Positions 1-64,000 of a DNA stretch of 64,000 bases are shown one piece after another. Source of the DNA: Candidatus Parcubacteria bacterium (GTDB lineage: Bacteria > Patescibacteriota > Minisyncoccia > Phycocordibacterales > UBA918); NCBI GenBank assembly GCA_046050355.1, contig JBJOPW010000004.1:13755-77754 (forward strand), in the 5' to 3' direction. Below the pieces are notes generated by a model that saw nothing but the letters and a program-made list of their open reading frames with translations, did no database searches and was not told the DNA's origin. The translations under genes and the position numbers were made by a program. Each line of letters opens with the position of its first letter. The first letter of the stretch is position 1.

Positions 1-45
1 GAACGTTCGAGGATCATAGTGGGTCACCATCGGGGGCACTCAAGT
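1..45. repeat. left hybrid attachment site (host arm 1-18, core 19-27, element arm from 28)
   Basis: Core GTGGGTCAC; element arm CATCGG is the inverted repeat of CCGATG next to the right-hand core; overlaps the last codons of the recombinase. Confidence 0.8.
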
Positions 46-1444
46 CATTCTTGAGGTCCTGAAGCCAACTCTGTGGCTCCAAACATAACTCTCCTGGACT
101 GAGGGTTCGGTACGAGAAGAGATTTTGCACCATCTGACGTTTTTCATCGCCTATCGCCACTTTGTATTGCAGATCAAAGGTCGTTGCGAGTTCGAGGAAG
201 TTCTGTACGTCCTGTTCTGTCGGAAGGTTTTCGGTCAGTCGTGAGCGTTCTTGGGTGAGGTCAGCGAGTTCAAGTGTCATGTTCTGCTTCTTCGCCTCGA
301 AGTCTGGCTTTGAGATTGTGCCATCGATCAGTAGATCTGTAAGTCGATCCAAGCGCTGCTTCTGTTGTTCGATACGCAGGTCCAGCGACCGTCTGGTGCT
401 GTTGAGGTCCGGATCATGGATGAACTCTAGTAACGACGCACGGAGTACCTCTGCCTCTTCCTGCCTGAGTGCAACTGTCCGGAAACACTTCTCGACGGCC
501 TCTTCGATCTTGTCTTCTCGGATGGTTGTCGTTGGGCACGATGCTGTCTGGCATCGATAGTACACTCTGCCTTTCTGCCTCTCTGGAGAAAGTGGGCCGT
601 TACACAACGCACAGCGAAAAAGCCCGCGATAGCGATGGTTGTGGCGGGTGACCTTTTTTCCCGCCTTACCGACTTTCACGTCTTGGATGTTTCGATACGT
701 GCTCACAGTGATGAGCGGCTCGTGTATGCCGTCGTACGTCGCGCCGGTTTGCCTGATGCGCATGACCCCGCAGTAGAATGGGTTCTGCAGCATGGTTTCG
801 ATCCCATGCAATGAAAGACTTCTGCCCCGGTGGTTCTTTAGGCCGATGCGCACGGCTTCTCGGTGCAAGCTGCGAAGTGAGTGCTGTCCTGAGGCGTATT
901 TCTCCAGCAGGTCACGGACCAACGGAGCTTTCTCCGGGCAAGGAGTCTTTGGTTTTCCTCGCCCGTTGTCGAGATATCCCAAGGGTGCTTGGAAGGGATA
1001 GAGGCCCTGGCGCAGCCGACCGTCGATGCCCTTCTTCGTCTCTTCCCGGAGGTTTCGGATGTAGTCAGCTGCGATCACGGCTTGGATGTCCGCAGTTAGT
1101 CGCCCTCCGCGAGAACGGAAGTCGAGACTCTCAGTCGCGAAGTATACACCAACTCCCTTGTCGGAGAGTTCGCTGATGATCGCCCAATCCTTGAGATTCC
1201 GTGCGGACCTATCGATCTTGTGGATGATGAGGCCAGAAGCTTTTCCACGCTCCAACAATTTGAGCATCTTCGTGAACACTGGGCGGCCAGACTTCGCCGC
1301 CGTTTCCTTCTCTTCAAACCAGTCAGTAACTTGGAGATTGTTACGACTCGCAAATGCCGTAATAGCGTCCTTCTGAGCTTCGAGAGAAACGCCTTCTCCC
1401 TGCTTCTGGGTGGAAACCCGTATGTATCCAAAACACGACTTCAT
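14..1444 (-). CDS. large serine recombinase (resolvase + recombinase + zinc-ribbon/coiled-coil domains)
   Basis: N-terminal GYIRVST (catalytic Ser), KIDRSAR, APLGY, HEPLI, CALC...YYRC...C zinc ribbon, coiled coil. Confidence 0.95.
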   Translation of the reverse strand: MKSCFGYIRVSTQKQGEGVSLEAQKDAITAFASRNNLQVTDWFEEKETAAKSGRPVFTKMLKLLERGKASGLIIHKIDRSARNLKDWAIISELSDKGVGVYFATESLDFRSRGGRLTADIQAVIAADYIRNLREETKKGIDGRLRQGLYPFQAPLGYLDNGRGKPKTPCPEKAPLVRDLLEKYASGQHSLRSLHREAVRIGLKNHRGRSLSLHGIETMLQNPFYCGVMRIRQTGATYDGIHEPLITVSTYRNIQDVKVGKAGKKVTRHNHRYRGLFRCALCNGPLSPERQKGRVYYRCQTASCPTTTIREDKIEEAVEKCFRTVALRQEEAEVLRASLLEFIHDPDLNSTRRSLDLRIEQQKQRLDRLTDLLIDGTISKPDFEAKKQNMTLELADLTQERSRLTENLPTEQDVQNFLELATTFDLQYKVAIGDEKRQMVQNLFSYRTLSPGELCLEPQSWLQDLKNDLSAPDGDPL

Positions 1445-1587
1445 AGTTCGGTGTTGCTATCGTCGGATTCTATCAGATCTTTATTTTTTGGCGAATCACG
1501 CCACGGCCAAGATTGATCGCATAGCATCCGCAAGTAGATCTTCTTGCAGTGTTCAAGATGCGCTCTCAGAAATTCGTCGTGGTTCAT
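1441..1587 (-). CDS. small protein (48 aa, MNHDEFLRAHLEHCKKIYLRMLCDQSWPWRDS...) coupled to the recombinase
   Basis: Hand translation; GGAGG upstream; stop overlaps the recombinase start as ATGA; below the ORF-track length cut-off. Confidence 0.6.
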   Translation of the reverse strand: MNHDEFLRAHLEHCKKIYLRMLCDQSWPWRDSPKNKDLIESDDSNTEL

Positions 1588-1650
1588 CGAACCAGTCTAT
1601 AACCTCCAATTTCTTCGAATAGTCCGCGAGGTTTCGAGCTATTGCCTCTT

Positions 1651-2805
1651 TCAATGCCGTGTCACCAGAGAGAACGGCTTCGAACGTTCACCTGAAACCA
1701 TGATTTGTGCATAAGCATGATGGTTCGGAAGTCCAATGAGGTCCGCTGGAGATACCCCTTGCATTTGAGCGGCAATCACCGGGGCATCCAGTGCTCCGAC
1801 ACGAAATGCAAGCGTGCTGCCGACGTTCCCCATGATGGCCTCGAACACCGTTCTGTCTGCCTGGAGGGTGTGTTGATGAGCCAACGTGATAGCCACACCG
1901 TACTTCCGTACCTCGGAAAGCATTCCTGCGAAGGCGGTCGTCGTAAATGAGTGGAACTCGTCCACGTATAGCATGAAGGGTCTCCGGCCACCTTCCGCGA
2001 CACTCTGTCTGCTGAAGGCTGCGTTCATAACGGCTGATACGATCAGCCCTCCAAGAACGTTTGCGATGTCGCCACCGATTGCACCCTTGGCGAGGTTCAC
2101 TACAAGAATTTCACCGTTGTCCATCAAGCGCCTGAACCGAATGGGCTCAACAGGTTCGCAGATCGCCGAGCGAACGACAGGATGAGACAGGAACGCCCCT
2201 AGCTTGTTGGCAATCGGGGCAACGCCATCGACGGCGTTCTTGTAGTTCATCGTCGGATATTCGACTTCCCAAAAGTAACGCACCTGAGGATCGGTTATGC
2301 GGTGAAGCACTCGCTTCTGAAATTCTCGCTCGATCAGCAACCTGACGACTTCGCGGATGTCTGCCTGCGGCTGCTCAAGCAACGCCAGAATTGAGTAACG
2401 AAGTAGGTGCTCCATGCGGGCACCCCAAGCATCCTCCCATTGACGTCTGAGTGCTTCGATGAGGCCAGAGCATACGAGTGGGCGCAACGATGCCTGGACG
2501 GGACGAATAGGGTTGTAGCCCAGACCGCAGTTTGGGTCGGCAAGGTTCCAGAAGTGGAGCGGACGCTGCACAGTCGCTGATAGGCTCAGGGCGAGATCGC
2601 CGTGCGGGTCGATCACACAGAAACCGCGTCCCTCGGCAACATCTGCCTCAGCGAGGTTCCTGATCAGGGTAGACTTCCCGGTTCCGGTCTGACCGACAAC
2701 GTACAGGTGAAGAAGCCGGTCCGAGAGTGCGATGGATACTGTTTTCCCGTCCTGGCGACCGGAAAGGAGCCCAAGTACGGACGCATTAGACTGTGTGTTG
2801 TTCAC
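1651..2805 (-). CDS. VirD4/TraD/HerA-like (DUF87) ATPase, no transmembrane anchor
   Basis: Walker A GQTGTGKS, IDPHGD, Walker B LYVDEF, SEVRKYG..LAHQ. Confidence 0.85.
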   Translation of the reverse strand: MNNTQSNASVLGLLSGRQDGKTVSIALSDRLLHLYVVGQTGTGKSTLIRNLAEADVAEGRGFCVIDPHGDLALSLSATVQRPLHFWNLADPNCGLGYNPIRPVQASLRPLVCSGLIEALRRQWEDAWGARMEHLLRYSILALLEQPQADIREVVRLLIEREFQKRVLHRITDPQVRYFWEVEYPTMNYKNAVDGVAPIANKLGAFLSHPVVRSAICEPVEPIRFRRLMDNGEILVVNLAKGAIGGDIANVLGGLIVSAVMNAAFSRQSVAEGGRRPFMLYVDEFHSFTTTAFAGMLSEVRKYGVAITLAHQHTLQADRTVFEAIMGNVGSTLAFRVGALDAPVIAAQMQGVSPADLIGLPNHHAYAQIMVSGERSKPFSLVTRH

Positions 2806-3025
2806 GCTGTCAGTCTGCCGGACTAAGCGCGAGATCCAAAGACTATGGAAGCTCGGAGATCGACCTGTTCGGAAGCCCTGAGATGTGACTTAGCAAATTT
2901 CCAAGGACTTTTTGGAGGGCAAGCGGGCCCCGATAATGAGGGCAGACCGATCTTTTGCTCATCGCCTTTCGTAGGGTCTGCCTGAAATCACTTCGGGCAG
3001 CGACCCAAGCGGAAGGAGATGAAGA

Positions 3026-3559
3026 ATGGGCTACGCTGTAGAAGACGACGAACTGGGTGGTATCGGCTATACCCCGACCTGCAAGAGTTGCGGTTCCGAA
3101 CATGTATCCAAGGATGCTTGGGCCTGTTGGAATCCGGCTACTGGGATGTGGGAACTCGAAACCACTTTCGATCATGAGTACTGTCATGTGTGCGAGGCCG
3201 ACACGTCGTTCACCTGGCAGCGAGTGGAGAGCGTTCCATCAAGGCGCGTTCGGGCCTTGAATGACAGGTTCCGCAAGGAAGGCGGAAAGGAACGGTCGGT
3301 GGTCGTCACCTCCGGCGTTCTGGCGCTCGGGACAGACTTCCTTGTCGCCGCGCTCGTAGCCATCCGGGACTTCGACAGCTTCACTGACGACAATGACCCC
3401 TGGGGCGAGCATGACTACGGGAAGGTCACCATCCACGGCCAGCCCGTCTTCTGGAAGATCGACTACTACGATCTCAACCTCGCGGGACGCTCATCCAATC
3501 CCGCCAACGACGGCGAGACGCATCGCGTACTGACCGTCATGTTGCCAAGCGAGTACTAA
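3026..3559 (+). CDS. DUF3768 family protein with N-terminal zinc finger
   Basis: CKSC...CHVC; RALNDRFR, DNDPWGEHDYG, FWKIDYYD, RVLTVMLPSEY. Confidence 0.85.
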   Translation: MGYAVEDDELGGIGYTPTCKSCGSEHVSKDAWACWNPATGMWELETTFDHEYCHVCEADTSFTWQRVESVPSRRVRALNDRFRKEGGKERSVVVTSGVLALGTDFLVAALVAIRDFDSFTDDNDPWGEHDYGKVTIHGQPVFWKIDYYDLNLAGRSSNPANDGETHRVLTVMLPSEY

Positions 3560-3952
3560 GATCCCGCCTCCCACTGTGGAGGCGGTTTTCGCAATGGCAT
3601 GTCCGAGACGTCAAGACCCTGAACGTGAAAGAGCACGGCCATGAGTTCGTCTTCACGAATAGACTGTGACCAGTGCTCAGCCGGTTCTTGTCGCTGTCTA
3701 GCCAAACGAGCGGGAATTTCGATATCCTGATACTCGGAACGATAGAAGGTAGCCTTGGCGTTCGTAGCAAGGTCGGACTGGCGTCAGCCGGAAGGGTGGC
3801 AACCCTTCCGGGGTGAAGCGCTGGTACGAGGCCTTGTCGACGACCGATCACCAAGGCCACCAAACATGCTGAACCGGCACATTGCGCCTTCTAGGTGCTG
3901 AGGGAGCATCGACATACACTGCTTGTATTATCAGCAGTAAGTCACAAACCAA

Positions 3953-4303
3953 ATGTCCACCGAGTTTGCCCTGGACCTGCGCCTCGCGCGCCGGAAAGCA
4001 GGCTTCACGCAGCGCGACTGCGCACATTTATTAGCGATCTCTCCGTCGGTCTTGTCACAGATGGAAGGCGGCAAGCGCCTGCCGAGCATTCTTCAGATCT
4101 GCATGCTGTCCGTCATCTACGGTCGATCCTTCGAAAGCCTTTTTGGCTTTCTTCTTGACGAGGCTCGTGCCCAGCTCCGGACGCGCATTTTGAGCTTGCC
4201 TGAAGATGTCCGTCACTTCGCCGGGACTCGCAACCGCGACTACAGCATCGACCGACTGGCGCAGCGCTTAGCAGATGAGCAAGACGTACATGGCGGCGCT
4301 TAG
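3953..4303 (+). CDS. XRE-family HTH regulator
   Basis: LRLARRKAGFTQRDCAHLLAISPSVLSQMEGGKRLP. Confidence 0.85.
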   Translation: MSTEFALDLRLARRKAGFTQRDCAHLLAISPSVLSQMEGGKRLPSILQICMLSVIYGRSFESLFGFLLDEARAQLRTRILSLPEDVRHFAGTRNRDYSIDRLAQRLADEQDVHGGA

Positions 4304-4772
4304 GATACTCTCCATTGCGGCAGCCACTGGTCGGATAGCGTACGTCTATTTGATCGGCGATCGGCTGATGGACTGGCGCATTTCAGACAAGGCTAGTTCG
4401 TCTGCGCAAGACGCGAGAGAAGCATCGGCCCATTGGATCGAGACGCTCCGTCCGGACGTCGTTGTTACGGAGATTCCGGTGTCGAAGACTCGAAAGGGCG
4501 ACAACACCAGACAGTTGATCGAAGCAATGGCTAAAGTGGCCGAAGAAGCGGATGTACTGGACGTCAAAGTCACCCGAGAGCAATCCTATGCGAACAAGTA
4601 CGAAGAGGCCGCTGCATTAGCAGAGAGCTATCCGGAGCTGCTGCCGTGGGTCCCACGCAAGCGCCGCTTCTTCGACAACGAGCACCGCAATACCGTGCTC
4701 TTTGAGGCTTTGGCCCTAGCGCAAGCAATCGTTCGGTCGCCTGCAACTACCCTTGGGGCCGCGATGGGATAG
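4290..4772 (+). CDS. hypothetical protein, possible degenerate RNase H/RuvC-like fold
   Basis: Overlaps the XRE stop; LRILSIAAATGRIAYV...RPDVVVTE pattern recalls RuvC/YqgF but lacks the first catalytic Asp. Confidence 0.55.
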   Translation: MAALRILSIAAATGRIAYVYLIGDRLMDWRISDKASSSAQDAREASAHWIETLRPDVVVTEIPVSKTRKGDNTRQLIEAMAKVAEEADVLDVKVTREQSYANKYEEAAALAESYPELLPWVPRKRRFFDNEHRNTVLFEALALAQAIVRSPATTLGAAMG

Positions 4773-4847
4773 TTCACAAAGACGAAATTGTTGACAGGCT
4801 GCAACATGGTGTTGCAGCTTTTTTGTACTGGTATTTAGGAGGTACCC

Positions 4848-5402
4848 ATGCGCTCATATCATGCCGCTCGCGCGGTTTTTTCTCTCTTCTCTGGGTTGGC
4901 CTGGACCGTGATCCTCATCGGAATTCTTGCTGTGTTTCTAGGCATTGCACGGGGACGCAGCATAAACCCGTACAATCCAGACCTAGGAGCTGCCGTGGTC
5001 GCAATACCCGGAGTCTTGGCTGTCGTATTTGGCTTGGTTATGCTGGTAATGGCTCAGATGGGCCGCGCCGGGGTTGATACCGCAGAGTATTCTCAGCAGA
5101 TGCTGCAGGCATCGCGGGATCACATGGAAGTCTCACGACAACTGGTTCGCCAAGGCGAAAAACTCGAACAGGGCTATGCTGCTCTTGCGGCGAAACTCAG
5201 CATACCCCCGTCGGTTTCGTATGATGGTCGCATTTCCACAGCGGAAGCGTCTTCTTCTGCGGCACCCGCAGCTACACCGCTCTCCGCCACTGGCGAAGGT
5301 ACGACGCAAAAGGTGGGCTACAGCGACCGGCTCCAGATCGAACAGGGTATCCCGATGACCACCCTCCAGGGTGCTGACGCGAAGTCTACCGCGTCGTCCT
5401 AA
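4848..5402 (+). CDS. hypothetical membrane protein (2 TM helices)
   Basis: AGGAGG RBS; two hydrophobic segments followed by a soluble tail. Confidence 0.7.
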   Translation: MRSYHAARAVFSLFSGLAWTVILIGILAVFLGIARGRSINPYNPDLGAAVVAIPGVLAVVFGLVMLVMAQMGRAGVDTAEYSQQMLQASRDHMEVSRQLVRQGEKLEQGYAALAAKLSIPPSVSYDGRISTAEASSSAAPAATPLSATGEGTTQKVGYSDRLQIEQGIPMTTLQGADAKSTASS

Positions 5403-5575
5403 TCCCCACACCGGAACACATCCTCTATGGGGACTCTGTATGGGGGTACATACCGACACATCCTTGGCCATAGCTTCTCAACTTCGTCCCTCAGATCATC
5501 CTGACATATGCCACCTTCGTGGCATAGGCTGGTCGGCACCTAGGCCGACCAGCCGCACCATTACCTGGAGCTTCG

Positions 5576-5935
5576 ATGCGAATTTCGATCTCTCACCATG
5601 ATGTCCGTAAGGGACTATTGTTCAGGAAGACTATGCACGAAGTCCACTTGTCGGTGGCCTTCACCCACGAAGAAAAGCAGATTGTGCGCCAGCGCCGTCT
5701 AGGGGATCAGGTCATCCTGCAGCGCCGTCCGGCGAACGCCAAAGTTGATGATCGCGACAGTAAGTTCGTCCTGCGACTAGGTGACCTGCTTGACGGTCGT
5801 ACCGACCGCTTTCTCCTCGCAACACCATCTGCAGCAAAAATCTACGAGGAAGACCTGATCCGAATGTTGGCCCAAGTGAAGCTTTGGATTTCAGACAATG
5901 CAGAGACCGCAGGTCGGACGGTGATTGAACTTTGA
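5576..5935 (+). CDS. hypothetical protein
   Basis: GGAG RBS; 4-bp overlap with the downstream ATPase. Confidence 0.7.
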   Translation: MRISISHHDVRKGLLFRKTMHEVHLSVAFTHEEKQIVRQRRLGDQVILQRRPANAKVDDRDSKFVLRLGDLLDGRTDRFLLATPSAAKIYEEDLIRMLAQVKLWISDNAETAGRTVIEL

Positions 5936-8016
5936 GCACAGAACGCGAGATCAAGGAGTTCTTCAACTCGACGCTCGGATTGGGCGTCCTTTTTGTTTTC
6001 CTCCTCCTCGGCGTGGTAGTTGCACCGATATTCCTCATAGGGGCAGCGGTCTATGTAGTGGGTCGCCTTTATCTTGAAAACCCCGCCAGACTGGAGCGGG
6101 TAGCGAGACGAGAGACAGAGATCCTATACAATCACGCGCTCGCCGGGCAAGTTATCTTGAGCCGTGATGATATTGATGAAATCTTGTCAGCTAGCTGGCC
6201 GGAAGAATTGCCATTTCCAACGCGTGCACAGCTGCTTGATCTTGGCTATGAGCTTTTCCGAGACGAGGGACTTAGTCCAGACATTCCACCAGTTCCGGCA
6301 CTTTGCAACACGGTGGAAGGGGCAAGATACCGCGACCTGCTTGCGAGACTAGGACAAGCGCGAACGGATCGTGTGATGGTTACCGCCGCTCTTTCGCAAA
6401 TTGGAGAAAGTCTTTCGGTCGTCGCGCGGGCAATTCCAAACCTTGATGGAGATGTACTTGTTTCTGTCTCTCAGTTCTTGGAACCGGTTGGTCCGACCAT
6501 CGAAGAGATCATTGCGCCCTTTTATAGGGAGACTGGCTATATCCATTTCAAGGCTCTGAGGGAACGCCTCGATCAGAACTTGGAACGGACCCATCGGACA
6601 AACCCGGTCTTTCCCCGCGACTACAAGGGTACTGATGCGGTTGAAACCTACTTGGCTGGTACCCGGCTCAAAGCTCTCTTCAGCATCAAGACGCCCTTTG
6701 AGATCCCCGAAGCTTCACGCTTCGAGCATGTGCACATGGTTGCGGGAACCGGTCACGGGAAGACTCAGACGCTCCAATACTTCATCGCTAAAGACCTCCT
6801 CGACGTCGCGCGGCGTGACAAGTCCATTGTCGTCATTGACAGTCAGGGCGACCTGATCAGAACGATCCTCGCAGCCAAGCACCTTCCCCCCGAGCGCATC
6901 GTCTTGATCGATCCGGAGGACATTGCGTTCCCGGTAGCTCTCAACTTGTTTTCGGTCGGCCAAGAACGTCTCACGGGCTACAGCGCGGTCGATCAGGAAC
7001 GGCTCACCAACTCGATCCTGGAGCTCTATGACTTCGTGCTGGGGTCACTCCTTGGGTCGGGGATGACGTCGAAGCAGAACGTCATCTTCCGCTATGTCAC
7101 CAGGCTCATGCTTCATATACCGGACGCTACGATCCACACCCTTCGGGAGCTCATGGAGCCTGGAGGGACGGTGAAGTATCAAGACGCTATCGACCGGCTG
7201 GATGGAACCGCGCGCAAGTTTTTCGCCAGCGAGTTTGACGGCAAGGAGTTCACGAACACAAAAGCGCAGGTCCTACGTCGCCTCTATGGTGTGCTGGAGA
7301 ACCGTACCTTCGAACGGATGTTCTCGCACCCAACTTCACGCTTCGACATGTTCACCGAGATGAACGCGGGGAAGCTCATTCTGATCAACACGGCGAAATC
7401 TCTGCTGAAAGAACAAGGCACGGAGATCTTCGGCCGCTTCTTCATCGCCCTGATCGCTCAGGCCGCGCAAGAACGTGCCACCCTGCCAGAGTACGACCGG
7501 CTCCCGTGTATGGTTTTCGTGGATGAGGCCCAGGACTACTTCGACGAAAACATCGGGATCATCCTCAGTCAGGCACGCAAGTATCGGGTCGGCATGACAC
7601 TGGCACACCAATATCTTGGACAACTGTCTTCCTCGCTTCAGGAGGGCGTTGAGGCGAACACGGCAGTCAAACTTGCAGGCGGTGTCTCGGCTCGGGACTC
7701 CCGTGCTCTTGCAGGACAAATGGGGGCTGACCCCGACATGATCGCCCGACAGCCAAAGGGAACGTTTGCTGCCTTTATCCGTGGCGTCACAGAGAAAGCA
7801 GTCCCGATCTCGTTCCCGTTCTTTGTCCTAGAGAAATCAGAGAAGACGACAGACCAAGAGCGGGCCGAAATCCGGACTTTCAGCCGCAATGCCTATGCGC
7901 ACGCCTGGGATCGTCCCGAAGAAGACCAACAGCCGACGGAAGCGAACAGCGACATTCCTTCCGGAGGTTCAAGAGACGACCGCATAGACCCACTTTCTCC
8001 TTCCACAGAGCTATGA
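5932..8016 (+). CDS. membrane-anchored VirD4/TraD-like coupling ATPase
   Basis: N-terminal TM region; Walker A AGTGHGKT, IDSQGD, Walker B FVDEAQ, SQARKY..LAHQ. Confidence 0.85.
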   Translation: MSTEREIKEFFNSTLGLGVLFVFLLLGVVVAPIFLIGAAVYVVGRLYLENPARLERVARRETEILYNHALAGQVILSRDDIDEILSASWPEELPFPTRAQLLDLGYELFRDEGLSPDIPPVPALCNTVEGARYRDLLARLGQARTDRVMVTAALSQIGESLSVVARAIPNLDGDVLVSVSQFLEPVGPTIEEIIAPFYRETGYIHFKALRERLDQNLERTHRTNPVFPRDYKGTDAVETYLAGTRLKALFSIKTPFEIPEASRFEHVHMVAGTGHGKTQTLQYFIAKDLLDVARRDKSIVVIDSQGDLIRTILAAKHLPPERIVLIDPEDIAFPVALNLFSVGQERLTGYSAVDQERLTNSILELYDFVLGSLLGSGMTSKQNVIFRYVTRLMLHIPDATIHTLRELMEPGGTVKYQDAIDRLDGTARKFFASEFDGKEFTNTKAQVLRRLYGVLENRTFERMFSHPTSRFDMFTEMNAGKLILINTAKSLLKEQGTEIFGRFFIALIAQAAQERATLPEYDRLPCMVFVDEAQDYFDENIGIILSQARKYRVGMTLAHQYLGQLSSSLQEGVEANTAVKLAGGVSARDSRALAGQMGADPDMIARQPKGTFAAFIRGVTEKAVPISFPFFVLEKSEKTTDQERAEIRTFSRNAYAHAWDRPEEDQQPTEANSDIPSGGSRDDRIDPLSPSTEL

Positions 8017-8034
8017 TTTTGCTAGCATTTCCTT

Positions 8035-8916
8035 ATGGGAAAGCTGGATGCTCTCGGTCGCGCAACATTCCATCACATAGCTGAACAATCAGCTGTGCGG
8101 GTGACGAATCGCGAGCTTGCTTGGCTCGCGCACATCCATCGACATGGCCCCCAGTCGTCCACAGCGCTGTATGATTTGACGGTTTCCACGCACCGCTGCC
8201 GCGACACTAGTCTCCGCGCCCTTCAGCGGCTTCGTGCTGGCGGTGTCCTTTCACTCCCTCGCCAACAGCGCATGACCGAAAGAGCGGAGTTCAATCCGTA
8301 CATTTACGATGTCACTGAGTTGGGCAAAGGCCACTTGGAAAATCGCGATCTGCTTGAACCCACTCTCCGCCCAAGTGGGCATTGGTGGCACGCTTACGGT
8401 GTCGGTGCGATCACAGCCGCCATCGAGCGCCGCGGTGCCGAGAAAGGCATTCGCTACATACCGCCTCAGTCAATCTTGGCGCGGGCAAGATGCGAACTTC
8501 CGCTACCCACACCTGCTGGCATGGTCATTCCGGATCAGCTATTCGCCTTGGACTACGGCGGCACCTTCAGAGCCTTTATGCTGGAGCATGACCGTGGGTC
8601 TGAACCGCTGTCTTCAAAGGCAGCACGTGAAAGCCTGGAACGAAAACTTCATCGATACTCGACGGCTGCATCCAGCGATTTGCATCGTCGGCACTATGGC
8701 CTGAAGTCGCCGCTTGTCTTGATGTTCACCTTTGCGTCACGAGCGCGAGCCGCGCGGTTCTTAGACCTTGTCACCACGAAGTACCCGGTACTGTCTTCCA
8801 TCGTCATCTTCGCCATTCTGAACGACGATGATCCACTGCTTCTGTGTTCTCGGGACATTGTCTTGGGTCCCTGGCAACGCGGGTCCGGTGGAACTTTCGA
8901 GCTATTCCAATCCTAG
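8035..8916 (+). CDS. replication-relaxation (Replic_Relax) family protein, putative relaxase
   Basis: N-terminal winged helix, HWWH, IPDQLF, LEHDRGSE motif; directly after a coupling ATPase. Confidence 0.75.
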   Translation: MGKLDALGRATFHHIAEQSAVRVTNRELAWLAHIHRHGPQSSTALYDLTVSTHRCRDTSLRALQRLRAGGVLSLPRQQRMTERAEFNPYIYDVTELGKGHLENRDLLEPTLRPSGHWWHAYGVGAITAAIERRGAEKGIRYIPPQSILARARCELPLPTPAGMVIPDQLFALDYGGTFRAFMLEHDRGSEPLSSKAARESLERKLHRYSTAASSDLHRRHYGLKSPLVLMFTFASRARAARFLDLVTTKYPVLSSIVIFAILNDDDPLLLCSRDIVLGPWQRGSGGTFELFQS

Positions 8917-9070
8917 GCCTAACTGGGGAACTTCGCCCAAGCAGAAGTTCCACTGTCTAGGGCAGGATGCGGCACGACCGTATTCTGAGCCTGGACCGTT
9001 CCTTATCAGAGCTATGCCGCAAGGCCTGCTCACTAGGCATGTGTCCTTTCCCAGAAACGTGGAGATACCC

Positions 9071-9784
9071 ATGACCCTTATGCTGCACACTGGCGGCGAA
9101 GCCATCGACTTCGATGACCTTCGTCTGCTTCCAACACCAGAACCAACGGCGAGCCATGTCCCGATACCGCACCACTCGGTGGTGGATATGGTCCGCTACG
9201 CGCTCGGCTTCTTCGGTCACGAACTGCTCGAAGAGCATCATGCCGTCACACCCGACGGGATGAACTACTTCGGCGTCCTGTCTCTGCGGTCGCCATATGG
9301 TGACTACACCGACATGGTAGGCCTCAGGAACAGCCACAAAAAGCAGTTTCCAATTGGCATCGCCATCGGAAGCAGGGTGTTCGTCTGCGACAACCTAGCC
9401 TTCCATGCTGACCATGTGATCCGACGAAAGCACACGGCGAACGCCAAACGAGATCTTCCTGGCCTCGTCAGTGAAGTGATCGAGCCGTTGCATTTGGCAC
9501 GGCGCGACCAAGCGCAGAGAATTGAAAGATACAAAGCCTTGGCGCTACCCGATGCACTGGCTGATCAAGCCATCATGGCCATGTACCGTCGCGGGGTGAT
9601 CAACTTGACCCGCATCGGCGACGTTCTGACGATCTACGAGGAGCCACCGCATGATTGGGGTGACAAGACGCCATGGCGACTCTTCAATGCTGCGACGTTC
9701 GCCTTAATGGGCAAGGTGGCAGAAAATCCCACCCATACCAAACGTCTACACGATGTAATTGATGGGATATGTGCAAAGGCATGA
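9071..9784 (+). CDS. DUF932 domain protein
   Basis: GGAG RBS before ATG 9071; PIPH, GLRNSH, RVFVCDNL, RRKHT, WRLFNAAT. Confidence 0.8.
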   Translation: MTLMLHTGGEAIDFDDLRLLPTPEPTASHVPIPHHSVVDMVRYALGFFGHELLEEHHAVTPDGMNYFGVLSLRSPYGDYTDMVGLRNSHKKQFPIGIAIGSRVFVCDNLAFHADHVIRRKHTANAKRDLPGLVSEVIEPLHLARRDQAQRIERYKALALPDALADQAIMAMYRRGVINLTRIGDVLTIYEEPPHDWGDKTPWRLFNAATFALMGKVAENPTHTKRLHDVIDGICAKA

Positions 9785-9789
9785 AGGAA

Positions 9790-9813
9790 AAGGACGGCTC
9801 TTGAGCCGTCCTT
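9790..9813. terminator. bidirectional intrinsic terminator
   Basis: AAGGACGGCTC-tt-GAGCCGTCCTT between convergent genes. Confidence 0.75.
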
Positions 9814-9816
9814 ATT

Positions 9817-12810
9817 CTAGACGTGCTTCATAACTACATCGACAGAGGTGGCTTTAATGAAGCGAGCCGGGTTCGGTTCAGTGGCAATGGCCTGGAAATG
9901 CTTCTCGCCGCATTTGATTTTAGCGCCCTCATGGTGGCGTAGATCATCCCACCAGCCGCTGCTCTTCGTTTCGACAACGAAATAGAGCTTTTCCTCGCCG
10001 TCCTGGTCGATGAGCACCGCCCAGTCGGGGTTGTAGGTGCCGAGCGGGGTCGGAACTTTGAACCATGCGGGCAGCTTGGCGTAGACTTTCACGGCCTCGT
10101 TGGCTTCAAGGTCTTCAGCGAAGGACTTCTCAGTGCCCTCGGAATCGTAGACCACGTACTCGAAGACCGACTTTTGCGCCGGGATGGCGTTCTTGAGGTA
10201 GGTTTTCAGCTCTTCCTGCTCGAACAGCTCCTGGCAGTAGTAGTCATCGTCGCCAATGCGGCGGTACTTGATACCGTCCACCAGGGCGAGGCGCTTGGTG
10301 CGGTTGATGGCTTCGGCGGCCTGGTCAATAAACTGCTGCGGGTTGCGCTTGAAGTCCTCGATGCGGTCGCTCTTGAGCAAAATATCGACAATGCTGCCGC
10401 GCGTGAGCTGGGTCTTGTCCTGAAGCTCGGTGATGATGTCCGGCAGCTCGATGTCATCTTCATTTATCGTGGTGTAGGCGCTCTTGGCCCCGTCTTCCTT
10501 CGTCGAAACACCGCCCTTGCCGATTTCCAGTCCAGCCTTGCGGAAGCGCGCGCGGGTCTTGGTTATCGGTTCGGAATTGCGGATGTTCTCCGCGCAGTCC
10601 TCGATCAGTTTGGCGTTATCGAATTCCACCCGGTAGGTGGTCTTGTGCTTGATGCGCTCCCAAAGGGCCTTGAACTCGGGGCTTTGCAAGATGGCCTCGC
10701 GGGTCTTGATGACCTTGCGGTCGTCGGCGTTCTTGATGTCGAGGCGACCGGCGAGCTTCTTGAGGATGGCGCTGATCTCGCCAGCCTGGGCGGTGAACTC
10801 TTCGGGTAGCGCAAGGGTGCCAGCCTTGAGGGCCGTGCGCAGGCTGTCCTGAACCCGTCCCTTGGCGTCAATCAGCTCTGCGGCCTTGAGATGCTCCCAA
10901 AGCTTCTCGGAAGCAGTCGCGCCAAGCGGCTTAGCTTCGCCATCTTCCGACTGCACCATGATCGCAGCGAACTGATGCGGTTCGACGACGCCGAACTTGA
11001 TGCCGGTATCCTGCTCGATCTCGCTCTGGAGGTTCTTGGCGAAATCCTCGTAGCTTTCCGTGGCAATCACGGTGAGCGTGTTGACTTCGTGGCCCCGCAA
11101 GCGTTGGCCGCTCTGGTCAACACAAAGGCGAAGCCCGCGACCGATGGTCTGCCGACGCTCGCGCTCGGTTCCCATGTCGCGCAGGGTGCAAATCTGGAAG
11201 ACATTGGGGTTGTCCCAACCTTCGCGGAGCGCGGAGTGCGAGAAGATGAACTTCAGCTTCGTGTCGAAGCTGAGCAGCTTCTCCTTTTCCTTCATAATCA
11301 GGTTGTAGGCCCGCTCGGCGTTGTCGCGGTTGGACTGGTTGTTTTCTGCCGTGTCCGTCCAGCCCCCCTTCTTGTCGATGGAGAAATAGCCGTTGTGTAG
11401 CTCTTCGGCGTCCTGACCGGGGTCGATCTGGGCGAACAGCGTATTGTAGGCCGGGCTCTTGGCGAGCTTCTTGTATTCCTCTTCGAACATGACAGCATAC
11501 TTGCCCTTGTGGGCGTTTCCGGCTTCGTCGTACTGGCGGTAGTGCTCGACGCTGTCGATGAAGAAGAGGCTGAGCACCTTGATCGGGCGGCCTGTCTCTT
11601 TGAAGCGAAGCTCCTTGTCGAGGTGCTCCTTGATGGTGCGGCGGATCATGAGCCGTTTTTGCTCATCAGGATCGACACCACCGTAGGACATGCCAGGCTT
11701 AAGTACCTTGTCTAGGCCAGGTCCCTGAAGCTCGATAGTTTGCTCGGGGCCAACGGTGATTGTTGCGATCTGCATGTTCTCGTAGAGGGAACGGTTGGTG
11801 AGCTGCTCCAGGTCGTCACCATCCTCGACGGTCACAATCTTGCGCTTCACATCCTTGCCGCTGGCGATGTCGAGCTCGACCTTGGCGGTGATGGAGCCTT
11901 GCCTATTGTGCGTCGAAAGCAGCTTCACGTAAGGCTTGTTGTGGCCGCCCTCTATCTCAAGCGAAGCAACCTCGATTTGCTTCACTAGGCCGCGCTCGTA
12001 GGCGTCCACGGCATCGAGCCGGTAGACCATGTGGTGCTTTTGCAAGTGAGTGGCTGAATAGCGAAGGGTACAAAGCGCGTTCATATCCTTTAGTGCCTGT
12101 CGCCCTGCACCTTGCAGACCGCCATCGACGCTTTGAGGCTCATCGACGACAATGATGGGGTTGGTCGCCTTAATCAGGTCAATAGGCTTTTCCCCGCCTG
12201 TGTTCTCGCTTTCCCGATAGATAACATTCGTCTGGCGGGACAGAGCCTGAATGGTGGACACCATTATCTGAATAGTCGAGCTTGTAGCGAAATTGCGAAC
12301 CTGCCCAAGCTTCGATGATTCATAGAGGAAATACTCGTAGCCCTTGGCCTTGGGGTAGAGGTTCTCGAAGTGGTCGCGGGTGATCTCCAGCGTCTTGTAG
12401 ACGCCTTCTTTGATGGCGACAGACGGCACCACGATGACGAACTTCGTGAAGCCGTACTCGCGATTAAGCTCGAAAATCGTCCTGAGATAAACGTAGGTCT
12501 TCCCGGTTCCCGTCTCCATCTCGACGGTGAAGTCGCCGGATTGCAGCAGCTTGTCCTGGGCCAGGCCATTGCGTAGCTGCACCTCTGCCAGGTTATCCAG
12601 CAATTCTTCATCGATCAGCTGAAGCCGATTGCCCACGCCAAGATCACTCTCGATAAGCCCAAGCGTGGCCTGAGACCCGGTCTGCGGACGGTAGGTCACG
12701 GTGAACTCTGAACGGGACACTTCCTGCCCCTTGAACAGCTCAACAACCGATGCAATCGCCGCTTGCTGGTAATCAAGGTTGTCTTCGAAATGTAGTTTCA
12801 TTGCAGGCAT
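9817..12810 (-). CDS. res: type III restriction enzyme Res subunit
   Basis: METGTGKT, DEPQ, SAT, LREGWDNPNVFQIC, QTIGRGLR, C-terminal YNPDWA..VETK nuclease motif. Confidence 0.95.
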   Translation of the reverse strand: MPAMKLHFEDNLDYQQAAIASVVELFKGQEVSRSEFTVTYRPQTGSQATLGLIESDLGVGNRLQLIDEELLDNLAEVQLRNGLAQDKLLQSGDFTVEMETGTGKTYVYLRTIFELNREYGFTKFVIVVPSVAIKEGVYKTLEITRDHFENLYPKAKGYEYFLYESSKLGQVRNFATSSTIQIMVSTIQALSRQTNVIYRESENTGGEKPIDLIKATNPIIVVDEPQSVDGGLQGAGRQALKDMNALCTLRYSATHLQKHHMVYRLDAVDAYERGLVKQIEVASLEIEGGHNKPYVKLLSTHNRQGSITAKVELDIASGKDVKRKIVTVEDGDDLEQLTNRSLYENMQIATITVGPEQTIELQGPGLDKVLKPGMSYGGVDPDEQKRLMIRRTIKEHLDKELRFKETGRPIKVLSLFFIDSVEHYRQYDEAGNAHKGKYAVMFEEEYKKLAKSPAYNTLFAQIDPGQDAEELHNGYFSIDKKGGWTDTAENNQSNRDNAERAYNLIMKEKEKLLSFDTKLKFIFSHSALREGWDNPNVFQICTLRDMGTERERRQTIGRGLRLCVDQSGQRLRGHEVNTLTVIATESYEDFAKNLQSEIEQDTGIKFGVVEPHQFAAIMVQSEDGEAKPLGATASEKLWEHLKAAELIDAKGRVQDSLRTALKAGTLALPEEFTAQAGEISAILKKLAGRLDIKNADDRKVIKTREAILQSPEFKALWERIKHKTTYRVEFDNAKLIEDCAENIRNSEPITKTRARFRKAGLEIGKGGVSTKEDGAKSAYTTINEDDIELPDIITELQDKTQLTRGSIVDILLKSDRIEDFKRNPQQFIDQAAEAINRTKRLALVDGIKYRRIGDDDYYCQELFEQEELKTYLKNAIPAQKSVFEYVVYDSEGTEKSFAEDLEANEAVKVYAKLPAWFKVPTPLGTYNPDWAVLIDQDGEEKLYFVVETKSSGWWDDLRHHEGAKIKCGEKHFQAIATEPNPARFIKATSVDVVMKHV

Positions 12811-12821
12811 ACTCGATCAGG

Positions 12822-14684
12822 TTACAGGCTGCGAACGTGGCTGATGCCGTTCTGCTCAAGGATGGCCACCATGTTGGTCTTGGCGATGTCATCGGCGAAG
12901 GCACTGTCCCGGAAGAAGACATGGGAGTCAGTCTCAGGCTCGAGCTCCCTGTGCCAATCCAGAATACCTTGAGCGAGACTGTCCACGAGGGTTGCTTCAA
13001 CTGAGGTATCAAGACATGCGAATAGCACGCCATAACCGACGCTGTAGACTGATTTTCCGGCAACTTTCCGTTCTTCTATTGGGGCAGTCAGCTCTATTCC
13101 ACGCTTCAACAAAAGTTCGCATAGTATATCTGCTTCGGACCGACCTTCAACAAGGTGATCCTTATTTAGAAGCAAGGCTCCCTCCATATCATTGCGATCT
13201 GGGGTCCAGGCTTTGATACCAGATCGATTCAGCTGGAAATAGCGAAAGCCTAGATCCTTCACCTTTCCTTGCATTGTTTTTCCAGCTCTCCTAATTCTTT
13301 CAGCCGACAGCTTTGCTATGTTTTCGTATCCGGCAGCTCCAGCTACAGAACTTTTGTCAATTTCCTCTGGCAACTGAATCTGGATAAACCTACGCGTCCC
13401 GCCATCTTCTGCATTGGCGGAGAGGACAGCATGGGCCGTGGTCGAAGAGCCGGCAAAAAAATCTATAATCAGATCATCTTTGCTGTCACTCTGTGACAAC
13501 TGAATCATCCGACGAATCAATCTTGTGGGCTTGGGATTGTCGAACATTCCGGCCATTCCTAAGGCCTTCAATTCACTATTGGATTCGTGATTATGGCCGA
13601 CTTCGTCATATGGCCACAATGTCGTTGGCGTAACCCCATCTTTTATTTCGCTCAGAAAGCTTTTTCTTGATGGAGTCTGGTCTCCTTTTTCTCCAAACCA
13701 AATCTCATCACCTTCATCCATCATTTTCATAGATGCATCATTGAAACGTCGATAGGTTCCAGCAGGTGGGGTCCATGTGACCCCATTTTTGAAGGTGTAG
13801 CTCGAGTTATTTGTTCCACTCTTGGCGTGCAAAGGCGTTGCCTTCCACGGTCCTTTGGGGTGACCATCTGGGTTCTTATAGGCACTTACTTGGTCTTCCG
13901 TGCGAGGAAGTTGATTTAGGACAAAACTATCTTTGTTTTTGGCGTAGCATAGGACATGATCATGATTTGATGAAAACCACTTAGCGTCGTTGGCGCGAGT
14001 GTATTTCTTTTGCCAAACGACATTAGCAATGAAGTTCTCTTCGCCAAATATTTCATCACAAATTTTTCGCAGGTTCGCCTGTTCCGTGTCATCTATTGTA
14101 ACGAAAATTACGCCCTCATCGGATAGTAGGGTTCTTGCGAGGCGGATTCTGGGATACATCATATTCAACCAATTGGTGTGTAATCTCCCGCCCGTTTCCA
14201 TATTGGATGAAAATTTCATTCCATCCGAGGCAATCTGGCCGGTATACTTAAGGTAGGTCTCAAGATTGTCTTGGAATCTGTCGGGATAGATGAATTCATT
14301 CCCAGTGTTATAGGGCGGATCGATAAAAATCATTCTAGCTTTTCCTGCATAACTTTTTTGCAGGAGCTTCAGCGATTCAAGGTTATCCCCCTCAATAAAA
14401 ACATTCCGAGTTGTGGCCCAATCGACACTTTCATCCTTTCGCGGTACGAGCGTCCCTGTGCTTGGCGTGAGAGCAATTTGTCGCGCTTGCTTCTTGCCAT
14501 GCCAGGTTAGGCCATACTTTTCCTCACCCTCATCTAGCACTTTTGCATCGCCAAGCAGCTGGCGAAGAACGTCAATATTCATCCCGCCTTCGGTGAAAGC
14601 GTCGGGAAACAGCGCCTTTAGCTTGGCAATGTTCTCGGCGATGATGTTGGCGCTCTGGCCGTCTTCGTGGGTGACTTTTTTCAT
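12822..14684 (-). CDS. mod: type III R-M DNA methyltransferase (Mod)
   Basis: IEGDNLE, IDPPYNTG, DFFAGSSTTAHAV. Confidence 0.95.
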   Translation of the reverse strand: MKKVTHEDGQSANIIAENIAKLKALFPDAFTEGGMNIDVLRQLLGDAKVLDEGEEKYGLTWHGKKQARQIALTPSTGTLVPRKDESVDWATTRNVFIEGDNLESLKLLQKSYAGKARMIFIDPPYNTGNEFIYPDRFQDNLETYLKYTGQIASDGMKFSSNMETGGRLHTNWLNMMYPRIRLARTLLSDEGVIFVTIDDTEQANLRKICDEIFGEENFIANVVWQKKYTRANDAKWFSSNHDHVLCYAKNKDSFVLNQLPRTEDQVSAYKNPDGHPKGPWKATPLHAKSGTNNSSYTFKNGVTWTPPAGTYRRFNDASMKMMDEGDEIWFGEKGDQTPSRKSFLSEIKDGVTPTTLWPYDEVGHNHESNSELKALGMAGMFDNPKPTRLIRRMIQLSQSDSKDDLIIDFFAGSSTTAHAVLSANAEDGGTRRFIQIQLPEEIDKSSVAGAAGYENIAKLSAERIRRAGKTMQGKVKDLGFRYFQLNRSGIKAWTPDRNDMEGALLLNKDHLVEGRSEADILCELLLKRGIELTAPIEERKVAGKSVYSVGYGVLFACLDTSVEATLVDSLAQGILDWHRELEPETDSHVFFRDSAFADDIAKTNMVAILEQNGISHVRSL

Positions 14685-14700
14685 GGTCTTCTTCTTGAAT

Positions 14701-15465
14701 TTAGTTGCTAAAGTTCAGGCGAGCTTCGAGCTTGAGTATAGCATCTTTTCGTTCCCTGATCATGCTGTTCAGGGTGATCTTGCTTCCCATCTGGTGCTCG
14801 CGATTCAGCGTGGTCCGGAGCTCAGCAATCTCGCGTTCCAGTTTGTGAATCTCCCCGAGAATGACAGTGTGTTCCTTGGATGCCGAGATCGAGGCCGAAA
14901 CGAACGTCCCGGTCCTGTCCGAGGTGATCAGCCCGATGACCTGGCTCTGGAATGCTTCATAGAGGGCATAAAAGTTGGTGGCGGGAAGCCGGTGAAGCTG
15001 AATGGCCTCCAGGAAGGCCGCCTGTGATGTCGAAGGCTTGTTCGGATCGATCCATTCGGTCTGCCAACGATCCACCAACACGAGCTTGGACTTGTCGGCC
15101 TGGTTGATCCGCTTTTCCGCAACACTGATGGCGATCTTGCCCGCGTGCTCGAACGCCAGGATCAGCGGATATGGAATGGCCCGGTGCATGAAGGCTGCGA
15201 CGCGATTGAGGCGAGCAGGATTCGACAGCTCGACCGAAAGGACGGCGATCTCCAGGTATTCTCGCTCGCTGTCCTGGAAGGGTGCGATGTTGATGGTGTC
15301 GGGCTTGAGCGTGTATTGCCAGCGGATGCGCCCGACATCCTCGCTCAGCGCCTTCCTGTCGGTCTGGTCTAGCTCTGCGTGATCGAGGAACATCTTCTTG
15401 TAGACCGGCTTGTCGAGCAAGCAGGCTTCAGGGATGCCAAGGCTGGAGAGGAAGGCGTCGATCAT
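14701..15465 (-). CDS. DUF4391 family protein
   Basis: HRAIPYP, KRINQAD, C-terminal coiled coil; between SNF2 helicase and mod. Confidence 0.8.
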   Translation of the reverse strand: MIDAFLSSLGIPEACLLDKPVYKKMFLDHAELDQTDRKALSEDVGRIRWQYTLKPDTINIAPFQDSEREYLEIAVLSVELSNPARLNRVAAFMHRAIPYPLILAFEHAGKIAISVAEKRINQADKSKLVLVDRWQTEWIDPNKPSTSQAAFLEAIQLHRLPATNFYALYEAFQSQVIGLITSDRTGTFVSASISASKEHTVILGEIHKLEREIAELRTTLNREHQMGSKITLNSMIRERKDAILKLEARLNFSN

Positions 15466-18400
15466 GCTGCGGCTTGGATAACGAGGAAGCTCACAACCTC
15501 AAAATCGTCTCCGCCCTTGAGGTGATCTTTGGTGAGCGCCGTACCGCCACGGGAAAAGAGGCTCTCGACGCCCTTTTCTTCAGTCTTGCCGACGACGCTC
15601 TCTATGGCGCGATCCAGCAGCTCTCGATAGGCGCTCATATCGCGCCCGTTCTTGGTTTTGGTGTTAAGGGCGTCGATGCTGGCGCGGTCTAGCTCAGTCG
15701 CAGACGCGGCGAGCTTCTTGTATACGTCCAGGCTCTTTTTGGCCTGAAGGTGATTGAACACGATGGTGCCCGCCTCGGAGACATAGATGAGGTAGAATGG
15801 CGTGAGCGCGTAGCTGTCTTCGTTCTGCACCTTACCCTTAAGGTCGCGCAGGCAGAAGATCACGCCTGGCACGGCTTGGTCAATGTTGGGCGACACAACC
15901 GCGTGAAAGCCGGTTGGTGAGCCTTCCAGGCGCTTCAGGTTTTCCTTCATGAAGCTGGACAAATCCATGCGGAAGTCGTTCAGCGTCATGTCGGTGATGG
16001 AGACGCTGCCATCCATGTCCTCAAGATCGATGACGGCATCTTGGAGCTGCTGCATTTGTTTGCGACGGTATTCCAGATCGTTCATCTGCTTGTTTTCGTC
16101 ATATTCGATGACGTTCTCTTCGCCGGTCGCGGAGATGTCCAAGAGCACCATGCGACCGCTCACGCGGGCTTCGAGGTTGATATACTCGTCGAGCTGCATG
16201 TTAGGCCAGAAATTGGTGAGCTGGATCGCGGCGTTCTTCGATCCTAAGCGGTCCACGCGCCCGAAGCGCTGGATGATCCGCACCGGGTTCCAGTGGATGT
16301 CGTAATTGACTAGCATGTCGCAGTCCTGAAGGTTCTGGCCTTCCGAAATGCAGTCCGTGGCGATCAGGATGTCGATGTCAGTCGTGGCATCGGGGTCGAT
16401 CTTGTCGCGCTCTTTTGAAACCGGCGAAAAATTAGTCAGGATGCTGTTGAGGTCGCGCGGCAAGCCGTCGATGGTGCAGCGGTTGGTTCCACTACCCGTC
16501 ACGAGCGCGCTGTGGAGGCCAAATTCCTTCAGCGCCCAGGTGTGTATGTGCTTGAAAAGATATTCAGCCGTGTCGGAGAAGGCGGTGAAAACGATGACCT
16601 TGTTGTTGCCAGGGTTGATCGGCGTTTTGAGCTTGGCGGCAATGGTGTCCTTCAGCTTTTGGAGCTTGGCATCGTCCGCAGCCGCAATCTTCCGCGCCTC
16701 GTCGAGCAGGTAGCCTAAAAGGATGTGATCGGCTTCGAGGTCCTGACGCATCCGGATGAGGTCCAGGTCCTGGATCAGCACCTTGACCTTTCGGCCAATC
16801 ATAAGGTCTTCGAGTTCGGGAGAATCTGCCTCGATGTCCTCGATGAGCAATTCCTCGATTTCCGTAGCCTCATGAGCATCGATCTTCGCGAGGAAGTTGC
16901 CGACCTGAGCATGAATCTTCTCGACGGTGAGAGCGAAGGAATGGATCGAGCTCTCCATCCGCTTAAGCATGTTGACGCGCATGAGGTGGATCAGGCTGCG
17001 CTCCCGGTCCACCTGCTTGAGCGTCGATTTCCCACCTTTGACTTGTTGGTCGTACTTGCGGCTGTAATCGTCCTGCTTGTCGGCGCGCACATAATCCAGG
17101 GGCGCGTAGGCCGCCAGAGAAAGCTTCTTGATTGAGCGGTTGATGTCCTTGAGCGGCGGGAACCGGCCATCCTTGTCGATGTCCGACTTCACATTCTGCG
17201 GCTTCAGACGCTCGGGGAATTTCCCGATTTCCGCAGTGTCGTAATACTTCTCGATATGCCGCCGCGACCGCGCGATGGTAAGCAGGTCGAGTAGCTTGAA
17301 ATAGCCGAAGTTAAGGCTTTCGAGCAGCCCTTCGGTGGTGCGGCTTTCAGCCGGTAGCTTCAGCCAGGTGTTGAACTGCGTCTGCGCGCGACGGAGTGTA
17401 ACTTCTATGCTTTGAATGCCCGCATCGGCTAGCGCTTTGTCCTGCCCTTCGGTGATGAAGGCGACCTGGTTCTTCAGGTCATTCAGGCGATTGTTCACCG
17501 GGGTGGCGGAGAGCATCAGGACTTTGGTTTTGACGCCTTTCCGGATTACCTCGTCCATCAGCCGCTGGTAGCGAGTGATCTTGTCTTTGCTCGGGTTGTT
17601 GTTTCGGAAATTGTGGGACTCGTCGATGACGATGAGGTCGTAGTTGCCCCAGTTGATCGTCTCCAGGTTAATCTCACCGGAGCGACCCGTCTCGCGGCTC
17701 AAGTCTGTGTGGTTCAGGACATCAAAGTTGAAGCGATCAGCCGCAAGCAAGTTGCGCTTGTCGTTGATCGTGTAGACAGTCCAGTTTTCTCGGAGCTTCT
17801 TGGGCGCGAGCACCAGAACGCGGTCATTGCGCAGTTCGTAGTATTTTATGACGGCCAGCGCCTCGAACGTCTTACCCAAACCGACGCTGTCGGCGATGAT
17901 GCAACCGTTGTAACGCTCAAGCTTGTCGATAGCGCCGAGAACGCCGTCTTTCTGGAACTTGTAGAGCTTGTTCCAAACTAACGTGTCCTTAAAGCCAGTC
18001 TTCGACCGTATGATGCTTTCCTCATCGATTTCCTCGATGAAGTCCCTGAAGATATTGAACAGGGTGATGAAGTAGAGAAGGTTCGCAGGCTTATCGGAGG
18101 CGAGGAAATCAAGGCTTTCAAGCACCGCATCCTTTGCATTGCGAACGGCAGTTGGATCATTCCAGATTGTCTCGAACCAGTTGAGCAACTGCTTCGTTGC
18201 CTCCGGGTCTTTCGCCACGGTGTTCATCGCAAAGCTGTTGGATCGCACAACGCCAAGACCAGCGGCTGTAAAGTCCGAAGTGCCAGCGACGGCAACCACT
18301 TCACCAAGGGGTGGTTGAATGTGAAAAATATTCTGCGCGATAGGCGCTCCTGCGAGCTGTCGGACCTGAGCCTTCTTTCGAACCCATTCCGCACACTCGG

Positions 18401-18653
18401 CGGCGATGCGCTGGAGGTTCAGCTCATTCTTCAGGCCAATCTCTTCAGTGGTCCCGGCTAGAGGCAGCGGGAGAGCGGCATCAGGTCGCGCCAAGAGAAT
18501 GCGCAAGTCCTGAACCTTGTTGAGCTCTGACTTCAGGGCGGAATAACCAAAAACGGAAAACCAGGCGGTCAAAACCAACATTTTCGAGTCTGGGCTCAAG
18601 GCCGCTCGAAGTTCGTCTACGACCTTGCCGTGGACCTTGTTATCTAGAAGCAT
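15462..18653 (-). CDS. SNF2-family helicase with N-terminal PLD-like domain
   Basis: ADSVGLGKT, DESHNFRN, SATP, SEGQNLQD, QRFGRVDR; start placed at MLLDNK (alternatives upstream). Confidence 0.9.
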   Translation of the reverse strand: MLLDNKVHGKVVDELRAALSPDSKMLVLTAWFSVFGYSALKSELNKVQDLRILLARPDAALPLPLAGTTEEIGLKNELNLQRIAAECAEWVRKKAQVRQLAGAPIAQNIFHIQPPLGEVVAVAGTSDFTAAGLGVVRSNSFAMNTVAKDPEATKQLLNWFETIWNDPTAVRNAKDAVLESLDFLASDKPANLLYFITLFNIFRDFIEEIDEESIIRSKTGFKDTLVWNKLYKFQKDGVLGAIDKLERYNGCIIADSVGLGKTFEALAVIKYYELRNDRVLVLAPKKLRENWTVYTINDKRNLLAADRFNFDVLNHTDLSRETGRSGEINLETINWGNYDLIVIDESHNFRNNNPSKDKITRYQRLMDEVIRKGVKTKVLMLSATPVNNRLNDLKNQVAFITEGQDKALADAGIQSIEVTLRRAQTQFNTWLKLPAESRTTEGLLESLNFGYFKLLDLLTIARSRRHIEKYYDTAEIGKFPERLKPQNVKSDIDKDGRFPPLKDINRSIKKLSLAAYAPLDYVRADKQDDYSRKYDQQVKGGKSTLKQVDRERSLIHLMRVNMLKRMESSIHSFALTVEKIHAQVGNFLAKIDAHEATEIEELLIEDIEADSPELEDLMIGRKVKVLIQDLDLIRMRQDLEADHILLGYLLDEARKIAAADDAKLQKLKDTIAAKLKTPINPGNNKVIVFTAFSDTAEYLFKHIHTWALKEFGLHSALVTGSGTNRCTIDGLPRDLNSILTNFSPVSKERDKIDPDATTDIDILIATDCISEGQNLQDCDMLVNYDIHWNPVRIIQRFGRVDRLGSKNAAIQLTNFWPNMQLDEYINLEARVSGRMVLLDISATGEENVIEYDENKQMNDLEYRRKQMQQLQDAVIDLEDMDGSVSITDMTLNDFRMDLSSFMKENLKRLEGSPTGFHAVVSPNIDQAVPGVIFCLRDLKGKVQNEDSYALTPFYLIYVSEAGTIVFNHLQAKKSLDVYKKLAASATELDRASIDALNTKTKNGRDMSAYRELLDRAIESVVGKTEEKGVESLFSRGGTALTKDHLKGGDDFEVVSFLVIQAAA

Positions 18654-18819
18654 GTGGACTTTTGCCTTGCCTGAAGAGTCGTCGTATGTGGTTGATTTTT
18701 TATGGGAATCCATGCCTTTTCTAGTCTCATTATCATTCCACAGATCGAGACTACAAGCAAAGGTTGGGTGACCGGATTCTGCAGACCCGGCCACCCGCGC
18801 TCCCACAAGGGGAGGGTCG

Positions 18820-19005
18820 TCAGGTCTCGCGGCGCGTGATCCGCTCTTGGAGCCATTCCAGCACTTCGCTTTCGACCCATCCGACCCGGTTCGGCCCGAG
18901 GTTTACCCGCTTGGGGAATGCTCCGACCTTTTCCAGCCTCGCGACGTGTTGCGGCGAGTACAGGACCAACTCTTTGAGCTGGCGCTTTGAAAGTATCCTC
19001 ATCAC
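18820..19005 (-). CDS. AlpA-family regulator/excisionase
   Basis: FPKRVNLGPNRVGWVESEVLEWL. Confidence 0.9.
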   Translation of the reverse strand: MMRILSKRQLKELVLYSPQHVARLEKVGAFPKRVNLGPNRVGWVESEVLEWLQERITRRET

Positions 19006-19199
19006 GATCTCTCCATGGTGAAGAGCATCGCGATGCCCAGGGTTACGACGTTCCTAGGTGTGAGGAGAGTAGTGCGAGATTAGTTGCCATGCCATAGAGT
19101 TGTGCCGCTCTTGATCCGTTCCTGCATGGCCAGTGTGCGCTTTGATTGAACCGGGATAGGGTTTTCGATTAGACTCCTGCACATGAAATGGAGGTACGA

Positions 19200-19517
19200 A
19201 TGAGCAGTATTGACTTGAACGCTCTCGACTTGGCTGAACTCAAGCAGTTAGCCAAGGACGTGTCGAAGGCGATTTCGGGGTTTGAGGATCGGAAGAAGTC
19301 GGAGGCTCGGGCTGCGCTCGAAGCTCAAGCCAAAGAGCTTGGCTTCACGCTGAGCGAGCTACTCGGGACTGGTAGCGGAAAGACGCGCGCACCGACCGTC
19401 GCCAAGTACCGCCATCCCGAGAATGCTTCGATTACATGGTCTGGCCGTGGCCGTAAGCCGCACTGGTTTTCAGACGCGATCGCAAAAGGTGTCTCTCCCG
19501 AGTCGTTAGCGGTATAG
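19200..19517 (+). CDS. hns: H-NS-like nucleoid protein (Rhodobacter HvrA/Spb type)
   Basis: GGAGG RBS; KYRHPEN...TWSGRGRKPHW; short N-terminus DLNALDLAELKQL. Confidence 0.9.
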   Translation: MSSIDLNALDLAELKQLAKDVSKAISGFEDRKKSEARAALEAQAKELGFTLSELLGTGSGKTRAPTVAKYRHPENASITWSGRGRKPHWFSDAIAKGVSPESLAV

Positions 19518-19589
19518 TCTCGTGGTGCGATCATACTCTCAGGCGCGGCCACGGCTGCGCTTGGGCCGCCTAGATCGTTGATCGACCGG

Positions 19590-19833
19590 AGGTGGTCTAG
19601 AAGGTGGACCGGATTCTCAGCGCTCTACAAAAGCTATATTTTTCAGTGCATTGGAAAATTTAGTGGTGCCCAGAGCCGGAATGGGATTGCCGGAACATTC
19701 CAACACATAGCCTTGCATTTTCAATTTCTTAGACCAAGTCGCGGCTCCAAGGGCAACACATCGCCGAACATCGCTGAACATACAATCACAACCCTTGAGG
19801 TGGACTAAAAGGTGGACTAGAAAAGGTGGACTG
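19590..19833. other. attP-like site of the tyrosine integrase (arm - tRNA 3' core - arm)
   Basis: AGGTGGWC arm repeats at 19590, 19602, 19798, 19810, 19824; core 19664-19682 is the reverse complement of ATTCCGGCTCTGGGCACCA, a tRNA 3' end with CCA; ACATCGCYGA tandem repeats at ~19758-19777. Confidence 0.75.
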
Positions 19834-19845
19834 CGGGAGGATTCG

Positions 19846-21006
19846 ATGGTTCTCTTGAACAGCCTGAACCCACTGAAAGCAAAGAACCTAGTCGCAGGAA
19901 AGCACGCTGACGGCCAAGGACTTTGGCTAGTGAAGAGTGAGCGCACTCGGGGAAAGTGGGTTCTCCGCGTTGTCGTCCAAGGAAAGCGTCGGGAAATGGG
20001 TTTGGGCCGGTGGCCTGACGTCTCCATTGCTGAAGCGCGTGAGTTGGCCGCGGAGGCGCGGAGGAAGCTCCGGACAGGCATCGATCCGATAGCTCAACGT
20101 GTTGAAGGCCGGAAGAAAGTCGTACGCCTAACGGTACAACAAGCAGTGGACGCGTGCTTCGAGGCACGAAAAGCAGAACTCAAGAGCGACGGCGAGGCGG
20201 GTCGCTGGATGTCTCCGCTCTCAGTCCACGTGCTGCCGGTGATTGGAAAGACTGCGATAGAGGACGTCGATCAACATGTGCTGAAGAAAGCTTTGGAGCC
20301 CATCTGGCACTCAAAGGCCGACACAGCTCGAAAAGCTCTAAACCGCCTCAGCTTGACCCTAAAGCATGCGGCTGCACTTGGACTGGAAGTAGACCTCCAG
20401 GCAACGATGAAGGTCCGGGCTCTCCTAGGCAAACAAAGGCACGTGTCCGAACACATTCCTTCGATGCCATACAAAGACGCACCGGCCTTCTATCGCTGGC
20501 TCTCCGAACAGACCTCGGCGGCAGCCCTACCGCTTCGCTTCCTCATTTTGACAGCTGCCCGAACTGGAGAGGTGCGCTATGCTCGGCATAGCTACATTGA
20601 GGACAAAGTTCTTACACTCCCTCCCGAGATCACAAAGACCGGGCGTGAACACAAAATTCCGCTTACATCGGAAGCCGCAGCAGTGATCAACGCTGCGAAG
20701 CTGCAAGACAGCCAGGACCTGTTGTTCCCTTCCCCAACCGGAAAGACCTTCTCTGATGCGACAATGTCACGATTAATGCAGCGTGAAGGCCTAGTTTATA
20801 GGCCCCATGGCTTCAGGGCCACATTCCGGACGTGGGTCGAAGAACAAACTGACACTCCTCTCGAAGTGGCTGAGGCCGCACTCGGGCACGTCGTAGAGGG
20901 ACAGGTCATCCGGGCCTACCAACGATCTGATCGACTTGAGAAACGACGATCCTTGCTAGTCAAATGGAGCAAGTATCTGCAAGACACAGGACACCCCAAC
21001 CCATAG
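19846..21006 (+). CDS. P4-like tyrosine integrase with arm-binding domain
   Basis: GGAGG RBS; HADGQGLWL, REMGLG, R(TGE), HGFR, LGH, catalytic Tyr in RAYQR. Confidence 0.95.
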   Translation: MVLLNSLNPLKAKNLVAGKHADGQGLWLVKSERTRGKWVLRVVVQGKRREMGLGRWPDVSIAEARELAAEARRKLRTGIDPIAQRVEGRKKVVRLTVQQAVDACFEARKAELKSDGEAGRWMSPLSVHVLPVIGKTAIEDVDQHVLKKALEPIWHSKADTARKALNRLSLTLKHAAALGLEVDLQATMKVRALLGKQRHVSEHIPSMPYKDAPAFYRWLSEQTSAAALPLRFLILTAARTGEVRYARHSYIEDKVLTLPPEITKTGREHKIPLTSEAAAVINAAKLQDSQDLLFPSPTGKTFSDATMSRLMQREGLVYRPHGFRATFRTWVEEQTDTPLEVAEAALGHVVEGQVIRAYQRSDRLEKRRSLLVKWSKYLQDTGHPNP

Positions 21007-21021
21007 CAACCAAAAATACGG

Positions 21022-21783
21022 TCAAAGCCTGATTATTGTATCCTGAACCTGCAGAGCGCTCATCGCCGAGCAGAACTCAGTCAAGCCAAAGTCTCGATTA
21101 AATCGGTCATTAGACTCATGAACCAAAAGCGTCTTCGCCGCGAAGACAGCGCCCGAATCACGTGCGAGTACTATAGCTCTCAAGTACTTCCGGTCCAAAT
21201 CTCCAGAAATGCTACCAGACACAACCCGAAGATAACTGGTGTCTGCTCCTACAACATAGACACGATCTGCCTGGCAAAAGTAATAACCCTGATGATCGGG
21301 GTCAACGCTTTTCCGAGCAACTTGGAATGGAGAAACGTCATCATCACCGATCGATCTGTAAGCGTCAAAGAACTTATCGAAGTTCTTGCGCTTAATGAAA
21401 TTCATGAACCGGAATAGACCACAGTACTCAAAGAAAATTAACCCTCCAGAAACTAAGTCCCCAAACCCATCCGACCGGTAATAACGAAATGCACCAAGCA
21501 GAGTCCGTGCCTGCTGAATAGACTGACTATCTATCCCCAGACTCTCGCTAAGCGCTGAGTACGTTCTAAATTGCCTGTTTGGAACTCTCAAACACACGTC
21601 AACTTTTGCAAGAGACGAAAGTTCAACTTCTTCCCCCCTATAGATTTTTTCAAGTGTCGCAATGTCTGGCGCACGCGAGCCAAAGACCTTCTTGAACGCC
21701 CGAGCAGTCTTGAAGCCGTCCGCTACCGCTCTAGCCAAAACTTCATCACCGACCAACGTTCGAGCGCCTGACTTCAACACCAC
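21022..21783 (-). CDS. hypothetical protein, possible HTH + beta-rich ligand-binding domain
   Basis: PDIATLEKIYRGEEVELSSLAKV resembles the XRE recognition-helix region; beta-strand-rich C-terminus; divergent from the radical SAM operon. Confidence 0.55.
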   Translation of the reverse strand: MVLKSGARTLVGDEVLARAVADGFKTARAFKKVFGSRAPDIATLEKIYRGEEVELSSLAKVDVCLRVPNRQFRTYSALSESLGIDSQSIQQARTLLGAFRYYRSDGFGDLVSGGLIFFEYCGLFRFMNFIKRKNFDKFFDAYRSIGDDDVSPFQVARKSVDPDHQGYYFCQADRVYVVGADTSYLRVVSGSISGDLDRKYLRAIVLARDSGAVFAAKTLLVHESNDRFNRDFGLTEFCSAMSALQVQDTIIRL

Positions 21784-21988
21784 TACCCACTCCCGAATCT
21801 AACGATTCCTCATCAAATCGCAAGATTCTCATACCAGTCCCGGCACTGCAAGATCAAGTCGCACGAGCGAGGTAACGATCCCAACAAACAACTGAAAATC
21901 GGTGTTTTACCAGTGACTCGTAGGCGTGCGACCATGGAGCCGCAGATGAGAGCAACTGATCTGCGCGAACGTAGACGGGAGGAACAGA

Positions 21989-23317
21989 ATGCGCATCGCA
22001 ATGGTTTACCCAGAAGTCTTCGACCTTGCACGGTTCAATGAAAAGCGGAAAGAGTTTCCGCCTTTTGGGGTAATGTACCTATCCGCCATGATGGAGCAGG
22101 CAGGGCACGTTGTCCAAGTATTTGCCATATCCTTCGAAACGAGTGCGATCGATTTCCGAGGCTTCGATGCAGTAGGATACTCCATCCCATCATCAGCAAC
22201 TTTTGGTATAACAAAGAAGGTACGGTTTGCTAGTAAGTACGACGAGGGGGCACTGATCATGGCTGGTGGAGTACACGCAAACCTTTACCCACTGCAGACT
22301 CTGGATGAATTGGAACCGGACGTTGTTGGCATTGGTGAGTGCGAACAGACCATACTCGACATCTTGGAGAGGGGTAAGAATGCGGATTTTGGTAACATCC
22401 TCGGAGTCGCCTTTAAGAAGAACGGGGAAGCAGTGAAGACACCTCCTCGTCGAGTAGATAAAGACATTGACTGGCTTCCACTTCCATCCCGACACCTCCT
22501 GCCTCGGTCAGACATTGTGATGAGCAATCGACTATCTAACACGGACATCGAAATGGCCCACGTCATGTTCACACGTGGATGCCCGTTTCCGTGCAGGTTC
22601 TGTGCAGTTGCGCAAACTAAGATACAGTATCGCTCAGGCGCCAGCGCAAGACGTGAAATAGTTCACCTAATGGAAACTTATGGAATAGGTGGTTTCGCCA
22701 TTGTCGATGACAATTTCATCGTTGACAAGCGTAAGGTTCATGACGTAGCCGAAAGCATCCAAGACCTCGGTGTAAAATGGTCGGCTCTTTCCCGAGTCGA
22801 CACCATTGACAAAGAACTGCTCACGGCAATGGCCTCATCCGGATGCATCGAAATTAAGTTTGGAATGGAGTCAGGGAGTCAGAGAATTCTTGATGCAATG
22901 CAGAAAAACACGACCCCGGAACAGATCCTAGAGGCCGCAAGGCTTTCATATGAAGCCGGCATCAAGGCCAAGTTCTTTATTGTTCATGGTTATCCTGGTG
23001 AAAACATGGAGACCACAGCCGAGACAATCGCCCTCCTTGATAGAGCTAAAAGATATGTAGATCGAGTTTCGCTCTTCAGGTTTGCCCCATTGCCGGGGAC
23101 ATATGTCTACAATCACCCTGAAGAGTTCGGCCTCCGGGGAACGGACCGGCAAGCAGACTGGGATGGCAACTGGGATAAATATCATATTTATCACAATGCG
23201 TACCACTGGTGGGGAACGGATGATCAATTTGAAGAGCTGAACAGGGCGCACACGGAGATCTCCAACTATATTGACGAAACTTGGCCAGCGACTTTTCAAC
23301 CGCCCCAAAATGTGTAA
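21989..23317 (+). CDS. B12-binding radical SAM enzyme
   Basis: GGAGG RBS; PPFGVMYL, AGGVHA (cobalamin domain); RGCPFPCRFC; DDNF; GMESGSQRIL; GYPGE. Confidence 0.92.
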   Translation: MRIAMVYPEVFDLARFNEKRKEFPPFGVMYLSAMMEQAGHVVQVFAISFETSAIDFRGFDAVGYSIPSSATFGITKKVRFASKYDEGALIMAGGVHANLYPLQTLDELEPDVVGIGECEQTILDILERGKNADFGNILGVAFKKNGEAVKTPPRRVDKDIDWLPLPSRHLLPRSDIVMSNRLSNTDIEMAHVMFTRGCPFPCRFCAVAQTKIQYRSGASARREIVHLMETYGIGGFAIVDDNFIVDKRKVHDVAESIQDLGVKWSALSRVDTIDKELLTAMASSGCIEIKFGMESGSQRILDAMQKNTTPEQILEAARLSYEAGIKAKFFIVHGYPGENMETTAETIALLDRAKRYVDRVSLFRFAPLPGTYVYNHPEEFGLRGTDRQADWDGNWDKYHIYHNAYHWWGTDDQFEELNRAHTEISNYIDETWPATFQPPQNV

Positions 23318-23327
23318 AACTTAGAGA

Positions 23328-24074
23328 ATGGAGAGGATTGGAACTGTAGAAGCGGTGTTCCTACGCAAGGCACATGGCCGTGCTGTTGAGGAATCAACAG
23401 TCCTCAACTTAGTGGCTGATTTCGGGATCGTAGGGGATATCAACTTCTCGGCTTCGTCGCCTCGCCATTTGCTACTTAAGAGGATTGGACGTCCAGGCGA
23501 TTGGACGGACAACGCCGGTTACTTCAATGAAAACGTTTCTTTCACTTCTGAAAGTCTGAATTCGCTTCGTCCGGGAGACATCGTAAGAGTTGGCTCCGCA
23601 ACTCTCCTCGTTCGTTCAAAAAATGAGCGGTGCAACATTTTTGCGCCAGAGGTCCGCGTGGCACGAGGCCTTCATTGTGTTTGCATAGACGCCGGATCCA
23701 TTCGTCGTTCGGATGACATCATAAAGCTCGGTAGCGTTTCTATCGCAGAGGACAGTCGCGCGGCACTATTGGTAACGGGCCTCAGGGCTGTTCCGCTCGG
23801 AAGAGTGGTGACTTTTGAAGATGCATGCACTATGATTGGTGGCAGCCGCCCACACTTGCGGATCATTCCAAGACTGCTAAAGATTGCAATTACTTTGCAT
23901 CCAACTGGGGTTCCATTTCACAGGTTAGTCAAATCTAAGGGTGATCTAATTGACAACATTGTCACTGATCAGATGCTCCTCCTGGCGGCGGAAGGTATAT
24001 CGACTTCAAACGGAAGAACTGTAAATCTTCAGTTCCGTCATGTTTTCGGGAGAAACCCATTTTGCGAAATGTAA
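23328..24074 (+). CDS. MOSC domain fused to an alkyltransferase-like (ATL/MGMT-fold) domain
   Basis: GIVGD, ENV, LRPGDIVRVG, GSIRRSD (MOSC); VPLGRVVTF...PFHRLV...LAAEGI (ATL, no catalytic Cys). Confidence 0.7.
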   Translation: MERIGTVEAVFLRKAHGRAVEESTVLNLVADFGIVGDINFSASSPRHLLLKRIGRPGDWTDNAGYFNENVSFTSESLNSLRPGDIVRVGSATLLVRSKNERCNIFAPEVRVARGLHCVCIDAGSIRRSDDIIKLGSVSIAEDSRAALLVTGLRAVPLGRVVTFEDACTMIGGSRPHLRIIPRLLKIAITLHPTGVPFHRLVKSKGDLIDNIVTDQMLLLAAEGISTSNGRTVNLQFRHVFGRNPFCEM

Positions 24075-24478
24075 GCTGCTTTGTCTCGATGGCAATTGAA
24101 GCTCGTGAAGCACTTAGTGAAGAGCTCTCCGCAATTAAGAGTGTGTGCAGTAGATTTGGTGTTAGAGCCCATGTCTTCCTAGATGAATACTCATTTGAGA
24201 AAGGCAAAGAATCCCAAATGATGGCGGAGGTCGTTTCGTGTATTAATGGCTGTGATTTCTTGATTGCTGAAGTAAGCAAGAAGGCGATTGGGGTGGGGTG
24301 TGAGGTTGGCATCGCTGCAGCATTGGGAAAGCCGGTGATCTATTGTCGGCAGGCAGGGAGTCCAGCTTCGCTGACGGTTGGCGGACTGGCAAGTTTTACT
24401 CTGACTTATAGTGAAGCCAACGAACTTGCGCGGAAACTAAGTTTCGTATTAGAGAACAGGTTCTTCGAGTCCGACTAG
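24062..24478 (+). CDS. nucleoside 2-deoxyribosyltransferase/N-glycosidase fold protein
   Basis: CDFLIAEVS..IGVGCEVGIAAALGKPVI; overlaps the upstream stop. Confidence 0.85.
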   Translation: MRNVSCFVSMAIEAREALSEELSAIKSVCSRFGVRAHVFLDEYSFEKGKESQMMAEVVSCINGCDFLIAEVSKKAIGVGCEVGIAAALGKPVIYCRQAGSPASLTVGGLASFTLTYSEANELARKLSFVLENRFFESD

Positions 24479-24573
24479 ATTTCGATGCTACTTGGACCGG
24501 ATCCCGATCTTTTATCTGGGTGTCCGGCATCTAGTGTCTTAGTCAAGGCAATGAGAATTCATTGAAGTGAGGA

Positions 24574-24603
24574 AGTTTGAGAAGTGTTTCGAAGTGGGTC
24601 ACA
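24574..24603. repeat. internal copy of the right attachment site
   Basis: AGTTTGAGAAGTGTTTCGAAGTGGGTCACA matches 29107-29136 at 27/30, same orientation. Confidence 0.85.
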
Positions 24604-24909
24604 TTTTGGAAGTTTCGGAGCCTTCCTCGTTGCTCCGGCTCATTGTTTAACTTGATGACGGTCGCCGTCACGGGTCAGTGTGTTGATCGTACAGGATCCA
24701 TGAGTGGGGTTTCGAAGCGGTCCCTGCATACCTTGGAGTTCCGGGTAGCTCGGGTGGAGGATAGTGATATTCGAGGCGCTCTCCCGTGTGGAGTGCTCGC
24801 CAATGACAGTTTGGTCGCGCATGCTGTCAGGCGCAGGACGCTAGAAGACCCTCATTGACAACTCATGGTATAGTATCTATGTCTTACTAGCTAAATGTAG
24901 AGGTAAACC

Positions 24910-25152
24910 ATGTCCGAGAAATACAAATTCAAAGTTGAGAATGAAACCTACGAGTGGGGCGATGCAACCATCACCGCAGCGGAAGTACGCGGGGTCGGTC
25001 CAGGGATTCCTGATAGCATGGATCTCTTTGTGAAGCTTCCCGGAAAGCCTGCGCGCTTAGTGTCGGATCCAGGCGAAGTCTTTGATCTCTCGAAGCCGGG
25101 AATCGAGAAATTCTTTGCGCAGAACTCATCGTCGGAAGCGGGCGCCAACTAA
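24910..25152 (+). CDS. ubiquitin-like protein (multi-ubiquitin-type beta-grasp, single domain)
   Basis: YKFKVE..YEW...IT...FDLSKPGIEKF; ends EAG-AN, consistent with a pro-form Gly tail. Confidence 0.8.
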   Translation: MSEKYKFKVENETYEWGDATITAAEVRGVGPGIPDSMDLFVKLPGKPARLVSDPGEVFDLSKPGIEKFFAQNSSSEAGAN

Positions 25153-25154
25153 TT

Positions 25155-25562
25155 ATGCCGTTATTGTTCGAAGATGACTACGAGTACTTGAAAAGTACTG
25201 GGCTAAAGTACGATGAGTACACGGACCAGCGCTTCTTGGTGGTCAGGGCTTACCCCGTTCCGGAGGGTAAGTACATCTTCGAAGGACAACCGGTTCGGAC
25301 GGTCGATGTCCTGTCCATTATCCCGCCAAACTACAACACCGAAGGCTGCGACATGTTCTGGGTGCACCCAGCGATATCGCGTGCTGATGGAAAGCCCATT
25401 CCGGCAACTGGCGGCGACGACAGAGTCTTCGACAACACGACCTTCGTTCGTTGGTCCAGGCACTGGCCTGCCGGTCGATGGAGACCCAAGGTTGATACAA
25501 TAGAGACCATATTGAGCCGTATCGACTGGGCCTTGCATAACCCAGACCCTGCTGAAGCATGA
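25155..25562 (+). CDS. prokaryotic E2 (family E) conjugating enzyme
   Basis: YPVPEG, IPPNY, DMFWVHP, RWSRH, WRP..DTIET. Confidence 0.85.
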   Translation: MPLLFEDDYEYLKSTGLKYDEYTDQRFLVVRAYPVPEGKYIFEGQPVRTVDVLSIIPPNYNTEGCDMFWVHPAISRADGKPIPATGGDDRVFDNTTFVRWSRHWPAGRWRPKVDTIETILSRIDWALHNPDPAEA

Positions 25563-27010
25563 GCCAACCCCGCATCACCCTCCTGCAATCACATCGAGAG
25601 CGCTTGGAGCGTTGGTTACCGTCTCATCCAGAGCATCACGAACGTGCCGCTGTAGTACTGTTCCGCTCGTTTGCACGAGAGGTACTGGAACAGACTCAAT
25701 CAGAACGGCTCGTCTCGGTCGACGTGATCGAAATGACTGATGACTGGCTCGTGGAGAGCTCAGTCATCAGTGTCAAAGTCAACCTTCGAAAGCTTGTGGA
25801 TCTGTATTTCCGCTGTGAGCAGGAGGGCTTACACTTAGGCTTCGTACATAGTCACCCACTTGGTGCTGACGCCTTCTCGGGTCAGGACGATCAGAACGAA
25901 CAAAACATCTTGCGGGGCTACGCTGGCTGCAATGGACGAGACTCAAGATTGGTGGCTCTTGTCTACGTCGACGGCGAGTGGATTGGTCGGGTGCGTTATG
26001 CGACCAAGCCAACCGAGAGCTCGCCTGTTCGTCACATACTTACACTGGGGGAAACCCTTGCTGTACACCATTTGACCAACCCGGAGGGTGATCTGGCTAC
26101 ACTGGAGCGACAGGCGGCCGCTTTCGGTCGACCATTTAATCAAAAGCTTCAGTCTCTTAGAGTTGCAGTGGTTGGGTGCGGAGGTACCGGCTCACCAACT
26201 GCTACCCTTCTGGCTCGCGCAGGTGTCGGCGAACTTATTCTCATTGATGGTGACAACCTAGAGGAAAGCAATCTCAACCGGGTTCGAGGCTTGCGGAGAG
26301 ATGATGTCGGACACAACAAGGCAGAGAGGCTGTGTTCGTACATCCGCTCCTTATCCCTGCCAACATCCGTGTCGTTTGTCCCCAATTATCTTGAGGACAA
26401 TCGGGCAGCTGTCGACGCACTTTCCTCAGCCGATGTCGTATTCGGCTGCACCGACACCGTGGCAAGTCGAGAACTCTTAAACGAGGCTCTGTACTATTAT
26501 GGGTTTGTGCTCATTGATTGCGGACTGTCGGGAGAAGTTGCCAGCACTGCTGATGGGAAACCAAGGCTCATTGAGCATCGCGGTCGCGTAAGCACCGTGC
26601 AGCCCGAAACTGGAGCTTGCCTGCGCTGCCAAGGGGTCGTCACAGACAACAAACTGAGATACGAGAGAGCGGTCAACGAGAACCCAGAGCTCAAGAAGCT
26701 CGACGCCAAAACGCTGCTCCGCGAACATTATCTAGTTGGCGGAGGCGAAGCCGCTCCGGGGGTCGGACCGTTCACTAGCGCAACTGCCGATCTTGCTGTC
26801 TCCTCACTATTTGAACTCATTCATCCATACAGACAACTGGGCGGCGATTTCCGTCCTGACAATATTTGGCAAGATTACTTGCATATGACTTATCACAGTA
26901 ACGAGCCCCGAAACCTTTCTGCCGATTGTTATTGCTGTGGCACGCGCGCGATCCTACTGAAGCGTGAGCGTCAAGTTCTACTGGACAGACCGGCACTTGG
27001 TACGATTTGA
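25559..27010 (+). CDS. JAB peptidase - ThiF/E1 fusion
   Basis: E...HSHP...FSGQD (JAB); GCGGTG, DGDNLEESNLNR, GCTD, CLRC (E1). Confidence 0.9.
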   Translation: MSQPRITLLQSHRERLERWLPSHPEHHERAAVVLFRSFAREVLEQTQSERLVSVDVIEMTDDWLVESSVISVKVNLRKLVDLYFRCEQEGLHLGFVHSHPLGADAFSGQDDQNEQNILRGYAGCNGRDSRLVALVYVDGEWIGRVRYATKPTESSPVRHILTLGETLAVHHLTNPEGDLATLERQAAAFGRPFNQKLQSLRVAVVGCGGTGSPTATLLARAGVGELILIDGDNLEESNLNRVRGLRRDDVGHNKAERLCSYIRSLSLPTSVSFVPNYLEDNRAAVDALSSADVVFGCTDTVASRELLNEALYYYGFVLIDCGLSGEVASTADGKPRLIEHRGRVSTVQPETGACLRCQGVVTDNKLRYERAVNENPELKKLDAKTLLREHYLVGGGEAAPGVGPFTSATADLAVSSLFELIHPYRQLGGDFRPDNIWQDYLHMTYHSNEPRNLSADCYCCGTRAILLKRERQVLLDRPALGTI

Positions 27011-27011
27011 T

Positions 27012-27446
27012 ATGAATCTAGGCATTCCCAAGATATTTCTAAACTTCTGGAAGAAAGCACGGCTTCCAGAAATCCAAGAACCTACCAATCATGTGAGGCA
27101 CTATCAAGCTGCCCTGATCTTGGAAAGAACACCAAGCAACTCGGCAATCGGAGATCGCGATTTTGTATTCGTGATCTATGAGACCGTTCCACGGTGGGCA
27201 CTGTTTCGATGCCCCTGCGGCTGTAGCGAAGTCATCAGCCTACCCCTAGCTGCTCCACACAATCCTCGATGGGCCGTCTATGTCGACGAGGATGGCTTCG
27301 CTTCTCTGTATCCATCCGTTTGGCGCAACACTGGCTGCATGAGTCACTTTGTAATTCGCTCAGGATGTGTATTCTGGGCGAATAAGAGCGGGGTCAGCCC
27401 ATTTGAAGCCAGCCCAAATTTCTATAAGCCTCGCATTCCCAAGTAG
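27012..27446 (+). CDS. DUF6527 family Cys/His metal-binding protein
   Basis: CPCGC, SLYPSVW..GCMSHF. Confidence 0.85.
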   Translation: MNLGIPKIFLNFWKKARLPEIQEPTNHVRHYQAALILERTPSNSAIGDRDFVFVIYETVPRWALFRCPCGCSEVISLPLAAPHNPRWAVYVDEDGFASLYPSVWRNTGCMSHFVIRSGCVFWANKSGVSPFEASPNFYKPRIPK

Positions 27447-27460
27447 AAGGGACGTGAGCT

Positions 27461-28882
27461 CTAGTATTCCCAGCGAACAAAATAGCCAGACCGTCCATAG
27501 CAGTCGTATCCGCGCTTGTCCTTATGTGCCTTGAGCATTGTCCCGGAGCTCTTCCTCTTGAACTCTTTTCCGCAGTAGGTACATGCGATCACCTGAAGGG
27601 GTCCACCAGAGTAGGTTGAAGGCCTGCGATTCACTCGACCCGCCGAACTTCCTCCTCGCTTTGTCTGGGCACCAAGCCGACCGCCTCCTCCAAAGTAGGA
27701 ATTTTCTGGCAGCTCACCTGCTTTTGACAGTTCGACCTCGAAGCGCGGTTCGAACTTTTCTTCAAGTATCTGTGGCTTCTCAACTTTTGGATTAACCAGG
27801 GACTTGATTCCGGTTGACCCTGAGGCACCTCCAGTTCGATCCCACACATAGAAGTATTCGCGCGGAGACCCGTCCGATGGACGTTTGTAGCTTAGAGCGT
27901 AAGGTTCGACGACCCTCTCGTATCCGTCATAGGTTAGTCGGATAAGCCGTTGTTGAGACCCGGCTTCCAAGAAGACGTTACGAAGTTCTGCCGGAAAGAA
28001 GGCATCGCTTATGCGATCTGCCATACCGCTCGTTTCGAATACACTATCGACGAACCGCGTGTACGCTTCTGTCGCGGTGTCGAAGTCTATTTTGCTTGCT
28101 GCCGGGCAAACTATGTATTTCTCCCATGCCGCCCGGAAGAAGGCCATGGGGAGACCAAGGAGTATTTGCCGAGCTGAACCCGGACTTCGTTCAAAGATGG
28201 TCTTCTTGAGAAAGACGCTTGCAATTGTTGATCGATCAAGGTCAATCCGATCATCAAAGAACGCAGCGTAAACTAGATCGTAGAGATCATGGGAGTGACG
28301 ACGTTGCAGCAAGCATTTGAGCTTAGATGCCATGCCCTCTTCGAGAGCAACACATCTAAGATTTACTCTGCAGACATCTGAATCCGAATATGGATGAATA
28401 AGTGGAACCGTGCTCACTGGAAGATACAAGCGGTCGAACTCTGTCACATCCATCCGAACTGAAATTTCCAGCGCGCTTTTCTGGCCATAGAAATCTTCGA
28501 AGAAGACCTTTCCCTTGTAGATTTTTCTGTCGGTGTTTTTGCCGAGATTGGCCCGTGCGGCTTCTTTGAAAGAGCTTCTCTCACTTACAAACTTGATACC
28601 CGATACAGCTTGAGCCATCTTGCAGCTACGTTCAATTTGAGCAGTCAGTTCATCCAAGTCAACTGCACGTTCAGTTGAGAAATCCAGGTCAGAGGAGAAC
28701 CTGGTGTTCGGAAAGTACGCTTTTCGGAAGCAGTTTCCGCCCTTTAGGATGAGAAGGTCACTGAGATACTCATTTTGGTATATTGCAAACAGGAGCCAGC
28801 CGAAGACGTAGTCACGCTGAACATTCGAGGTATTGATCTCGAATTCAGCAGATTTCTGGTCGATTTCATCTCTCTCGATCAT
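27461..28882 (-). CDS. AbiEii-type nucleotidyltransferase fused to WYL domain and C-terminal Zn finger
   Basis: LKGG..RFSSDLDFS, K..RR..HDLYDL; LTYDGYERVVEPYAL (WYL); CTYC..H..C. Confidence 0.85.
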   Translation of the reverse strand: MIERDEIDQKSAEFEINTSNVQRDYVFGWLLFAIYQNEYLSDLLILKGGNCFRKAYFPNTRFSSDLDFSTERAVDLDELTAQIERSCKMAQAVSGIKFVSERSSFKEAARANLGKNTDRKIYKGKVFFEDFYGQKSALEISVRMDVTEFDRLYLPVSTVPLIHPYSDSDVCRVNLRCVALEEGMASKLKCLLQRRHSHDLYDLVYAAFFDDRIDLDRSTIASVFLKKTIFERSPGSARQILLGLPMAFFRAAWEKYIVCPAASKIDFDTATEAYTRFVDSVFETSGMADRISDAFFPAELRNVFLEAGSQQRLIRLTYDGYERVVEPYALSYKRPSDGSPREYFYVWDRTGGASGSTGIKSLVNPKVEKPQILEEKFEPRFEVELSKAGELPENSYFGGGGRLGAQTKRGGSSAGRVNRRPSTYSGGPLQVIACTYCGKEFKRKSSGTMLKAHKDKRGYDCYGRSGYFVRWEY

Positions 28883-29106
28883 GTGACTACTCTACACCAA
28901 ATCCCAAGCTACGGCACCTTAAGGCGATGATGACGGTTTGGCCAAGGAACACAACCCGTATGGCACCTCTATGCTGCATCTGCTGTGTCTTGAGGCTTTT
29001 GATACTTCAAATTGTACTGCCACTGCGGGATCTTATTTGGAGTACACGCTGGTCTTTTAGGACAGAAGGTTAGAAGGTGGCTCAGGGACGTCTTCATCTC
29101 CTTTAG

Positions 29107-29150
29107 AGTTCGAGAAGTGTTCCGATGTGGGTCACACTGGCGGCAAAACC
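29107..29150. repeat. right hybrid attachment site (element arm, core 29127-29135, host arm)
   Basis: Core GTGGGTCAC at the point where pyrE-like sequence ends. Confidence 0.8.
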
Positions 29151-29438
29151 GGTGGCGGCAGTGGGGATGCCGATGATGATGGGTTGACGCCTTTCATCAT
29201 CGGACAAAATGTCGCAGATGCGTTTGCCGATGAATCGTCCGCACCGCTCAGTCAGGGATGGGTTGTCGGTCAGGTCGCCACGACCATTGAAGTAGATGTG
29301 GCTCGCTACACCGCTTTTCAGTGTGAACGGATCTTCTGTCCACACCAACATTCCATATTTGACCATTTCACGGATCAGGTCGATCTCCTCGTTTTCGAAG
29401 CGACGACCTGCACCGAATGGTGAAGTAAGTTCTGGCAA
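29127..29438 (-). pseudogene. pyrE: 5' part of an orotate phosphoribosyltransferase-like gene interrupted by the element
   Basis: FTLKSGVASHIYFN and IIGIPTAA; the PRPP-binding motif is missing; frame continues as YDPRTF in bases 18-1. Confidence 0.7.
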
Positions 29439-29577
29439 AGTACTAATCCTTCCTGTTTGGGCCACTCCATCACGTATGGTGTGGCGGTTTGGCGATGGGG
29501 GTAGAGTACGCTTTGGCAAGTAAAAATGCAAGTACAGCAAAGAAAATGAGTAATCTCATGCTACTATTTACATATAC

Positions 29578-30717
29578 ATGAAAGCGCCTGAAGTAAGTAC
29601 AATGAATGAGGCTCGCGCGGCTCATGCGGAGTTCACTTTGCAACGTGCCGCTTTTTCATTTTTTCAAGAAAATATAGAACTGTGTTCCAAACCACCTCGT
29701 GATGTAATGCCAGAGATTATTGCAGAGTTGCCAGAGTCGCCCAAATTACTCTCGAAACAAGAGATGGATCTATGGCTCAAAGAGAATACCTCAATGAGCG
29801 GTCAGCGGTTACATATGGACGTCGGGGCGCCATCAAAATTGGAATCCTATATTTTGTTTTTACTCATGACAACCAGTCCAAAAAGTACACAATTTGAAAC
29901 AACGGATATAGAAACTACAGGTGACAGATTTTCATTAGTTGATAGTATACAAATTTTGCGTGATGAGGTACGAACTAAGCGTTTCCTGATGGGTATCAAA
30001 GAGGCAGTTGCAAACCTTCTTACAACCAAAGATAATATACTTGTTTGCGATGCCGGTTGCGGAGCGATTCCTATTTTAGGTATACAAGCAGCATTGCAAT
30101 CGCCAAATGTGCAGGTTGTTTGTATTGAGAGCAATCCCGAATCGGTTATTATGGCGCGTGAATGTATTAATGCGTTTAATCTTGGTAATCAAGTGTTGGT
30201 TATAGAAGGAGACGCACGTGAATATAAGCCAAAGAGAGAAATTGATCTTGTTATTTCTGAGACAATGGATATTGGCTTACTTAATGAGCCAATGTGTGAC
30301 ATTATGTCGAGTTTAAAACCTTTCACATCAAATGATAGCATTTTCATTCCAGAACAAGTAGAAGTATTGGCAACAGCATTAACAGCGTCTGATTATGATA
30401 GTGCTGATAGTTACGCCCTTATTGATAAGGATTGTTGGCCAGTTATTCAAACAAAGTGGCAAGTTATCGGTAGCTACAAAGCAGGTGATTTGAGTCCGTA
30501 TTTTGAAAGTGATATTTCGGTACCGCAGAATAATGAAGCAAAAATTCCACTAATAAGTTCAAGGGTAAAAATTCATGATTCAGTGCCAACTCTCGATTTT
30601 TGCGAAAGCCGCCTTACAGCATTTTTGCCTTTGCCTGGAAGCCTCCAGTCGCGTGATAGTAAACTACATATTTCGTATCGAGCGGGTGATTCGATCAAAG
30701 AAGTACAAATAGCATGA
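29578..30717 (+). CDS. class I SAM-dependent methyltransferase (PRMT-like core)
   Basis: DEVRT, DAGCG, IESNP, GDAR, DLVISET...LLNE, FIP. Confidence 0.8.
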   Translation: MKAPEVSTMNEARAAHAEFTLQRAAFSFFQENIELCSKPPRDVMPEIIAELPESPKLLSKQEMDLWLKENTSMSGQRLHMDVGAPSKLESYILFLLMTTSPKSTQFETTDIETTGDRFSLVDSIQILRDEVRTKRFLMGIKEAVANLLTTKDNILVCDAGCGAIPILGIQAALQSPNVQVVCIESNPESVIMARECINAFNLGNQVLVIEGDAREYKPKREIDLVISETMDIGLLNEPMCDIMSSLKPFTSNDSIFIPEQVEVLATALTASDYDSADSYALIDKDCWPVIQTKWQVIGSYKAGDLSPYFESDISVPQNNEAKIPLISSRVKIHDSVPTLDFCESRLTAFLPLPGSLQSRDSKLHISYRAGDSIKEVQIA

Positions 30718-30745
30718 CCAGCATAAATGTATACATAGCAATGTT

Positions 30746-31363
30746 ATGCAATACGGCGTAGATGTGGCGAGCACCCGGCTTGATGATCTCGATAAACGAG
30801 TGTTGGCAGATGTGCGTGAACGTATCGGTCGTGTGGAGGAGGTGTCAGTGCTTGATGTTGGGTGCGGGCAGGGTGGCTTGGCGCTGGTACTGACTCAAGC
30901 TGGAGCCATTGTTACTGCACTTGATATTCCTGACTACAGTTCGGCCTTTCAAAATGAGACTGCTGCGACAATTGAATTTGTTCAGGCAGATGTCCGTGAG
31001 TGGATACAAAATAATACTGTTCAGTTTGATATGGTCGTGCTGCAACGCGTACTCCATTATCTACCGAATCATGAAGCTAAGAAGCTTCTGAGAGCACTGC
31101 GAGATGTGACCGCTACACTCTATCTGTCAGTGACCGGCACGACGACTGCCATCGCGAGTCACTATGACAAAGTCCACGAGCTAATCGAGAGGCGGTGGGG
31201 TGTACTTGATACAGTGGGGCAGGAATTATTTTCTATCACTGCACCGGTGTGTCTCTATAGTAAGGAGGAGTTACTTGAGCTCCTCAAGGACTGTGGGTGG
31301 GAGGTAGTGTGGTCGCGAGTGTCTGATTTTGGGAATATTAAGGTGGTGGCTCGAGGGAGTTAA
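30746..31363 (+). CDS. class I SAM-dependent methyltransferase
   Basis: VLDVGCGQG, FDMV, VLHYL. Confidence 0.9.
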   Translation: MQYGVDVASTRLDDLDKRVLADVRERIGRVEEVSVLDVGCGQGGLALVLTQAGAIVTALDIPDYSSAFQNETAATIEFVQADVREWIQNNTVQFDMVVLQRVLHYLPNHEAKKLLRALRDVTATLYLSVTGTTTAIASHYDKVHELIERRWGVLDTVGQELFSITAPVCLYSKEELLELLKDCGWEVVWSRVSDFGNIKVVARGS

Positions 31364-31367
31364 GTAC

Positions 31368-31403
31368 AAACGTAAAAGTCCCCAATCGGGGACTTTTACG
31401 TTT
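31368..31403. terminator. intrinsic terminator
   Basis: AAACGTAAAAGTCCC-loop-GGGACTTTTACGTTT. Confidence 0.75.
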
Positions 31404-31412
31404 ACGTGTAGG

Positions 31413-31591
31413 GTGCCGGAGATAGGACTTGGTCACAGATAATTTCTTGCAGAAATTTCCGCGACCCCGCCTCATAGTCGCAGAGCGACATATTCCGGCT
31501 TTCAAGTCCCTCACGAAAGTAAAGCAGTTTGCTTTCTCTCCGGCTCATTAAAATCAAAATGCGCCATAAAGCGCATTAAGATTTTATATTG
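31413..31591 (-). repeat. structured echo of the tRNA-Leu 3' end
   Basis: Antisense GCCGGAG and GAGGGACTTGAA, AAATTT/AAATTATC hairpin, direct copy CAAGTCCTATCTCCGGCAC. Confidence 0.75.
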
Positions 31592-31672
31592 TGCCGGAGG
31601 AGGGACTTGAACCCTCACACCTTGCGATAATGGGTTTTGAATCCATCGCGTCTACCATTCCGCCACTCCGGC
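31592..31672 (-). tRNA. tRNA-Leu(CAA)
   Basis: GCCGGAG/CTCCGGC acceptor, anticodon loop TTCAAAA, long variable arm, GTTCAAGTC T-loop; no encoded CCA. Confidence 0.9.
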
Positions 31673-31865
31673 AATATTTCTCTTTCTATACTCGGCAAAT
31701 ATGAGGTATTTCCTCAATCGCTAGAGCATACCAGATAATCCAAAACTTATAAACACCCATGGCCGGGGAAGGGTGTGGTAGAATAGAGGGACGAGCAACC
31801 GCGTTAGAACGGTTTTGGAGGTCATTCTTGCTCGGCTTTTTCCGTGTTAATTAGTATTCTGTCTT

Positions 31866-33233
31866 ATGGCATTTCAAGCTGATTCCATCTTCTGGGTAGA
31901 AGTAGAAAAAATTGTCCCAAACCCCTTCCAGCCACGTCGTGAGTTTGATGAGGCGAAGCTCAAAGAGTTGGCTGAATCAGTGCGGATGTACGGTATCTTG
32001 CAACCTCTGACAGTCACCCGCAAAGAAATCCAAGGGGAAGATGGATCGTTCCGTAGTGAATACGAACTGATCGCTGGTGAACGACGCTTGCGCGCGAGTA
32101 AGCTGGCTGGACTGCAACTGGTGCCGGTCATTATCCGTGACGGTGAGCAGACAGAACAAGAGAAGCTTGAGCTTGCTATCATCGAAAACCTCCAGCGCGA
32201 GGATCTTAATGCAGTCGATCGAGCGCTCGCTTTTCGGCAGCTGGCTGATGTATTTGGACTCTCTCATAGTCAGGTAGGAGTGAAGGTAGGGCGTAGTCGC
32301 GAGTATGTTTCAAACTCAATTCGACTCTTAGCGCTCCCCGACTACATGCTTGATGCGCTGCGGAGTAACGACATCACCGAGGGGCATGCGCGTACACTCC
32401 TCATGCTGAACGACCGACCCGAAGAGCAGGACGTAGTCTTCCGTGAGATTCTTCTCAAGAAGTTGTCCGTACGTGAAGTAGAAAAGATTGCCCGTGGCAT
32501 CGCAACGGAGAAAGTGCGCAAGAAAGAACTAGTGGATGATGGACTCCTCGAGATGGAAAAAGAATTTAGTAGCACTCTCGGTACGCGCGTTAGTATCACC
32601 AAAACAGAATTTGGTGGACGTCTGACCATTGATTACTTTTCACTTGAAGACCTGGAGTCAATGCTTGAACGGATGCGGCAGGAGAAGCTCGGTAGTGTTC
32701 GCACTCCAGTTCCGGCTGACTACCGTGATGAGTCAAACGACACCGTTGTCAGTGATGCGGTTGACGAAGAAATGTCGACACTAGCTGAGTTGGCGCGCGC
32801 GACTGGGCTTGAACCAATTGTACCGAGCCAGGTTCCTTCCGAGTCTGTTGAGGCTCTAGAAGAGCGTGCGGCAGTGCTGGCGGAAGTAGTAGCGGAAGCG
32901 ATGCCTCAGGTTGAGGAGTCGGTTGTCGCGGTGGAGCCGGTCATGCCGGACGCTAAGGAACCGGAGTCACTGATGGTGCCGGTAGCTCCATCGCCAGCCG
33001 CTGCGGACACTCCTACACCAACCGCTGATCTGAGTGCTAAGCCAAGCTTACGCGATCAACTAGCCTTACTCCTTGGTAATCGAGTACCGACACCGACGCC
33101 TCTGTCACCATCCACGGAAGAAATTACTCCTCTTGGTGACGACACAAAGCCAGCTGAAACGGCTACTGCTCCTCTCCGTGCTAAGTCAGCGACGGACGAT
33201 GATTTGTATTCGGTGACAAAATTCACCATCTAA
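31866..33233 (+). CDS. parB: ParB/Spo0J partition protein with long disordered C-terminal tail
   Basis: NPFQPR, GILQP, IAGERRLRA, ENLQREDL, EGHAR. Confidence 0.95.
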   Translation: MAFQADSIFWVEVEKIVPNPFQPRREFDEAKLKELAESVRMYGILQPLTVTRKEIQGEDGSFRSEYELIAGERRLRASKLAGLQLVPVIIRDGEQTEQEKLELAIIENLQREDLNAVDRALAFRQLADVFGLSHSQVGVKVGRSREYVSNSIRLLALPDYMLDALRSNDITEGHARTLLMLNDRPEEQDVVFREILLKKLSVREVEKIARGIATEKVRKKELVDDGLLEMEKEFSSTLGTRVSITKTEFGGRLTIDYFSLEDLESMLERMRQEKLGSVRTPVPADYRDESNDTVVSDAVDEEMSTLAELARATGLEPIVPSQVPSESVEALEERAAVLAEVVAEAMPQVEESVVAVEPVMPDAKEPESLMVPVAPSPAAADTPTPTADLSAKPSLRDQLALLLGNRVPTPTPLSPSTEEITPLGDDTKPAETATAPLRAKSATDDDLYSVTKFTI

Positions 33234-33271
33234 ATAAAAACGAGCGACTCAAGAGGGTCGCTCGTTTTTAT
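33234..33271. terminator. bidirectional terminator
   Basis: ATAAAAACGAGCGAC...GTCGCTCGTTTTTAT between convergent parB and rel. Confidence 0.8.
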
Positions 33272-34824
33272 TTGCCAATCGCTGGAAGGCCGAGTTCGCT
33301 CCGGATATGGCGGCGAGCAATTGAGGTCTTCGCGATATCGAGCCACTTTTTGGAAGGCTTGGCTGATTCTTTGGTTTCGATTTCGACGATATCACCATTC
33401 TTCAATTCAGTTTCGAGTTGGACAAATTTGCGATTGACCCGTGCGCCCGAGATATGGTTCCCAATTTCGGAGTGGATGGCATATGCAAAATCAATGGGGG
33501 TAGCGCCAAGCGGGAGATCGACCACATCACCATTGGGGGTAAAGACGAAGATGCGGTTCATAAAGAAGTCTTGTCGCATATCAGCCATAAACTGACTACT
33601 CATCTCGTCCTTGGTATACATGTCACCAATCTGGCTAATCCATTGCGGTATCTTTTGCTTGTGGTCAGGGATCTTGGCATCAACAACCTCTTCTGGCATG
33701 GCGCGTTTGGAAAATGGCCGAAAGAGACTCGGGATTAGGTTAGAAAAACGTCCGCTGGTAGTGGTGTTGTTGTTTTGCGGGAGGGCCTGCTCTTTGTACA
33801 GGAGGTGTGATGCGATACCGAATTCAGCCTCTTGGTGCATTTGGTGAGTACGGATTTGGATTTCCATAATTGTGCCATGGTTTGAAGTCACTGTAGTATG
33901 GATTGATTGGTAGCCGTTTGGCTTCGGGAAGGCGATGTAATCCTTCATCCGACCTGGTAACGGCCGCCAGAGGTCATGGATGATACCTAGTGTTCGGTAG
34001 CAGTCTTCGACGGTGGGTACAACGATACGCATAGCCATGAGATCGTAGACGGCATTGATATCCCAGTCCTTGCGGATCAGTTTGTGGTAAAGACTGTAGA
34101 GACCTTTGACTCGATACGATGTATGAAAATCAAGTAATTTGGCTTCAGCGAGTCGCTTCTGGATTGACTTTCGTTCTCGTTCGAGCACTTCACTACTTTT
34201 ACCAGCCCGCTGTTCGAGGAGGTGCTTTACGCGTTTGTGCTCTTCGGGGTAGACATAGAAAAAGGCGATATCTTCAAGCTCCTTACGGAGCTTACCCATA
34301 CCAAGTCGGTGGGCAACGGGCACATAGATCTCAAGTGTTTCGCGCGCAATACGGAGCTGCTTCTCAGCCGGCACATGATTAAGCGTCTCCATATTATGGA
34401 GTCGATCATTCAGTTTGATGATGAGGACCCGGATATCTTGACTGGTTGCGACGAAGAGCTTTCGTAATGATTCATTGTGTCTATCTTTACCGTAGTAGCG
34501 CACTGAAGAAAGTTTGGTGACTCCCTCAACTAGGTAGAGAACTTCTTCCCCAAATGTCTCTTTTATTTCTTCTGCTGTGGCATCGGTATCTTCGATGGTG
34601 TCGTGGAGAAGGGCGGCCGCGACCGTTCGTGGCCCGAGACCCATATCAGCAATTTTGTAGGCTACTTCAGCCAAATGCATCATGTATGGTTCTCCAGAAT
34701 AACGGGTTTGACTAGCGTGCTTGGTGGCGGCAAACGCATAGGCCTGTTTGATAAGCTCCTCATTTTGTTGAGTGAGCTTTGGCATTTTACCAATGATGTC
34801 TGCAGCGGTGCGCATAAAACTCAT
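33268..34824 (-). CDS. rel: RelA/SpoT (p)ppGpp synthetase/hydrolase (HD + synthetase + TGS, no ACT)
   Basis: RYSGEPY, LHDTIED, DRLHNM, KPNGYQSIHT, EIQIRT, TPIDFAY. Confidence 0.95.
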   Translation of the reverse strand: MSFMRTAADIIGKMPKLTQQNEELIKQAYAFAATKHASQTRYSGEPYMMHLAEVAYKIADMGLGPRTVAAALLHDTIEDTDATAEEIKETFGEEVLYLVEGVTKLSSVRYYGKDRHNESLRKLFVATSQDIRVLIIKLNDRLHNMETLNHVPAEKQLRIARETLEIYVPVAHRLGMGKLRKELEDIAFFYVYPEEHKRVKHLLEQRAGKSSEVLERERKSIQKRLAEAKLLDFHTSYRVKGLYSLYHKLIRKDWDINAVYDLMAMRIVVPTVEDCYRTLGIIHDLWRPLPGRMKDYIAFPKPNGYQSIHTTVTSNHGTIMEIQIRTHQMHQEAEFGIASHLLYKEQALPQNNNTTTSGRFSNLIPSLFRPFSKRAMPEEVVDAKIPDHKQKIPQWISQIGDMYTKDEMSSQFMADMRQDFFMNRIFVFTPNGDVVDLPLGATPIDFAYAIHSEIGNHISGARVNRKFVQLETELKNGDIVEIETKESAKPSKKWLDIAKTSIARRHIRSELGLPAIGK

Positions 34825-35052
34825 TGTAGGGTAAAAATAGAGAATAGGGAATAGAAGGATATTGAAAATAGAATAGAGAAGATTGAAGATGGAAGATTGA
34901 GAGTGGCTTCACTCAACAAAACTTGCTTCATTTACAATCCTGTGGTTAAATATTGTCCTGCCGTTTGGGACAACGGTGGGCCGAAATCCGCGGGCTCTTG
35001 CGGATAAAAACAACACCCGCGTGAAGCGCGGGAAGAGAAGAAAGAAGAAAAG

Positions 35053-35277
35053 ATGCGCGAAATCACTACCGACGAAGCCAACCGCAGCTCTGGTGGATTC
35101 CCTGTCTGGCTCGACGTCATTGGGCCCGACAACAAGCCCACTGGGGAAAAACTCCACCACTTAACCAAACAGCGGGCGGTCGTCGCTACCTACGGCCAGG
35201 TCCTGGAAGACACGACCAAGCGAGGGCGCGGACGTTCACATCCCGACCAAAACATTGTGGTCGGACGGCGCGAGTAG
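35053..35277 (+). CDS. hypothetical small protein
   Basis: 74-aa ORF in an otherwise empty gap; no motif. Confidence 0.35.
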   Translation: MREITTDEANRSSGGFPVWLDVIGPDNKPTGEKLHHLTKQRAVVATYGQVLEDTTKRGRGRSHPDQNIVVGRRE

Positions 35278-35445
35278 AAGCCCGAGCAGGCCGCGAAGGT
35301 GGGCGGTGATCGCCCTCCTTCGACTAGTTCTTTAATGAGTGCAAGCAGTACAACATAATCGCGCATTTCGCGCGATCATCTAAGGCGCCTACTTTGGCGC
35401 CTTTGTTCTGTATTGATGAATCTAACTTCGAGGCAAGACCTCGTA

Positions 35446-37851
35446 CTATTGCTTAAGCAGTTCGACAGCGACTTCAAGGGTGATGTCTTCAGTCTTCATG
35501 TTATCGGGGATACTGATCCGTTTGAAACCCTTGCGGAAGTAGCGACCAGACTTTGATTCGTAGAGGTTGATGAGCTTGCGGGTACGGGGATGGATACCAA
35601 TTTGTTTGAGGAGCGTCTCTCCTTTACGACCTTGCTTTGGTTCTTTCAATATTTCAAGTGCGCGTTTGAAGGTGATGGTGTACGGGTCGTCATTGCCCTT
35701 CAGTGAACGAAAATCGCCGGCATGTGCAATATACGGACCATACTGACCAGTATTTGCCATGACTGGCTCGCCAGTATCGGGATGTTGGCCGAGTTCGCGT
35801 GGCAGTATGAGATACTTTGTCGCCATCAGGAGGGTGACATCTTCCATCTTCACACCAGTCGGTAAGCTTGCACGTTTTGGCGCAACCGCTTTTTTGCCCT
35901 TTACTTTTTCTGGGGTAGCACCGAGCTGGACATAGGGACCGTATTTGCCATTAAGCACATAGATGTCTTCACCGGTCTCGGGGTGTTTGCCAATTGGAGC
36001 CTCTGCCTTTAGCTCACTCCCGTCAATGAGGCGAGAGCCTTCACAATCTGGGTACTGTTCACAAGAGAGGAAGGTGCCCGAGCGACCGAGCTTTATGACC
36101 ATCCCAGCACCACAGGTTGGGCAGGGGAATTGCTTTGGGCCGGCGCCGAGGTTCGTGAGCTTCGGAATATCTTCTTTGGCGGCCACATCTTTACTAAATG
36201 GGGTGTAGAAATCCTTGAGGGTCTTTTCATACGTACGCTTGCCTTCGGCGATTTCGTCGAGCTCGTCTTCCATATCACTCGTGAAGGTGTCACTTATGTA
36301 TTCGCCAAAGTATTGCTCGAGGAACGTAGATACGACATCACCGGTATCAGTTGGGATGAGGGTGCGACCGTCTTTAGTGACGTAACCACGCTCGGTGATA
36401 GTGTTCATGATACTCGCGTATGTTGATGGACGACCGATACCACGCTTTTCTAGTTCTTTGATAAGACCAGCTTCGGTATAACGGTTTGGCGGTTGGGTTT
36501 GTTTGGCTTCGACCATAATGTCTGTCACGGTAAGTGCCGTACCAATGGCGAGTTTTGGCACTTCGACATCCTCACCCCGCGAGGCGGTGTCTACTTTGAG
36601 CCACCCGTCAAAGGTGATACGGGCACCAGTGACCGCGAAGTCTGGAATAGTTTCTTTACCGGCAATATTCGCTACCACTTTGGTGCGAGCAAATAGGGCT
36701 TCACTCATTTGTGAACTTACGGTACGACGCCAAATGAGTTCATAAAGCGCCTTTTGGTCTTGGGTGAGACCAGCGCTTTTAACCGCGATGTTTGTCGGGC
36801 GAATTGCTTCGTGCGCTTCTTGGGCTGACTTACTCTTTGTCTTGTACTGTCGGGGAGCGAGGTAGTCTTTACCGTACTCGGCGCTGATGTGCGCGATGAT
36901 TTGCTTTTGCGCGACTTGGCTGATGGTTGTACTGTCGGTACGCATGTACGTGATATGTCCCGCTTCATAGAGCTTCTGCGCCGCTCCCATCGTCCGTGAT
37001 GGCGAAAAGCCCAGGCGAGTAGACGCCGCCTGTTGAATAGTTGAGGTCGTAAACGGCGCCCGTGGTGCACGACGAGCCTCGGTCTCTTTGAGATCGGTTA
37101 CCGTCCAGGTACCTTTCTCGCCAACTTTTTTGATACGGTCCGCTTCAGCGCTTTCGGTTGGTTCGATACTACAGGTGAGCGGCAGCGTCATCTTACCTGC
37201 TTTGGCTTCGGTGGTGAGGACAAAAAAATCGTCTGGCACAAAGGCGCGGATCTCACGCTCACGCTCCATGATAATACGGAGGGCTGGCGACTGTACGCGA
37301 CCAGCTGAGAGACCGTACCGTACCTTTTTCCAGATAAGACCAGAGAGGTCGTAGCCGACGAGACGATCAAGGACGCGACGGGCTTCCTGGGCTTCCTTGA
37401 GATTTTCGTCGATGGCACGTGGATGGGTGATCGCTTCCTTCACCGCCCCTTCAGTGATTTCGTGAAAGACGACTCGCTTGAGGTTTTTGTTTGCGCCTTT
37501 AATCAGTTCAGCCACATGCCAGGCAATGGCTTCTCCTTCACGGTCTGGGTCGGAGGCAAGGAGGACAAGGTCAGCAGCTTTCGCCGCTTTTTGGAGACCA
37601 GCAATCACTTTTTCTTTACCGGGCGAAATGATGTAGCGGGGGACAAAACCGGCTTCAATATCAACCGCATCCTTATTTGTTTTGGGTAAATCACGAACAT
37701 GCCCAATCGAGGACATAACGGTGTAGCCTTTCCCGAGATATTTTTCAATGGTTTTGGCTTTGGCTGGTGACTCAACGATAACAAGGGTACTCATCCCGTT
37801 AGCGGCTTTTGGGGTTGTTGATGTCTTAGTTTTAGTCCCGGTTGTCGTCAT
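35446..37851 (-). CDS. topA: DNA topoisomerase I
   Basis: IVESPAK, DPDREGE, SAGRVQ, ITYMRTD, GIGRPSTY, Zn finger and C-terminal repeats. Confidence 0.97.
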   Translation of the reverse strand: MTTTGTKTKTSTTPKAANGMSTLVIVESPAKAKTIEKYLGKGYTVMSSIGHVRDLPKTNKDAVDIEAGFVPRYIISPGKEKVIAGLQKAAKAADLVLLASDPDREGEAIAWHVAELIKGANKNLKRVVFHEITEGAVKEAITHPRAIDENLKEAQEARRVLDRLVGYDLSGLIWKKVRYGLSAGRVQSPALRIIMEREREIRAFVPDDFFVLTTEAKAGKMTLPLTCSIEPTESAEADRIKKVGEKGTWTVTDLKETEARRAPRAPFTTSTIQQAASTRLGFSPSRTMGAAQKLYEAGHITYMRTDSTTISQVAQKQIIAHISAEYGKDYLAPRQYKTKSKSAQEAHEAIRPTNIAVKSAGLTQDQKALYELIWRRTVSSQMSEALFARTKVVANIAGKETIPDFAVTGARITFDGWLKVDTASRGEDVEVPKLAIGTALTVTDIMVEAKQTQPPNRYTEAGLIKELEKRGIGRPSTYASIMNTITERGYVTKDGRTLIPTDTGDVVSTFLEQYFGEYISDTFTSDMEDELDEIAEGKRTYEKTLKDFYTPFSKDVAAKEDIPKLTNLGAGPKQFPCPTCGAGMVIKLGRSGTFLSCEQYPDCEGSRLIDGSELKAEAPIGKHPETGEDIYVLNGKYGPYVQLGATPEKVKGKKAVAPKRASLPTGVKMEDVTLLMATKYLILPRELGQHPDTGEPVMANTGQYGPYIAHAGDFRSLKGNDDPYTITFKRALEILKEPKQGRKGETLLKQIGIHPRTRKLINLYESKSGRYFRKGFKRISIPDNMKTEDITLEVAVELLKQ

Positions 37852-37952
37852 AATGTTTTTAATATACTTAAATCAATAGCTAAGCCTCTAACGGGGCTCA
37901 TATATATGTGTGCCGTAACAAATACTAGGTTTCTACAGTTCTGTCAAATCTG

Positions 37953-38077
37953 TAGAACATTGCCAAAATGTCCGGATACGGCGTCACTGCTCGCTCGTCA
38001 ATACTCACCGTATCATCAATACGGCTCGCATTTCCTTACTCGCGCTTCTTGTCTGCGAACATTTTTACAGCGTTCTA
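37953..38077. repeat. ~125-bp intergenic element with terminal inverted repeats
   Basis: TAGAAC..AAAATGT / ACATTTT..GTTCTA; central CCGTA-TACGG hairpin; resembles 62044-62162. Confidence 0.45.
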
Positions 38078-38112
38078 ACGCGGATAAATTGACGTGGGGA
38101 TAGTAGATAAGA

Positions 38113-38988
38113 TCAGAGATGAGTAAGTGGGGTATAGATACCCCCTTCGGCGTCAATATGACCTTCAAGTTCCACCTGCATGAGGACAATATTGGCGGCA
38201 GCCGTCGGGAGGTCAAGACGGGTGATAAGGGTGTCTCTGTCTGTTGGTTCCCTGAGGTGAGTAAGGACAAGTATAGCTTCGGGTGAGAGATCACTCTCGG
38301 CCGCAACTTTCGATTCCGTACTGGTTGGTTCGATATTGAGCGCATCGAGAATATCCGCCGCCGAGGTCACCGGTGTCGCGCCGAGTCTAAGGAATTGGTG
38401 ACACCCCCGTGAGGTGGGTGAGAAGATACTACCAGGTACCACGAGGAGTTCGCGATTGTAGTCTACGGCCATGCGAGCGGTGATGAGGGTACCAGACTTT
38501 TCACCTGCTTCAATGAGGAGGGTGGCTCTACATATACCAGCCATGATGCGGTTCCGTTGCGGGAAGGTCCACTGTGCCGCCTGAGTATCAGGGGCAAGCT
38601 CAGAGAGAAGTCCGCCACCAGCATCGATAATCCGCCGGGCCAAGCGACGATTGGTCGCTGGGTAGATAACTCGTTCGCCAAGGCCACTGCCAGGGACCGC
38701 CAGGGTATAGAGTCCGGCCTTGAGAGCTGCCTCATGGGCAAGCGCATCAATGCCAAGTGCGAGGCCAGAAACGATACCAATAGGGTAGCCAGCGAGACCG
38801 CCAATCAATTGCTCCACTGCCTGTTTGCCGTAGGTAGTGTATTGACGAGAGCCAACAACAGCGAGAAGAGCAAGATCGGATGGTGGGAGATTGCCTTCGG
38901 CCCAGAGGGTCTTCGGTGGTTGGGGGATTTCCGCCAAAAGAGCCGGGAACTCGTCCCGTAGTAACTGCCGTAATGGCAAGGTACTCAT
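38113..38988 (-). CDS. dprA: DNA-processing protein DprA
   Basis: AVVGSR, SGLALGID, FPQRNRI, SGTLITA, VPGSI. Confidence 0.95.
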   Translation of the reverse strand: MSTLPLRQLLRDEFPALLAEIPQPPKTLWAEGNLPPSDLALLAVVGSRQYTTYGKQAVEQLIGGLAGYPIGIVSGLALGIDALAHEAALKAGLYTLAVPGSGLGERVIYPATNRRLARRIIDAGGGLLSELAPDTQAAQWTFPQRNRIMAGICRATLLIEAGEKSGTLITARMAVDYNRELLVVPGSIFSPTSRGCHQFLRLGATPVTSAADILDALNIEPTSTESKVAAESDLSPEAILVLTHLREPTDRDTLITRLDLPTAAANIVLMQVELEGHIDAEGGIYTPLTHL

Positions 38989-39095
38989 AGAAAAATTGTA
39001 GCATAGAGCGTAGCTATTTTGACAGCATTTAAAAAATGTGGCAATATAAAGAAAGATGCAACAAGCGCTTACGCGCAAAACACGGAGGCAGTTCT

Positions 39096-39433
39096 ATGCA
39101 GCGTATGCTTTCGGCCGTGATGGCCTTTTTTTTGCTGGTTCCCATGCCGGCCCAGGCTGAAAAGTCGGTTTGGCAAGGTCCGCACCTGAGCTATGGTGTG
39201 CCGATACAAACCGGCAGTCATGACTTCACCCTCAGTCACAAGGACTGGGGTGAGTATGTGGTCTGGACCCTGCCACTTTCTGGGCAAGGCGCGGTCGGCG
39301 AGCTTGGATACCGCTGGCAGCTTGGAAATTCGGCCCTGACGACTGCGCTTACCGCGAGGTGTATCGGGGCGTGGTCGGGGAGCTTGCCACGGGAGAAGTG
39401 TACGTCAACCTCTCAATCGGCTATCAGTTCTGA
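39096..39433 (+). pseudogene. frameshifted or internally deleted outer-membrane beta-barrel-like gene
   Basis: GGAGG RBS, signal peptide ending AQA, GELGYRWQLG strand; another frame ends VYVNLSIGYQF-stop at 39433. Confidence 0.5.
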
Positions 39434-39542
39434 CGTTTGTCCGTACCGCTTGGAGGGCCCTTAAGTATCTTTGGGGCCCTTTTCTTTATCTATTGTGAAA
39501 GTCGTGTATAATTTTTTCACATTATTTAGTTAAGAACGCACC

Positions 39543-40805
39543 ATGCTCGATATCAAATTCATACGTGAGAACCTTGACCTCGTCAAAGCCGCTGCTATCA
39601 AAAAGAAAATCAAAGTCGACCTCGACCGACTGGTCGTTCTTGATGATAGTCGTCGGTCTTTGATGACGAGTATCGAGGGTAAAAAAGCCGAGCAAAACCG
39701 TGTGTCTGACGAAATCGCCAAGGCCAGCGATACGAGCGTGCGTGAACCTCTCATTGCCTCAATGCAGACGGTGAAGGCCGCTATCCAGGCTGAGGAAGAA
39801 GCGTTGAAGCCGGTCCTTGATGAGTGGAAGGCCTTGATGCTCCAGGTGCCAAATATTCCCGATATGACCGTCCCTGATGGAGAGAGTGATGCCGATAATG
39901 TTGAGGTGCGGACCTGGGGCGAACAGACCAAATTCCCATTTGCGGCAAAAGACCATATCGAACTCATGCTCGCGCACAAGATGGTTGATTTTGAGCGGGG
40001 GGCGAAAGTCCACGGCTTCCGTGGGTACTACATGCTTGGCGATGGAGCGCGACTGATGTGGGCGATTTGGAACTATGCGAATGATTTCTTTGGTGCTCGT
40101 GATTTCGTGCAGATGTTGCCACCAACCATTGTCCGCAAGCAAAACCTCTATGGTACCGGACATCTCCCGAACGACGCCGACGACGTCTTCCGGACCCAAG
40201 ATGATGACTACCTGATTGGTACGAGTGAAGTATCGGGCATGGGCTTTTATAGTGACGAAGTACTTGATAAGAGTGAACTACCGGTCAAGTTCCTCGCTTT
40301 CTCACCGTGTTATCGTCGCGAGGCGGGGAGTCACAGTAAAGACGTGAAAGGACTCATTCGTGTGCATGAATTTTATAAAGTAGAGCAGATTGTCCTCTGT
40401 GAAGCCTCACACGAAGAAAGTGTGAAATGGCACGAAGAAATCACGAAGAACACCGAAGACTTTATGCAATCTCTTGGTATCCCGTACCATGTTGTACTCA
40501 ACTGTGGGGCTGATATCGGCCAGGGGCAGGTGAAGAAGTATGATATCGAAGCGTGGGTACCAAAAGAAGGCAAGTACCGCGAGACGCACTCGGCTTCGTA
40601 CTTCCACGACTTCCAGACCCGTCGCTTTAATATCCGCTACAAGGATACTGACGGGATTGTGCGCTACGCTCACTCACTCAATAACACCGCGGTGGCAGCA
40701 CCTCGTATTCTGGTCTCACTCGTCGAGAACCTGCAGCAAGCAGACGGATCAATCAAGATTCCTGATGTGCTGATACCGTACTTCGGCAAGTCCAAAATCG
40801 GGTAG
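39543..40805 (+). CDS. serS: serine--tRNA ligase
   Basis: MLDIKFIREN, GTSE, YRREAGS, GLIRVHEF, HSLNNT. Confidence 0.97.
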   Translation: MLDIKFIRENLDLVKAAAIKKKIKVDLDRLVVLDDSRRSLMTSIEGKKAEQNRVSDEIAKASDTSVREPLIASMQTVKAAIQAEEEALKPVLDEWKALMLQVPNIPDMTVPDGESDADNVEVRTWGEQTKFPFAAKDHIELMLAHKMVDFERGAKVHGFRGYYMLGDGARLMWAIWNYANDFFGARDFVQMLPPTIVRKQNLYGTGHLPNDADDVFRTQDDDYLIGTSEVSGMGFYSDEVLDKSELPVKFLAFSPCYRREAGSHSKDVKGLIRVHEFYKVEQIVLCEASHEESVKWHEEITKNTEDFMQSLGIPYHVVLNCGADIGQGQVKKYDIEAWVPKEGKYRETHSASYFHDFQTRRFNIRYKDTDGIVRYAHSLNNTAVAAPRILVSLVENLQQADGSIKIPDVLIPYFGKSKIG

Positions 40806-40821
40806 AGCTTCTATCAGGTAT

Positions 40822-40902
40822 ATCTCGGGGTTGGACCCCTAGTTAGGGGTCCAACCCCGAGATGCATTGGCAGAAATAAATGTAAGGGGTCAGACCCCTT
40901 AC
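40822..40902. repeat. REP-like palindrome cluster
   Basis: ATCTCGGGGTTGGACCCCTA plus inverted copy (40822-40863), then GTAAGGGGTCAGACCCCTTAC. Confidence 0.8.
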
Positions 40903-40977
40903 TTATAGCTACAAACCGCCTTCAGGAGTATTGCTTCCGGGGCGGTTTGCCCGTTTTTGATATGCTACACTACCACC

Positions 40978-41934
40978 ATGTTTAAGCAGAAGTCTCCGGT
41001 TAAAAAGAAGTTTGCCCAACCACTAAAAGCGAAGAAACCCCGTCGACAATGGGATCCGCGTACCCGTGCGATTTTGCGGCAGATTATCATCGGTCTTGGT
41101 ATCTTGACCATGATTGGACTTCTGGTCACCGCGGTGTGGTACGGTACACGGGTACAGTTTTTGACCATCACCACAGTCACGGTCGGGGGTGGAGAAACTA
41201 TCAATCACGAGACAGTCAAAAAAGCTGTAGAGGAAGTGCTCCTCGGCGACTATGTCGGTCTCGTGCCACGACGCTTTGCGTGGACGTATCCTCACGAGGA
41301 GATACTGAAGCGCGTGGTAGAGATTCCACGACTCAAAGATCCGATACTCAAACGCGTGAGTGGTACCGAACTCCACCTCAATTTCAGTGAATATATTCCC
41401 CACGCACTCTGGTGCAAAGGACGAGGGAGTGATGATTGTTACTTTATTGATAGTACTGGCTACGCTTTCACCAAAGCCCCCAAGCTCGACGGTGGAACGT
41501 TGCCCCGTTTTCATACGATTGGTACAGATGCTACAGAGCGCACAATGATGATTCCGACCGAAGATCTCCGTGCTATCGAGGTGATGCGCGAAGCCTTGCG
41601 TGAAGAACTCGATTTTCCGATTGCTTTTGTAGAAACAGATATGGTGCGTGACGTATTTTTAGGTCTGGCGGGCGGTGGTGAGATTAAGGCGACTTTGCGC
41701 ATGACTCCAGAGGAGACTGTCTCAAATCTCAAGAGTATCCTCGCTTCGAAAGAATTTTCTGATATCAAATCGGGTAGTTTTCAATACATTGACCTTCGTT
41801 TCGGGAACAAAGTATTTATTAACGAAGAAGCACCAGGAAGTAGAGCGACCACTACCGCCACGAGTAGTGACTCCGTCAGTGAAATGACAGAGCCGGCAAA
41901 TGAGGGAAGTGCCGATACCACTGATGATGCCTAA
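40978..41934 (+). CDS. FtsQ/DivIB-like cell division protein
   Basis: Basic N-tail, single TM, POTRA-like region, C-terminal YIDLRFGNKV. Confidence 0.75.
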   Translation: MFKQKSPVKKKFAQPLKAKKPRRQWDPRTRAILRQIIIGLGILTMIGLLVTAVWYGTRVQFLTITTVTVGGGETINHETVKKAVEEVLLGDYVGLVPRRFAWTYPHEEILKRVVEIPRLKDPILKRVSGTELHLNFSEYIPHALWCKGRGSDDCYFIDSTGYAFTKAPKLDGGTLPRFHTIGTDATERTMMIPTEDLRAIEVMREALREELDFPIAFVETDMVRDVFLGLAGGGEIKATLRMTPEETVSNLKSILASKEFSDIKSGSFQYIDLRFGNKVFINEEAPGSRATTTATSSDSVSEMTEPANEGSADTTDDA

Positions 41935-41974
41935 AATGGAACACCCGCCTGTCGGAGGATGTTCCGAGGCGGGT

Positions 41975-42238
41975 TTAGATTGGCCGGACATACAGAGTCA
42001 GATATATTGCCCGACAGACAGCGAGTGCTCGTTCCTGGCTGATGACGCCAATTAGTCCGCTAACTGCAATGATACCGATTGCAAAAGTAGCCAATGAATA
42101 GAATTCCCCCAACCAGAGCAAAGCTTCGGCATTGATGAGGAGGAAGATAATAATAAAGGGCGATTTAATGGCCCAACCTAAGAATAATGTCAGTACAACT
42201 GTCTCAAAGAGACGCGTCGATTCAGTTGTTTGTTGCAT
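41975..42238 (-). CDS. hypothetical membrane protein
   Basis: Hydrophobic 87-aa ORF. Confidence 0.45.
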   Translation of the reverse strand: MQQTTESTRLFETVVLTLFLGWAIKSPFIIIFLLINAEALLWLGEFYSLATFAIGIIAVSGLIGVISQERALAVCRAIYLTLYVRPI

Positions 42239-42283
42239 GTTCCACCTTGAGCTTTTTATACTATCGTGTACAGTACAACAATT

Positions 42284-43375
42284 ATGAATTTCTGGCAACG
42301 GTTCCCAACGCCATTTCTTGCTATCGCCCCGATGGCGGATGTGACCGATGCTGCCTTTCGCCAGATGATAGCGAAGTACTCACGCCATGCCCGCGCGGAT
42401 GGTACAGAAGGTGGTGCCGATATCACCTGGACTGAGTTTGTGGCGGCCGATGGCCTCGTCCGTGCTACCCCGGAGGGTAAGGTAAAACTGATGGCTGACC
42501 TCATTTACAGTGAGGAAGAACGACCGATTATCGCGCAGTTATTTACCCGGCACCCTGAGCACATGGAGTATGCCGCTCGTCTCTGTCTTCAACTTGGGTT
42601 TGACGGGATTGATATCAATATGGGCTGTCCGGCAGGGGCAATCATTGACCAGGGCTGTGGCGCTGCGATGATTAAAACCCCAGATATCGCTCGCGCCGTT
42701 ATCCAGGCAGCGAAGCGGGGAGCAAAGAGCGACGAGGGCGGTATCCCCGTCTCGGTGAAGACCCGTCTCGGGTACAATACCGATCAAGTCGAAGACTGGA
42801 TACCAGTAATCCTTAGTGAAAAGCCTGCGGCACTCACGGTCCATGCTCGTACCCGCAAAGAGATGAGTAAGGTCCCTGCCCGGTGGGAACGTCTCAAGCG
42901 TGTGGTCGAACTCCGCAATGAACTGTCGCCTGAGACCAAAATCATCGGTAATGGTGATGTTCTCTCCGCTGCAGATGGTCGTGCGAAAGCCATCGAATAC
43001 GGCCTTGATGGCGCGATGGTGGGGCGAGCGCTCTTTGGCAATCCGTGGTTCTTCCATCCCACTCGTCGCCTCCCGACTCGTCTCACGGCCTTGCCAACGC
43101 ATGGGGTCAATCGCGATACCATAATGACCACGGATACCAGTGCGGCGGATATCGAATACATCAGTATCGAAGAGCGCCTCCGCGTGCTCGTTGAGCACAC
43201 AAAGCTCTTTGTCGAGCTCTTACCGTTCAAGAACTTCGCCGTCATGAAAAAACACTACAAAGCCTATGTCGGCGGCTGGCATGGTGCCGCTGAACTCCGT
43301 CACCTCCTCATGGAGCAGGACACACCCGAGGCGGTTGCCCGGGTGGTAGATGAGTACCTTGCGTCCCAGAAATAG
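42284..43375 (+). CDS. dus: tRNA-dihydrouridine synthase
   Basis: APMADVTD, DINMGCP, SVKTRLG, HART, GNGD, MVGR. Confidence 0.95.
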   Translation: MNFWQRFPTPFLAIAPMADVTDAAFRQMIAKYSRHARADGTEGGADITWTEFVAADGLVRATPEGKVKLMADLIYSEEERPIIAQLFTRHPEHMEYAARLCLQLGFDGIDINMGCPAGAIIDQGCGAAMIKTPDIARAVIQAAKRGAKSDEGGIPVSVKTRLGYNTDQVEDWIPVILSEKPAALTVHARTRKEMSKVPARWERLKRVVELRNELSPETKIIGNGDVLSAADGRAKAIEYGLDGAMVGRALFGNPWFFHPTRRLPTRLTALPTHGVNRDTIMTTDTSAADIEYISIEERLRVLVEHTKLFVELLPFKNFAVMKKHYKAYVGGWHGAAELRHLLMEQDTPEAVARVVDEYLASQK

Positions 43376-43423
43376 AGGCGTATAGTATTTTGTAGTCAAA
43401 AACACCAACAGTGGGGGTAGTAC

Positions 43424-43984
43424 ATGAGCAGGTTCTTTCCGCCGTCAGAATACGTGCAGGAGATGGTGGGTGTCTTTAACTTGACGCTGACATCCAAACA
43501 GTTGGACGATTACTGCGCCGCTGTGATGATGATTCAGAGTGCAGACAAAAATTCAGTCGATCTCGTTTGCCTTCATAAGACACTATGTGCTCGCGAATCA
43601 ACAGCCGGTCAATACCGTACAGGTACGTTGTTCTCGTTACGTGGTAGCATGATGGTCAAGCGTCCGTACCCGCGTGCAACCGCAGTCAGTCAGCTTCTCT
43701 TCAGTTTCCGCCAGGCATACAAACGAGCCTTGCGTGGAGAAATTCCTGAAGAAGTTGTGAATATCGAGGCGTTGGCGTGGCAAGTCGCAGCCACGGGACG
43801 GTGTATCCATCCGTTTTCTGTCGGGAACACCCGACTTTTCACCTTGATCGAAAACCATATCAGGCAAGCACATGGTCTGCCGTGGCGAATCGATTTCTGT
43901 GAGAAAGAAAAATTCGATGCCTTCCGTCGACTCTACATCATTCGTCATAAGGAGTTCTATGGAGAAATCGCGGGCGCCCCCTAG
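43424..43984 (+). CDS. Fic-domain protein, non-canonical motif
   Basis: LHKTL, AGQYRT, IHPFSVGNTR. Confidence 0.75.
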   Translation: MSRFFPPSEYVQEMVGVFNLTLTSKQLDDYCAAVMMIQSADKNSVDLVCLHKTLCARESTAGQYRTGTLFSLRGSMMVKRPYPRATAVSQLLFSFRQAYKRALRGEIPEEVVNIEALAWQVAATGRCIHPFSVGNTRLFTLIENHIRQAHGLPWRIDFCEKEKFDAFRRLYIIRHKEFYGEIAGAP

Positions 43985-44041
43985 GCGCCCGTTTCTGTGT
44001 ATTGCGAGCGGGGCGACTGAGCTACGTCCTGTACAATAGAT

Positions 44042-44335
44042 ATGATGAACGAAGTACTACACGCTAACATTTTCTTTATCATTGCGAGTGTGGCCACGGT
44101 TGCTTTTGCAATCATGGTCTGTATTGCTCTGTACTATGTGATCAAAATCCTCGCTTCAGTACAAGCGATTGTAGCTCGAGTCGAAGAGGGGAGCGATGTC
44201 ATTGCTGAAGATGTTGCTGCTATGCGCGAATTTGTCAAAGGCGGTGGTCTCGTTTCGTCACTAGTAAGTTTTGTATCAGGAAAGCCGCGCTCGCATAGAC
44301 GAGCGAGACGCGCAAAAGATGCAACAGAGGACTAA
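44042..44335 (+). CDS. hypothetical single-pass membrane protein
   Basis: Hydrophobic N-terminus, basic tail. Confidence 0.7.
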   Translation: MMNEVLHANIFFIIASVATVAFAIMVCIALYYVIKILASVQAIVARVEEGSDVIAEDVAAMREFVKGGGLVSSLVSFVSGKPRSHRRARRAKDATED

Positions 44336-44353
44336 TGGTATAATCTATTTCAT

Positions 44354-44815
44354 ATGGCAGTAAAGAAAAATAATGGTTTGAGTGATAAAGAAAAAATGAG
44401 CATTGGCGTGGGACTAACAGCCGCAGCGGTGGCAGCAGCTGGCGCGTACTTTCTCGCTGGGAGTAAAAAGGCTGCCCAAAATCGCAAGGCGGTAAAAAGT
44501 TGGATGCTTAAAGCTAAAGCCGAAGTGCTTGAAGGACTCGAGAAGGCGCAAGAAATGTCTCAAAAGGAGTACGAAGCGTTGATTGAACAAGTAGGAGCAG
44601 CCTATACGCAAGTCCAAAGTGCCTCAAAGGCCGATCTCTCAGGATTCAAAAAAGAAATGAAAGACCATTGGCAGAAGATTGCCAAAGCAGCCGCACCAAA
44701 GAAGAAGTCAGTTAAGAAAGTAGTAGCGACCAAGGCTGCCGCCGCTGCGACCAAGGCAGCGACGAAGGCGGTCGCTAAGAAGGTAGCGAAGGTCGCCAAA
44801 AAAGCGGCAAAGTAG
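44354..44815 (+). CDS. hypothetical protein with membrane anchor and Ala/Lys-rich tail
   Basis: AAAVAAAGAYFL anchor; histone-like AAKK C-terminus. Confidence 0.75.
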   Translation: MAVKKNNGLSDKEKMSIGVGLTAAAVAAAGAYFLAGSKKAAQNRKAVKSWMLKAKAEVLEGLEKAQEMSQKEYEALIEQVGAAYTQVQSASKADLSGFKKEMKDHWQKIAKAAAPKKKSVKKVVATKAAAAATKAATKAVAKKVAKVAKKAAK

Positions 44816-44898
44816 GGGACTACGAGTCAAAACACAAAACACCACTTGGGGTCTACCGACCGTTGGTGGTGTTTTGATTTGGTACTATAGAGAGAGTC

Positions 44899-45801
44899 AT
44901 GCAGAAAGCCGTTTTTGTACACATTTTTGTTTGGTGTCTGTTTGTGACCATAATTATGGGTTTTTTGGTCTGGTCTGTTGGTTCGGTGACGGCCACCAAT
45001 CGTGAGATTTCTGCAATTTACCAGTATGTAATCACTCCGACAGCACCAGTGCCGGGTGTTGCTGGCTACATTGTCCTCGATGAAGAAACAGGTGAGGTAT
45101 TGCTCTCTCTGGCACCTGATGTAGCGCGGCCAACTGCTTCGGTGGTAAAGCTTGTCGTAGCGGCCGCGGCGCTACGGTCTGGGCTCCTTGAGGCTACTAC
45201 CACCATCACCAGCAGTGATGTAGCTGCTCCCGAAGATTTTGGCAAACTTACGGTGGGGGAGGTGTACACCCTCCGTGAACTCCTCTTTCCGTATCTGATG
45301 GAATCTTCCAATGATGCCGGAGCGGTGATTGAGCGCACCTGGGGTGAGGAGCTTTCACCAATCATCGCCGAGGTACTTGCAGCGGCTGGTGTGAGTCACT
45401 CGATCACGGCAGCTGACTTTAATGGACTCCGTCACGAAACTACTGCCACGCCGGCAGCGCTTGCCCGCCTGACCAAGTCACTTGTCAAGATCACACCAAC
45501 CGTTTTTGATATCACAACACTTCCACAGTATCTTGGTCACCAGCCACTCGTGAATAATAGTCCGTTTATTGGAGCTAGTGACTATGAGGGTGGTAAACAC
45601 GGTTATACACCTGAGGCGGGGAAGACCGCCGTGGTTCGTTTCCGCACCACTTATCCTGATGGCGAGCGAACTCTCATCGCTGTTCTGCTTGGGGCCGAGG
45701 ATAGTAAGATCGCACTTGAAGCAATGAAGACAGTGCTCCGTGAGTCGGTTGCCCGCATTCCCCAGAGTACTGAAGATTCTGTTATAATACCTGCGACTTA
45801 A
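44899..45801 (+). CDS. D-alanyl-D-alanine carboxypeptidase (peptidase S11)
   Basis: SVVK, SSN, KHGYT motifs. Confidence 0.85.
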   Translation: MQKAVFVHIFVWCLFVTIIMGFLVWSVGSVTATNREISAIYQYVITPTAPVPGVAGYIVLDEETGEVLLSLAPDVARPTASVVKLVVAAAALRSGLLEATTTITSSDVAAPEDFGKLTVGEVYTLRELLFPYLMESSNDAGAVIERTWGEELSPIIAEVLAAAGVSHSITAADFNGLRHETTATPAALARLTKSLVKITPTVFDITTLPQYLGHQPLVNNSPFIGASDYEGGKHGYTPEAGKTAVVRFRTTYPDGERTLIAVLLGAEDSKIALEAMKTVLRESVARIPQSTEDSVIIPAT

Positions 45802-45811
45802 TATAAGAATT

Positions 45812-46849
45812 ATGACCGAATCGACCGCTCTCTATCGTAAATACCGTCCAGACACCTTTGCGGCTGTCCGTGACCAGGATCACATCGTCTCGGTCCTTGA
45901 AGGTGCCATCAAAAAGGGCAGTATCCCACACGCACTCCTTTTTTCAGGTTCGCGAGGGACCGGAAAAACGACCATGGCGCGTATTTTTGCCCACGCGATT
46001 GGCGCCAAGGATATTGATATCTACGAAATGGACGCTGCGAGTAATCGTGGCATTGATGATATTCGCGCACTCCGCGATGCGGTGCATACGGCACCCTACG
46101 AGTCACCGTTTAAGGTCTACATCATCGACGAGGTGCACATGCTCACAAAGGAGGCTTTTAATGCGCTTTTAAAGACCCTCGAGGAACCACCAGCGCATGT
46201 CGTCTTTATCCTTGCCACTACCGAAGAGGAGAAGCTTCTCGATACGATTTTGTCTCGCTGCCAGGTGTTTCGCTTCCGCTCACCATCACGTGCGGTCTTG
46301 GTCGCTACCGTGACTGATGTCGCCAAGCAAGAAGGCTTCACCCTTGAGCCAGCCGCGGCTGACCTCATCGCGATTGCCGCCGATGGATCATTTCGTGATG
46401 CGCTTTCAATTACCCAGAAGGTTCTCTTGGCCTCAGGGGATAAAGTTGGGACGGCGGACGAGGTCGCCATCATCATTGGTGCCCCAAAGGTGACCCTCAT
46501 GGTCAATCTGCTCGGAGCCCTCAATAAAAAAGATACGCCGGTCGCCCTCGCTGCTGTACGCGAAGCAACTCAGCTCCATCTCGAGATGAAACTCTTTTTG
46601 CGACTGCTGCTTGAATCCGTACGCGCCGTAATGGTCATTCGTAATGACAAATCAGCCACCGAAACCATCCTCGGAAGTTTCAGTGGGGAACTGGCGACCG
46701 CACTGGCCGGCTTTAGTGCCGAAGCCAACTCGACCCTCAACTCGCATCTCCTTCTGAAGCTCCTCCGTGCCGCTGATGATGGTGCCCGCTCACCACTCCC
46801 ATACCTGCCCCTTGAAGTAGCGATTGTGGAGCACTGCGGTGGGCAGTAA
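45812..46849 (+). CDS. dnaX: DNA polymerase III subunit gamma/tau
   Basis: LYRKYRP, GSRGTGKT, DAASN, DEVHML, ILSRC. Confidence 0.96.
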   Translation: MTESTALYRKYRPDTFAAVRDQDHIVSVLEGAIKKGSIPHALLFSGSRGTGKTTMARIFAHAIGAKDIDIYEMDAASNRGIDDIRALRDAVHTAPYESPFKVYIIDEVHMLTKEAFNALLKTLEEPPAHVVFILATTEEEKLLDTILSRCQVFRFRSPSRAVLVATVTDVAKQEGFTLEPAAADLIAIAADGSFRDALSITQKVLLASGDKVGTADEVAIIIGAPKVTLMVNLLGALNKKDTPVALAAVREATQLHLEMKLFLRLLLESVRAVMVIRNDKSATETILGSFSGELATALAGFSAEANSTLNSHLLLKLLRAADDGARSPLPYLPLEVAIVEHCGGQ

Positions 46850-46856
46850 ATATTGT

Positions 46857-47459
46857 ATGGATATCTATTTTGTACGGCACGGCCAAACAGATGGGAATGT
46901 CGCTCGGCGTCACCAGCATCCGGATATTGAGCTCAATGAAATGGGGAAGCTCCAGGTCGCCCGCTTAGCGAAACTGATCAAAGGACTAAAGCCGACTCAT
47001 CTGATTACTAGCACAAATAAACGAGCAATGTTGACCGCTGTCGCTATTGGTCGCGAGTGTGATTTGATTCCCGAAACTTATCCGAACTTTGAAGAAATGC
47101 GGCGACCTAATTTTTTGATTGGGAAGCGCTTCCTCGAATGGACAGCTCTCAAATACGTTTGGGGTTGGCTCTTTGGACTAAAAACTGCGTCGATGCACGA
47201 TGGTGAGTCGTATGACGATTTTCTTGCTCGTATCCTGGCGGCCAAAGCGCAGTTAGCAGCGTTGCCAAAACAGAGCAAAGTGGTAGTGGTTTCACATACG
47301 GTCTTCATCAATTTCTTTTTGGAGCACATGCGTCGTCCAGAAAAAATGGGTATCATTCGGGCCACCCTTCGCTTTTTTGCCATTTTACGCCTCAAAAATA
47401 CCGCAGTGACCAAAGTGACGGTGAAAGACGGTAGTTGGCGTATCGCTGACCGCTTTTAG
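46857..47459 (+). CDS. histidine phosphatase family protein
   Basis: RHGQT, GES, VVSH. Confidence 0.9.
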   Translation: MDIYFVRHGQTDGNVARRHQHPDIELNEMGKLQVARLAKLIKGLKPTHLITSTNKRAMLTAVAIGRECDLIPETYPNFEEMRRPNFLIGKRFLEWTALKYVWGWLFGLKTASMHDGESYDDFLARILAAKAQLAALPKQSKVVVVSHTVFINFFLEHMRRPEKMGIIRATLRFFAILRLKNTAVTKVTVKDGSWRIADRF

Positions 47460-47622
47460 TTGGGGTAGACAAGAGAGCTTCACTTTTTTGTCTTTTTCTG
47501 GCACTATATGGCCTGCTGTGGCGTGTGTGTCCCCCACTCTCGCTGCAGCAGACGCAAGGAGGGCTTCATTCGCCCTCCTCGCCCTCCTTGCGTCACCCAA
47601 GGGTCAATCGACCCTTACTTTT

Positions 47623-47693
47623 TGCCCGATCGTCTAATGGTAGGACTCTGGTTTCTGGCACCAGCTATCGAGGTTCGAATCCTTGTCGGGCAG
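47623..47693 (+). tRNA. tRNA-Gln(CTG)
   Basis: TGCCCGA/TCGGGCA acceptor, CTGGT-TTCTGGC-ACCAG anticodon arm, GTTCGAATC; no encoded CCA. Confidence 0.92.
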
Positions 47694-47868
47694 CACGAGA
47701 GAATTAAGCGCTTTATAGCGCTTTTTCTCGTGCTGCCCGAAGGAGTGATTCAATATCACTCCGTCAAGGATTCGAAGCCTGATTGAGCATAATTTGTGAC
47801 TGAAAGGAAACAAATTATCCAATCAGGATACTGCTCCTGTAAGGAGAGAAATTCCTTGTCGGGCAGCA
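47694..47868 (+). repeat. structured echo of the tRNA-Gln 3' end
   Basis: Antisense TGCTGCCCGA and CAAGGATTCGAA, ATAATTT/AAATTATCC hairpin, direct copy TCCTTGTCGGGCAGCA. Confidence 0.8.
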
Positions 47869-47968
47869 TAGAGATATAAACACTCATCATCACACGGTCA
47901 CATAATTCGGTGCCATACTTAGTGTGTACAATCATAGAGTCGTTCTTTATTTCAATAGTTCATTTTTT

Positions 47969-48435
47969 ATGCAATATAAAAGTGTACGGACGGTTGAAGG
48001 AAGAGGATTTACTTTAATTGAATTGCTGGTTGTCATTGGCGTCATCGCTATTCTGGCTTCGATTGTGGTGGTAGCACTTAATCCGGCGAGACAATTCGCT
48101 CAAGCGCGTAACACTGAGCGCGAAGCCCACGTTACTACTATACTTGACGCGATTGGACAAAATGTCGTCGATAACCAAGGGATCTTCACCTGTAGTGGTG
48201 TGACCATACCAAGTACCGCTACTCCGATTGGTACCGGGAGTGGAATGTTGATCTTGGTTCTTGTCTCGTGCCAACCTATATCCCAACAGCGATACCCCAA
48301 GATAGTGCGGGTGGTTCAGCTAGTGATACGAAATACACGGTTCGGGTTGATAGTAACGGCCGGTTTACTGTCTGTGCACCTAATCATGCCGAAGCGGCAA
48401 TTGCGGGCAGTGTGGCGTACTGCTTGACAAGGTAA
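47969..48435 (+). CDS. type IV pilin/pseudopilin with apparent frameshift near 48245
   Basis: GFTLIELLVVI N-methylation motif; a shifted frame gives NVDLGSCLVPTYI...AYCLTR-stop. Confidence 0.85.
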
Positions 48436-48526
48436 CGAAGTGTAGGTCAATTATTACCGCCGGTAACGTTTGTGGTCATTTATCACATATACTACGTGAA
48501 GCCGTTTATTTGTGTAAATATTTTTT

Positions 48527-49324
48527 ATGAAGCAGTTACCAATGTACTTACTCATGTTGCCACTGATGGTTATGCTCGTGCTGGCTCCGGCAGTAGTCTC
48601 AGCAAGAGAGGATGATGATTGGGAGGAAAGGGAGGATGAAGATGAGAGTAGTCTTGAAGTTGAGGCATCTGTCTTTACCGATACTACGATTGTGAAAGTG
48701 GAAGTTAATGATCGTAAAACAATCTTTGCTACTGAAGCAGACACCAAGGAAGAAGTGGTGACGGTTGTGTCCGAGAAATTTAAGCTCACCAAAGAGGCAG
48801 TTAATGCCGTACTCGAATTTGAGCTTGAAGATCGTGCCAGTCGTCCACAGGATCGCGGTAAGCTTAATCGTGAAATAAAACACGAAAAGAAAGAGAAGAA
48901 GGACAAGAAATGGTGGGGCGAACATGCGTCTACTACACCAAAAGTATGTCGCGATAATGACACGAAGCTCCAAGTAGAGGCTGATGTTTTTACGGACAAA
49001 ACTGTCGTCAAAGTAGAGTTCGTTAATGCCAAGGACGTGGTCTTTACTACCAATGCTACTACCAGTGCTGACATCATCGCTGCCGTAACAAGTCGCTACA
49101 GTACACTGTCAACCAGTAGTATTGCCTCTGCACTAGACATTGAAGTAGAGGATAGAGCAAGTCGACCAGATGACCTCACCGTTGATAATGATTGTAAAGA
49201 GTGGGTGCGGTCAACCAGTACACCAAATGAAACGACCGAAGCCAAATTAGCCGAACTCCGTGCTCGTATTGCTGAATTGCAGAGCATTCTCGATCGGATT
49301 CTGAACCTGATGCGAGGGAGTTAA
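48527..49324 (+). CDS. secreted protein with tandem duplicated domain
   Basis: Signal peptide; two copies of L(E/Q)VEAxVFTDxTxVKVE...EDRASRPxD; C-terminal coiled coil. Confidence 0.8.
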   Translation: MKQLPMYLLMLPLMVMLVLAPAVVSAREDDDWEEREDEDESSLEVEASVFTDTTIVKVEVNDRKTIFATEADTKEEVVTVVSEKFKLTKEAVNAVLEFELEDRASRPQDRGKLNREIKHEKKEKKDKKWWGEHASTTPKVCRDNDTKLQVEADVFTDKTVVKVEFVNAKDVVFTTNATTSADIIAAVTSRYSTLSTSSIASALDIEVEDRASRPDDLTVDNDCKEWVRSTSTPNETTEAKLAELRARIAELQSILDRILNLMRGS

Positions 49325-49494
49325 ACACACAGTGCAGTAAATAAAAGGCCTTTACAGGCTTTTTATTTTGTCACCTGGTCGGGTTAGACTCTTACCTTAT
49401 TGTAATTGGGAGTAAGAATATGAGAGTTGACATAATAAATAAAGTGTGATAGTATGCAAATGGTTAGCTTTTACTAGCAAGTATCTATCATTTT

Positions 49495-49821
49495 ATGAAA
49501 TTTATTATTGCAATTGCCATTATGCTCATGGTTATGCCGTTTGGTATGGCCGAGGCATCCACTACAAAGGCGGTAAGCAACGAAGCCAAGTTGTATGAAA
49601 TCGAACAGAAGATTTCACATATTCGTATGCTTATTATGTCTCGTGTATTGGGAGCGAGTACTTCAAATTACTTTATGGTTACCAGCAATGGTAACATTAT
49701 CGCTCAGAGTTATGTTCCGGTGACAGTGGCGGTGGCCCAGTCATGGTGTGCTGATATGAAAGCGATTAATTCGTTTAAGAACACTACCATTGTGTGTACA
49801 CAAAACGGTGTAGTTTTTTAA
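49495..49821 (+). CDS. hypothetical secreted protein
   Basis: Signal peptide, VLGAST, Cys pair; TTGACA-type promoter upstream. Confidence 0.7.
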   Translation: MKFIIAIAIMLMVMPFGMAEASTTKAVSNEAKLYEIEQKISHIRMLIMSRVLGASTSNYFMVTSNGNIIAQSYVPVTVAVAQSWCADMKAINSFKNTTIVCTQNGVVF

Positions 49822-49835
49822 TCAACACAAAGAAT

Positions 49836-49881
49836 TTCACAAACAAAACAACCTCTTGCTGAGGTTGTTTTGTTTGTGAAA
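49836..49881. terminator. long perfect hairpin / terminator
   Basis: TTTCACAAACAAAACAACCTC-ttgct-GAGGTTGTTTTGTTTGTGAAA. Confidence 0.7.
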
Positions 49882-49955
49882 TCTTACTCTAGCAGGATTT
49901 GCAGTTACAGTCCGACTATAAATTCCACTGTGCGTAGTGTGATACAATACGAACT

Positions 49956-50489
49956 ATGCAAAAAATACTACTGCTTTGTATGATGATGGTTGGTGTCTAC
50001 TCATTTTGGACAACTGCCTCGGCAGCCACCTCGACTGCAGACCGTACTATAGCTACTGCAACAGTGGATAAGAGCACGGTTGTTGAAACAAAGCCGCCTC
50101 CGGTCGTGATTGAGGCGGTGGTCACATCATACTTTGCTGATACACCAGTCATGATTGAGATCGCAAAGTGTGAGTCGAAGTTCAGACAGTACACTGACGC
50201 TGGCAATGTGTTTTATGGCGGGGCAGGGGGTGGTATGGTTGGGATTTTCCAGTTTTATGAATCGATACACAAGACCACCGCTGCCGCTCTCGGGTATGAC
50301 TTAGCGACTGTTGATGGCAATATCGCGTATGCGAAGCACCTCTACAAAGAGCAGGGTGTCACTCCCTGGCAATCATGTGTACCTACTACACCGATACTTG
50401 ATGCCAATACGCAAAAGCGAATAGAGCTCATGAAGCAGATTATTGGGTTGCTCCAGCAGCTCCTCGCACTGAAGTTGGCGGAGGAATAG
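49956..50489 (+). CDS. secreted lysozyme-like/lytic transglycosylase protein
   Basis: Signal peptide; IAKCES, GIFQF, GNIAYA..LY..G..PW. Confidence 0.75.
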   Translation: MQKILLLCMMMVGVYSFWTTASAATSTADRTIATATVDKSTVVETKPPPVVIEAVVTSYFADTPVMIEIAKCESKFRQYTDAGNVFYGGAGGGMVGIFQFYESIHKTTAAALGYDLATVDGNIAYAKHLYKEQGVTPWQSCVPTTPILDANTQKRIELMKQIIGLLQQLLALKLAEE

Positions 50490-50585
50490 AAAGGTGTGTC
50501 TAGGTGATATTCATTAAATAACCTTAATCTAACGAGTTTAAGTGTAACTTTAGAAAACCTTAGTGAGTATTACTTTATATGACCC

Positions 50586-51920
50586 ATGAATATCATGAAT
50601 GAATATTTTAAAAATCAGCCAAAGAATCATCTGACCGGTAAGTTGCTTATACTAGCTGTTCTCATGACGATTACTTGGGTAGCCACTATGTTTGTGTGGG
50701 GGATAATTCAAGAGCGTCAGAGTAGGCAAACAGATGCTTCTAACGAAATTTCAGAGCAATGGAGCCGTCCACAGTTGATTGCTGGACCCGTCCTCACTAT
50801 TCCGGTTGAGAGAACCACAATAGATTCAGTTGGTGGAAAAATCAACAGTATTACAAGTTTGACGTTACTTCCAAAAGATCTCGCACTATCCAGCCAGATT
50901 GATACACAGCTTTTAAAAAGAGGTGTGTATGAGACTCCGGTATATACAACTACGATTGGTAGCAGTGGCAGTTTTGATCTATCAAATTTAGAGCAAGTGC
51001 CAACGGACGCACGTATTCTTTGGGACCAAGCCGTGATTTCAATTCATGTCTCTGATTCAAGAGGAATTGCAACCATGTTTGATTTTACGCTCAATGGTGA
51101 AAAGTTTAAAATGTTACCCGCGTCAAAATTTGCAGCTTTGGACGCGAGTGGTGTTCATGCGGATGTGAAAATTGATCCGAAAGTAACAGATTATCAGTTC
51201 TCATTTGATTTACCGCTGAAGGGAAGTAGGGAAATTTCATTCTTACCGCTGGGTGAAAATACAAAGGTGCAATTGAGTTCAAGTTGGAATGCACCTAGTT
51301 TTATTGGAGAGTTCTTACCCGAAAGTCGATCAATAACCGAAAATGGCTTTGAGGCGACTTGGCAGATTCCTTCATATGCCAAAGACCTTCCACAATCTTG
51401 GATCGGGTCCTCAATTATTTCAGCAGAAAATATTGTTGCAAAAGCTTTTGGTGTTGGCCTCTACCAAGAAGTTGACTTTTACACCATGGTTGACCGTTCA
51501 ACTAAGTACTCGATACTTTTCATCGGTCTAACATTCCTTACATTCTTTATGTATGAAGTGCTCGCTGGTCTGAGAATCCATCCCGTTCAATATTTGCTTG
51601 TTGGTATGGCAATAGCACTGTTCTATCTTCTACTCCTATCACTGGCTGAAATTATTGGTTTCCTACCGGCATATCTTCTGGCTGCTACCGCTACCACGGG
51701 ATTAATTGCAGGGTATTGCTTTACTGTACTTAAGGCTAATTCACGAGCATTGACCATTGTGGGACTACTAACTGCACTCTATGGGTACCTGTACATACTT
51801 CTGCAGATGGAACAGTACTCTCTTCTGTTTGGCTCGATACTCTTATTCTGTGTTCTTGGAATCGTTATGTTCATCACACGCAATCTAGATTGGTACAAGC
51901 TTAACAACACGGACTCATGA
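50586..51920 (+). CDS. creD: cell envelope integrity protein CreD
   Basis: IQERQ, GPVLTIP, SFLPLGE, PSFIGEFLP, RSTKYSILFI, IHPVQYLLVG. Confidence 0.93.
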   Translation: MNIMNEYFKNQPKNHLTGKLLILAVLMTITWVATMFVWGIIQERQSRQTDASNEISEQWSRPQLIAGPVLTIPVERTTIDSVGGKINSITSLTLLPKDLALSSQIDTQLLKRGVYETPVYTTTIGSSGSFDLSNLEQVPTDARILWDQAVISIHVSDSRGIATMFDFTLNGEKFKMLPASKFAALDASGVHADVKIDPKVTDYQFSFDLPLKGSREISFLPLGENTKVQLSSSWNAPSFIGEFLPESRSITENGFEATWQIPSYAKDLPQSWIGSSIISAENIVAKAFGVGLYQEVDFYTMVDRSTKYSILFIGLTFLTFFMYEVLAGLRIHPVQYLLVGMAIALFYLLLLSLAEIIGFLPAYLLAATATTGLIAGYCFTVLKANSRALTIVGLLTALYGYLYILLQMEQYSLLFGSILLFCVLGIVMFITRNLDWYKLNNTDS

Positions 51921-52267
51921 AGTGGTGGTATTTATTTGCTACCTTCACTGCCTTTATTATTCTGGTAATAGTTGGTGCCTACGTTGACATTATTCCCACA
52001 ACAATTGCAACTGTCCCGATGTATGATTCGCTCGGACATTTTGGATTGTATGGAATATGGACTTTCTTGCTACATCAAGCCTTGAACCAAAAAACAATAG
52101 CAAGTATTCCATTGGCGATTATTATTCTATTTCCGATTGTCGCTTTAGAAGAATTTGCTCAAACACTAGCAGCGACAAGAACTTTCAGTTTGATTGATTT
52201 GTTTTGGGGATTTGCTGGGATGGTGACGTTTCTGGTTTTGTCGAAAGTGATATATCGAAACAATTAA
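51917..52267 (+). CDS. VanZ-like membrane protein
   Basis: DSLGHFGLYG, EEFAQ, RTFSLID. Confidence 0.8.
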   Translation: MKWWYLFATFTAFIILVIVGAYVDIIPTTIATVPMYDSLGHFGLYGIWTFLLHQALNQKTIASIPLAIIILFPIVALEEFAQTLAATRTFSLIDLFWGFAGMVTFLVLSKVIYRNN

Positions 52268-52878
52268 ATTATTTCTAAACCATCGTCATTGATGAGCAAT
52301 GCTTGCTTATCGTTCAAGAAAGTGACCACAAGTCCATCAGTTTGGTATTTTTGAGCAATGTCGGCCGCTAGCTGACTGTATTTTGCATTATCTGCGTGTG
52401 GGATAATTGCTTGTGTAAGTAAACCAAGTCCAGGACATATTGCTGGTGCTTTTATACGGTCGTCTGCGGTGGCAAAGTGTTCGATATTGTCCATGAGGAT
52501 TATGGCGCCAGCACTACTACCGACATACACGCCGCCACTATTGATGTAATCAACTAACTTTTTGTCCCAACCGGTCTTGTGTAACTGATACGCTAAATAA
52601 AACGTATTGCCGCCACTGACGTAGATAAAATCGTACGACTGTAGATCGCCCGGTAGGTAACTACCGTCCTCAAGAGTGGTTTCTTCTAGTTCGTCACAGA
52701 TAGCCCATAGTGGTGTAAAAGCTCGCTCTAGCCACTCGGGCTTTGGGCTCAGTCCATAGGGAACAGCAGCAGTGGTAATCACGAGTGCCTTGCTGGCTCT
52801 GGACTTACCGACTAATTCTAGTAGTCGTTGTAATTGGGTGGTGTTCAAGTCAGGAGAAGAAGCTAAAAGTAGTTTCAT
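52264..52878 (-). CDS. peptidase E / class I glutamine amidotransferase-like (S51)
   Basis: VSGGNTF, GSSAG, IPH. Confidence 0.88.
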   Translation of the reverse strand: MKLLLASSPDLNTTQLQRLLELVGKSRASKALVITTAAVPYGLSPKPEWLERAFTPLWAICDELEETTLEDGSYLPGDLQSYDFIYVSGGNTFYLAYQLHKTGWDKKLVDYINSGGVYVGSSAGAIILMDNIEHFATADDRIKAPAICPGLGLLTQAIIPHADNAKYSQLAADIAQKYQTDGLVVTFLNDKQALLINDDGLEII

Positions 52879-52884
52879 AATGAA

Positions 52885-53457
52885 CTAGTCAATGTATCCA
52901 ACCACCTTTTGAATCGGCAAAGCGTGAAATTTGATACCTACACCGTTTACCTTCAGTCCCACGGTTGGGTTTGGTAGTTGGTCACCCTCGGCATGTGGTT
53001 CATCTTCGGAGTACGAATACTCCACTTTTAGTTTCTCTATATCTAACTGTGGGAATGTATCGATAAAGGCCTGACGCACACCAGCCATAGTGTTCTCGAC
53101 TACATTGAGTACAAACTCGACATGTTCCCAACCGTCCTCGTAATTGTGATTAGGCTTAGGGTTGGGTAACTCAACACCAAATGTCTGCCAGTCTCCTAGG
53201 TTGATTGGTTCTGTTAGTTGTATTATCGATATTTCACGACCATTAACCTGCACGGCAGAAATAATGTGACCAACCGCTTCCAGTTCGGTTTTGAGGTTGG
53301 CTACAGCAGCAGTATTTTTGAGTCGCACACAAATATGATCAATCGGGAGGTCTTTGCAGATAGCTCGAATACCGAGCTCATCGAGGGCTGCGTTCAGTTT
53401 TTCGGTAAACGATGGGGTAGTGGCTTGGAGGTTGTTCCAGGTGATGTTTGTGTCCAT
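52885..53457 (-). CDS. YecM-like VOC family protein
   Basis: DHICVR, NGR, ELP.P, GWEHVEFV, NPT, IKFH; start at MDTNI. Confidence 0.85.
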   Translation of the reverse strand: MDTNITWNNLQATTPSFTEKLNAALDELGIRAICKDLPIDHICVRLKNTAAVANLKTELEAVGHIISAVQVNGREISIIQLTEPINLGDWQTFGVELPNPKPNHNYEDGWEHVEFVLNVVENTMAGVRQAFIDTFPQLDIEKLKVEYSYSEDEPHAEGDQLPNPTVGLKVNGVGIKFHALPIQKVVGYID

Positions 53458-53530
53458 GATGGAGTGATTATAGCAAAAGAAAAGACCGCCCTCCAACGGT
53501 CCCTCTAAAAAGAAGAAGTTGGTGGGCGGT

Positions 53531-53674
53531 CTACCGACGCGCTGCGCCCGAGACGATGTCGTCCCTGGTGCTGCTGGTGATAAGGCCGTCGATGTAGTCG
53601 CTCTCGGCTTTTTCGGCCTGGGTTTCACCGCTGTACCGAAAAAGCGTCTTGATCAATTTCCACAAAGATCTCAC
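53531..53674 (-). CDS. hypothetical small protein (47 aa, MRSLWKLIKTLFRY...)
   Basis: Hand translation; GGAGG RBS before GTG. Confidence 0.4.
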   Translation of the reverse strand: MRSLWKLIKTLFRYSGETQAEKAESDYIDGLITSSTRDDIVSGAARR

Positions 53675-53846
53675 TGTAGCCTCCAGCTTCTGTCGTTAAC
53701 TATTCGAGTGTACTTTAACACTCATAATCGTATTTGTCAAACAAAATCATACAAAGTTTGATGTCGTAAAACCAAAATCACACCCGTGGGGTGTGATTTT
53801 GGTATCAGCTAAGCTGCCTCTTAGTGCTTTGCTTCGTTTGGTGAGA

Positions 53847-53972
53847 CTACTTTCGACCCTTTTTCTCAGCCTTCTTGGCGAGCATTTCCTGCTTCTTGGC
53901 GAGACGCTTTGGTGACTTGTAAGGCGGGGTCTTGGTCTTCTTCTTTGGACTCAGTGCAATGATTCGTGTCAT
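53847..53972 (-). CDS. small Lys-rich protein (41 aa)
   Basis: Hand translation MTRIIALSPKKKTKTPPYKSPKRLAKKQEMLAKKAEKKGRK; TATAAT just upstream; hairpin at 53771-53803 downstream. Confidence 0.55.
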   Translation of the reverse strand: MTRIIALSPKKKTKTPPYKSPKRLAKKQEMLAKKAEKKGRK

Positions 53973-54023
53973 ATGGGCGCTATTATACAGTAAATTCGGA
54001 TTTAGGTAAGGGGGGTAGCCGAT

Positions 54024-54310
54024 AGGATTCGAACCTTACAGGTTCAGTACACCTTGTCGCTATTTAATTTCCTATCGTCATAAAATAGCTGGCAAGGTCT
54101 TCGAATCCTGACGAAAGTGCTCCCATAAAGGATTCGGTCACGCTCATGGATAATTTATGTCACTACGTTCATAAATTATACTCATTCGCCCGACCCGGAA
54201 TCGCTGATTCCTCGCTTTGGAAAAAACTCCTCATATCGCGATTCTTTCGAATCCTGGTCGCGGAGCATATAAAAGTAAAGGCCACATTACTGTGGCCTAA
54301 ACTTTTAATG
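54024..54310 (-). repeat. structured echo of the tRNA-Asn 3' end
   Basis: Perfect 23-bp inverted copy at 54246-54268 of 54308-54330; ATAATTT/AAATTATCC hairpin; further T-arm copies. Confidence 0.8.
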
Positions 54311-54618
54311 CTCCGCGACCAGGATTCGAACCTGGAACCAACTCCTTACACGTATCCTCTAATTCCTTAAAGGGGTGGACTATATCATCATCCGACGCAT
54401 TTGCGTTGAGGATGGAATGCGCTTCGACGAACACTTTGTTCGGCTACTCCCCGAGGGGATAGTCTCTGAACCTTCAACATCAATTAAGATGAAGCTTGGC
54501 TGCTGATTACCCGCGTCAACACGTTAGGGCTTCCAGCAATTCACATTCTTTTCATTCCGGAGTTACCTCCGGAAGCTGCCTTTGACAGGGAGCTGCTCTA
54601 CCGTTGAGCTATCGCGGA
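54311..54618 (-). tRNA. tRNA-Asn(GTT), split by an intron (exons 54585-54618 and 54311-54348)
   Basis: Spliced product has TCCGCGA/TCGCGGA acceptor, GCTCC-CTGTTAA-GGAGT anticodon arm, GTTCGAATC. Confidence 0.9.
54349..54584 (-). ncRNA. group I intron (236 nt) inside the anticodon
   Basis: Exon ends in U, intron ends in G; AATTGCTGGAA (P), AATCAGCAG (Q), TCAGAGACTA (R), GATATAGTCC (S). Confidence 0.9.
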
Positions 54619-54746
54619 AGATAGCTACTCGTTTCCGTACCTGGAAACGAGTGCATGTATTGTACAGAAATTTCTATAATATTCAACCCAAGGATATTTG
54701 GGTATTGGGGAGGGCATTTTGGTAGCTGCTTGCTATAATTATCTAT

Positions 54747-55034
54747 ATGCTTAACCTGTATTATAAACCGAGCTGTCCGTATAGTCAGCGGGTACTCAAG
54801 GCAAATGAGGATATTAAGGCGCCATTACTCCTCCTGGATGTGCGGGCGGACGATACCGCCATGGATGAACTTATCAAGAAAGGTGGTAAAGCCCAGGTAC
54901 CGTACCTCGAGGATACTGAACGAGGAATATCGATGTATGAATCTATCGATATTATCGATCATTTGGCCAAGCACTATGGTAATGGTAAGGCGCCAGAGAC
55001 GGCAGATCCAGGTAATGTCTGCCCGATTGAGTAG
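54747..55034 (+). CDS. glutaredoxin / GST N-terminal-like protein
   Basis: CPYS, GGKAQVPYL, MYESIDII. Confidence 0.88.
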   Translation: MLNLYYKPSCPYSQRVLKANEDIKAPLLLLDVRADDTAMDELIKKGGKAQVPYLEDTERGISMYESIDIIDHLAKHYGNGKAPETADPGNVCPIE

Positions 55035-55155
55035 GTAGACACAACCGATTGCTACCTGGTCGCACGCCCTTGGGTTATACTGAAGTGGAGGGGAGTACGG
55101 TAGACTGCGAACACCTCAAGGAGGACGTTTATCAGGAATAACCACAGAGCAATCT

Positions 55156-55521
55156 ATGACATTTCCAACCATAACGTTTACTCATAAAAATGTGGCGCCA
55201 GACCAAACCTTGCAGACCTTGGTGACCACTAAATTGACCTCACTGCAAAAATACCTTGAAGGTGCCCGGAGTATCCGGTGTGAAGTAGAAATCGAACGAC
55301 TAACTGCTCATGCCAATGGTCCAATCTGCCGTATTGAAGCGAATCTGTGGCGTGGCGATCGCCTCGCTCGAGCTGAGGCCACTGAAGAGACATTTGAAAA
55401 AGCGGTGGATGAAGTTCGTCGCAATCTCGAACACGAACTCGAACGAGCACATGATAAGCGAGTTAGTATGTTCCGCAAAGGAGCAAGAAGGATAAAAGAC
55501 ATGATGCGCTTTGGACGATAA
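55156..55521 (+). CDS. ribosome hibernation factor HPF/RaiA family
   Basis: Length and pattern RIEANL..G...RAEA...FEKAVDEV. Confidence 0.8.
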   Translation: MTFPTITFTHKNVAPDQTLQTLVTTKLTSLQKYLEGARSIRCEVEIERLTAHANGPICRIEANLWRGDRLARAEATEETFEKAVDEVRRNLEHELERAHDKRVSMFRKGARRIKDMMRFGR

Positions 55522-55808
55522 CTATGCCAGAAAGATTTGTCGTGGTTGATGGAGGGAAGAGTAAGGAATGTCCTGAAACTGTTACGCTGAATTCGGCGCT
55601 TAAAAAGATAACAGAGGCAATCAAGCCGTTCTCGTACTTTGAAGGTGTGAATCCTGACATGGCTGATTAGCGAGGTATCAACATCTGTCAAATGAAGGCC
55701 TGGCTTATGAAGCTGAACGATTAAGTCAAGCAATAGTAGGTCCATCAATTGATGTGGCTACTATCCTTGAACAAGCTATAGCGCTGCAAGCCACTATACA
55801 AACTAGAA

Positions 55809-56669
55809 TTAGAACTGCTCCCAATTGATTTCATTTTTGCCTTCAGGCACAATGCGGAGAATCTCAAGTGCGCCGGCCTCAGTGAGGAAGGCAGATTTGA
55901 TTTTGATGCGCTTGCCGTTGTGGATGAAAAAGGTCTCAGGCCAGCCGTCAAAGGCGCAGATTTTGCGGTATACCGCGAGGGCTTCCTCGCCGGTGGGGAG
56001 ATGGTGTGGGTCAATGGAGAGCTCGGCCATGTCCTTGGTGATTTTGGTACAAAAGGTGGCTTCAGTGTGGGCTTGTTCAGTGGGTGTTACTTGACCGAGG
56101 GGTACCCTTTGCATGACGTCGACCAACAGGCAACCGGAGATTCGAGCCAGGGTAGTATCGAGTTCTAGACCGGGGATTGGTTTGGTGAGCGTTACTGCCT
56201 GCTGCGCCAGGATAGGTCCGTGGTCGAGGTCGCGGTCCATTTGGATGATGCTGACACCGCAGGCTGAGAGGTCAAAAAGGAGGGTGGAGCGAATGGGGCT
56301 GGCGCCACGAAACTTCGGCAACAAGGATGGGTGGGCATTGATGGTGCCGTAGGTTGGTAGATTGATGAGCCACTCCGGCATGATTTTGCCGTAGGCGAGG
56401 ACAACAAAGAAATCGAACTTCGTATCAGTGAGGAGAGAGAGGTCCTCGCGGTTTTTAAGCGTCGTCGGTTGGAAGACGGGGATACCGCGGGCCTCTGCCC
56501 ACACCTTCACCGGTGGTGGGGTCATGACGTGCTTGCGCCCGACCGGTGCATCCGGATTACAGACGACAAGCGCTGGCAGGTAGCCAAACGTCGCCATCTC
56601 ATCAAGCGCGGTGACTGCGATATCAGGAGTGCCAAAAAAGCCGAAGGTTGGTTTTGGTGGGTTTTCCAT
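55809..56669 (-). CDS. fmt: methionyl-tRNA formyltransferase
   Basis: FFGTP, PDAPVGR, NAHPSLLP.FRGASPI, LDHG. Confidence 0.96.
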   Translation of the reverse strand: MENPPKPTFGFFGTPDIAVTALDEMATFGYLPALVVCNPDAPVGRKHVMTPPPVKVWAEARGIPVFQPTTLKNREDLSLLTDTKFDFFVVLAYGKIMPEWLINLPTYGTINAHPSLLPKFRGASPIRSTLLFDLSACGVSIIQMDRDLDHGPILAQQAVTLTKPIPGLELDTTLARISGCLLVDVMQRVPLGQVTPTEQAHTEATFCTKITKDMAELSIDPHHLPTGEEALAVYRKICAFDGWPETFFIHNGKRIKIKSAFLTEAGALEILRIVPEGKNEINWEQF

Positions 56670-56675
56670 GTGGAG

Positions 56676-57200
56676 TTAGGCAATATCTTTTTTCTCTTTC
56701 TTGAGTTCGTCTTTGTGCCAGACTTTGGTCGCACGGTCGGTAAAGAGGATGCCGTCGAGGTGGTCGTATTCGTGCTGAATAATTTGCGCGAGAAGGGTGC
56801 CGGCACCCCGTTCGAACCACTTACCGTGTTCGTCTTGGGCCTTCAAGGTAACATTGGTCGAACGCTTCACGAGTCCATAGTACTCGGGAATCGAGAGACA
56901 GCCCTCACCAACTTCATGGGTCTTTTTTGAGTACTTTATGATTTGTGGATTGATGGCCACAAACGAGGGAAGGGCATCACGGTCATTGCTTTGGTCTTCG
57001 ATAATAAAGACGCGCTTACCAACGCCAATTTGTGGAGCGGCGATGGCGACCGCCGTGAAGCCATCGACACTGTAGCTATGGAGGGCCTGTTTGAGGTCCT
57101 TGATGAGCTTTGCGACCGTACCATTAGAAAACTCCTCCGGAGTGACTTCGACTGCGGTGGCGTGGAGGACGGGGTGGTTTTGTGGGACGAGCTTCGCCAT
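56676..57200 (-). CDS. def: peptide deformylase
   Basis: AIAAPQIG, EGCLS, QHEYDHLDG. Confidence 0.96.
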   Translation of the reverse strand: MAKLVPQNHPVLHATAVEVTPEEFSNGTVAKLIKDLKQALHSYSVDGFTAVAIAAPQIGVGKRVFIIEDQSNDRDALPSFVAINPQIIKYSKKTHEVGEGCLSIPEYYGLVKRSTNVTLKAQDEHGKWFERGAGTLLAQIIQHEYDHLDGILFTDRATKVWHKDELKKEKKDIA

Positions 57201-57388
57201 AGAATAGTGACACTATAGCGTATAAACACACGAAAATAAAGTATAGAAAACGCGGTAATTTCACAACCGCTTTCAAAAAAGGCTCAGATGCGAGACGTGC
57301 GAGGGAAATTTTGTGAGGTGTACTTTGATGTACATTGAGCAAAATTTCACGATGCACAACAAAGCAGATGAGTATTTTTTGGAAGTGG

Positions 57389-59284
57389 TTAGACGATCCG
57401 GTCGGGATTGACGGTTATAGCCACATGCGGTGGCAAATGTCGTAGTAGCTCCACCAAGTGTGTCGTGTCCGTATTCTTGTCAGCGCGGATGAGGCAGTGG
57501 CGAATGGGCTTTGAGGCTGGTGATTGTGGATTGGTGTAGAACTGCGGCCCGACGGCAAGCGTACCAAGGGTGGTCTTGATGAGCTTCTCGGTTTCTTCGA
57601 TATGCTCTTGCGCTCCCTGCCAGGTGAGGAGGTAGAAGGTGGTGTACGGCGGGTAGGCAAGCATCTCGCGGAGATGGAGCTCGTCATCATGAAAGCGGTC
57701 AGTCGCACCACGGGCGGCGTAGAGAAGGAGGTCGTCATTGTCGGAGCGAGTCTGGACAATCACTTCGTGACTACTCTTTTCGCGGAGGGTGAGGAGGAGA
57801 CGAAACAGTGACTCATCCGCGCGCCAGGTCGGGATAGCGCGCACGGCGTCAAGCGAGACTATCGCTGAGAGGTAGGGGTGGTTTGGTAGATAGGCCATGG
57901 CCATGCTCGTGCCAAGGAGGATAGCGCCTTTATGACCTTCGATGGTTTTCTTTTGGGCCAGAGCTTTTTTGTGGGTGCCAGCGGTGGTGGCATCCATCAC
58001 CACCAGTGGTACTGCGGGAAACAGTTTTTTTACTTCGTCTTCAATAAACTGGATGCCAATGCCGCGTTCGCGCAGTCGCCATGAGCCACAGTCTGGACAG
58101 ACATCACTGGCGCGGACACGCTTGCCCGAGGTAGAGGAAATAAACCACCGTTCCTCTCCCTTGGTCGGATGGTGGGTACGAAGAAGCGAGTACGGTGTAC
58201 CTGAATCCGGACAGCGGAAGATGTGTCCGCAATCAATGCAAGCGACTACCGGTGAGAGGCCACGCCTAGCGGCATAGAGAAAGACATTGTGTCTGCCTTC
58301 AATCGCTGTTTCGATACGCTTGATGAGCTCGGGCGAAAATAGTGCAAATGGCACTTCGGGTGTGGGTTTGTCGTGCTGGTGAATGATGGAGAGAGATGCA
58401 TCAACCGAAAGACGGCGCTGCGGCTCACCGTAGGGGATGTAGCGGTCGTTCCGGAGCTGGTATTCGTCATCGGTGCGGGTGGTGATGTCTCCAATAATGA
58501 TGGCGCGCTGCGCAACCTTCGCCAGTGCTAAGAGTGCGACGCGATGATCGAGATACGGTCGGGTACGCTCAATGTAGTGATTACTACCAGCGTTTTCAAT
58601 TATGATCGTAGTGAAATCAGACCGGTCGAGATAGGCAAAGTGCGGTGTGGTAATAATAAGTGACGCGCGCGATAGATCGGCAAACTGCGCGTAGGCCTTT
58701 TGACGCGAGGTCTTCGTCTGTTCACCACTAAAACAGACGACTCGGTCTTCGATACCATGGCGAAGGGCTTCGTAGAGGACGGTGACAGCAGCTGCCGATG
58801 GCGCAACCAGGAGTACCGATCCGCGGTGGGCAAACGCACGTCTGACGATGGCTTGGTAGGCAATAAAACGTTCTTTTAGGGGAGCGGCGAGGAGTTGTGG
58901 GGTCGGGTCTTCACCAGCCTGGTGGCAGGGGAGTGGTGGGTATGAGACGGTACCCGAACGTACATCAGGCGGGAGCAGAGAAAAGAGAATAGCACCACGT
59001 TTGGCGGGGAGGATTTTGTAGAGGGCTTCGACGGTATTAAGGAGGTGGTGTGAGAGGGTAGTGGTGCGTTGATCGGGAGCGAGCTTCCGCAGCGAGAAGG
59101 TGGCGGCCTTGAGTGCGGTCTTGGCACTTGAGACCGGTGAGACTTCAATTACGACACCAGCTACGGTTTTGCCCCGGACGGGGATTTGCACAATAGTACC
59201 GCGACTGTAGCCGTGACTGCAAAAATAGGTCAAGGATTCTATCTGAACGCCTCGGACGAGTGGTATGACCTCAATGACGTACAT
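57389..59284 (-). CDS. priA: primosomal protein N' (PriA)-like, helicase motifs degenerate
   Basis: N-terminal LTY..G.IVQIP, RRG, CIDC/CPDC, GIG, VIVQT, YPPY; no Walker A seen. Confidence 0.8.
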   Translation of the reverse strand: MYVIEVIPLVRGVQIESLTYFCSHGYSRGTIVQIPVRGKTVAGVVIEVSPVSSAKTALKAATFSLRKLAPDQRTTTLSHHLLNTVEALYKILPAKRGAILFSLLPPDVRSGTVSYPPLPCHQAGEDPTPQLLAAPLKERFIAYQAIVRRAFAHRGSVLLVAPSAAAVTVLYEALRHGIEDRVVCFSGEQTKTSRQKAYAQFADLSRASLIITTPHFAYLDRSDFTTIIIENAGSNHYIERTRPYLDHRVALLALAKVAQRAIIIGDITTRTDDEYQLRNDRYIPYGEPQRRLSVDASLSIIHQHDKPTPEVPFALFSPELIKRIETAIEGRHNVFLYAARRGLSPVVACIDCGHIFRCPDSGTPYSLLRTHHPTKGEERWFISSTSGKRVRASDVCPDCGSWRLRERGIGIQFIEDEVKKLFPAVPLVVMDATTAGTHKKALAQKKTIEGHKGAILLGTSMAMAYLPNHPYLSAIVSLDAVRAIPTWRADESLFRLLLTLREKSSHEVIVQTRSDNDDLLLYAARGATDRFHDDELHLREMLAYPPYTTFYLLTWQGAQEHIEETEKLIKTTLGTLAVGPQFYTNPQSPASKPIRHCLIRADKNTDTTHLVELLRHLPPHVAITVNPDRIV

Positions 59285-59361
59285 CTGTTGAGTATAGCAA
59301 ATTTAACCCATTATACGTCTCCACAGGGTATATTGTTTGTTTTATAGATATGTTTTAGGGG

Positions 59362-59404
59362 GGGGTCCAACCCCGAGATATCTAATCTCGGGGTTGGACC
59401 CCTA
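59362..59404. repeat. REP-like palindrome pair
   Basis: GGGGTCCAACCCCGAGAT and its inverted copy; same unit as 40822-40863. Confidence 0.8.
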
Positions 59405-59427
59405 AAATTTTATTGTAATTTTAGAAA

Positions 59428-60930
59428 TTATAGCTCCTCGAGGTAGTTGATATTGGCTCCAAGCGACTGGAGGCGAGCAACGAGGTTTTCGTACCCACGG
59501 TTGATACTGTAGATATTGCGGAGGACCGACTTGCCCGAGGCACCGAGCATCGCAATGAGGAGGATAGTAGCGGGGCGCAGGGCTGGCGGACAGATGAGCT
59601 CAGTGGCACGCAGTGGGGTCGGTCCGGTGATATAGATACGGTGTGGGTCAGCGAGCACGGTGTCAGCGCCGAGCTTTTCGAGTTCGGTAAAGTAGATGGC
59701 GCGCTTTTCGTACATCCAGTCGTGGATGAGGGTTTGGCCGTCGGCCTGGGTGGCTATGACCGCAAAGAAGGGAAGGTTGTCGGCGTTAAGTCCTGGGTAC
59801 GGGCGGGAGTGCACCTTCTCGAGTGAGGCGTGGAGCTTTGAGGGCTTGAGCTTGAGGTCAACCAGCTTCACTTGGCCGTTTTTGCCAAAGTAGGGCTTAC
59901 TCTTCGTGTATTCAAGTCCCATCTTTTCAAGCACGAGGAGTTCGAGTTCAAGGAACTCAATCGGACAGCGGGTAATAGTGATGGCGGAATTGGTTACAAT
60001 GGCAGCCGCAATAAAGAACATCGAGTCAGTTGGGTCTTCGGCGAGGGTGTACTCGATATTCATGTTGATGTCTGCGACACCTGTGACGGTAAGCGTGGTA
60101 GTACCAAAGCCTTCGATTTTCACACCGAGTCGTTCGAGGAAGACACAAATCTCTTGCACCATATAGTTCGCACTCGCGTACTTGATGGTGGTGGTTCCAG
60201 TATGGCGGGCGGCCGCAAAGAGGGCGTTTTCGGTTACGGTGTCACCTGATTCAAAGAGGATAATTTCACTTGGTGACTTCGGTACGTACTTCACCTTAAA
60301 GGCGTCGTTGGTCGTTTCGATATCTACTCCAAAGTGCTCAAGGGCAAAGAAGTGCGGACGCACCGTCCGACTACCGAGCTTGCAGCCACCAGACTGAGGC
60401 AAGGCGAACTCTGGCATGGTATGGATGAGAGCGCCAATGAACATGATGATACTGCGGGTCTTGCGCGCTGCTTCAGCGTCAATCTTTTTGAGGTTGTACT
60501 TTTTTGGTGGAGTGAGGGTCACCGTTGAGCCACTCCATGAGACCCCCATGCCAATACTCTCGAGTACCTCAAGGATGCGGTGTACTTCTTCAATGCGGGG
60601 CATGCGGTGGAGGGTGGTTACACCACGGTTGAGGAGGGAAGCGCAGAGAAGTCCCACGGCACCATTTTTTGAAGTGTTGGTTTCAATCGTACCCGAAAGC
60701 TTCTTCTTGCCTTCGATGACGACGTTCATGGTGCCAGGGGAGAGGGTAACGAGGTTTTTGCCGAGGGCAGCACTTAATTTTCGTAACATATCAGTAGTGA
60801 GATTTTGGGTACCACTCTCAATTCGCGCAATGGCTGATTGCGTTGTCTTAATTTTTTTGGCTAAGTCACTCTGGGTGAGACCCTCTGCACCACGAATATC
60901 AGCGATACGCTTTCCAATGTTGTTATCCAT
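59428..60930 (-). CDS. murA: UDP-N-acetylglucosamine 1-carboxyvinyltransferase with N-terminal XRE HTH
   Basis: GLTQSDLA..TTQSAIARIESG; SKN, GGCKLGSR, PYPG, INRGYE. Confidence 0.93.
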   Translation of the reverse strand: MDNNIGKRIADIRGAEGLTQSDLAKKIKTTQSAIARIESGTQNLTTDMLRKLSAALGKNLVTLSPGTMNVVIEGKKKLSGTIETNTSKNGAVGLLCASLLNRGVTTLHRMPRIEEVHRILEVLESIGMGVSWSGSTVTLTPPKKYNLKKIDAEAARKTRSIIMFIGALIHTMPEFALPQSGGCKLGSRTVRPHFFALEHFGVDIETTNDAFKVKYVPKSPSEIILFESGDTVTENALFAAARHTGTTTIKYASANYMVQEICVFLERLGVKIEGFGTTTLTVTGVADINMNIEYTLAEDPTDSMFFIAAAIVTNSAITITRCPIEFLELELLVLEKMGLEYTKSKPYFGKNGQVKLVDLKLKPSKLHASLEKVHSRPYPGLNADNLPFFAVIATQADGQTLIHDWMYEKRAIYFTELEKLGADTVLADPHRIYITGPTPLRATELICPPALRPATILLIAMLGASGKSVLRNIYSINRGYENLVARLQSLGANINYLEEL

Positions 60931-61023
60931 ACCTACTTATTAGCTAATTACTACAAACTATAGCATATATGCTATATGCTTGTCATTTGCCCCGTGGGCA
61001 AAAACCTGTACTATGTGTGGTGC

Positions 61024-62037
61024 ATGTTCGATCGCTTTGCGCCCAAAATTGGTATCGATCTTGGTACCACCAGTGTGCTCGTCTATATACCTGGACACGG
61101 GATTGTGCTTAATGAACCGTCAGTGGTGGCCGTGGGTGATAACCGGCAGGTCCTCGCCGTCGGCGCCGAAGCCAAAGCGATGATTGGCCGTACTCCTGAT
61201 AATATCCGCGCCTACCGTCCGATGAAAGACGGCGTTATTGCGGACTACCGCGTGACTGAGGCGATGTTGCGCTACTTCCTCGGTAAGGCACTTGGTAAGT
61301 ACAATCTCTTTAAACCCGATGTGATGGTATCGGTGCCGGCCGGAGTGACCTCAACCGAACGGCGGGCAGTAGTCGAAGCAGCGATGAATGCTGGCGCGCG
61401 TAATGCGTATGTGGTCAAAGAGCCGATTCTCGCTGCCATTGGTGCCGGCGTACCTATATATGATGCCGAAGGCCATATGATTGTCGATATTGGTGGCGGG
61501 ACAATCGACGTGGCGGTGATTTCGCTCGGGGGTATTGTAGCCGCAAACTCGGTGAAGTGTGCCGGCAATCGTATTGATACCGCTATCATTGATTACGTAA
61601 AAAAGTCTCGCAATCTCTCGATTGGTGAAAAGACGGCGGAAGAGGTGAAGATTAAAGTCGGTTCAGCGTTGCCGCTTGAGGAAGAACTCGTCATGGAACT
61701 CAAAGGACGTGATGTCTTTACGGGGCTCCCGCGCACCACTGAGATTCGCACCAACGAAGTGGTACGCGCTATCGGCAAGGAACTCCGTGAGATGATCAAA
61801 GCCATCAAAGACGTCTTTCAGGAGACGCCACCAGAGCTCGCGTCCGATATCATCGACGGTGGTATCATCATGACCGGTGGTACCTCGCAGCTCCGCAACT
61901 TCCCAGAACTGGTACGACGTCGTACCGGAGTGAAGGCGGTCTTGGCTGACCAGGCGCTGTTTTGTGTGGTGAAGGGGACGGGGGTGGCGCTGGAACATCT
62001 GGCCACCTACAAACGTGCTATTCTCACCAAACGTTAA
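61024..62037 (+). CDS. mreB: rod shape-determining protein MreB
   Basis: GIDLGT, EPSVVA, RPMKDGVIAD, DIGGGT, TGG. Confidence 0.96.
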   Translation: MFDRFAPKIGIDLGTTSVLVYIPGHGIVLNEPSVVAVGDNRQVLAVGAEAKAMIGRTPDNIRAYRPMKDGVIADYRVTEAMLRYFLGKALGKYNLFKPDVMVSVPAGVTSTERRAVVEAAMNAGARNAYVVKEPILAAIGAGVPIYDAEGHMIVDIGGGTIDVAVISLGGIVAANSVKCAGNRIDTAIIDYVKKSRNLSIGEKTAEEVKIKVGSALPLEEELVMELKGRDVFTGLPRTTEIRTNEVVRAIGKELREMIKAIKDVFQETPPELASDIIDGGIIMTGGTSQLRNFPELVRRRTGVKAVLADQALFCVVKGTGVALEHLATYKRAILTKR

Positions 62038-62043
62038 TTTTAC

Positions 62044-62162
62044 CAAGTGGTAATTTTGAGCAATAGCTTTGTTGCGTCTCTCGCTCAATCTTTCATCGTA
62101 CAGCAGTACGCCTCAAGTTTTCGCTCCGCCGCGCCTCGCTCTTATCTCAAAATAACCACTTG
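62044..62162. repeat. ~120-bp intergenic element with 17-bp terminal inverted repeats
   Basis: CAAGTGGTAATTTTGAG / CTCAAAATAACCACTTG (16/17); central CGTAC-GTACG hairpin. Confidence 0.55.
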
Positions 62163-62348
62163 CAGAACATTTGTACATACTTATTAATTCATATAACAAT
62201 ACATCTCCTTCCAAAATCAGTCGTTCTTCGCGTTCTTCATCTAGAATTAACACTTCATGTCAAACTGAGATTTTAATAGTCTCTTATTTGATTGGAAAGC
62301 GCTTTTTTCAGCCATGGTCATTTTGTGCTATACTAGGGTTATTCCGCT

Positions 62349-63275
62349 ATGCTGCACGTCTTTTGGTTAGTCTTGGTTGATTTATGGCATTTCCTCCTCG
62401 GGACAGAAACGGTAGAAACGCGTACCTCAACTTCATCGTCGACACCGGTTTTGTCGTCGCGTGCCCATTACACCGAACTGCCTGGTAAAACTGAAAATGT
62501 TGCACTGCACAAATCACCATCACCACTATCGCTACCGGTAGCAGATGCCGCCCTTGAAGCGACCGAATCGCCTGAGGTTGTACTCCCTCTGCAAACTCCC
62601 ACAATCACCACTGAAACCCTCAACAAGCCCGGGATGCTCTATGTGGTTCGCGCTATCACAGGAACAAAACTATTCAAAGAACCGGTCCAGCAGTTTGATA
62701 GTCAGTTGCGAACTTTGCCGTACGGACAGATAGTGGCACTTCGTCACTTTGAAGGACAGTATGCAGAAGTGCTCGCCTACGGCCAAGTTGGCTTTGTACA
62801 CAAAGATGCGCTCACACCCGAGCTTGAGACTATTTGGCCCACGCTCGTTTCCGGTACTGTCTACCTCGCTGATAGTGAAGTAGCAAAAATCTACCGCCAG
62901 CATATCGCGGATGAGTTCCTTGGTGGTGCGATTGGTCTACCACTAACCGCTGAAGAGTATGTGACCGTGCGTCTCTTGCGCGATCGTCTCGCTATCGCCT
63001 GGCCGCCAGCCCGTCCTCGTCTCGCTGGTTCGTGGCATACACTCCTACGCGGTGTGTCTGGGGTACGGAGCATGATTGCGCCACAGCCAGATACGATTAT
63101 CGAATGGTTCCTCGAAGATGAGGTGGGACGATTAGGCTACGTCGAAGCGGTGTTACCGGACGAGACCTTGAAGATCAGTGCTGTCGGCGCGATGGTCCCT
63201 GGTGAATATACCGAATCAATTGTCCCAGCCGCCGTTTGGCGCGAGTGGCGACCGGTGTTTATAAATGTGCGATAA
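62349..63275 (+). CDS. hypothetical protein with SH3b-like domain
   Basis: LPYGQIV...YAEV..GQVGFV; C-terminal region resembles a degenerate NlpC/CHAP-like fold (uncertain). Confidence 0.6.
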   Translation: MLHVFWLVLVDLWHFLLGTETVETRTSTSSSTPVLSSRAHYTELPGKTENVALHKSPSPLSLPVADAALEATESPEVVLPLQTPTITTETLNKPGMLYVVRAITGTKLFKEPVQQFDSQLRTLPYGQIVALRHFEGQYAEVLAYGQVGFVHKDALTPELETIWPTLVSGTVYLADSEVAKIYRQHIADEFLGGAIGLPLTAEEYVTVRLLRDRLAIAWPPARPRLAGSWHTLLRGVSGVRSMIAPQPDTIIEWFLEDEVGRLGYVEAVLPDETLKISAVGAMVPGEYTESIVPAAVWREWRPVFINVR

Positions 63276-63282
63276 TGGGTCT

Positions 63283-63981
63283 ATGCAAAAAGTCGCCTTT
63301 TTTGATATTGACGGAACCTTGTTTCGGTCGAGTCTCCTCATAGAACTGGTGGAGGCGCTCATTAATGAAGGCATTTTCCCGGTGGAGTCGCGTGATGTGT
63401 ACTTAAACGAACGCCGGCAGTGGCTTGATCGTGAAGGTACGTACGATGCGTATATCGCTGCTCTCATTGATGCCTTCTTACAGCACATCAAAGGTGTCCA
63501 CTATGGTACCTTTGCCGATGTTGGAAAGCGAGTAGTCGCTCGTCACCAAAAGCGTGTCTATCGGTACACTCGTGATTTGATTCGTGAGCTGAAGCGCGAT
63601 GGTTACTTCCTCGTCGCAATCTCACAATCACCAAAGACGGTGCTTGATGCCTTCTGTAAAGACTACGGCTTTGATAAGGTCTACGGACGCATCTATGATA
63701 TTGGTCCGCAGGACCGCTTTACCGGTGAGGTGCAAGATGAACACCTCATCGAGAACAAAGCAAACATTGTCGCGCGGGTGTTTGAGAAGCATCCTGAACT
63801 GACTCGTGATGGGGCGGTCGCGGTCGGGGACACCGATGGCGATATTCCACTGCTGGCCTCAGTTGCTCGTCCGATTTGTATCAACCTTTGGGAGCAAACC
63901 CCTCGCCTTCAGGCGATTCTTTTAAGGTGGTACACTACACTCCATGCAACTCTACCGCAAGACCAGCCATACCGTCTTTGA
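63283..63981 (+). CDS. HAD-IB family phosphatase, C-terminus probably replaced by IS sequence
   Basis: FFDIDGT, ISQSP, K, GDTDGD; similarity appears to end at PICIN (~63886). Confidence 0.85.
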   Translation: MQKVAFFDIDGTLFRSSLLIELVEALINEGIFPVESRDVYLNERRQWLDREGTYDAYIAALIDAFLQHIKGVHYGTFADVGKRVVARHQKRVYRYTRDLIRELKRDGYFLVAISQSPKTVLDAFCKDYGFDKVYGRIYDIGPQDRFTGEVQDEHLIENKANIVARVFEKHPELTRDGAVAVGDTDGDIPLLASVARPICINLWEQTPRLQAILLRWYTTLHATLPQDQPYRL

Positions 63982-64000
63982 TTGCAAATACCACCTCGTC
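63887..64000 (+). mobile_element. tnpA: IS200/IS605-family left end with start of tnpA (ATG 63944, runs off the window)
   Basis: Subterminal hairpin TCGCC-TTCA-GGCGA; MQLYRKTSHTVFDCKYHLV is a typical Y1 transposase N-terminus. Confidence 0.8.

Follow-up and report, generated by a model that had tools for sequence, protein, structure and literature searches.

A B12-binding radical SAM enzyme, a MOSC–ATL fusion and a DNPH1-like protein form a mobile three-gene cassette in a Parcubacteria genome

Three adjacent genes of a Candidatus Parcubacteria bacterium, encoding a B12-binding radical SAM enzyme (rSAM, gene 1), a MOSC–ATL fusion (gene 2) and a DNPH1/Rcl-like protein of the nucleoside deoxyribosyltransferase (NDT) fold (gene 3), were identified to form one horizontally mobile cassette. 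It represents an uncommon version of a radical SAM module that is widespread and undescribed, as seen from gene structure, domain identities, recurrence, the interchange of analogous partners and mobility. Our best reading of its function, to which we give a probability of roughly 0.4, is that a non-canonical deoxynucleotide with a possible antiviral effect is the product of the radical SAM enzyme, and that the other two genes limit self-damage.

The cassette is located in a window of 64,000 nucleotides, the whole stretch of DNA analysed here (Table 1). Its genes are co-directional, with a gap of 10 bp between genes 1 and 2 and an overlap of 13 bp between genes 2 and 3, confirming from the open reading frames the close linkage given in the initial annotation. 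A ribosome-binding site (GGGAGG) is found 5' of the ATG of gene 1, and GGGAGA precedes the TTG start of gene 3. The initial annotation had placed the trio between a type III restriction-modification (R-M) locus and a ubiquitination-like locus: both flanks are present, but the trio does not strictly lie between them, as a tyrosine integrase and one unknown ORF intervene on the R-M side. The surroundings of the trio in the window include R-M, Ubl and AbiEii genes. A tRNA-Leu(CAA) gene probably marks the right border of the island bearing the cassette, with housekeeping genes found beyond it. One Logan contig (run X2) spans the window from position ~16275 (computed from the record offset) to 31479, where it ends, and many alternative loose ends occur at 31413-31676.

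Table 1. Features of the cassette and its surroundings (window coordinates)
Feature	Position	Strand	Remarks
B12-binding radical SAM gene (gene 1)	21989..23317	+	442 aa; ATG start
MOSC–ATL fusion gene (gene 2)	23328..24074	+	248 aa
DNPH1/Rcl-like NDT-fold gene (gene 3)	24062..24478	+	138 aa; TTG start
Tyrosine integrase (context, outside cassette)	19795..21006	+	Pfam Arm-DNA-bind_3, Phage_int_M, Phage_integrase
tRNA-Leu(CAA) (context, probable right island border)	31591..31672	-	ARAGORN
Type III R-M locus	9817-12810 (res); 12822-14684 (mod)		upstream of trio; also DUF4391 and SNF2 helicase
Ubl/E2/JAB-E1/DUF6527 locus	24910-27446		downstream of trio after 431-bp spacer

The domains named in the initial annotation (B12-radical SAM, MOSC–ATL and NDT fold) all proved right on analysis with Pfam and AF2/Foldseek. 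Gene 1 possesses a B12-binding domain (PF02310, 43.6 bits, cut-off 32.1) at residues 22-123 and a Radical_SAM domain (72.5 bits, cut-off 29.5), and the CxxxCxxC motif for the [4Fe-4S] cluster is formed by C198, C202 and C205 in CPFPCRFC, invariant in 18/18 aligned orthologues. As judged by domain and motif, its product is a cobalamin-binding-domain (class B type) radical SAM enzyme; some members of this type, such as AprD4, are not methylases. More than 1500 relatives were identified, the top ones being 55-71% identical. No NCBIfam model matched at cut-off (best ApyD, 148.8 bits against 750), and the nearest solved chains, all of them distant, are AprD4 (PDB accession no. 6fd2; best, 74.6 bits), 9ccb, TokK, CysS and OxsB. 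Viperin models are absent from its PADLOC and NCBIfam matches, its domain set being B12-binding plus Radical_SAM.

Gene 2 taken alone falls under the Pfam cut-offs (MOSC 18.6, DNA_binding_1 21.7), although among 50 members of its family scanned with Pfam DNA_binding_1 was identified in 50/50 and MOSC in 49/50. In the AF2 model (pLDDT 92.5) the protein is a MOSC beta-barrel N-terminally joined to an alkyltransferase-like DNA-binding domain C-terminally. Foldseek analysis of this model showed the N-terminal half to resemble YiiM (5yhi), YuaD (1oru), mARC1 (6fw2) and also 1o65, and the C-terminal half to resemble the Vibrio ATL (2kif) and S. pombe Atl1 (3gx4), each with TMt 0.69. The alkyl-accepting Cys is absent from gene 2, as it is from the ATL proteins S. 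pombe Atl1, Vibrio vpAtl and E. coli YbaZ: P196-F197-H198-R199 replaces P-C-H-R, with H198 and R199 invariant and position 197 variable, no Cys being found there among the rows listed, and the Cys of PCHR is replaced in 50/50 of the family members aligned. R178, conserved in at least 90% of the family, is a candidate for the Arg finger, which we take to serve in the flipping of alkylated guanine. With the MOSC proteins YiiM, YuaD and mARC, gene 2 shares both the fold and the conserved Cys (C102, invariant in the family alignment), and therefore the fusion may itself be catalytic.

Gene 3 matches Nuc_deoxyrib_tr (PF05014, 35 bits, cut-off 28.8). Searching with a profile of five homologues gave Rcl/DNPH1 chains as best hits (2klh, 1.2e-9; 4fyh, 3.2e-9); these chains score 1e-9 to 1e-6, against only 0.014 to 0.9 for true transferases. 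The NDT fold of the initial annotation therefore stands, but the protein is more precisely of the DNPH1/Rcl-like dNMP N-hydrolase type than a base-swapping transferase. The nucleophile-region motif aligns with that of DNPH1 (AEVS-KKAIGVGCEVG of gene 3 with AEVTQPSLGVGYELG), and E70, G77, G79, E81, S103 and G108 are invariant in 5/5 homologues. E81, in the G-x-G-x-E-x-G segment GVGCEVG, aligns to the Glu of Rcl GVGYELG, a position which we take to be that of the nucleophile of NDT-fold enzymes. The Ser of L-S-A-M-I-R-G has S103 as its counterpart, and the FCGSIRGG region corresponds to the N-terminal strand, although neither is conserved letter for letter; these residues are presumably tied to the 5'-monophosphate preference of DNPH1. 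The TTG start keeps the N-terminal strand, which is conserved among homologues and aligned to DNPH1, while the alternative start proposed by the gene caller (ATG at 24090, 129 aa) would remove it. Gene 3 is thus a probable N-glycosidase of (possibly modified) dNMPs, as predicted from its alignment with DNPH1/Rcl (2'-deoxynucleoside 5'-phosphate N-hydrolase; hmdUMP hydrolase), its best solved relatives. This likeness is detected only with the five-homologue profile, and gene 3 differs from DNPH1 in being bacterial and encoded within a cassette.

The trio recurs, with its gene order unchanged and its spacers short, in three further loci, one in a Verrucomicrobiales MAG and two in metagenomes (L084 and L085). 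Identities to the window are 68-71% for the rSAM and 30-35% for the MOSC–ATL protein; for the NDT gene they are 37-43% in the Verrucomicrobiales locus and L084. The flanks of these loci are unrelated and their upstream genes are not conserved. As the same three genes, order and spacers are nevertheless kept, the co-occurrence exceeds chance. Mobile or defence surroundings were seen in 3/3 trio loci with flanks, for instance T4CP and RadC beside the Verrucomicrobiales trio and a dGTPase-like HD protein beside that of L084. Within the host phylum, full-length MOSC–ATL was found in 1/401 genomes sampled, the one being the host itself; its absence from the other 400 points to acquisition by transfer.

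A wider survey of the neighbours of the enzyme (tblastn, E ≤ 1e-4) covered 42 genome loci with rSAM at ≥50% identity. This orthogroup is tight (50-71% identity) and found in several phyla. The most constant neighbour is a gene for a protein of lesion-reading fold, located within tens of bases 3' of the rSAM: an AlkZ-like (HTH_42) protein in 39/42 loci and MOSC–ATL in 1/42, with neither in 2/42. A hydrolase gene follows in 33/42 (MazG in 24, NUDIX in 6, NDT in 3), and a thymidylate-kinase-like (TMPK-like) gene adjoins in 23/42, upstream in 22. Pfam analysis of representatives confirmed the AlkZ-like, MazG, Thymidylate_kin, NUDIX and Nuc_deoxyrib_tr assignments. The accessory families thus appear to be swapped around the core enzyme with their roles kept, namely lesion reader, nucleotide hydrolase and dNMP kinase; in the window, tblastn of positions 15001-31000 showed neither a TMPK nor a kinase of the type found in the Verrucomicrobiales locus. 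Among distant Bacteroidota paralogues (~30% identity), 0/38 loci carry any of these accessories. Partner type tracks the rSAM tree: a quick tree joins 29 AlkZ-type rows in a single clade (support 89) and places those of the trio outside a clade marked 95*. The supposition that these genes belong together was upheld by these co-occurrences, and that of a system making or handling a modified nucleoside or nucleotide and touching DNA is supported by the recurrence and the partner linkage. The commoner AlkZ-type loci showed no defence or biosynthetic enrichment in their flanks, where 109 Pfam families were counted for the 115 ORFs of ≥200 aa lying within 4.5 kb, the only recurrent families being HTH_31 (9), IS66 (2) and integrase (2). 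Overall, the earlier interpretation is partly supported.

The AlkZ-like partners match Pfam AlkZ-like at 80-105 bits and AlkZ (5uuj) with E 5e-13. In 37 of the 39 loci with this gene the segment could be read, and all 37 possess G-[LIV]-H-[AS]-[AS]-R, with H-[AS]-[AS]-R aligned opposite Q-A-Q-V of 5uuj, the catalytic Q-x-Q site of AlkZ. The catalytic motifs given for AlkZ/YcaQ in excerpts of PMC9040887 are QxQ, QxD and Hx(S/T)(D/E), and none of these, written as (Q/H)-x-(Q/D) or H-x-(S/T)-(D/E), was identified in the 37 partners. The commonest rSAM partner, itself absent from the window, therefore shares HTH_42 with the AlkZ/YcaQ self-resistance glycosylases, but these keep the catalytic motif and the rSAM-linked proteins carry H-[AS]-[AS]-R instead. 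Lacking such a motif, and with ATLs being non-catalytic, the partners suit the role of a subunit that targets DNA no less than that of a protective enzyme.

A related set was identified in the temperate Streptomyces phage SF3, in which gp36 is a B12-rSAM (27% identity), gp37 a TMPK resembling that of the cassette at 43% identity (E 7e-43) and gp38 a NUDIX protein (39% identity, E 1e-28). The set adjoins the phage integrase, contains no DNA reader and appears from these similarities to be an independent recurrence of the rSAM–kinase–NUDIX theme. The initial annotation did not recognise the combination as a named system, and this was borne out: comparison with named systems and PADLOC 2.0, and a literature search with rSAM-related terms, gave no relevant match beyond a weak one of gene 1 to PDC-M51A (41.1 bits, residues 186-386 only). 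PDC-M51 is a PADLOC candidate with a radical SAM component (A) and a thymidylate-kinase-like component (B), sharing the rSAM–TMPK theme; no paper found in the search mentions it. The actinobacterial cassette matches both components weakly (rSAM 52.8 bits, TMPK 45.7 bits), whereas the window has component A only, the kinase being absent, and is not a complete PDC-M51. No PADLOC model matched MOSC–ATL, NDT, AlkZ-like or MazG. The cassette so defined occurs in many Actinomycetota and, in related form, in a Streptomyces phage.

Viperin and the prokaryotic viperins combine a radical SAM enzyme with an adjacent kinase of the thymidylate kinase family (CMPK2), a nucleotide substrate and an antiviral product. 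The rSAM–kinase pairing is likewise seen in 23/42 orthologous loci and in phage SF3, but the cassette enzyme is a 442-aa radical SAM protein with a B12-binding domain, outside the viperin family, and the trio of the window has no kinase. To our knowledge, viperin systems include neither a lesion reader nor a hydrolase partner. A second parallel, already named in the initial annotation, is OxsB, a B12 radical SAM enzyme which together with the phosphohydrolase OxsA converts 2'-deoxyadenosine phosphates to the antiviral nucleoside analogue oxetanocin A. Its similarity to gene 1 is distant (5ul2, E 1.5e-6, 30 bits), OxsA is of the HD type whereas the cassette hydrolases are DNPH1-like, MazG or NUDIX, and only the cassette possesses a DNA-lesion reader.

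By analogy with viperin plus CMPK2 and OxsB plus OxsA, the radical SAM enzyme would convert a (deoxy)nucleotide to a non-canonical antimetabolite, possibly directed against the replication of phage. The DNPH1-like enzyme would destroy its monophosphate form and so protect the host pool, and MOSC–ATL would find the corresponding base in host DNA and perhaps reverse or flag it. The module would thus comprise, besides the core, a protein of lesion-reading fold, a hydrolase of non-canonical (deoxy)nucleotides and often a dNMP kinase, absent in the window. DNPH1 keeps hmdUMP out of the nucleotide pool in mammals, and such a role as pool sanitiser fits the MazG and NUDIX genes that stand in this place elsewhere. 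To have a kinase and a hydrolase act on one product would serve no purpose, and our assignment of roles may for this reason be mistaken. We infer the substrate, the product and the direction of the reaction (making or removing), and likewise, by analogy, any antiviral role against phage. Were the core to make a new deoxynucleotide analogue, it would offer a second radical SAM way, unrelated to that of viperin, of making antiviral or antimetabolite nucleotides; resistance genes would already come with it, and new nucleoside chemistry could be drawn from it.

An unlikely alternative places the chemistry in DNA, with the radical SAM enzyme modifying (by C-methylation or another radical change) or repairing a base, silent readers presenting it and the hydrolases keeping released modified nucleotides out of the pool. 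That no other neighbour is as constant as the reader gene (39+1 of 42 loci), that partner type follows the rSAM tree, and that both alternative partners are lesion-recognition folds without the canonical catalytic residue (PCHR Cys in 50/50, QxQ site in 37/37) would all be expected of such a system, which would modify or repair bases in DNA in a novel way. However, no conserved nuclease or restriction partner was found near the cassette, the retained MOSC Cys suggests that the fusion may be catalytic, and the dNMP kinase in 23/42 loci and the reader-less phage version suggest chemistry at the nucleotide level. It is also doubtful whether the genes exist purely for sanitation or salvage, by which all of them, the radical SAM enzyme included, would clear from pool and DNA, or reclaim, a base that is foreign or damaged and stems from phage DNA, from salvaged DNA or from a genotoxin, with nothing produced. 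Each accessory family includes sanitising proteins, as is established for MazG, NUDIX and DNPH1, and the MOSC proteins YiiM and YcbX detoxify N-hydroxylated bases. One locus encodes rSAM and NDT followed by a UvrD-like helicase, NDK and photolyase, and the host, whose genome is very small, probably lives on salvaged nucleotides. AlkZ/YcaQ and ATL, moreover, act on alkylated DNA according to excerpts of PMC9040887 and PMC10779285. Against sanitation, the only constant and most conserved component is the radical SAM enzyme, a dNMP kinase would drive a bad nucleotide toward DNA, and the patchy distribution, carriage on mobile elements and temperate-phage copy fit an accessory rather than a housekeeping function. 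We know of no B12 radical SAM enzyme that cleans the nucleotide pool.

It is very improbable that the genes are a small cluster making a nucleoside antibiotic or genotoxin for secretion, in which the AlkZ-like or ATL protein would confer self-resistance. OxsB offers a precedent, and AlkZ-like proteins are enriched in genotoxin gene clusters, as stated in excerpts of PMC9040887; however, the partners lack glycosylase catalytic motifs, and the 2-4 genes stand in variable surroundings whose flanks show no conserved transporter, tailoring enzyme or other biosynthetic gene. The preferred reading, that of a non-canonical deoxynucleotide being made, must also be weighed against the idea that the cassette, whatever its role elsewhere, is an inactive island passenger here, which we regard as improbable. 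In the host genome (0.94 Mb, 42 tRNAs, completeness 99.97%) the molybdenum cofactor synthesis markers MoaC (PF01967) and MoCF_biosynth (PF00994) were not found, against 11/14 and 13/14 control genomes respectively, nor was BtuR/CobO, and the B12-binding and MOSC domains of the cassette are the only ones present; this host may therefore have access to neither cofactor and may carry the cassette idle. On the other hand, uptake of molybdenum cofactor or B12 from the environment or a host cell is conceivable, the absence of two or three marker families is insufficient proof of a missing pathway, and the three reading frames are intact with family-invariant residues kept.

On a broader and rather speculative view, the orthogroup might represent a new kind of B12 radical SAM nucleic-acid chemistry, which gene transfer has carried into at least seven bacterial phyla and of which a temperate phage has a related set. 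It might be either an immune or competitive system making a previously unknown C-modified or rearranged deoxynucleotide, or the first radical SAM enzyme writing marks directly on DNA bases presented by silent readers (ATL, or HTH_42 with H-A-A-R). In both cases the sanitisers (DNPH1-like, MazG, NUDIX) would block re-use. The survey gives a testable function to bacterial DNPH1-like proteins, to the motif-less HTH_42 branch and to MOSC–ATL fusions. The fusion family comprises 107 representative clusters (E ≤ 1e-3, 1.84 billion proteins) labelled merely 'MGMT family protein' in the database, and no study of such a fusion surfaced in the literature search. MOSC–ATL was also identified on its own on cyanobacterial plasmids, without an adjacent rSAM in 3/3 regions read, and the protein therefore has a function of its own.

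The three genes form co-directional open reading frames, with a gap of 10 bp between genes 1 and 2 and an overlap of 13 bp between genes 2 and 3 (see table). A ribosome-binding site, GGGAGG, lies upstream of the start of gene 1, and GGGAGA is found upstream of the TTG start of gene 3. An alternative start for gene 3 is on record from the gene caller (ATG at 24090, 129 aa); the TTG start was retained because the N-terminal strand of the protein is conserved in four homologues and aligns to DNPH1.

The domains proposed in the initial annotation for all three genes were borne out by Pfam, by family and profile scans and, for gene 2, by fold matches of an AlphaFold2 (AF2) model. Gene 1 encodes a radical SAM protein with a B12-binding domain (rSAM), its CxxxCxxC motif being invariant in 18/18 orthologues. 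Comparison with NCBIfam showed no equivalog near its cut-off, and its nearest solved chains are all distant (AprD4 at 74.6 bits, 9ccb, TokK, CysS, and OxsB at 30 bits). Gene 2 by itself scores below Pfam cut-offs; despite this, its identity as a MOSC-ATL fusion is settled by matches at family level. HMMER searching of 1.84 billion representatives gave 107 matches (E<=1e-3), almost all of them end to end and to proteins of about 250 aa, with DNA_binding_1 found in 50 and MOSC in 49 of 50 aligned members. The first half of its AF2 model (pLDDT 92.5) matches YiiM, YuaD and mARC1, and the second half matches a Vibrio ATL and S. pombe Atl1. The MOSC cysteine (C102) and the H-R of P-x-H-R are invariant in this family, and the position of the MGMT acceptor cysteine varies, being F in the window. 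As for gene 3, the fold of a nucleoside deoxyribosyltransferase (NDT) stands, and the protein is better described as DNPH1-like: a five-sequence profile matched solved chains of Rcl/DNPH1 at 1e-9 to 1e-6, whereas genuine deoxyribosyltransferases scored 0.014 or worse, and its AEV...GVGxExG segment aligned with the DNPH1 counterpart.

Features of the trio, its surroundings in the window and the corresponding genes of Streptomyces phage SF3
Feature	Position	Strand	Remarks
Type III res/mod, DUF4391 and SNF2-type helicase (1114 aa)	9817-18806	-	four-gene block upstream of trio
Tyrosine integrase	19795-21006		upstream of trio, as is an unknown ORF
Gene 1, B12-binding-domain radical SAM	21989-23317	+	Pfam 43.6 and 72.5 bits, both above cut-offs
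Gene 2, MOSC-ATL	23328-24074	+	family-level Pfam; AF2 model fold matches
Gene 3, DNPH1-like NDT	24062-24478	+	Pfam NDT cut-off passed; TTG start
Ubl-like gene (80 aa), Prok-E2_E, JAB-ThiF (E1) fusion and DUF6527	24910-27446		operon
AbiEii-type nucleotidyltransferase (473 aa, possible C-terminal zinc finger)	first in 27461-31363		downstream of Ubl operon
Small unknown ORF	29103-29540		after AbiEii
PRMT5/TRM5-like methyltransferase and second SAM methyltransferase	within 27461-31363		directly before tRNA-Leu
tRNA-Leu	31591-31672		likely right border of island
SF3 gp36 (B12-binding radical SAM), gp37 (thymidylate kinase), gp38 (NUDIX hydrolase)	4335-6909 of SF3		from annotation

More than 1500 relatives of the rSAM were identified, the best 120 of which, from Streptomyces, Nonomuraea and Verrucomicrobiota among others, share 53-71% identity with it. 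Genome scanning yielded 42 loci with rSAM orthologues (>=50% identity) and 38 loci with distant (~30%) paralogues from Bacteroidota and Ignavibacteria. The operon had been noted as an unrecognised combination, and it does recur: the full trio was found in a Verrucomicrobiales metagenome-assembled genome (L004; tblastn identities of 71% for rSAM, 31% for MOSC-ATL and 39% for NDT), and scanning of metagenomes with a 6-row alignment gave a second (L084; 70%, 35% and 43%) and a further, fragmentary one (L085). Gene order is identical and spacers are short in all four trio loci, that of the window included. Coupling protein and RadC genes flank the trio in L004, and a dGTPase-like HD protein and a methylase fragment flank it in L084. 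The divergent genes upstream were considered as a fourth component and rejected, being without homology between loci. L004 possesses a fourth gene (8514-9041, 175 aa) with faint similarity to P-loop kinases (PDC-M51B, E 0.0027), and no counterpart of it was found in window positions 15001-31000. In a sample of 401 genomes of the host's phylum (genome G214 being counted among the 400 others), full-length MOSC-ATL was found in the host genome only, and the other 196 matches, among those listed, were to a stand-alone domain of ATL/Ogt size. Word-index searches returned no MOSC-ATL or NDT proteins besides the window's own, and relatives of these were taken from the HMMER library and the loci. Searches for rSAM orthologues on plasmids (E<=1e-40) and, with a pattern scan, in IMG/VR gave none.

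Neighbours of the 42 orthologous loci were clustered, their representatives named by Pfam and their presence tabulated by tblastn; with few query proteins used, and L017, L027, L035 and L043 limited by contig ends, the resulting counts are lower bounds. An AlkZ-like HTH_42 protein, usually directly after the rSAM, occurs in 39/42 loci and MOSC-ATL in one, with two loci carrying neither of these proteins of DNA-lesion-reading fold. At least one of three hydrolases is present in 33/42 loci (MazG-like in 24, NUDIX in six and NDT in three), and a thymidylate-kinase-like protein, whose gene usually overlaps the start of the rSAM, in 23/42. None of these accessories was found in the 38 loci of distant paralogues. 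The rSAM orthogroup is a single clade (100*) on a quick maximum-likelihood tree, in which the 29 AlkZ-type rows group together as another (89) and the three rows from trio loci fall outside a 95* clade that contains the remainder; partner type would therefore be old and track the enzyme. One locus, from a Bdellovibrionales metagenome-assembled genome (L010, 2576-9277), has NDT as the sole accessory after the rSAM; next come genes for an S51 peptidase, a UvrD-like helicase, nucleoside diphosphate kinase (NDK) and a photolyase.

In alignments of the AlkZ-like partners with AlkZ (5uuj, E 5e-13), H-[AS]-[AS]-R occupies the position of its Q-A-Q in 37/37 readable loci. Catalytic motifs published for HTH_42 proteins (PMC9040887) are QxD, (Q/H)xQ and Hx(S/T)(D/E), and the departure from these sets the partner apart from AlkZ as a different, possibly non-glycosylase branch. 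This branch (invariant G-L-H-A-A-R segment, always beside the rSAM; L005-L045, for example L013, 3050-4264) may be a DNA binder that is either non-catalytic or differently catalytic. The supplementary tables of that source list all Streptomyces HTH_42 proteins and may or may not include this group. The flanks of AlkZ-type loci are heterogeneous, their 115 ORFs falling into 109 Pfam families (HTH_31 nine, IS66 two, integrase two), and the cassette is thus autonomous. No defence islands or biosynthetic clusters were visible among these 115 flank ORFs. The trio loci lie among defence and conjugation genes.

The sole phage match of the rSAM was to temperate Streptomyces phage SF3, where gp36-38 are followed directly by the integrase on the opposite strand. 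Its kinase and NUDIX proteins are clear homologues of those of the actinobacterial cassette (gp37, 43% identity, E 7e-43; gp38, 39% identity, E 1e-28), and gp36 shares 27% identity with the rSAM of the window. The rSAM and kinase of the actinobacterial cassette weakly match both components of PDC-M51, a PADLOC candidate system of a radical SAM (A) and a thymidylate-kinase-like protein (B). Together with the SF3 set, this indicates that the pairing of B12 rSAM, dNMP kinase and nucleotide pyrophosphatase exists at three levels of divergence. PADLOC analysis of the trio itself gave a weak match of gene 1 to PDC-M51A and none for genes 2 and 3, which sets the cassette apart from the two-component PDC-M51.

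The cassette is conserved and mobile. Its core enzyme is constant, and non-homologous proteins with similar roles occupy its accessory slots: one with a lesion-reading fold, one that hydrolyses non-canonical nucleotides, and a dNMP kinase. Such substitution strongly indicates joint action of these genes on a non-canonical deoxynucleotide able to reach DNA; the direction of the chemistry is one that we infer. In the reading we favour, at a probability of roughly 40%, the rSAM would make an unusual nucleotide and the remaining genes would protect the producer. It is favoured because no other member is as constant or as well conserved as the rSAM, translational coupling often ties a kinase to it, the set occurs next to the integrase of a temperate phage, and the trio loci have defence and conjugation genes around them. 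That both reader types are without the catalytic residue of their family would suit an rSAM acting on DNA itself, which we regard as unlikely. A sanitation module, which gains from the house-cleaning pedigree of each accessory family and from the UvrD-like helicase, NDK and photolyase of L010, appears improbable to a like degree. Production of a secreted antibiotic is very unlikely, as no transporter or tailoring gene is conserved in the flanks of the AlkZ-type loci.

Among known systems, the logic of the cassette with rSAM as nucleotide-making enzyme is most like that of viperin with CMPK2 and also like that of OxsB with OxsA; it belongs to neither family. It would amount to nucleotide chemistry by a radical SAM enzyme assisted by a kinase and a hydrolase, with a real possibility of something more remote. 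In the literature searched, we found no paper linking the cassette families, none linking an rSAM with AlkZ/YcaQ and none mentioning PDC-M51; no relevant paper was returned for radical SAM with thymidylate kinase plus MazG and defense or plus NUDIX and phage, for radical SAM, cobalamin and anti-phage, or for MOSC with an alkyltransferase-like fusion.

The host genome (939,894 bp, 17 contigs, 42 tRNA genes, stated completeness 99.97%) has no tRNA-Asp among its ARAGORN calls, and the sampled genomes of its phylum are all listed as small; we infer an ultra-small-genome lineage living on salvage. Of 14 control genomes, MoaC was detected in 11 and MoCF_biosynth in 13; neither was found in the host, nor was BtuR/CobO, and its sole B12-binding and MOSC domains are those of the cassette. 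It is therefore doubtful that the two enzymes receive their cofactors here, unless by import. There is a slight chance, independent of the other readings, that the cassette is idle in this host.

The contig bearing the island has a GC content of 51%, against 45-50% for the other contigs of the genome. Farther left of the trio lie a serine recombinase, coupling-protein-like ATPases and a relaxase, while housekeeping genes (ParB, a RelA/SpoT homologue, topoisomerase I, SerRS, Dus and DnaX) run rightward from 31.8 kb. One Logan contig of metagenome run X2 spans the window from ~16.3 kb to 31479 and stops there, and contigs of three metagenome runs break at 31413-31676 with many alternative loose ends, which suggests strain-level variation in what is integrated at tRNA-Leu. 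An island that varies between strains accordingly probably has its right border at this tRNA gene, X2 possibly being the source sample and so not independent support. In the ~86% of runs X1 and X3 that was covered, 21.5-31.3 kb had no cover, although words of this stretch occur in both runs. Direct att-like repeats of the tRNA-Leu end were not found, and scanning for promoters and terminators did not rise above chance (6 found, 3.4 expected; 4 found, 3.0 expected). The Ubl operon is a bacterial ubiquitination-like set and, being divided from the trio by a spacer of 431 bp, a separate unit. A near-consensus promoter region of TTGACA/TATAGT type lies before it at ~24855-24885.

MOSC-ATL also exists away from the rSAM. 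Atlas clusters with both domains have 95 and 117 members and are commonest in Cyanobacteriota, and nine cyanobacterial plasmids carry the fusion, annotated as 'MGMT family protein' or hypothetical protein. In none of the three plasmid regions examined does an rSAM lie near it, which implies an independent function for the fusion, one branch of which was recruited to the cassette. These three plasmids (L116-L118) belong to large, often conjugative cyanobacterial plasmids; one MOSC-ATL gene directly follows parA/parB, and one lies in a strawberry-notch/M48 peptidase neighbourhood.
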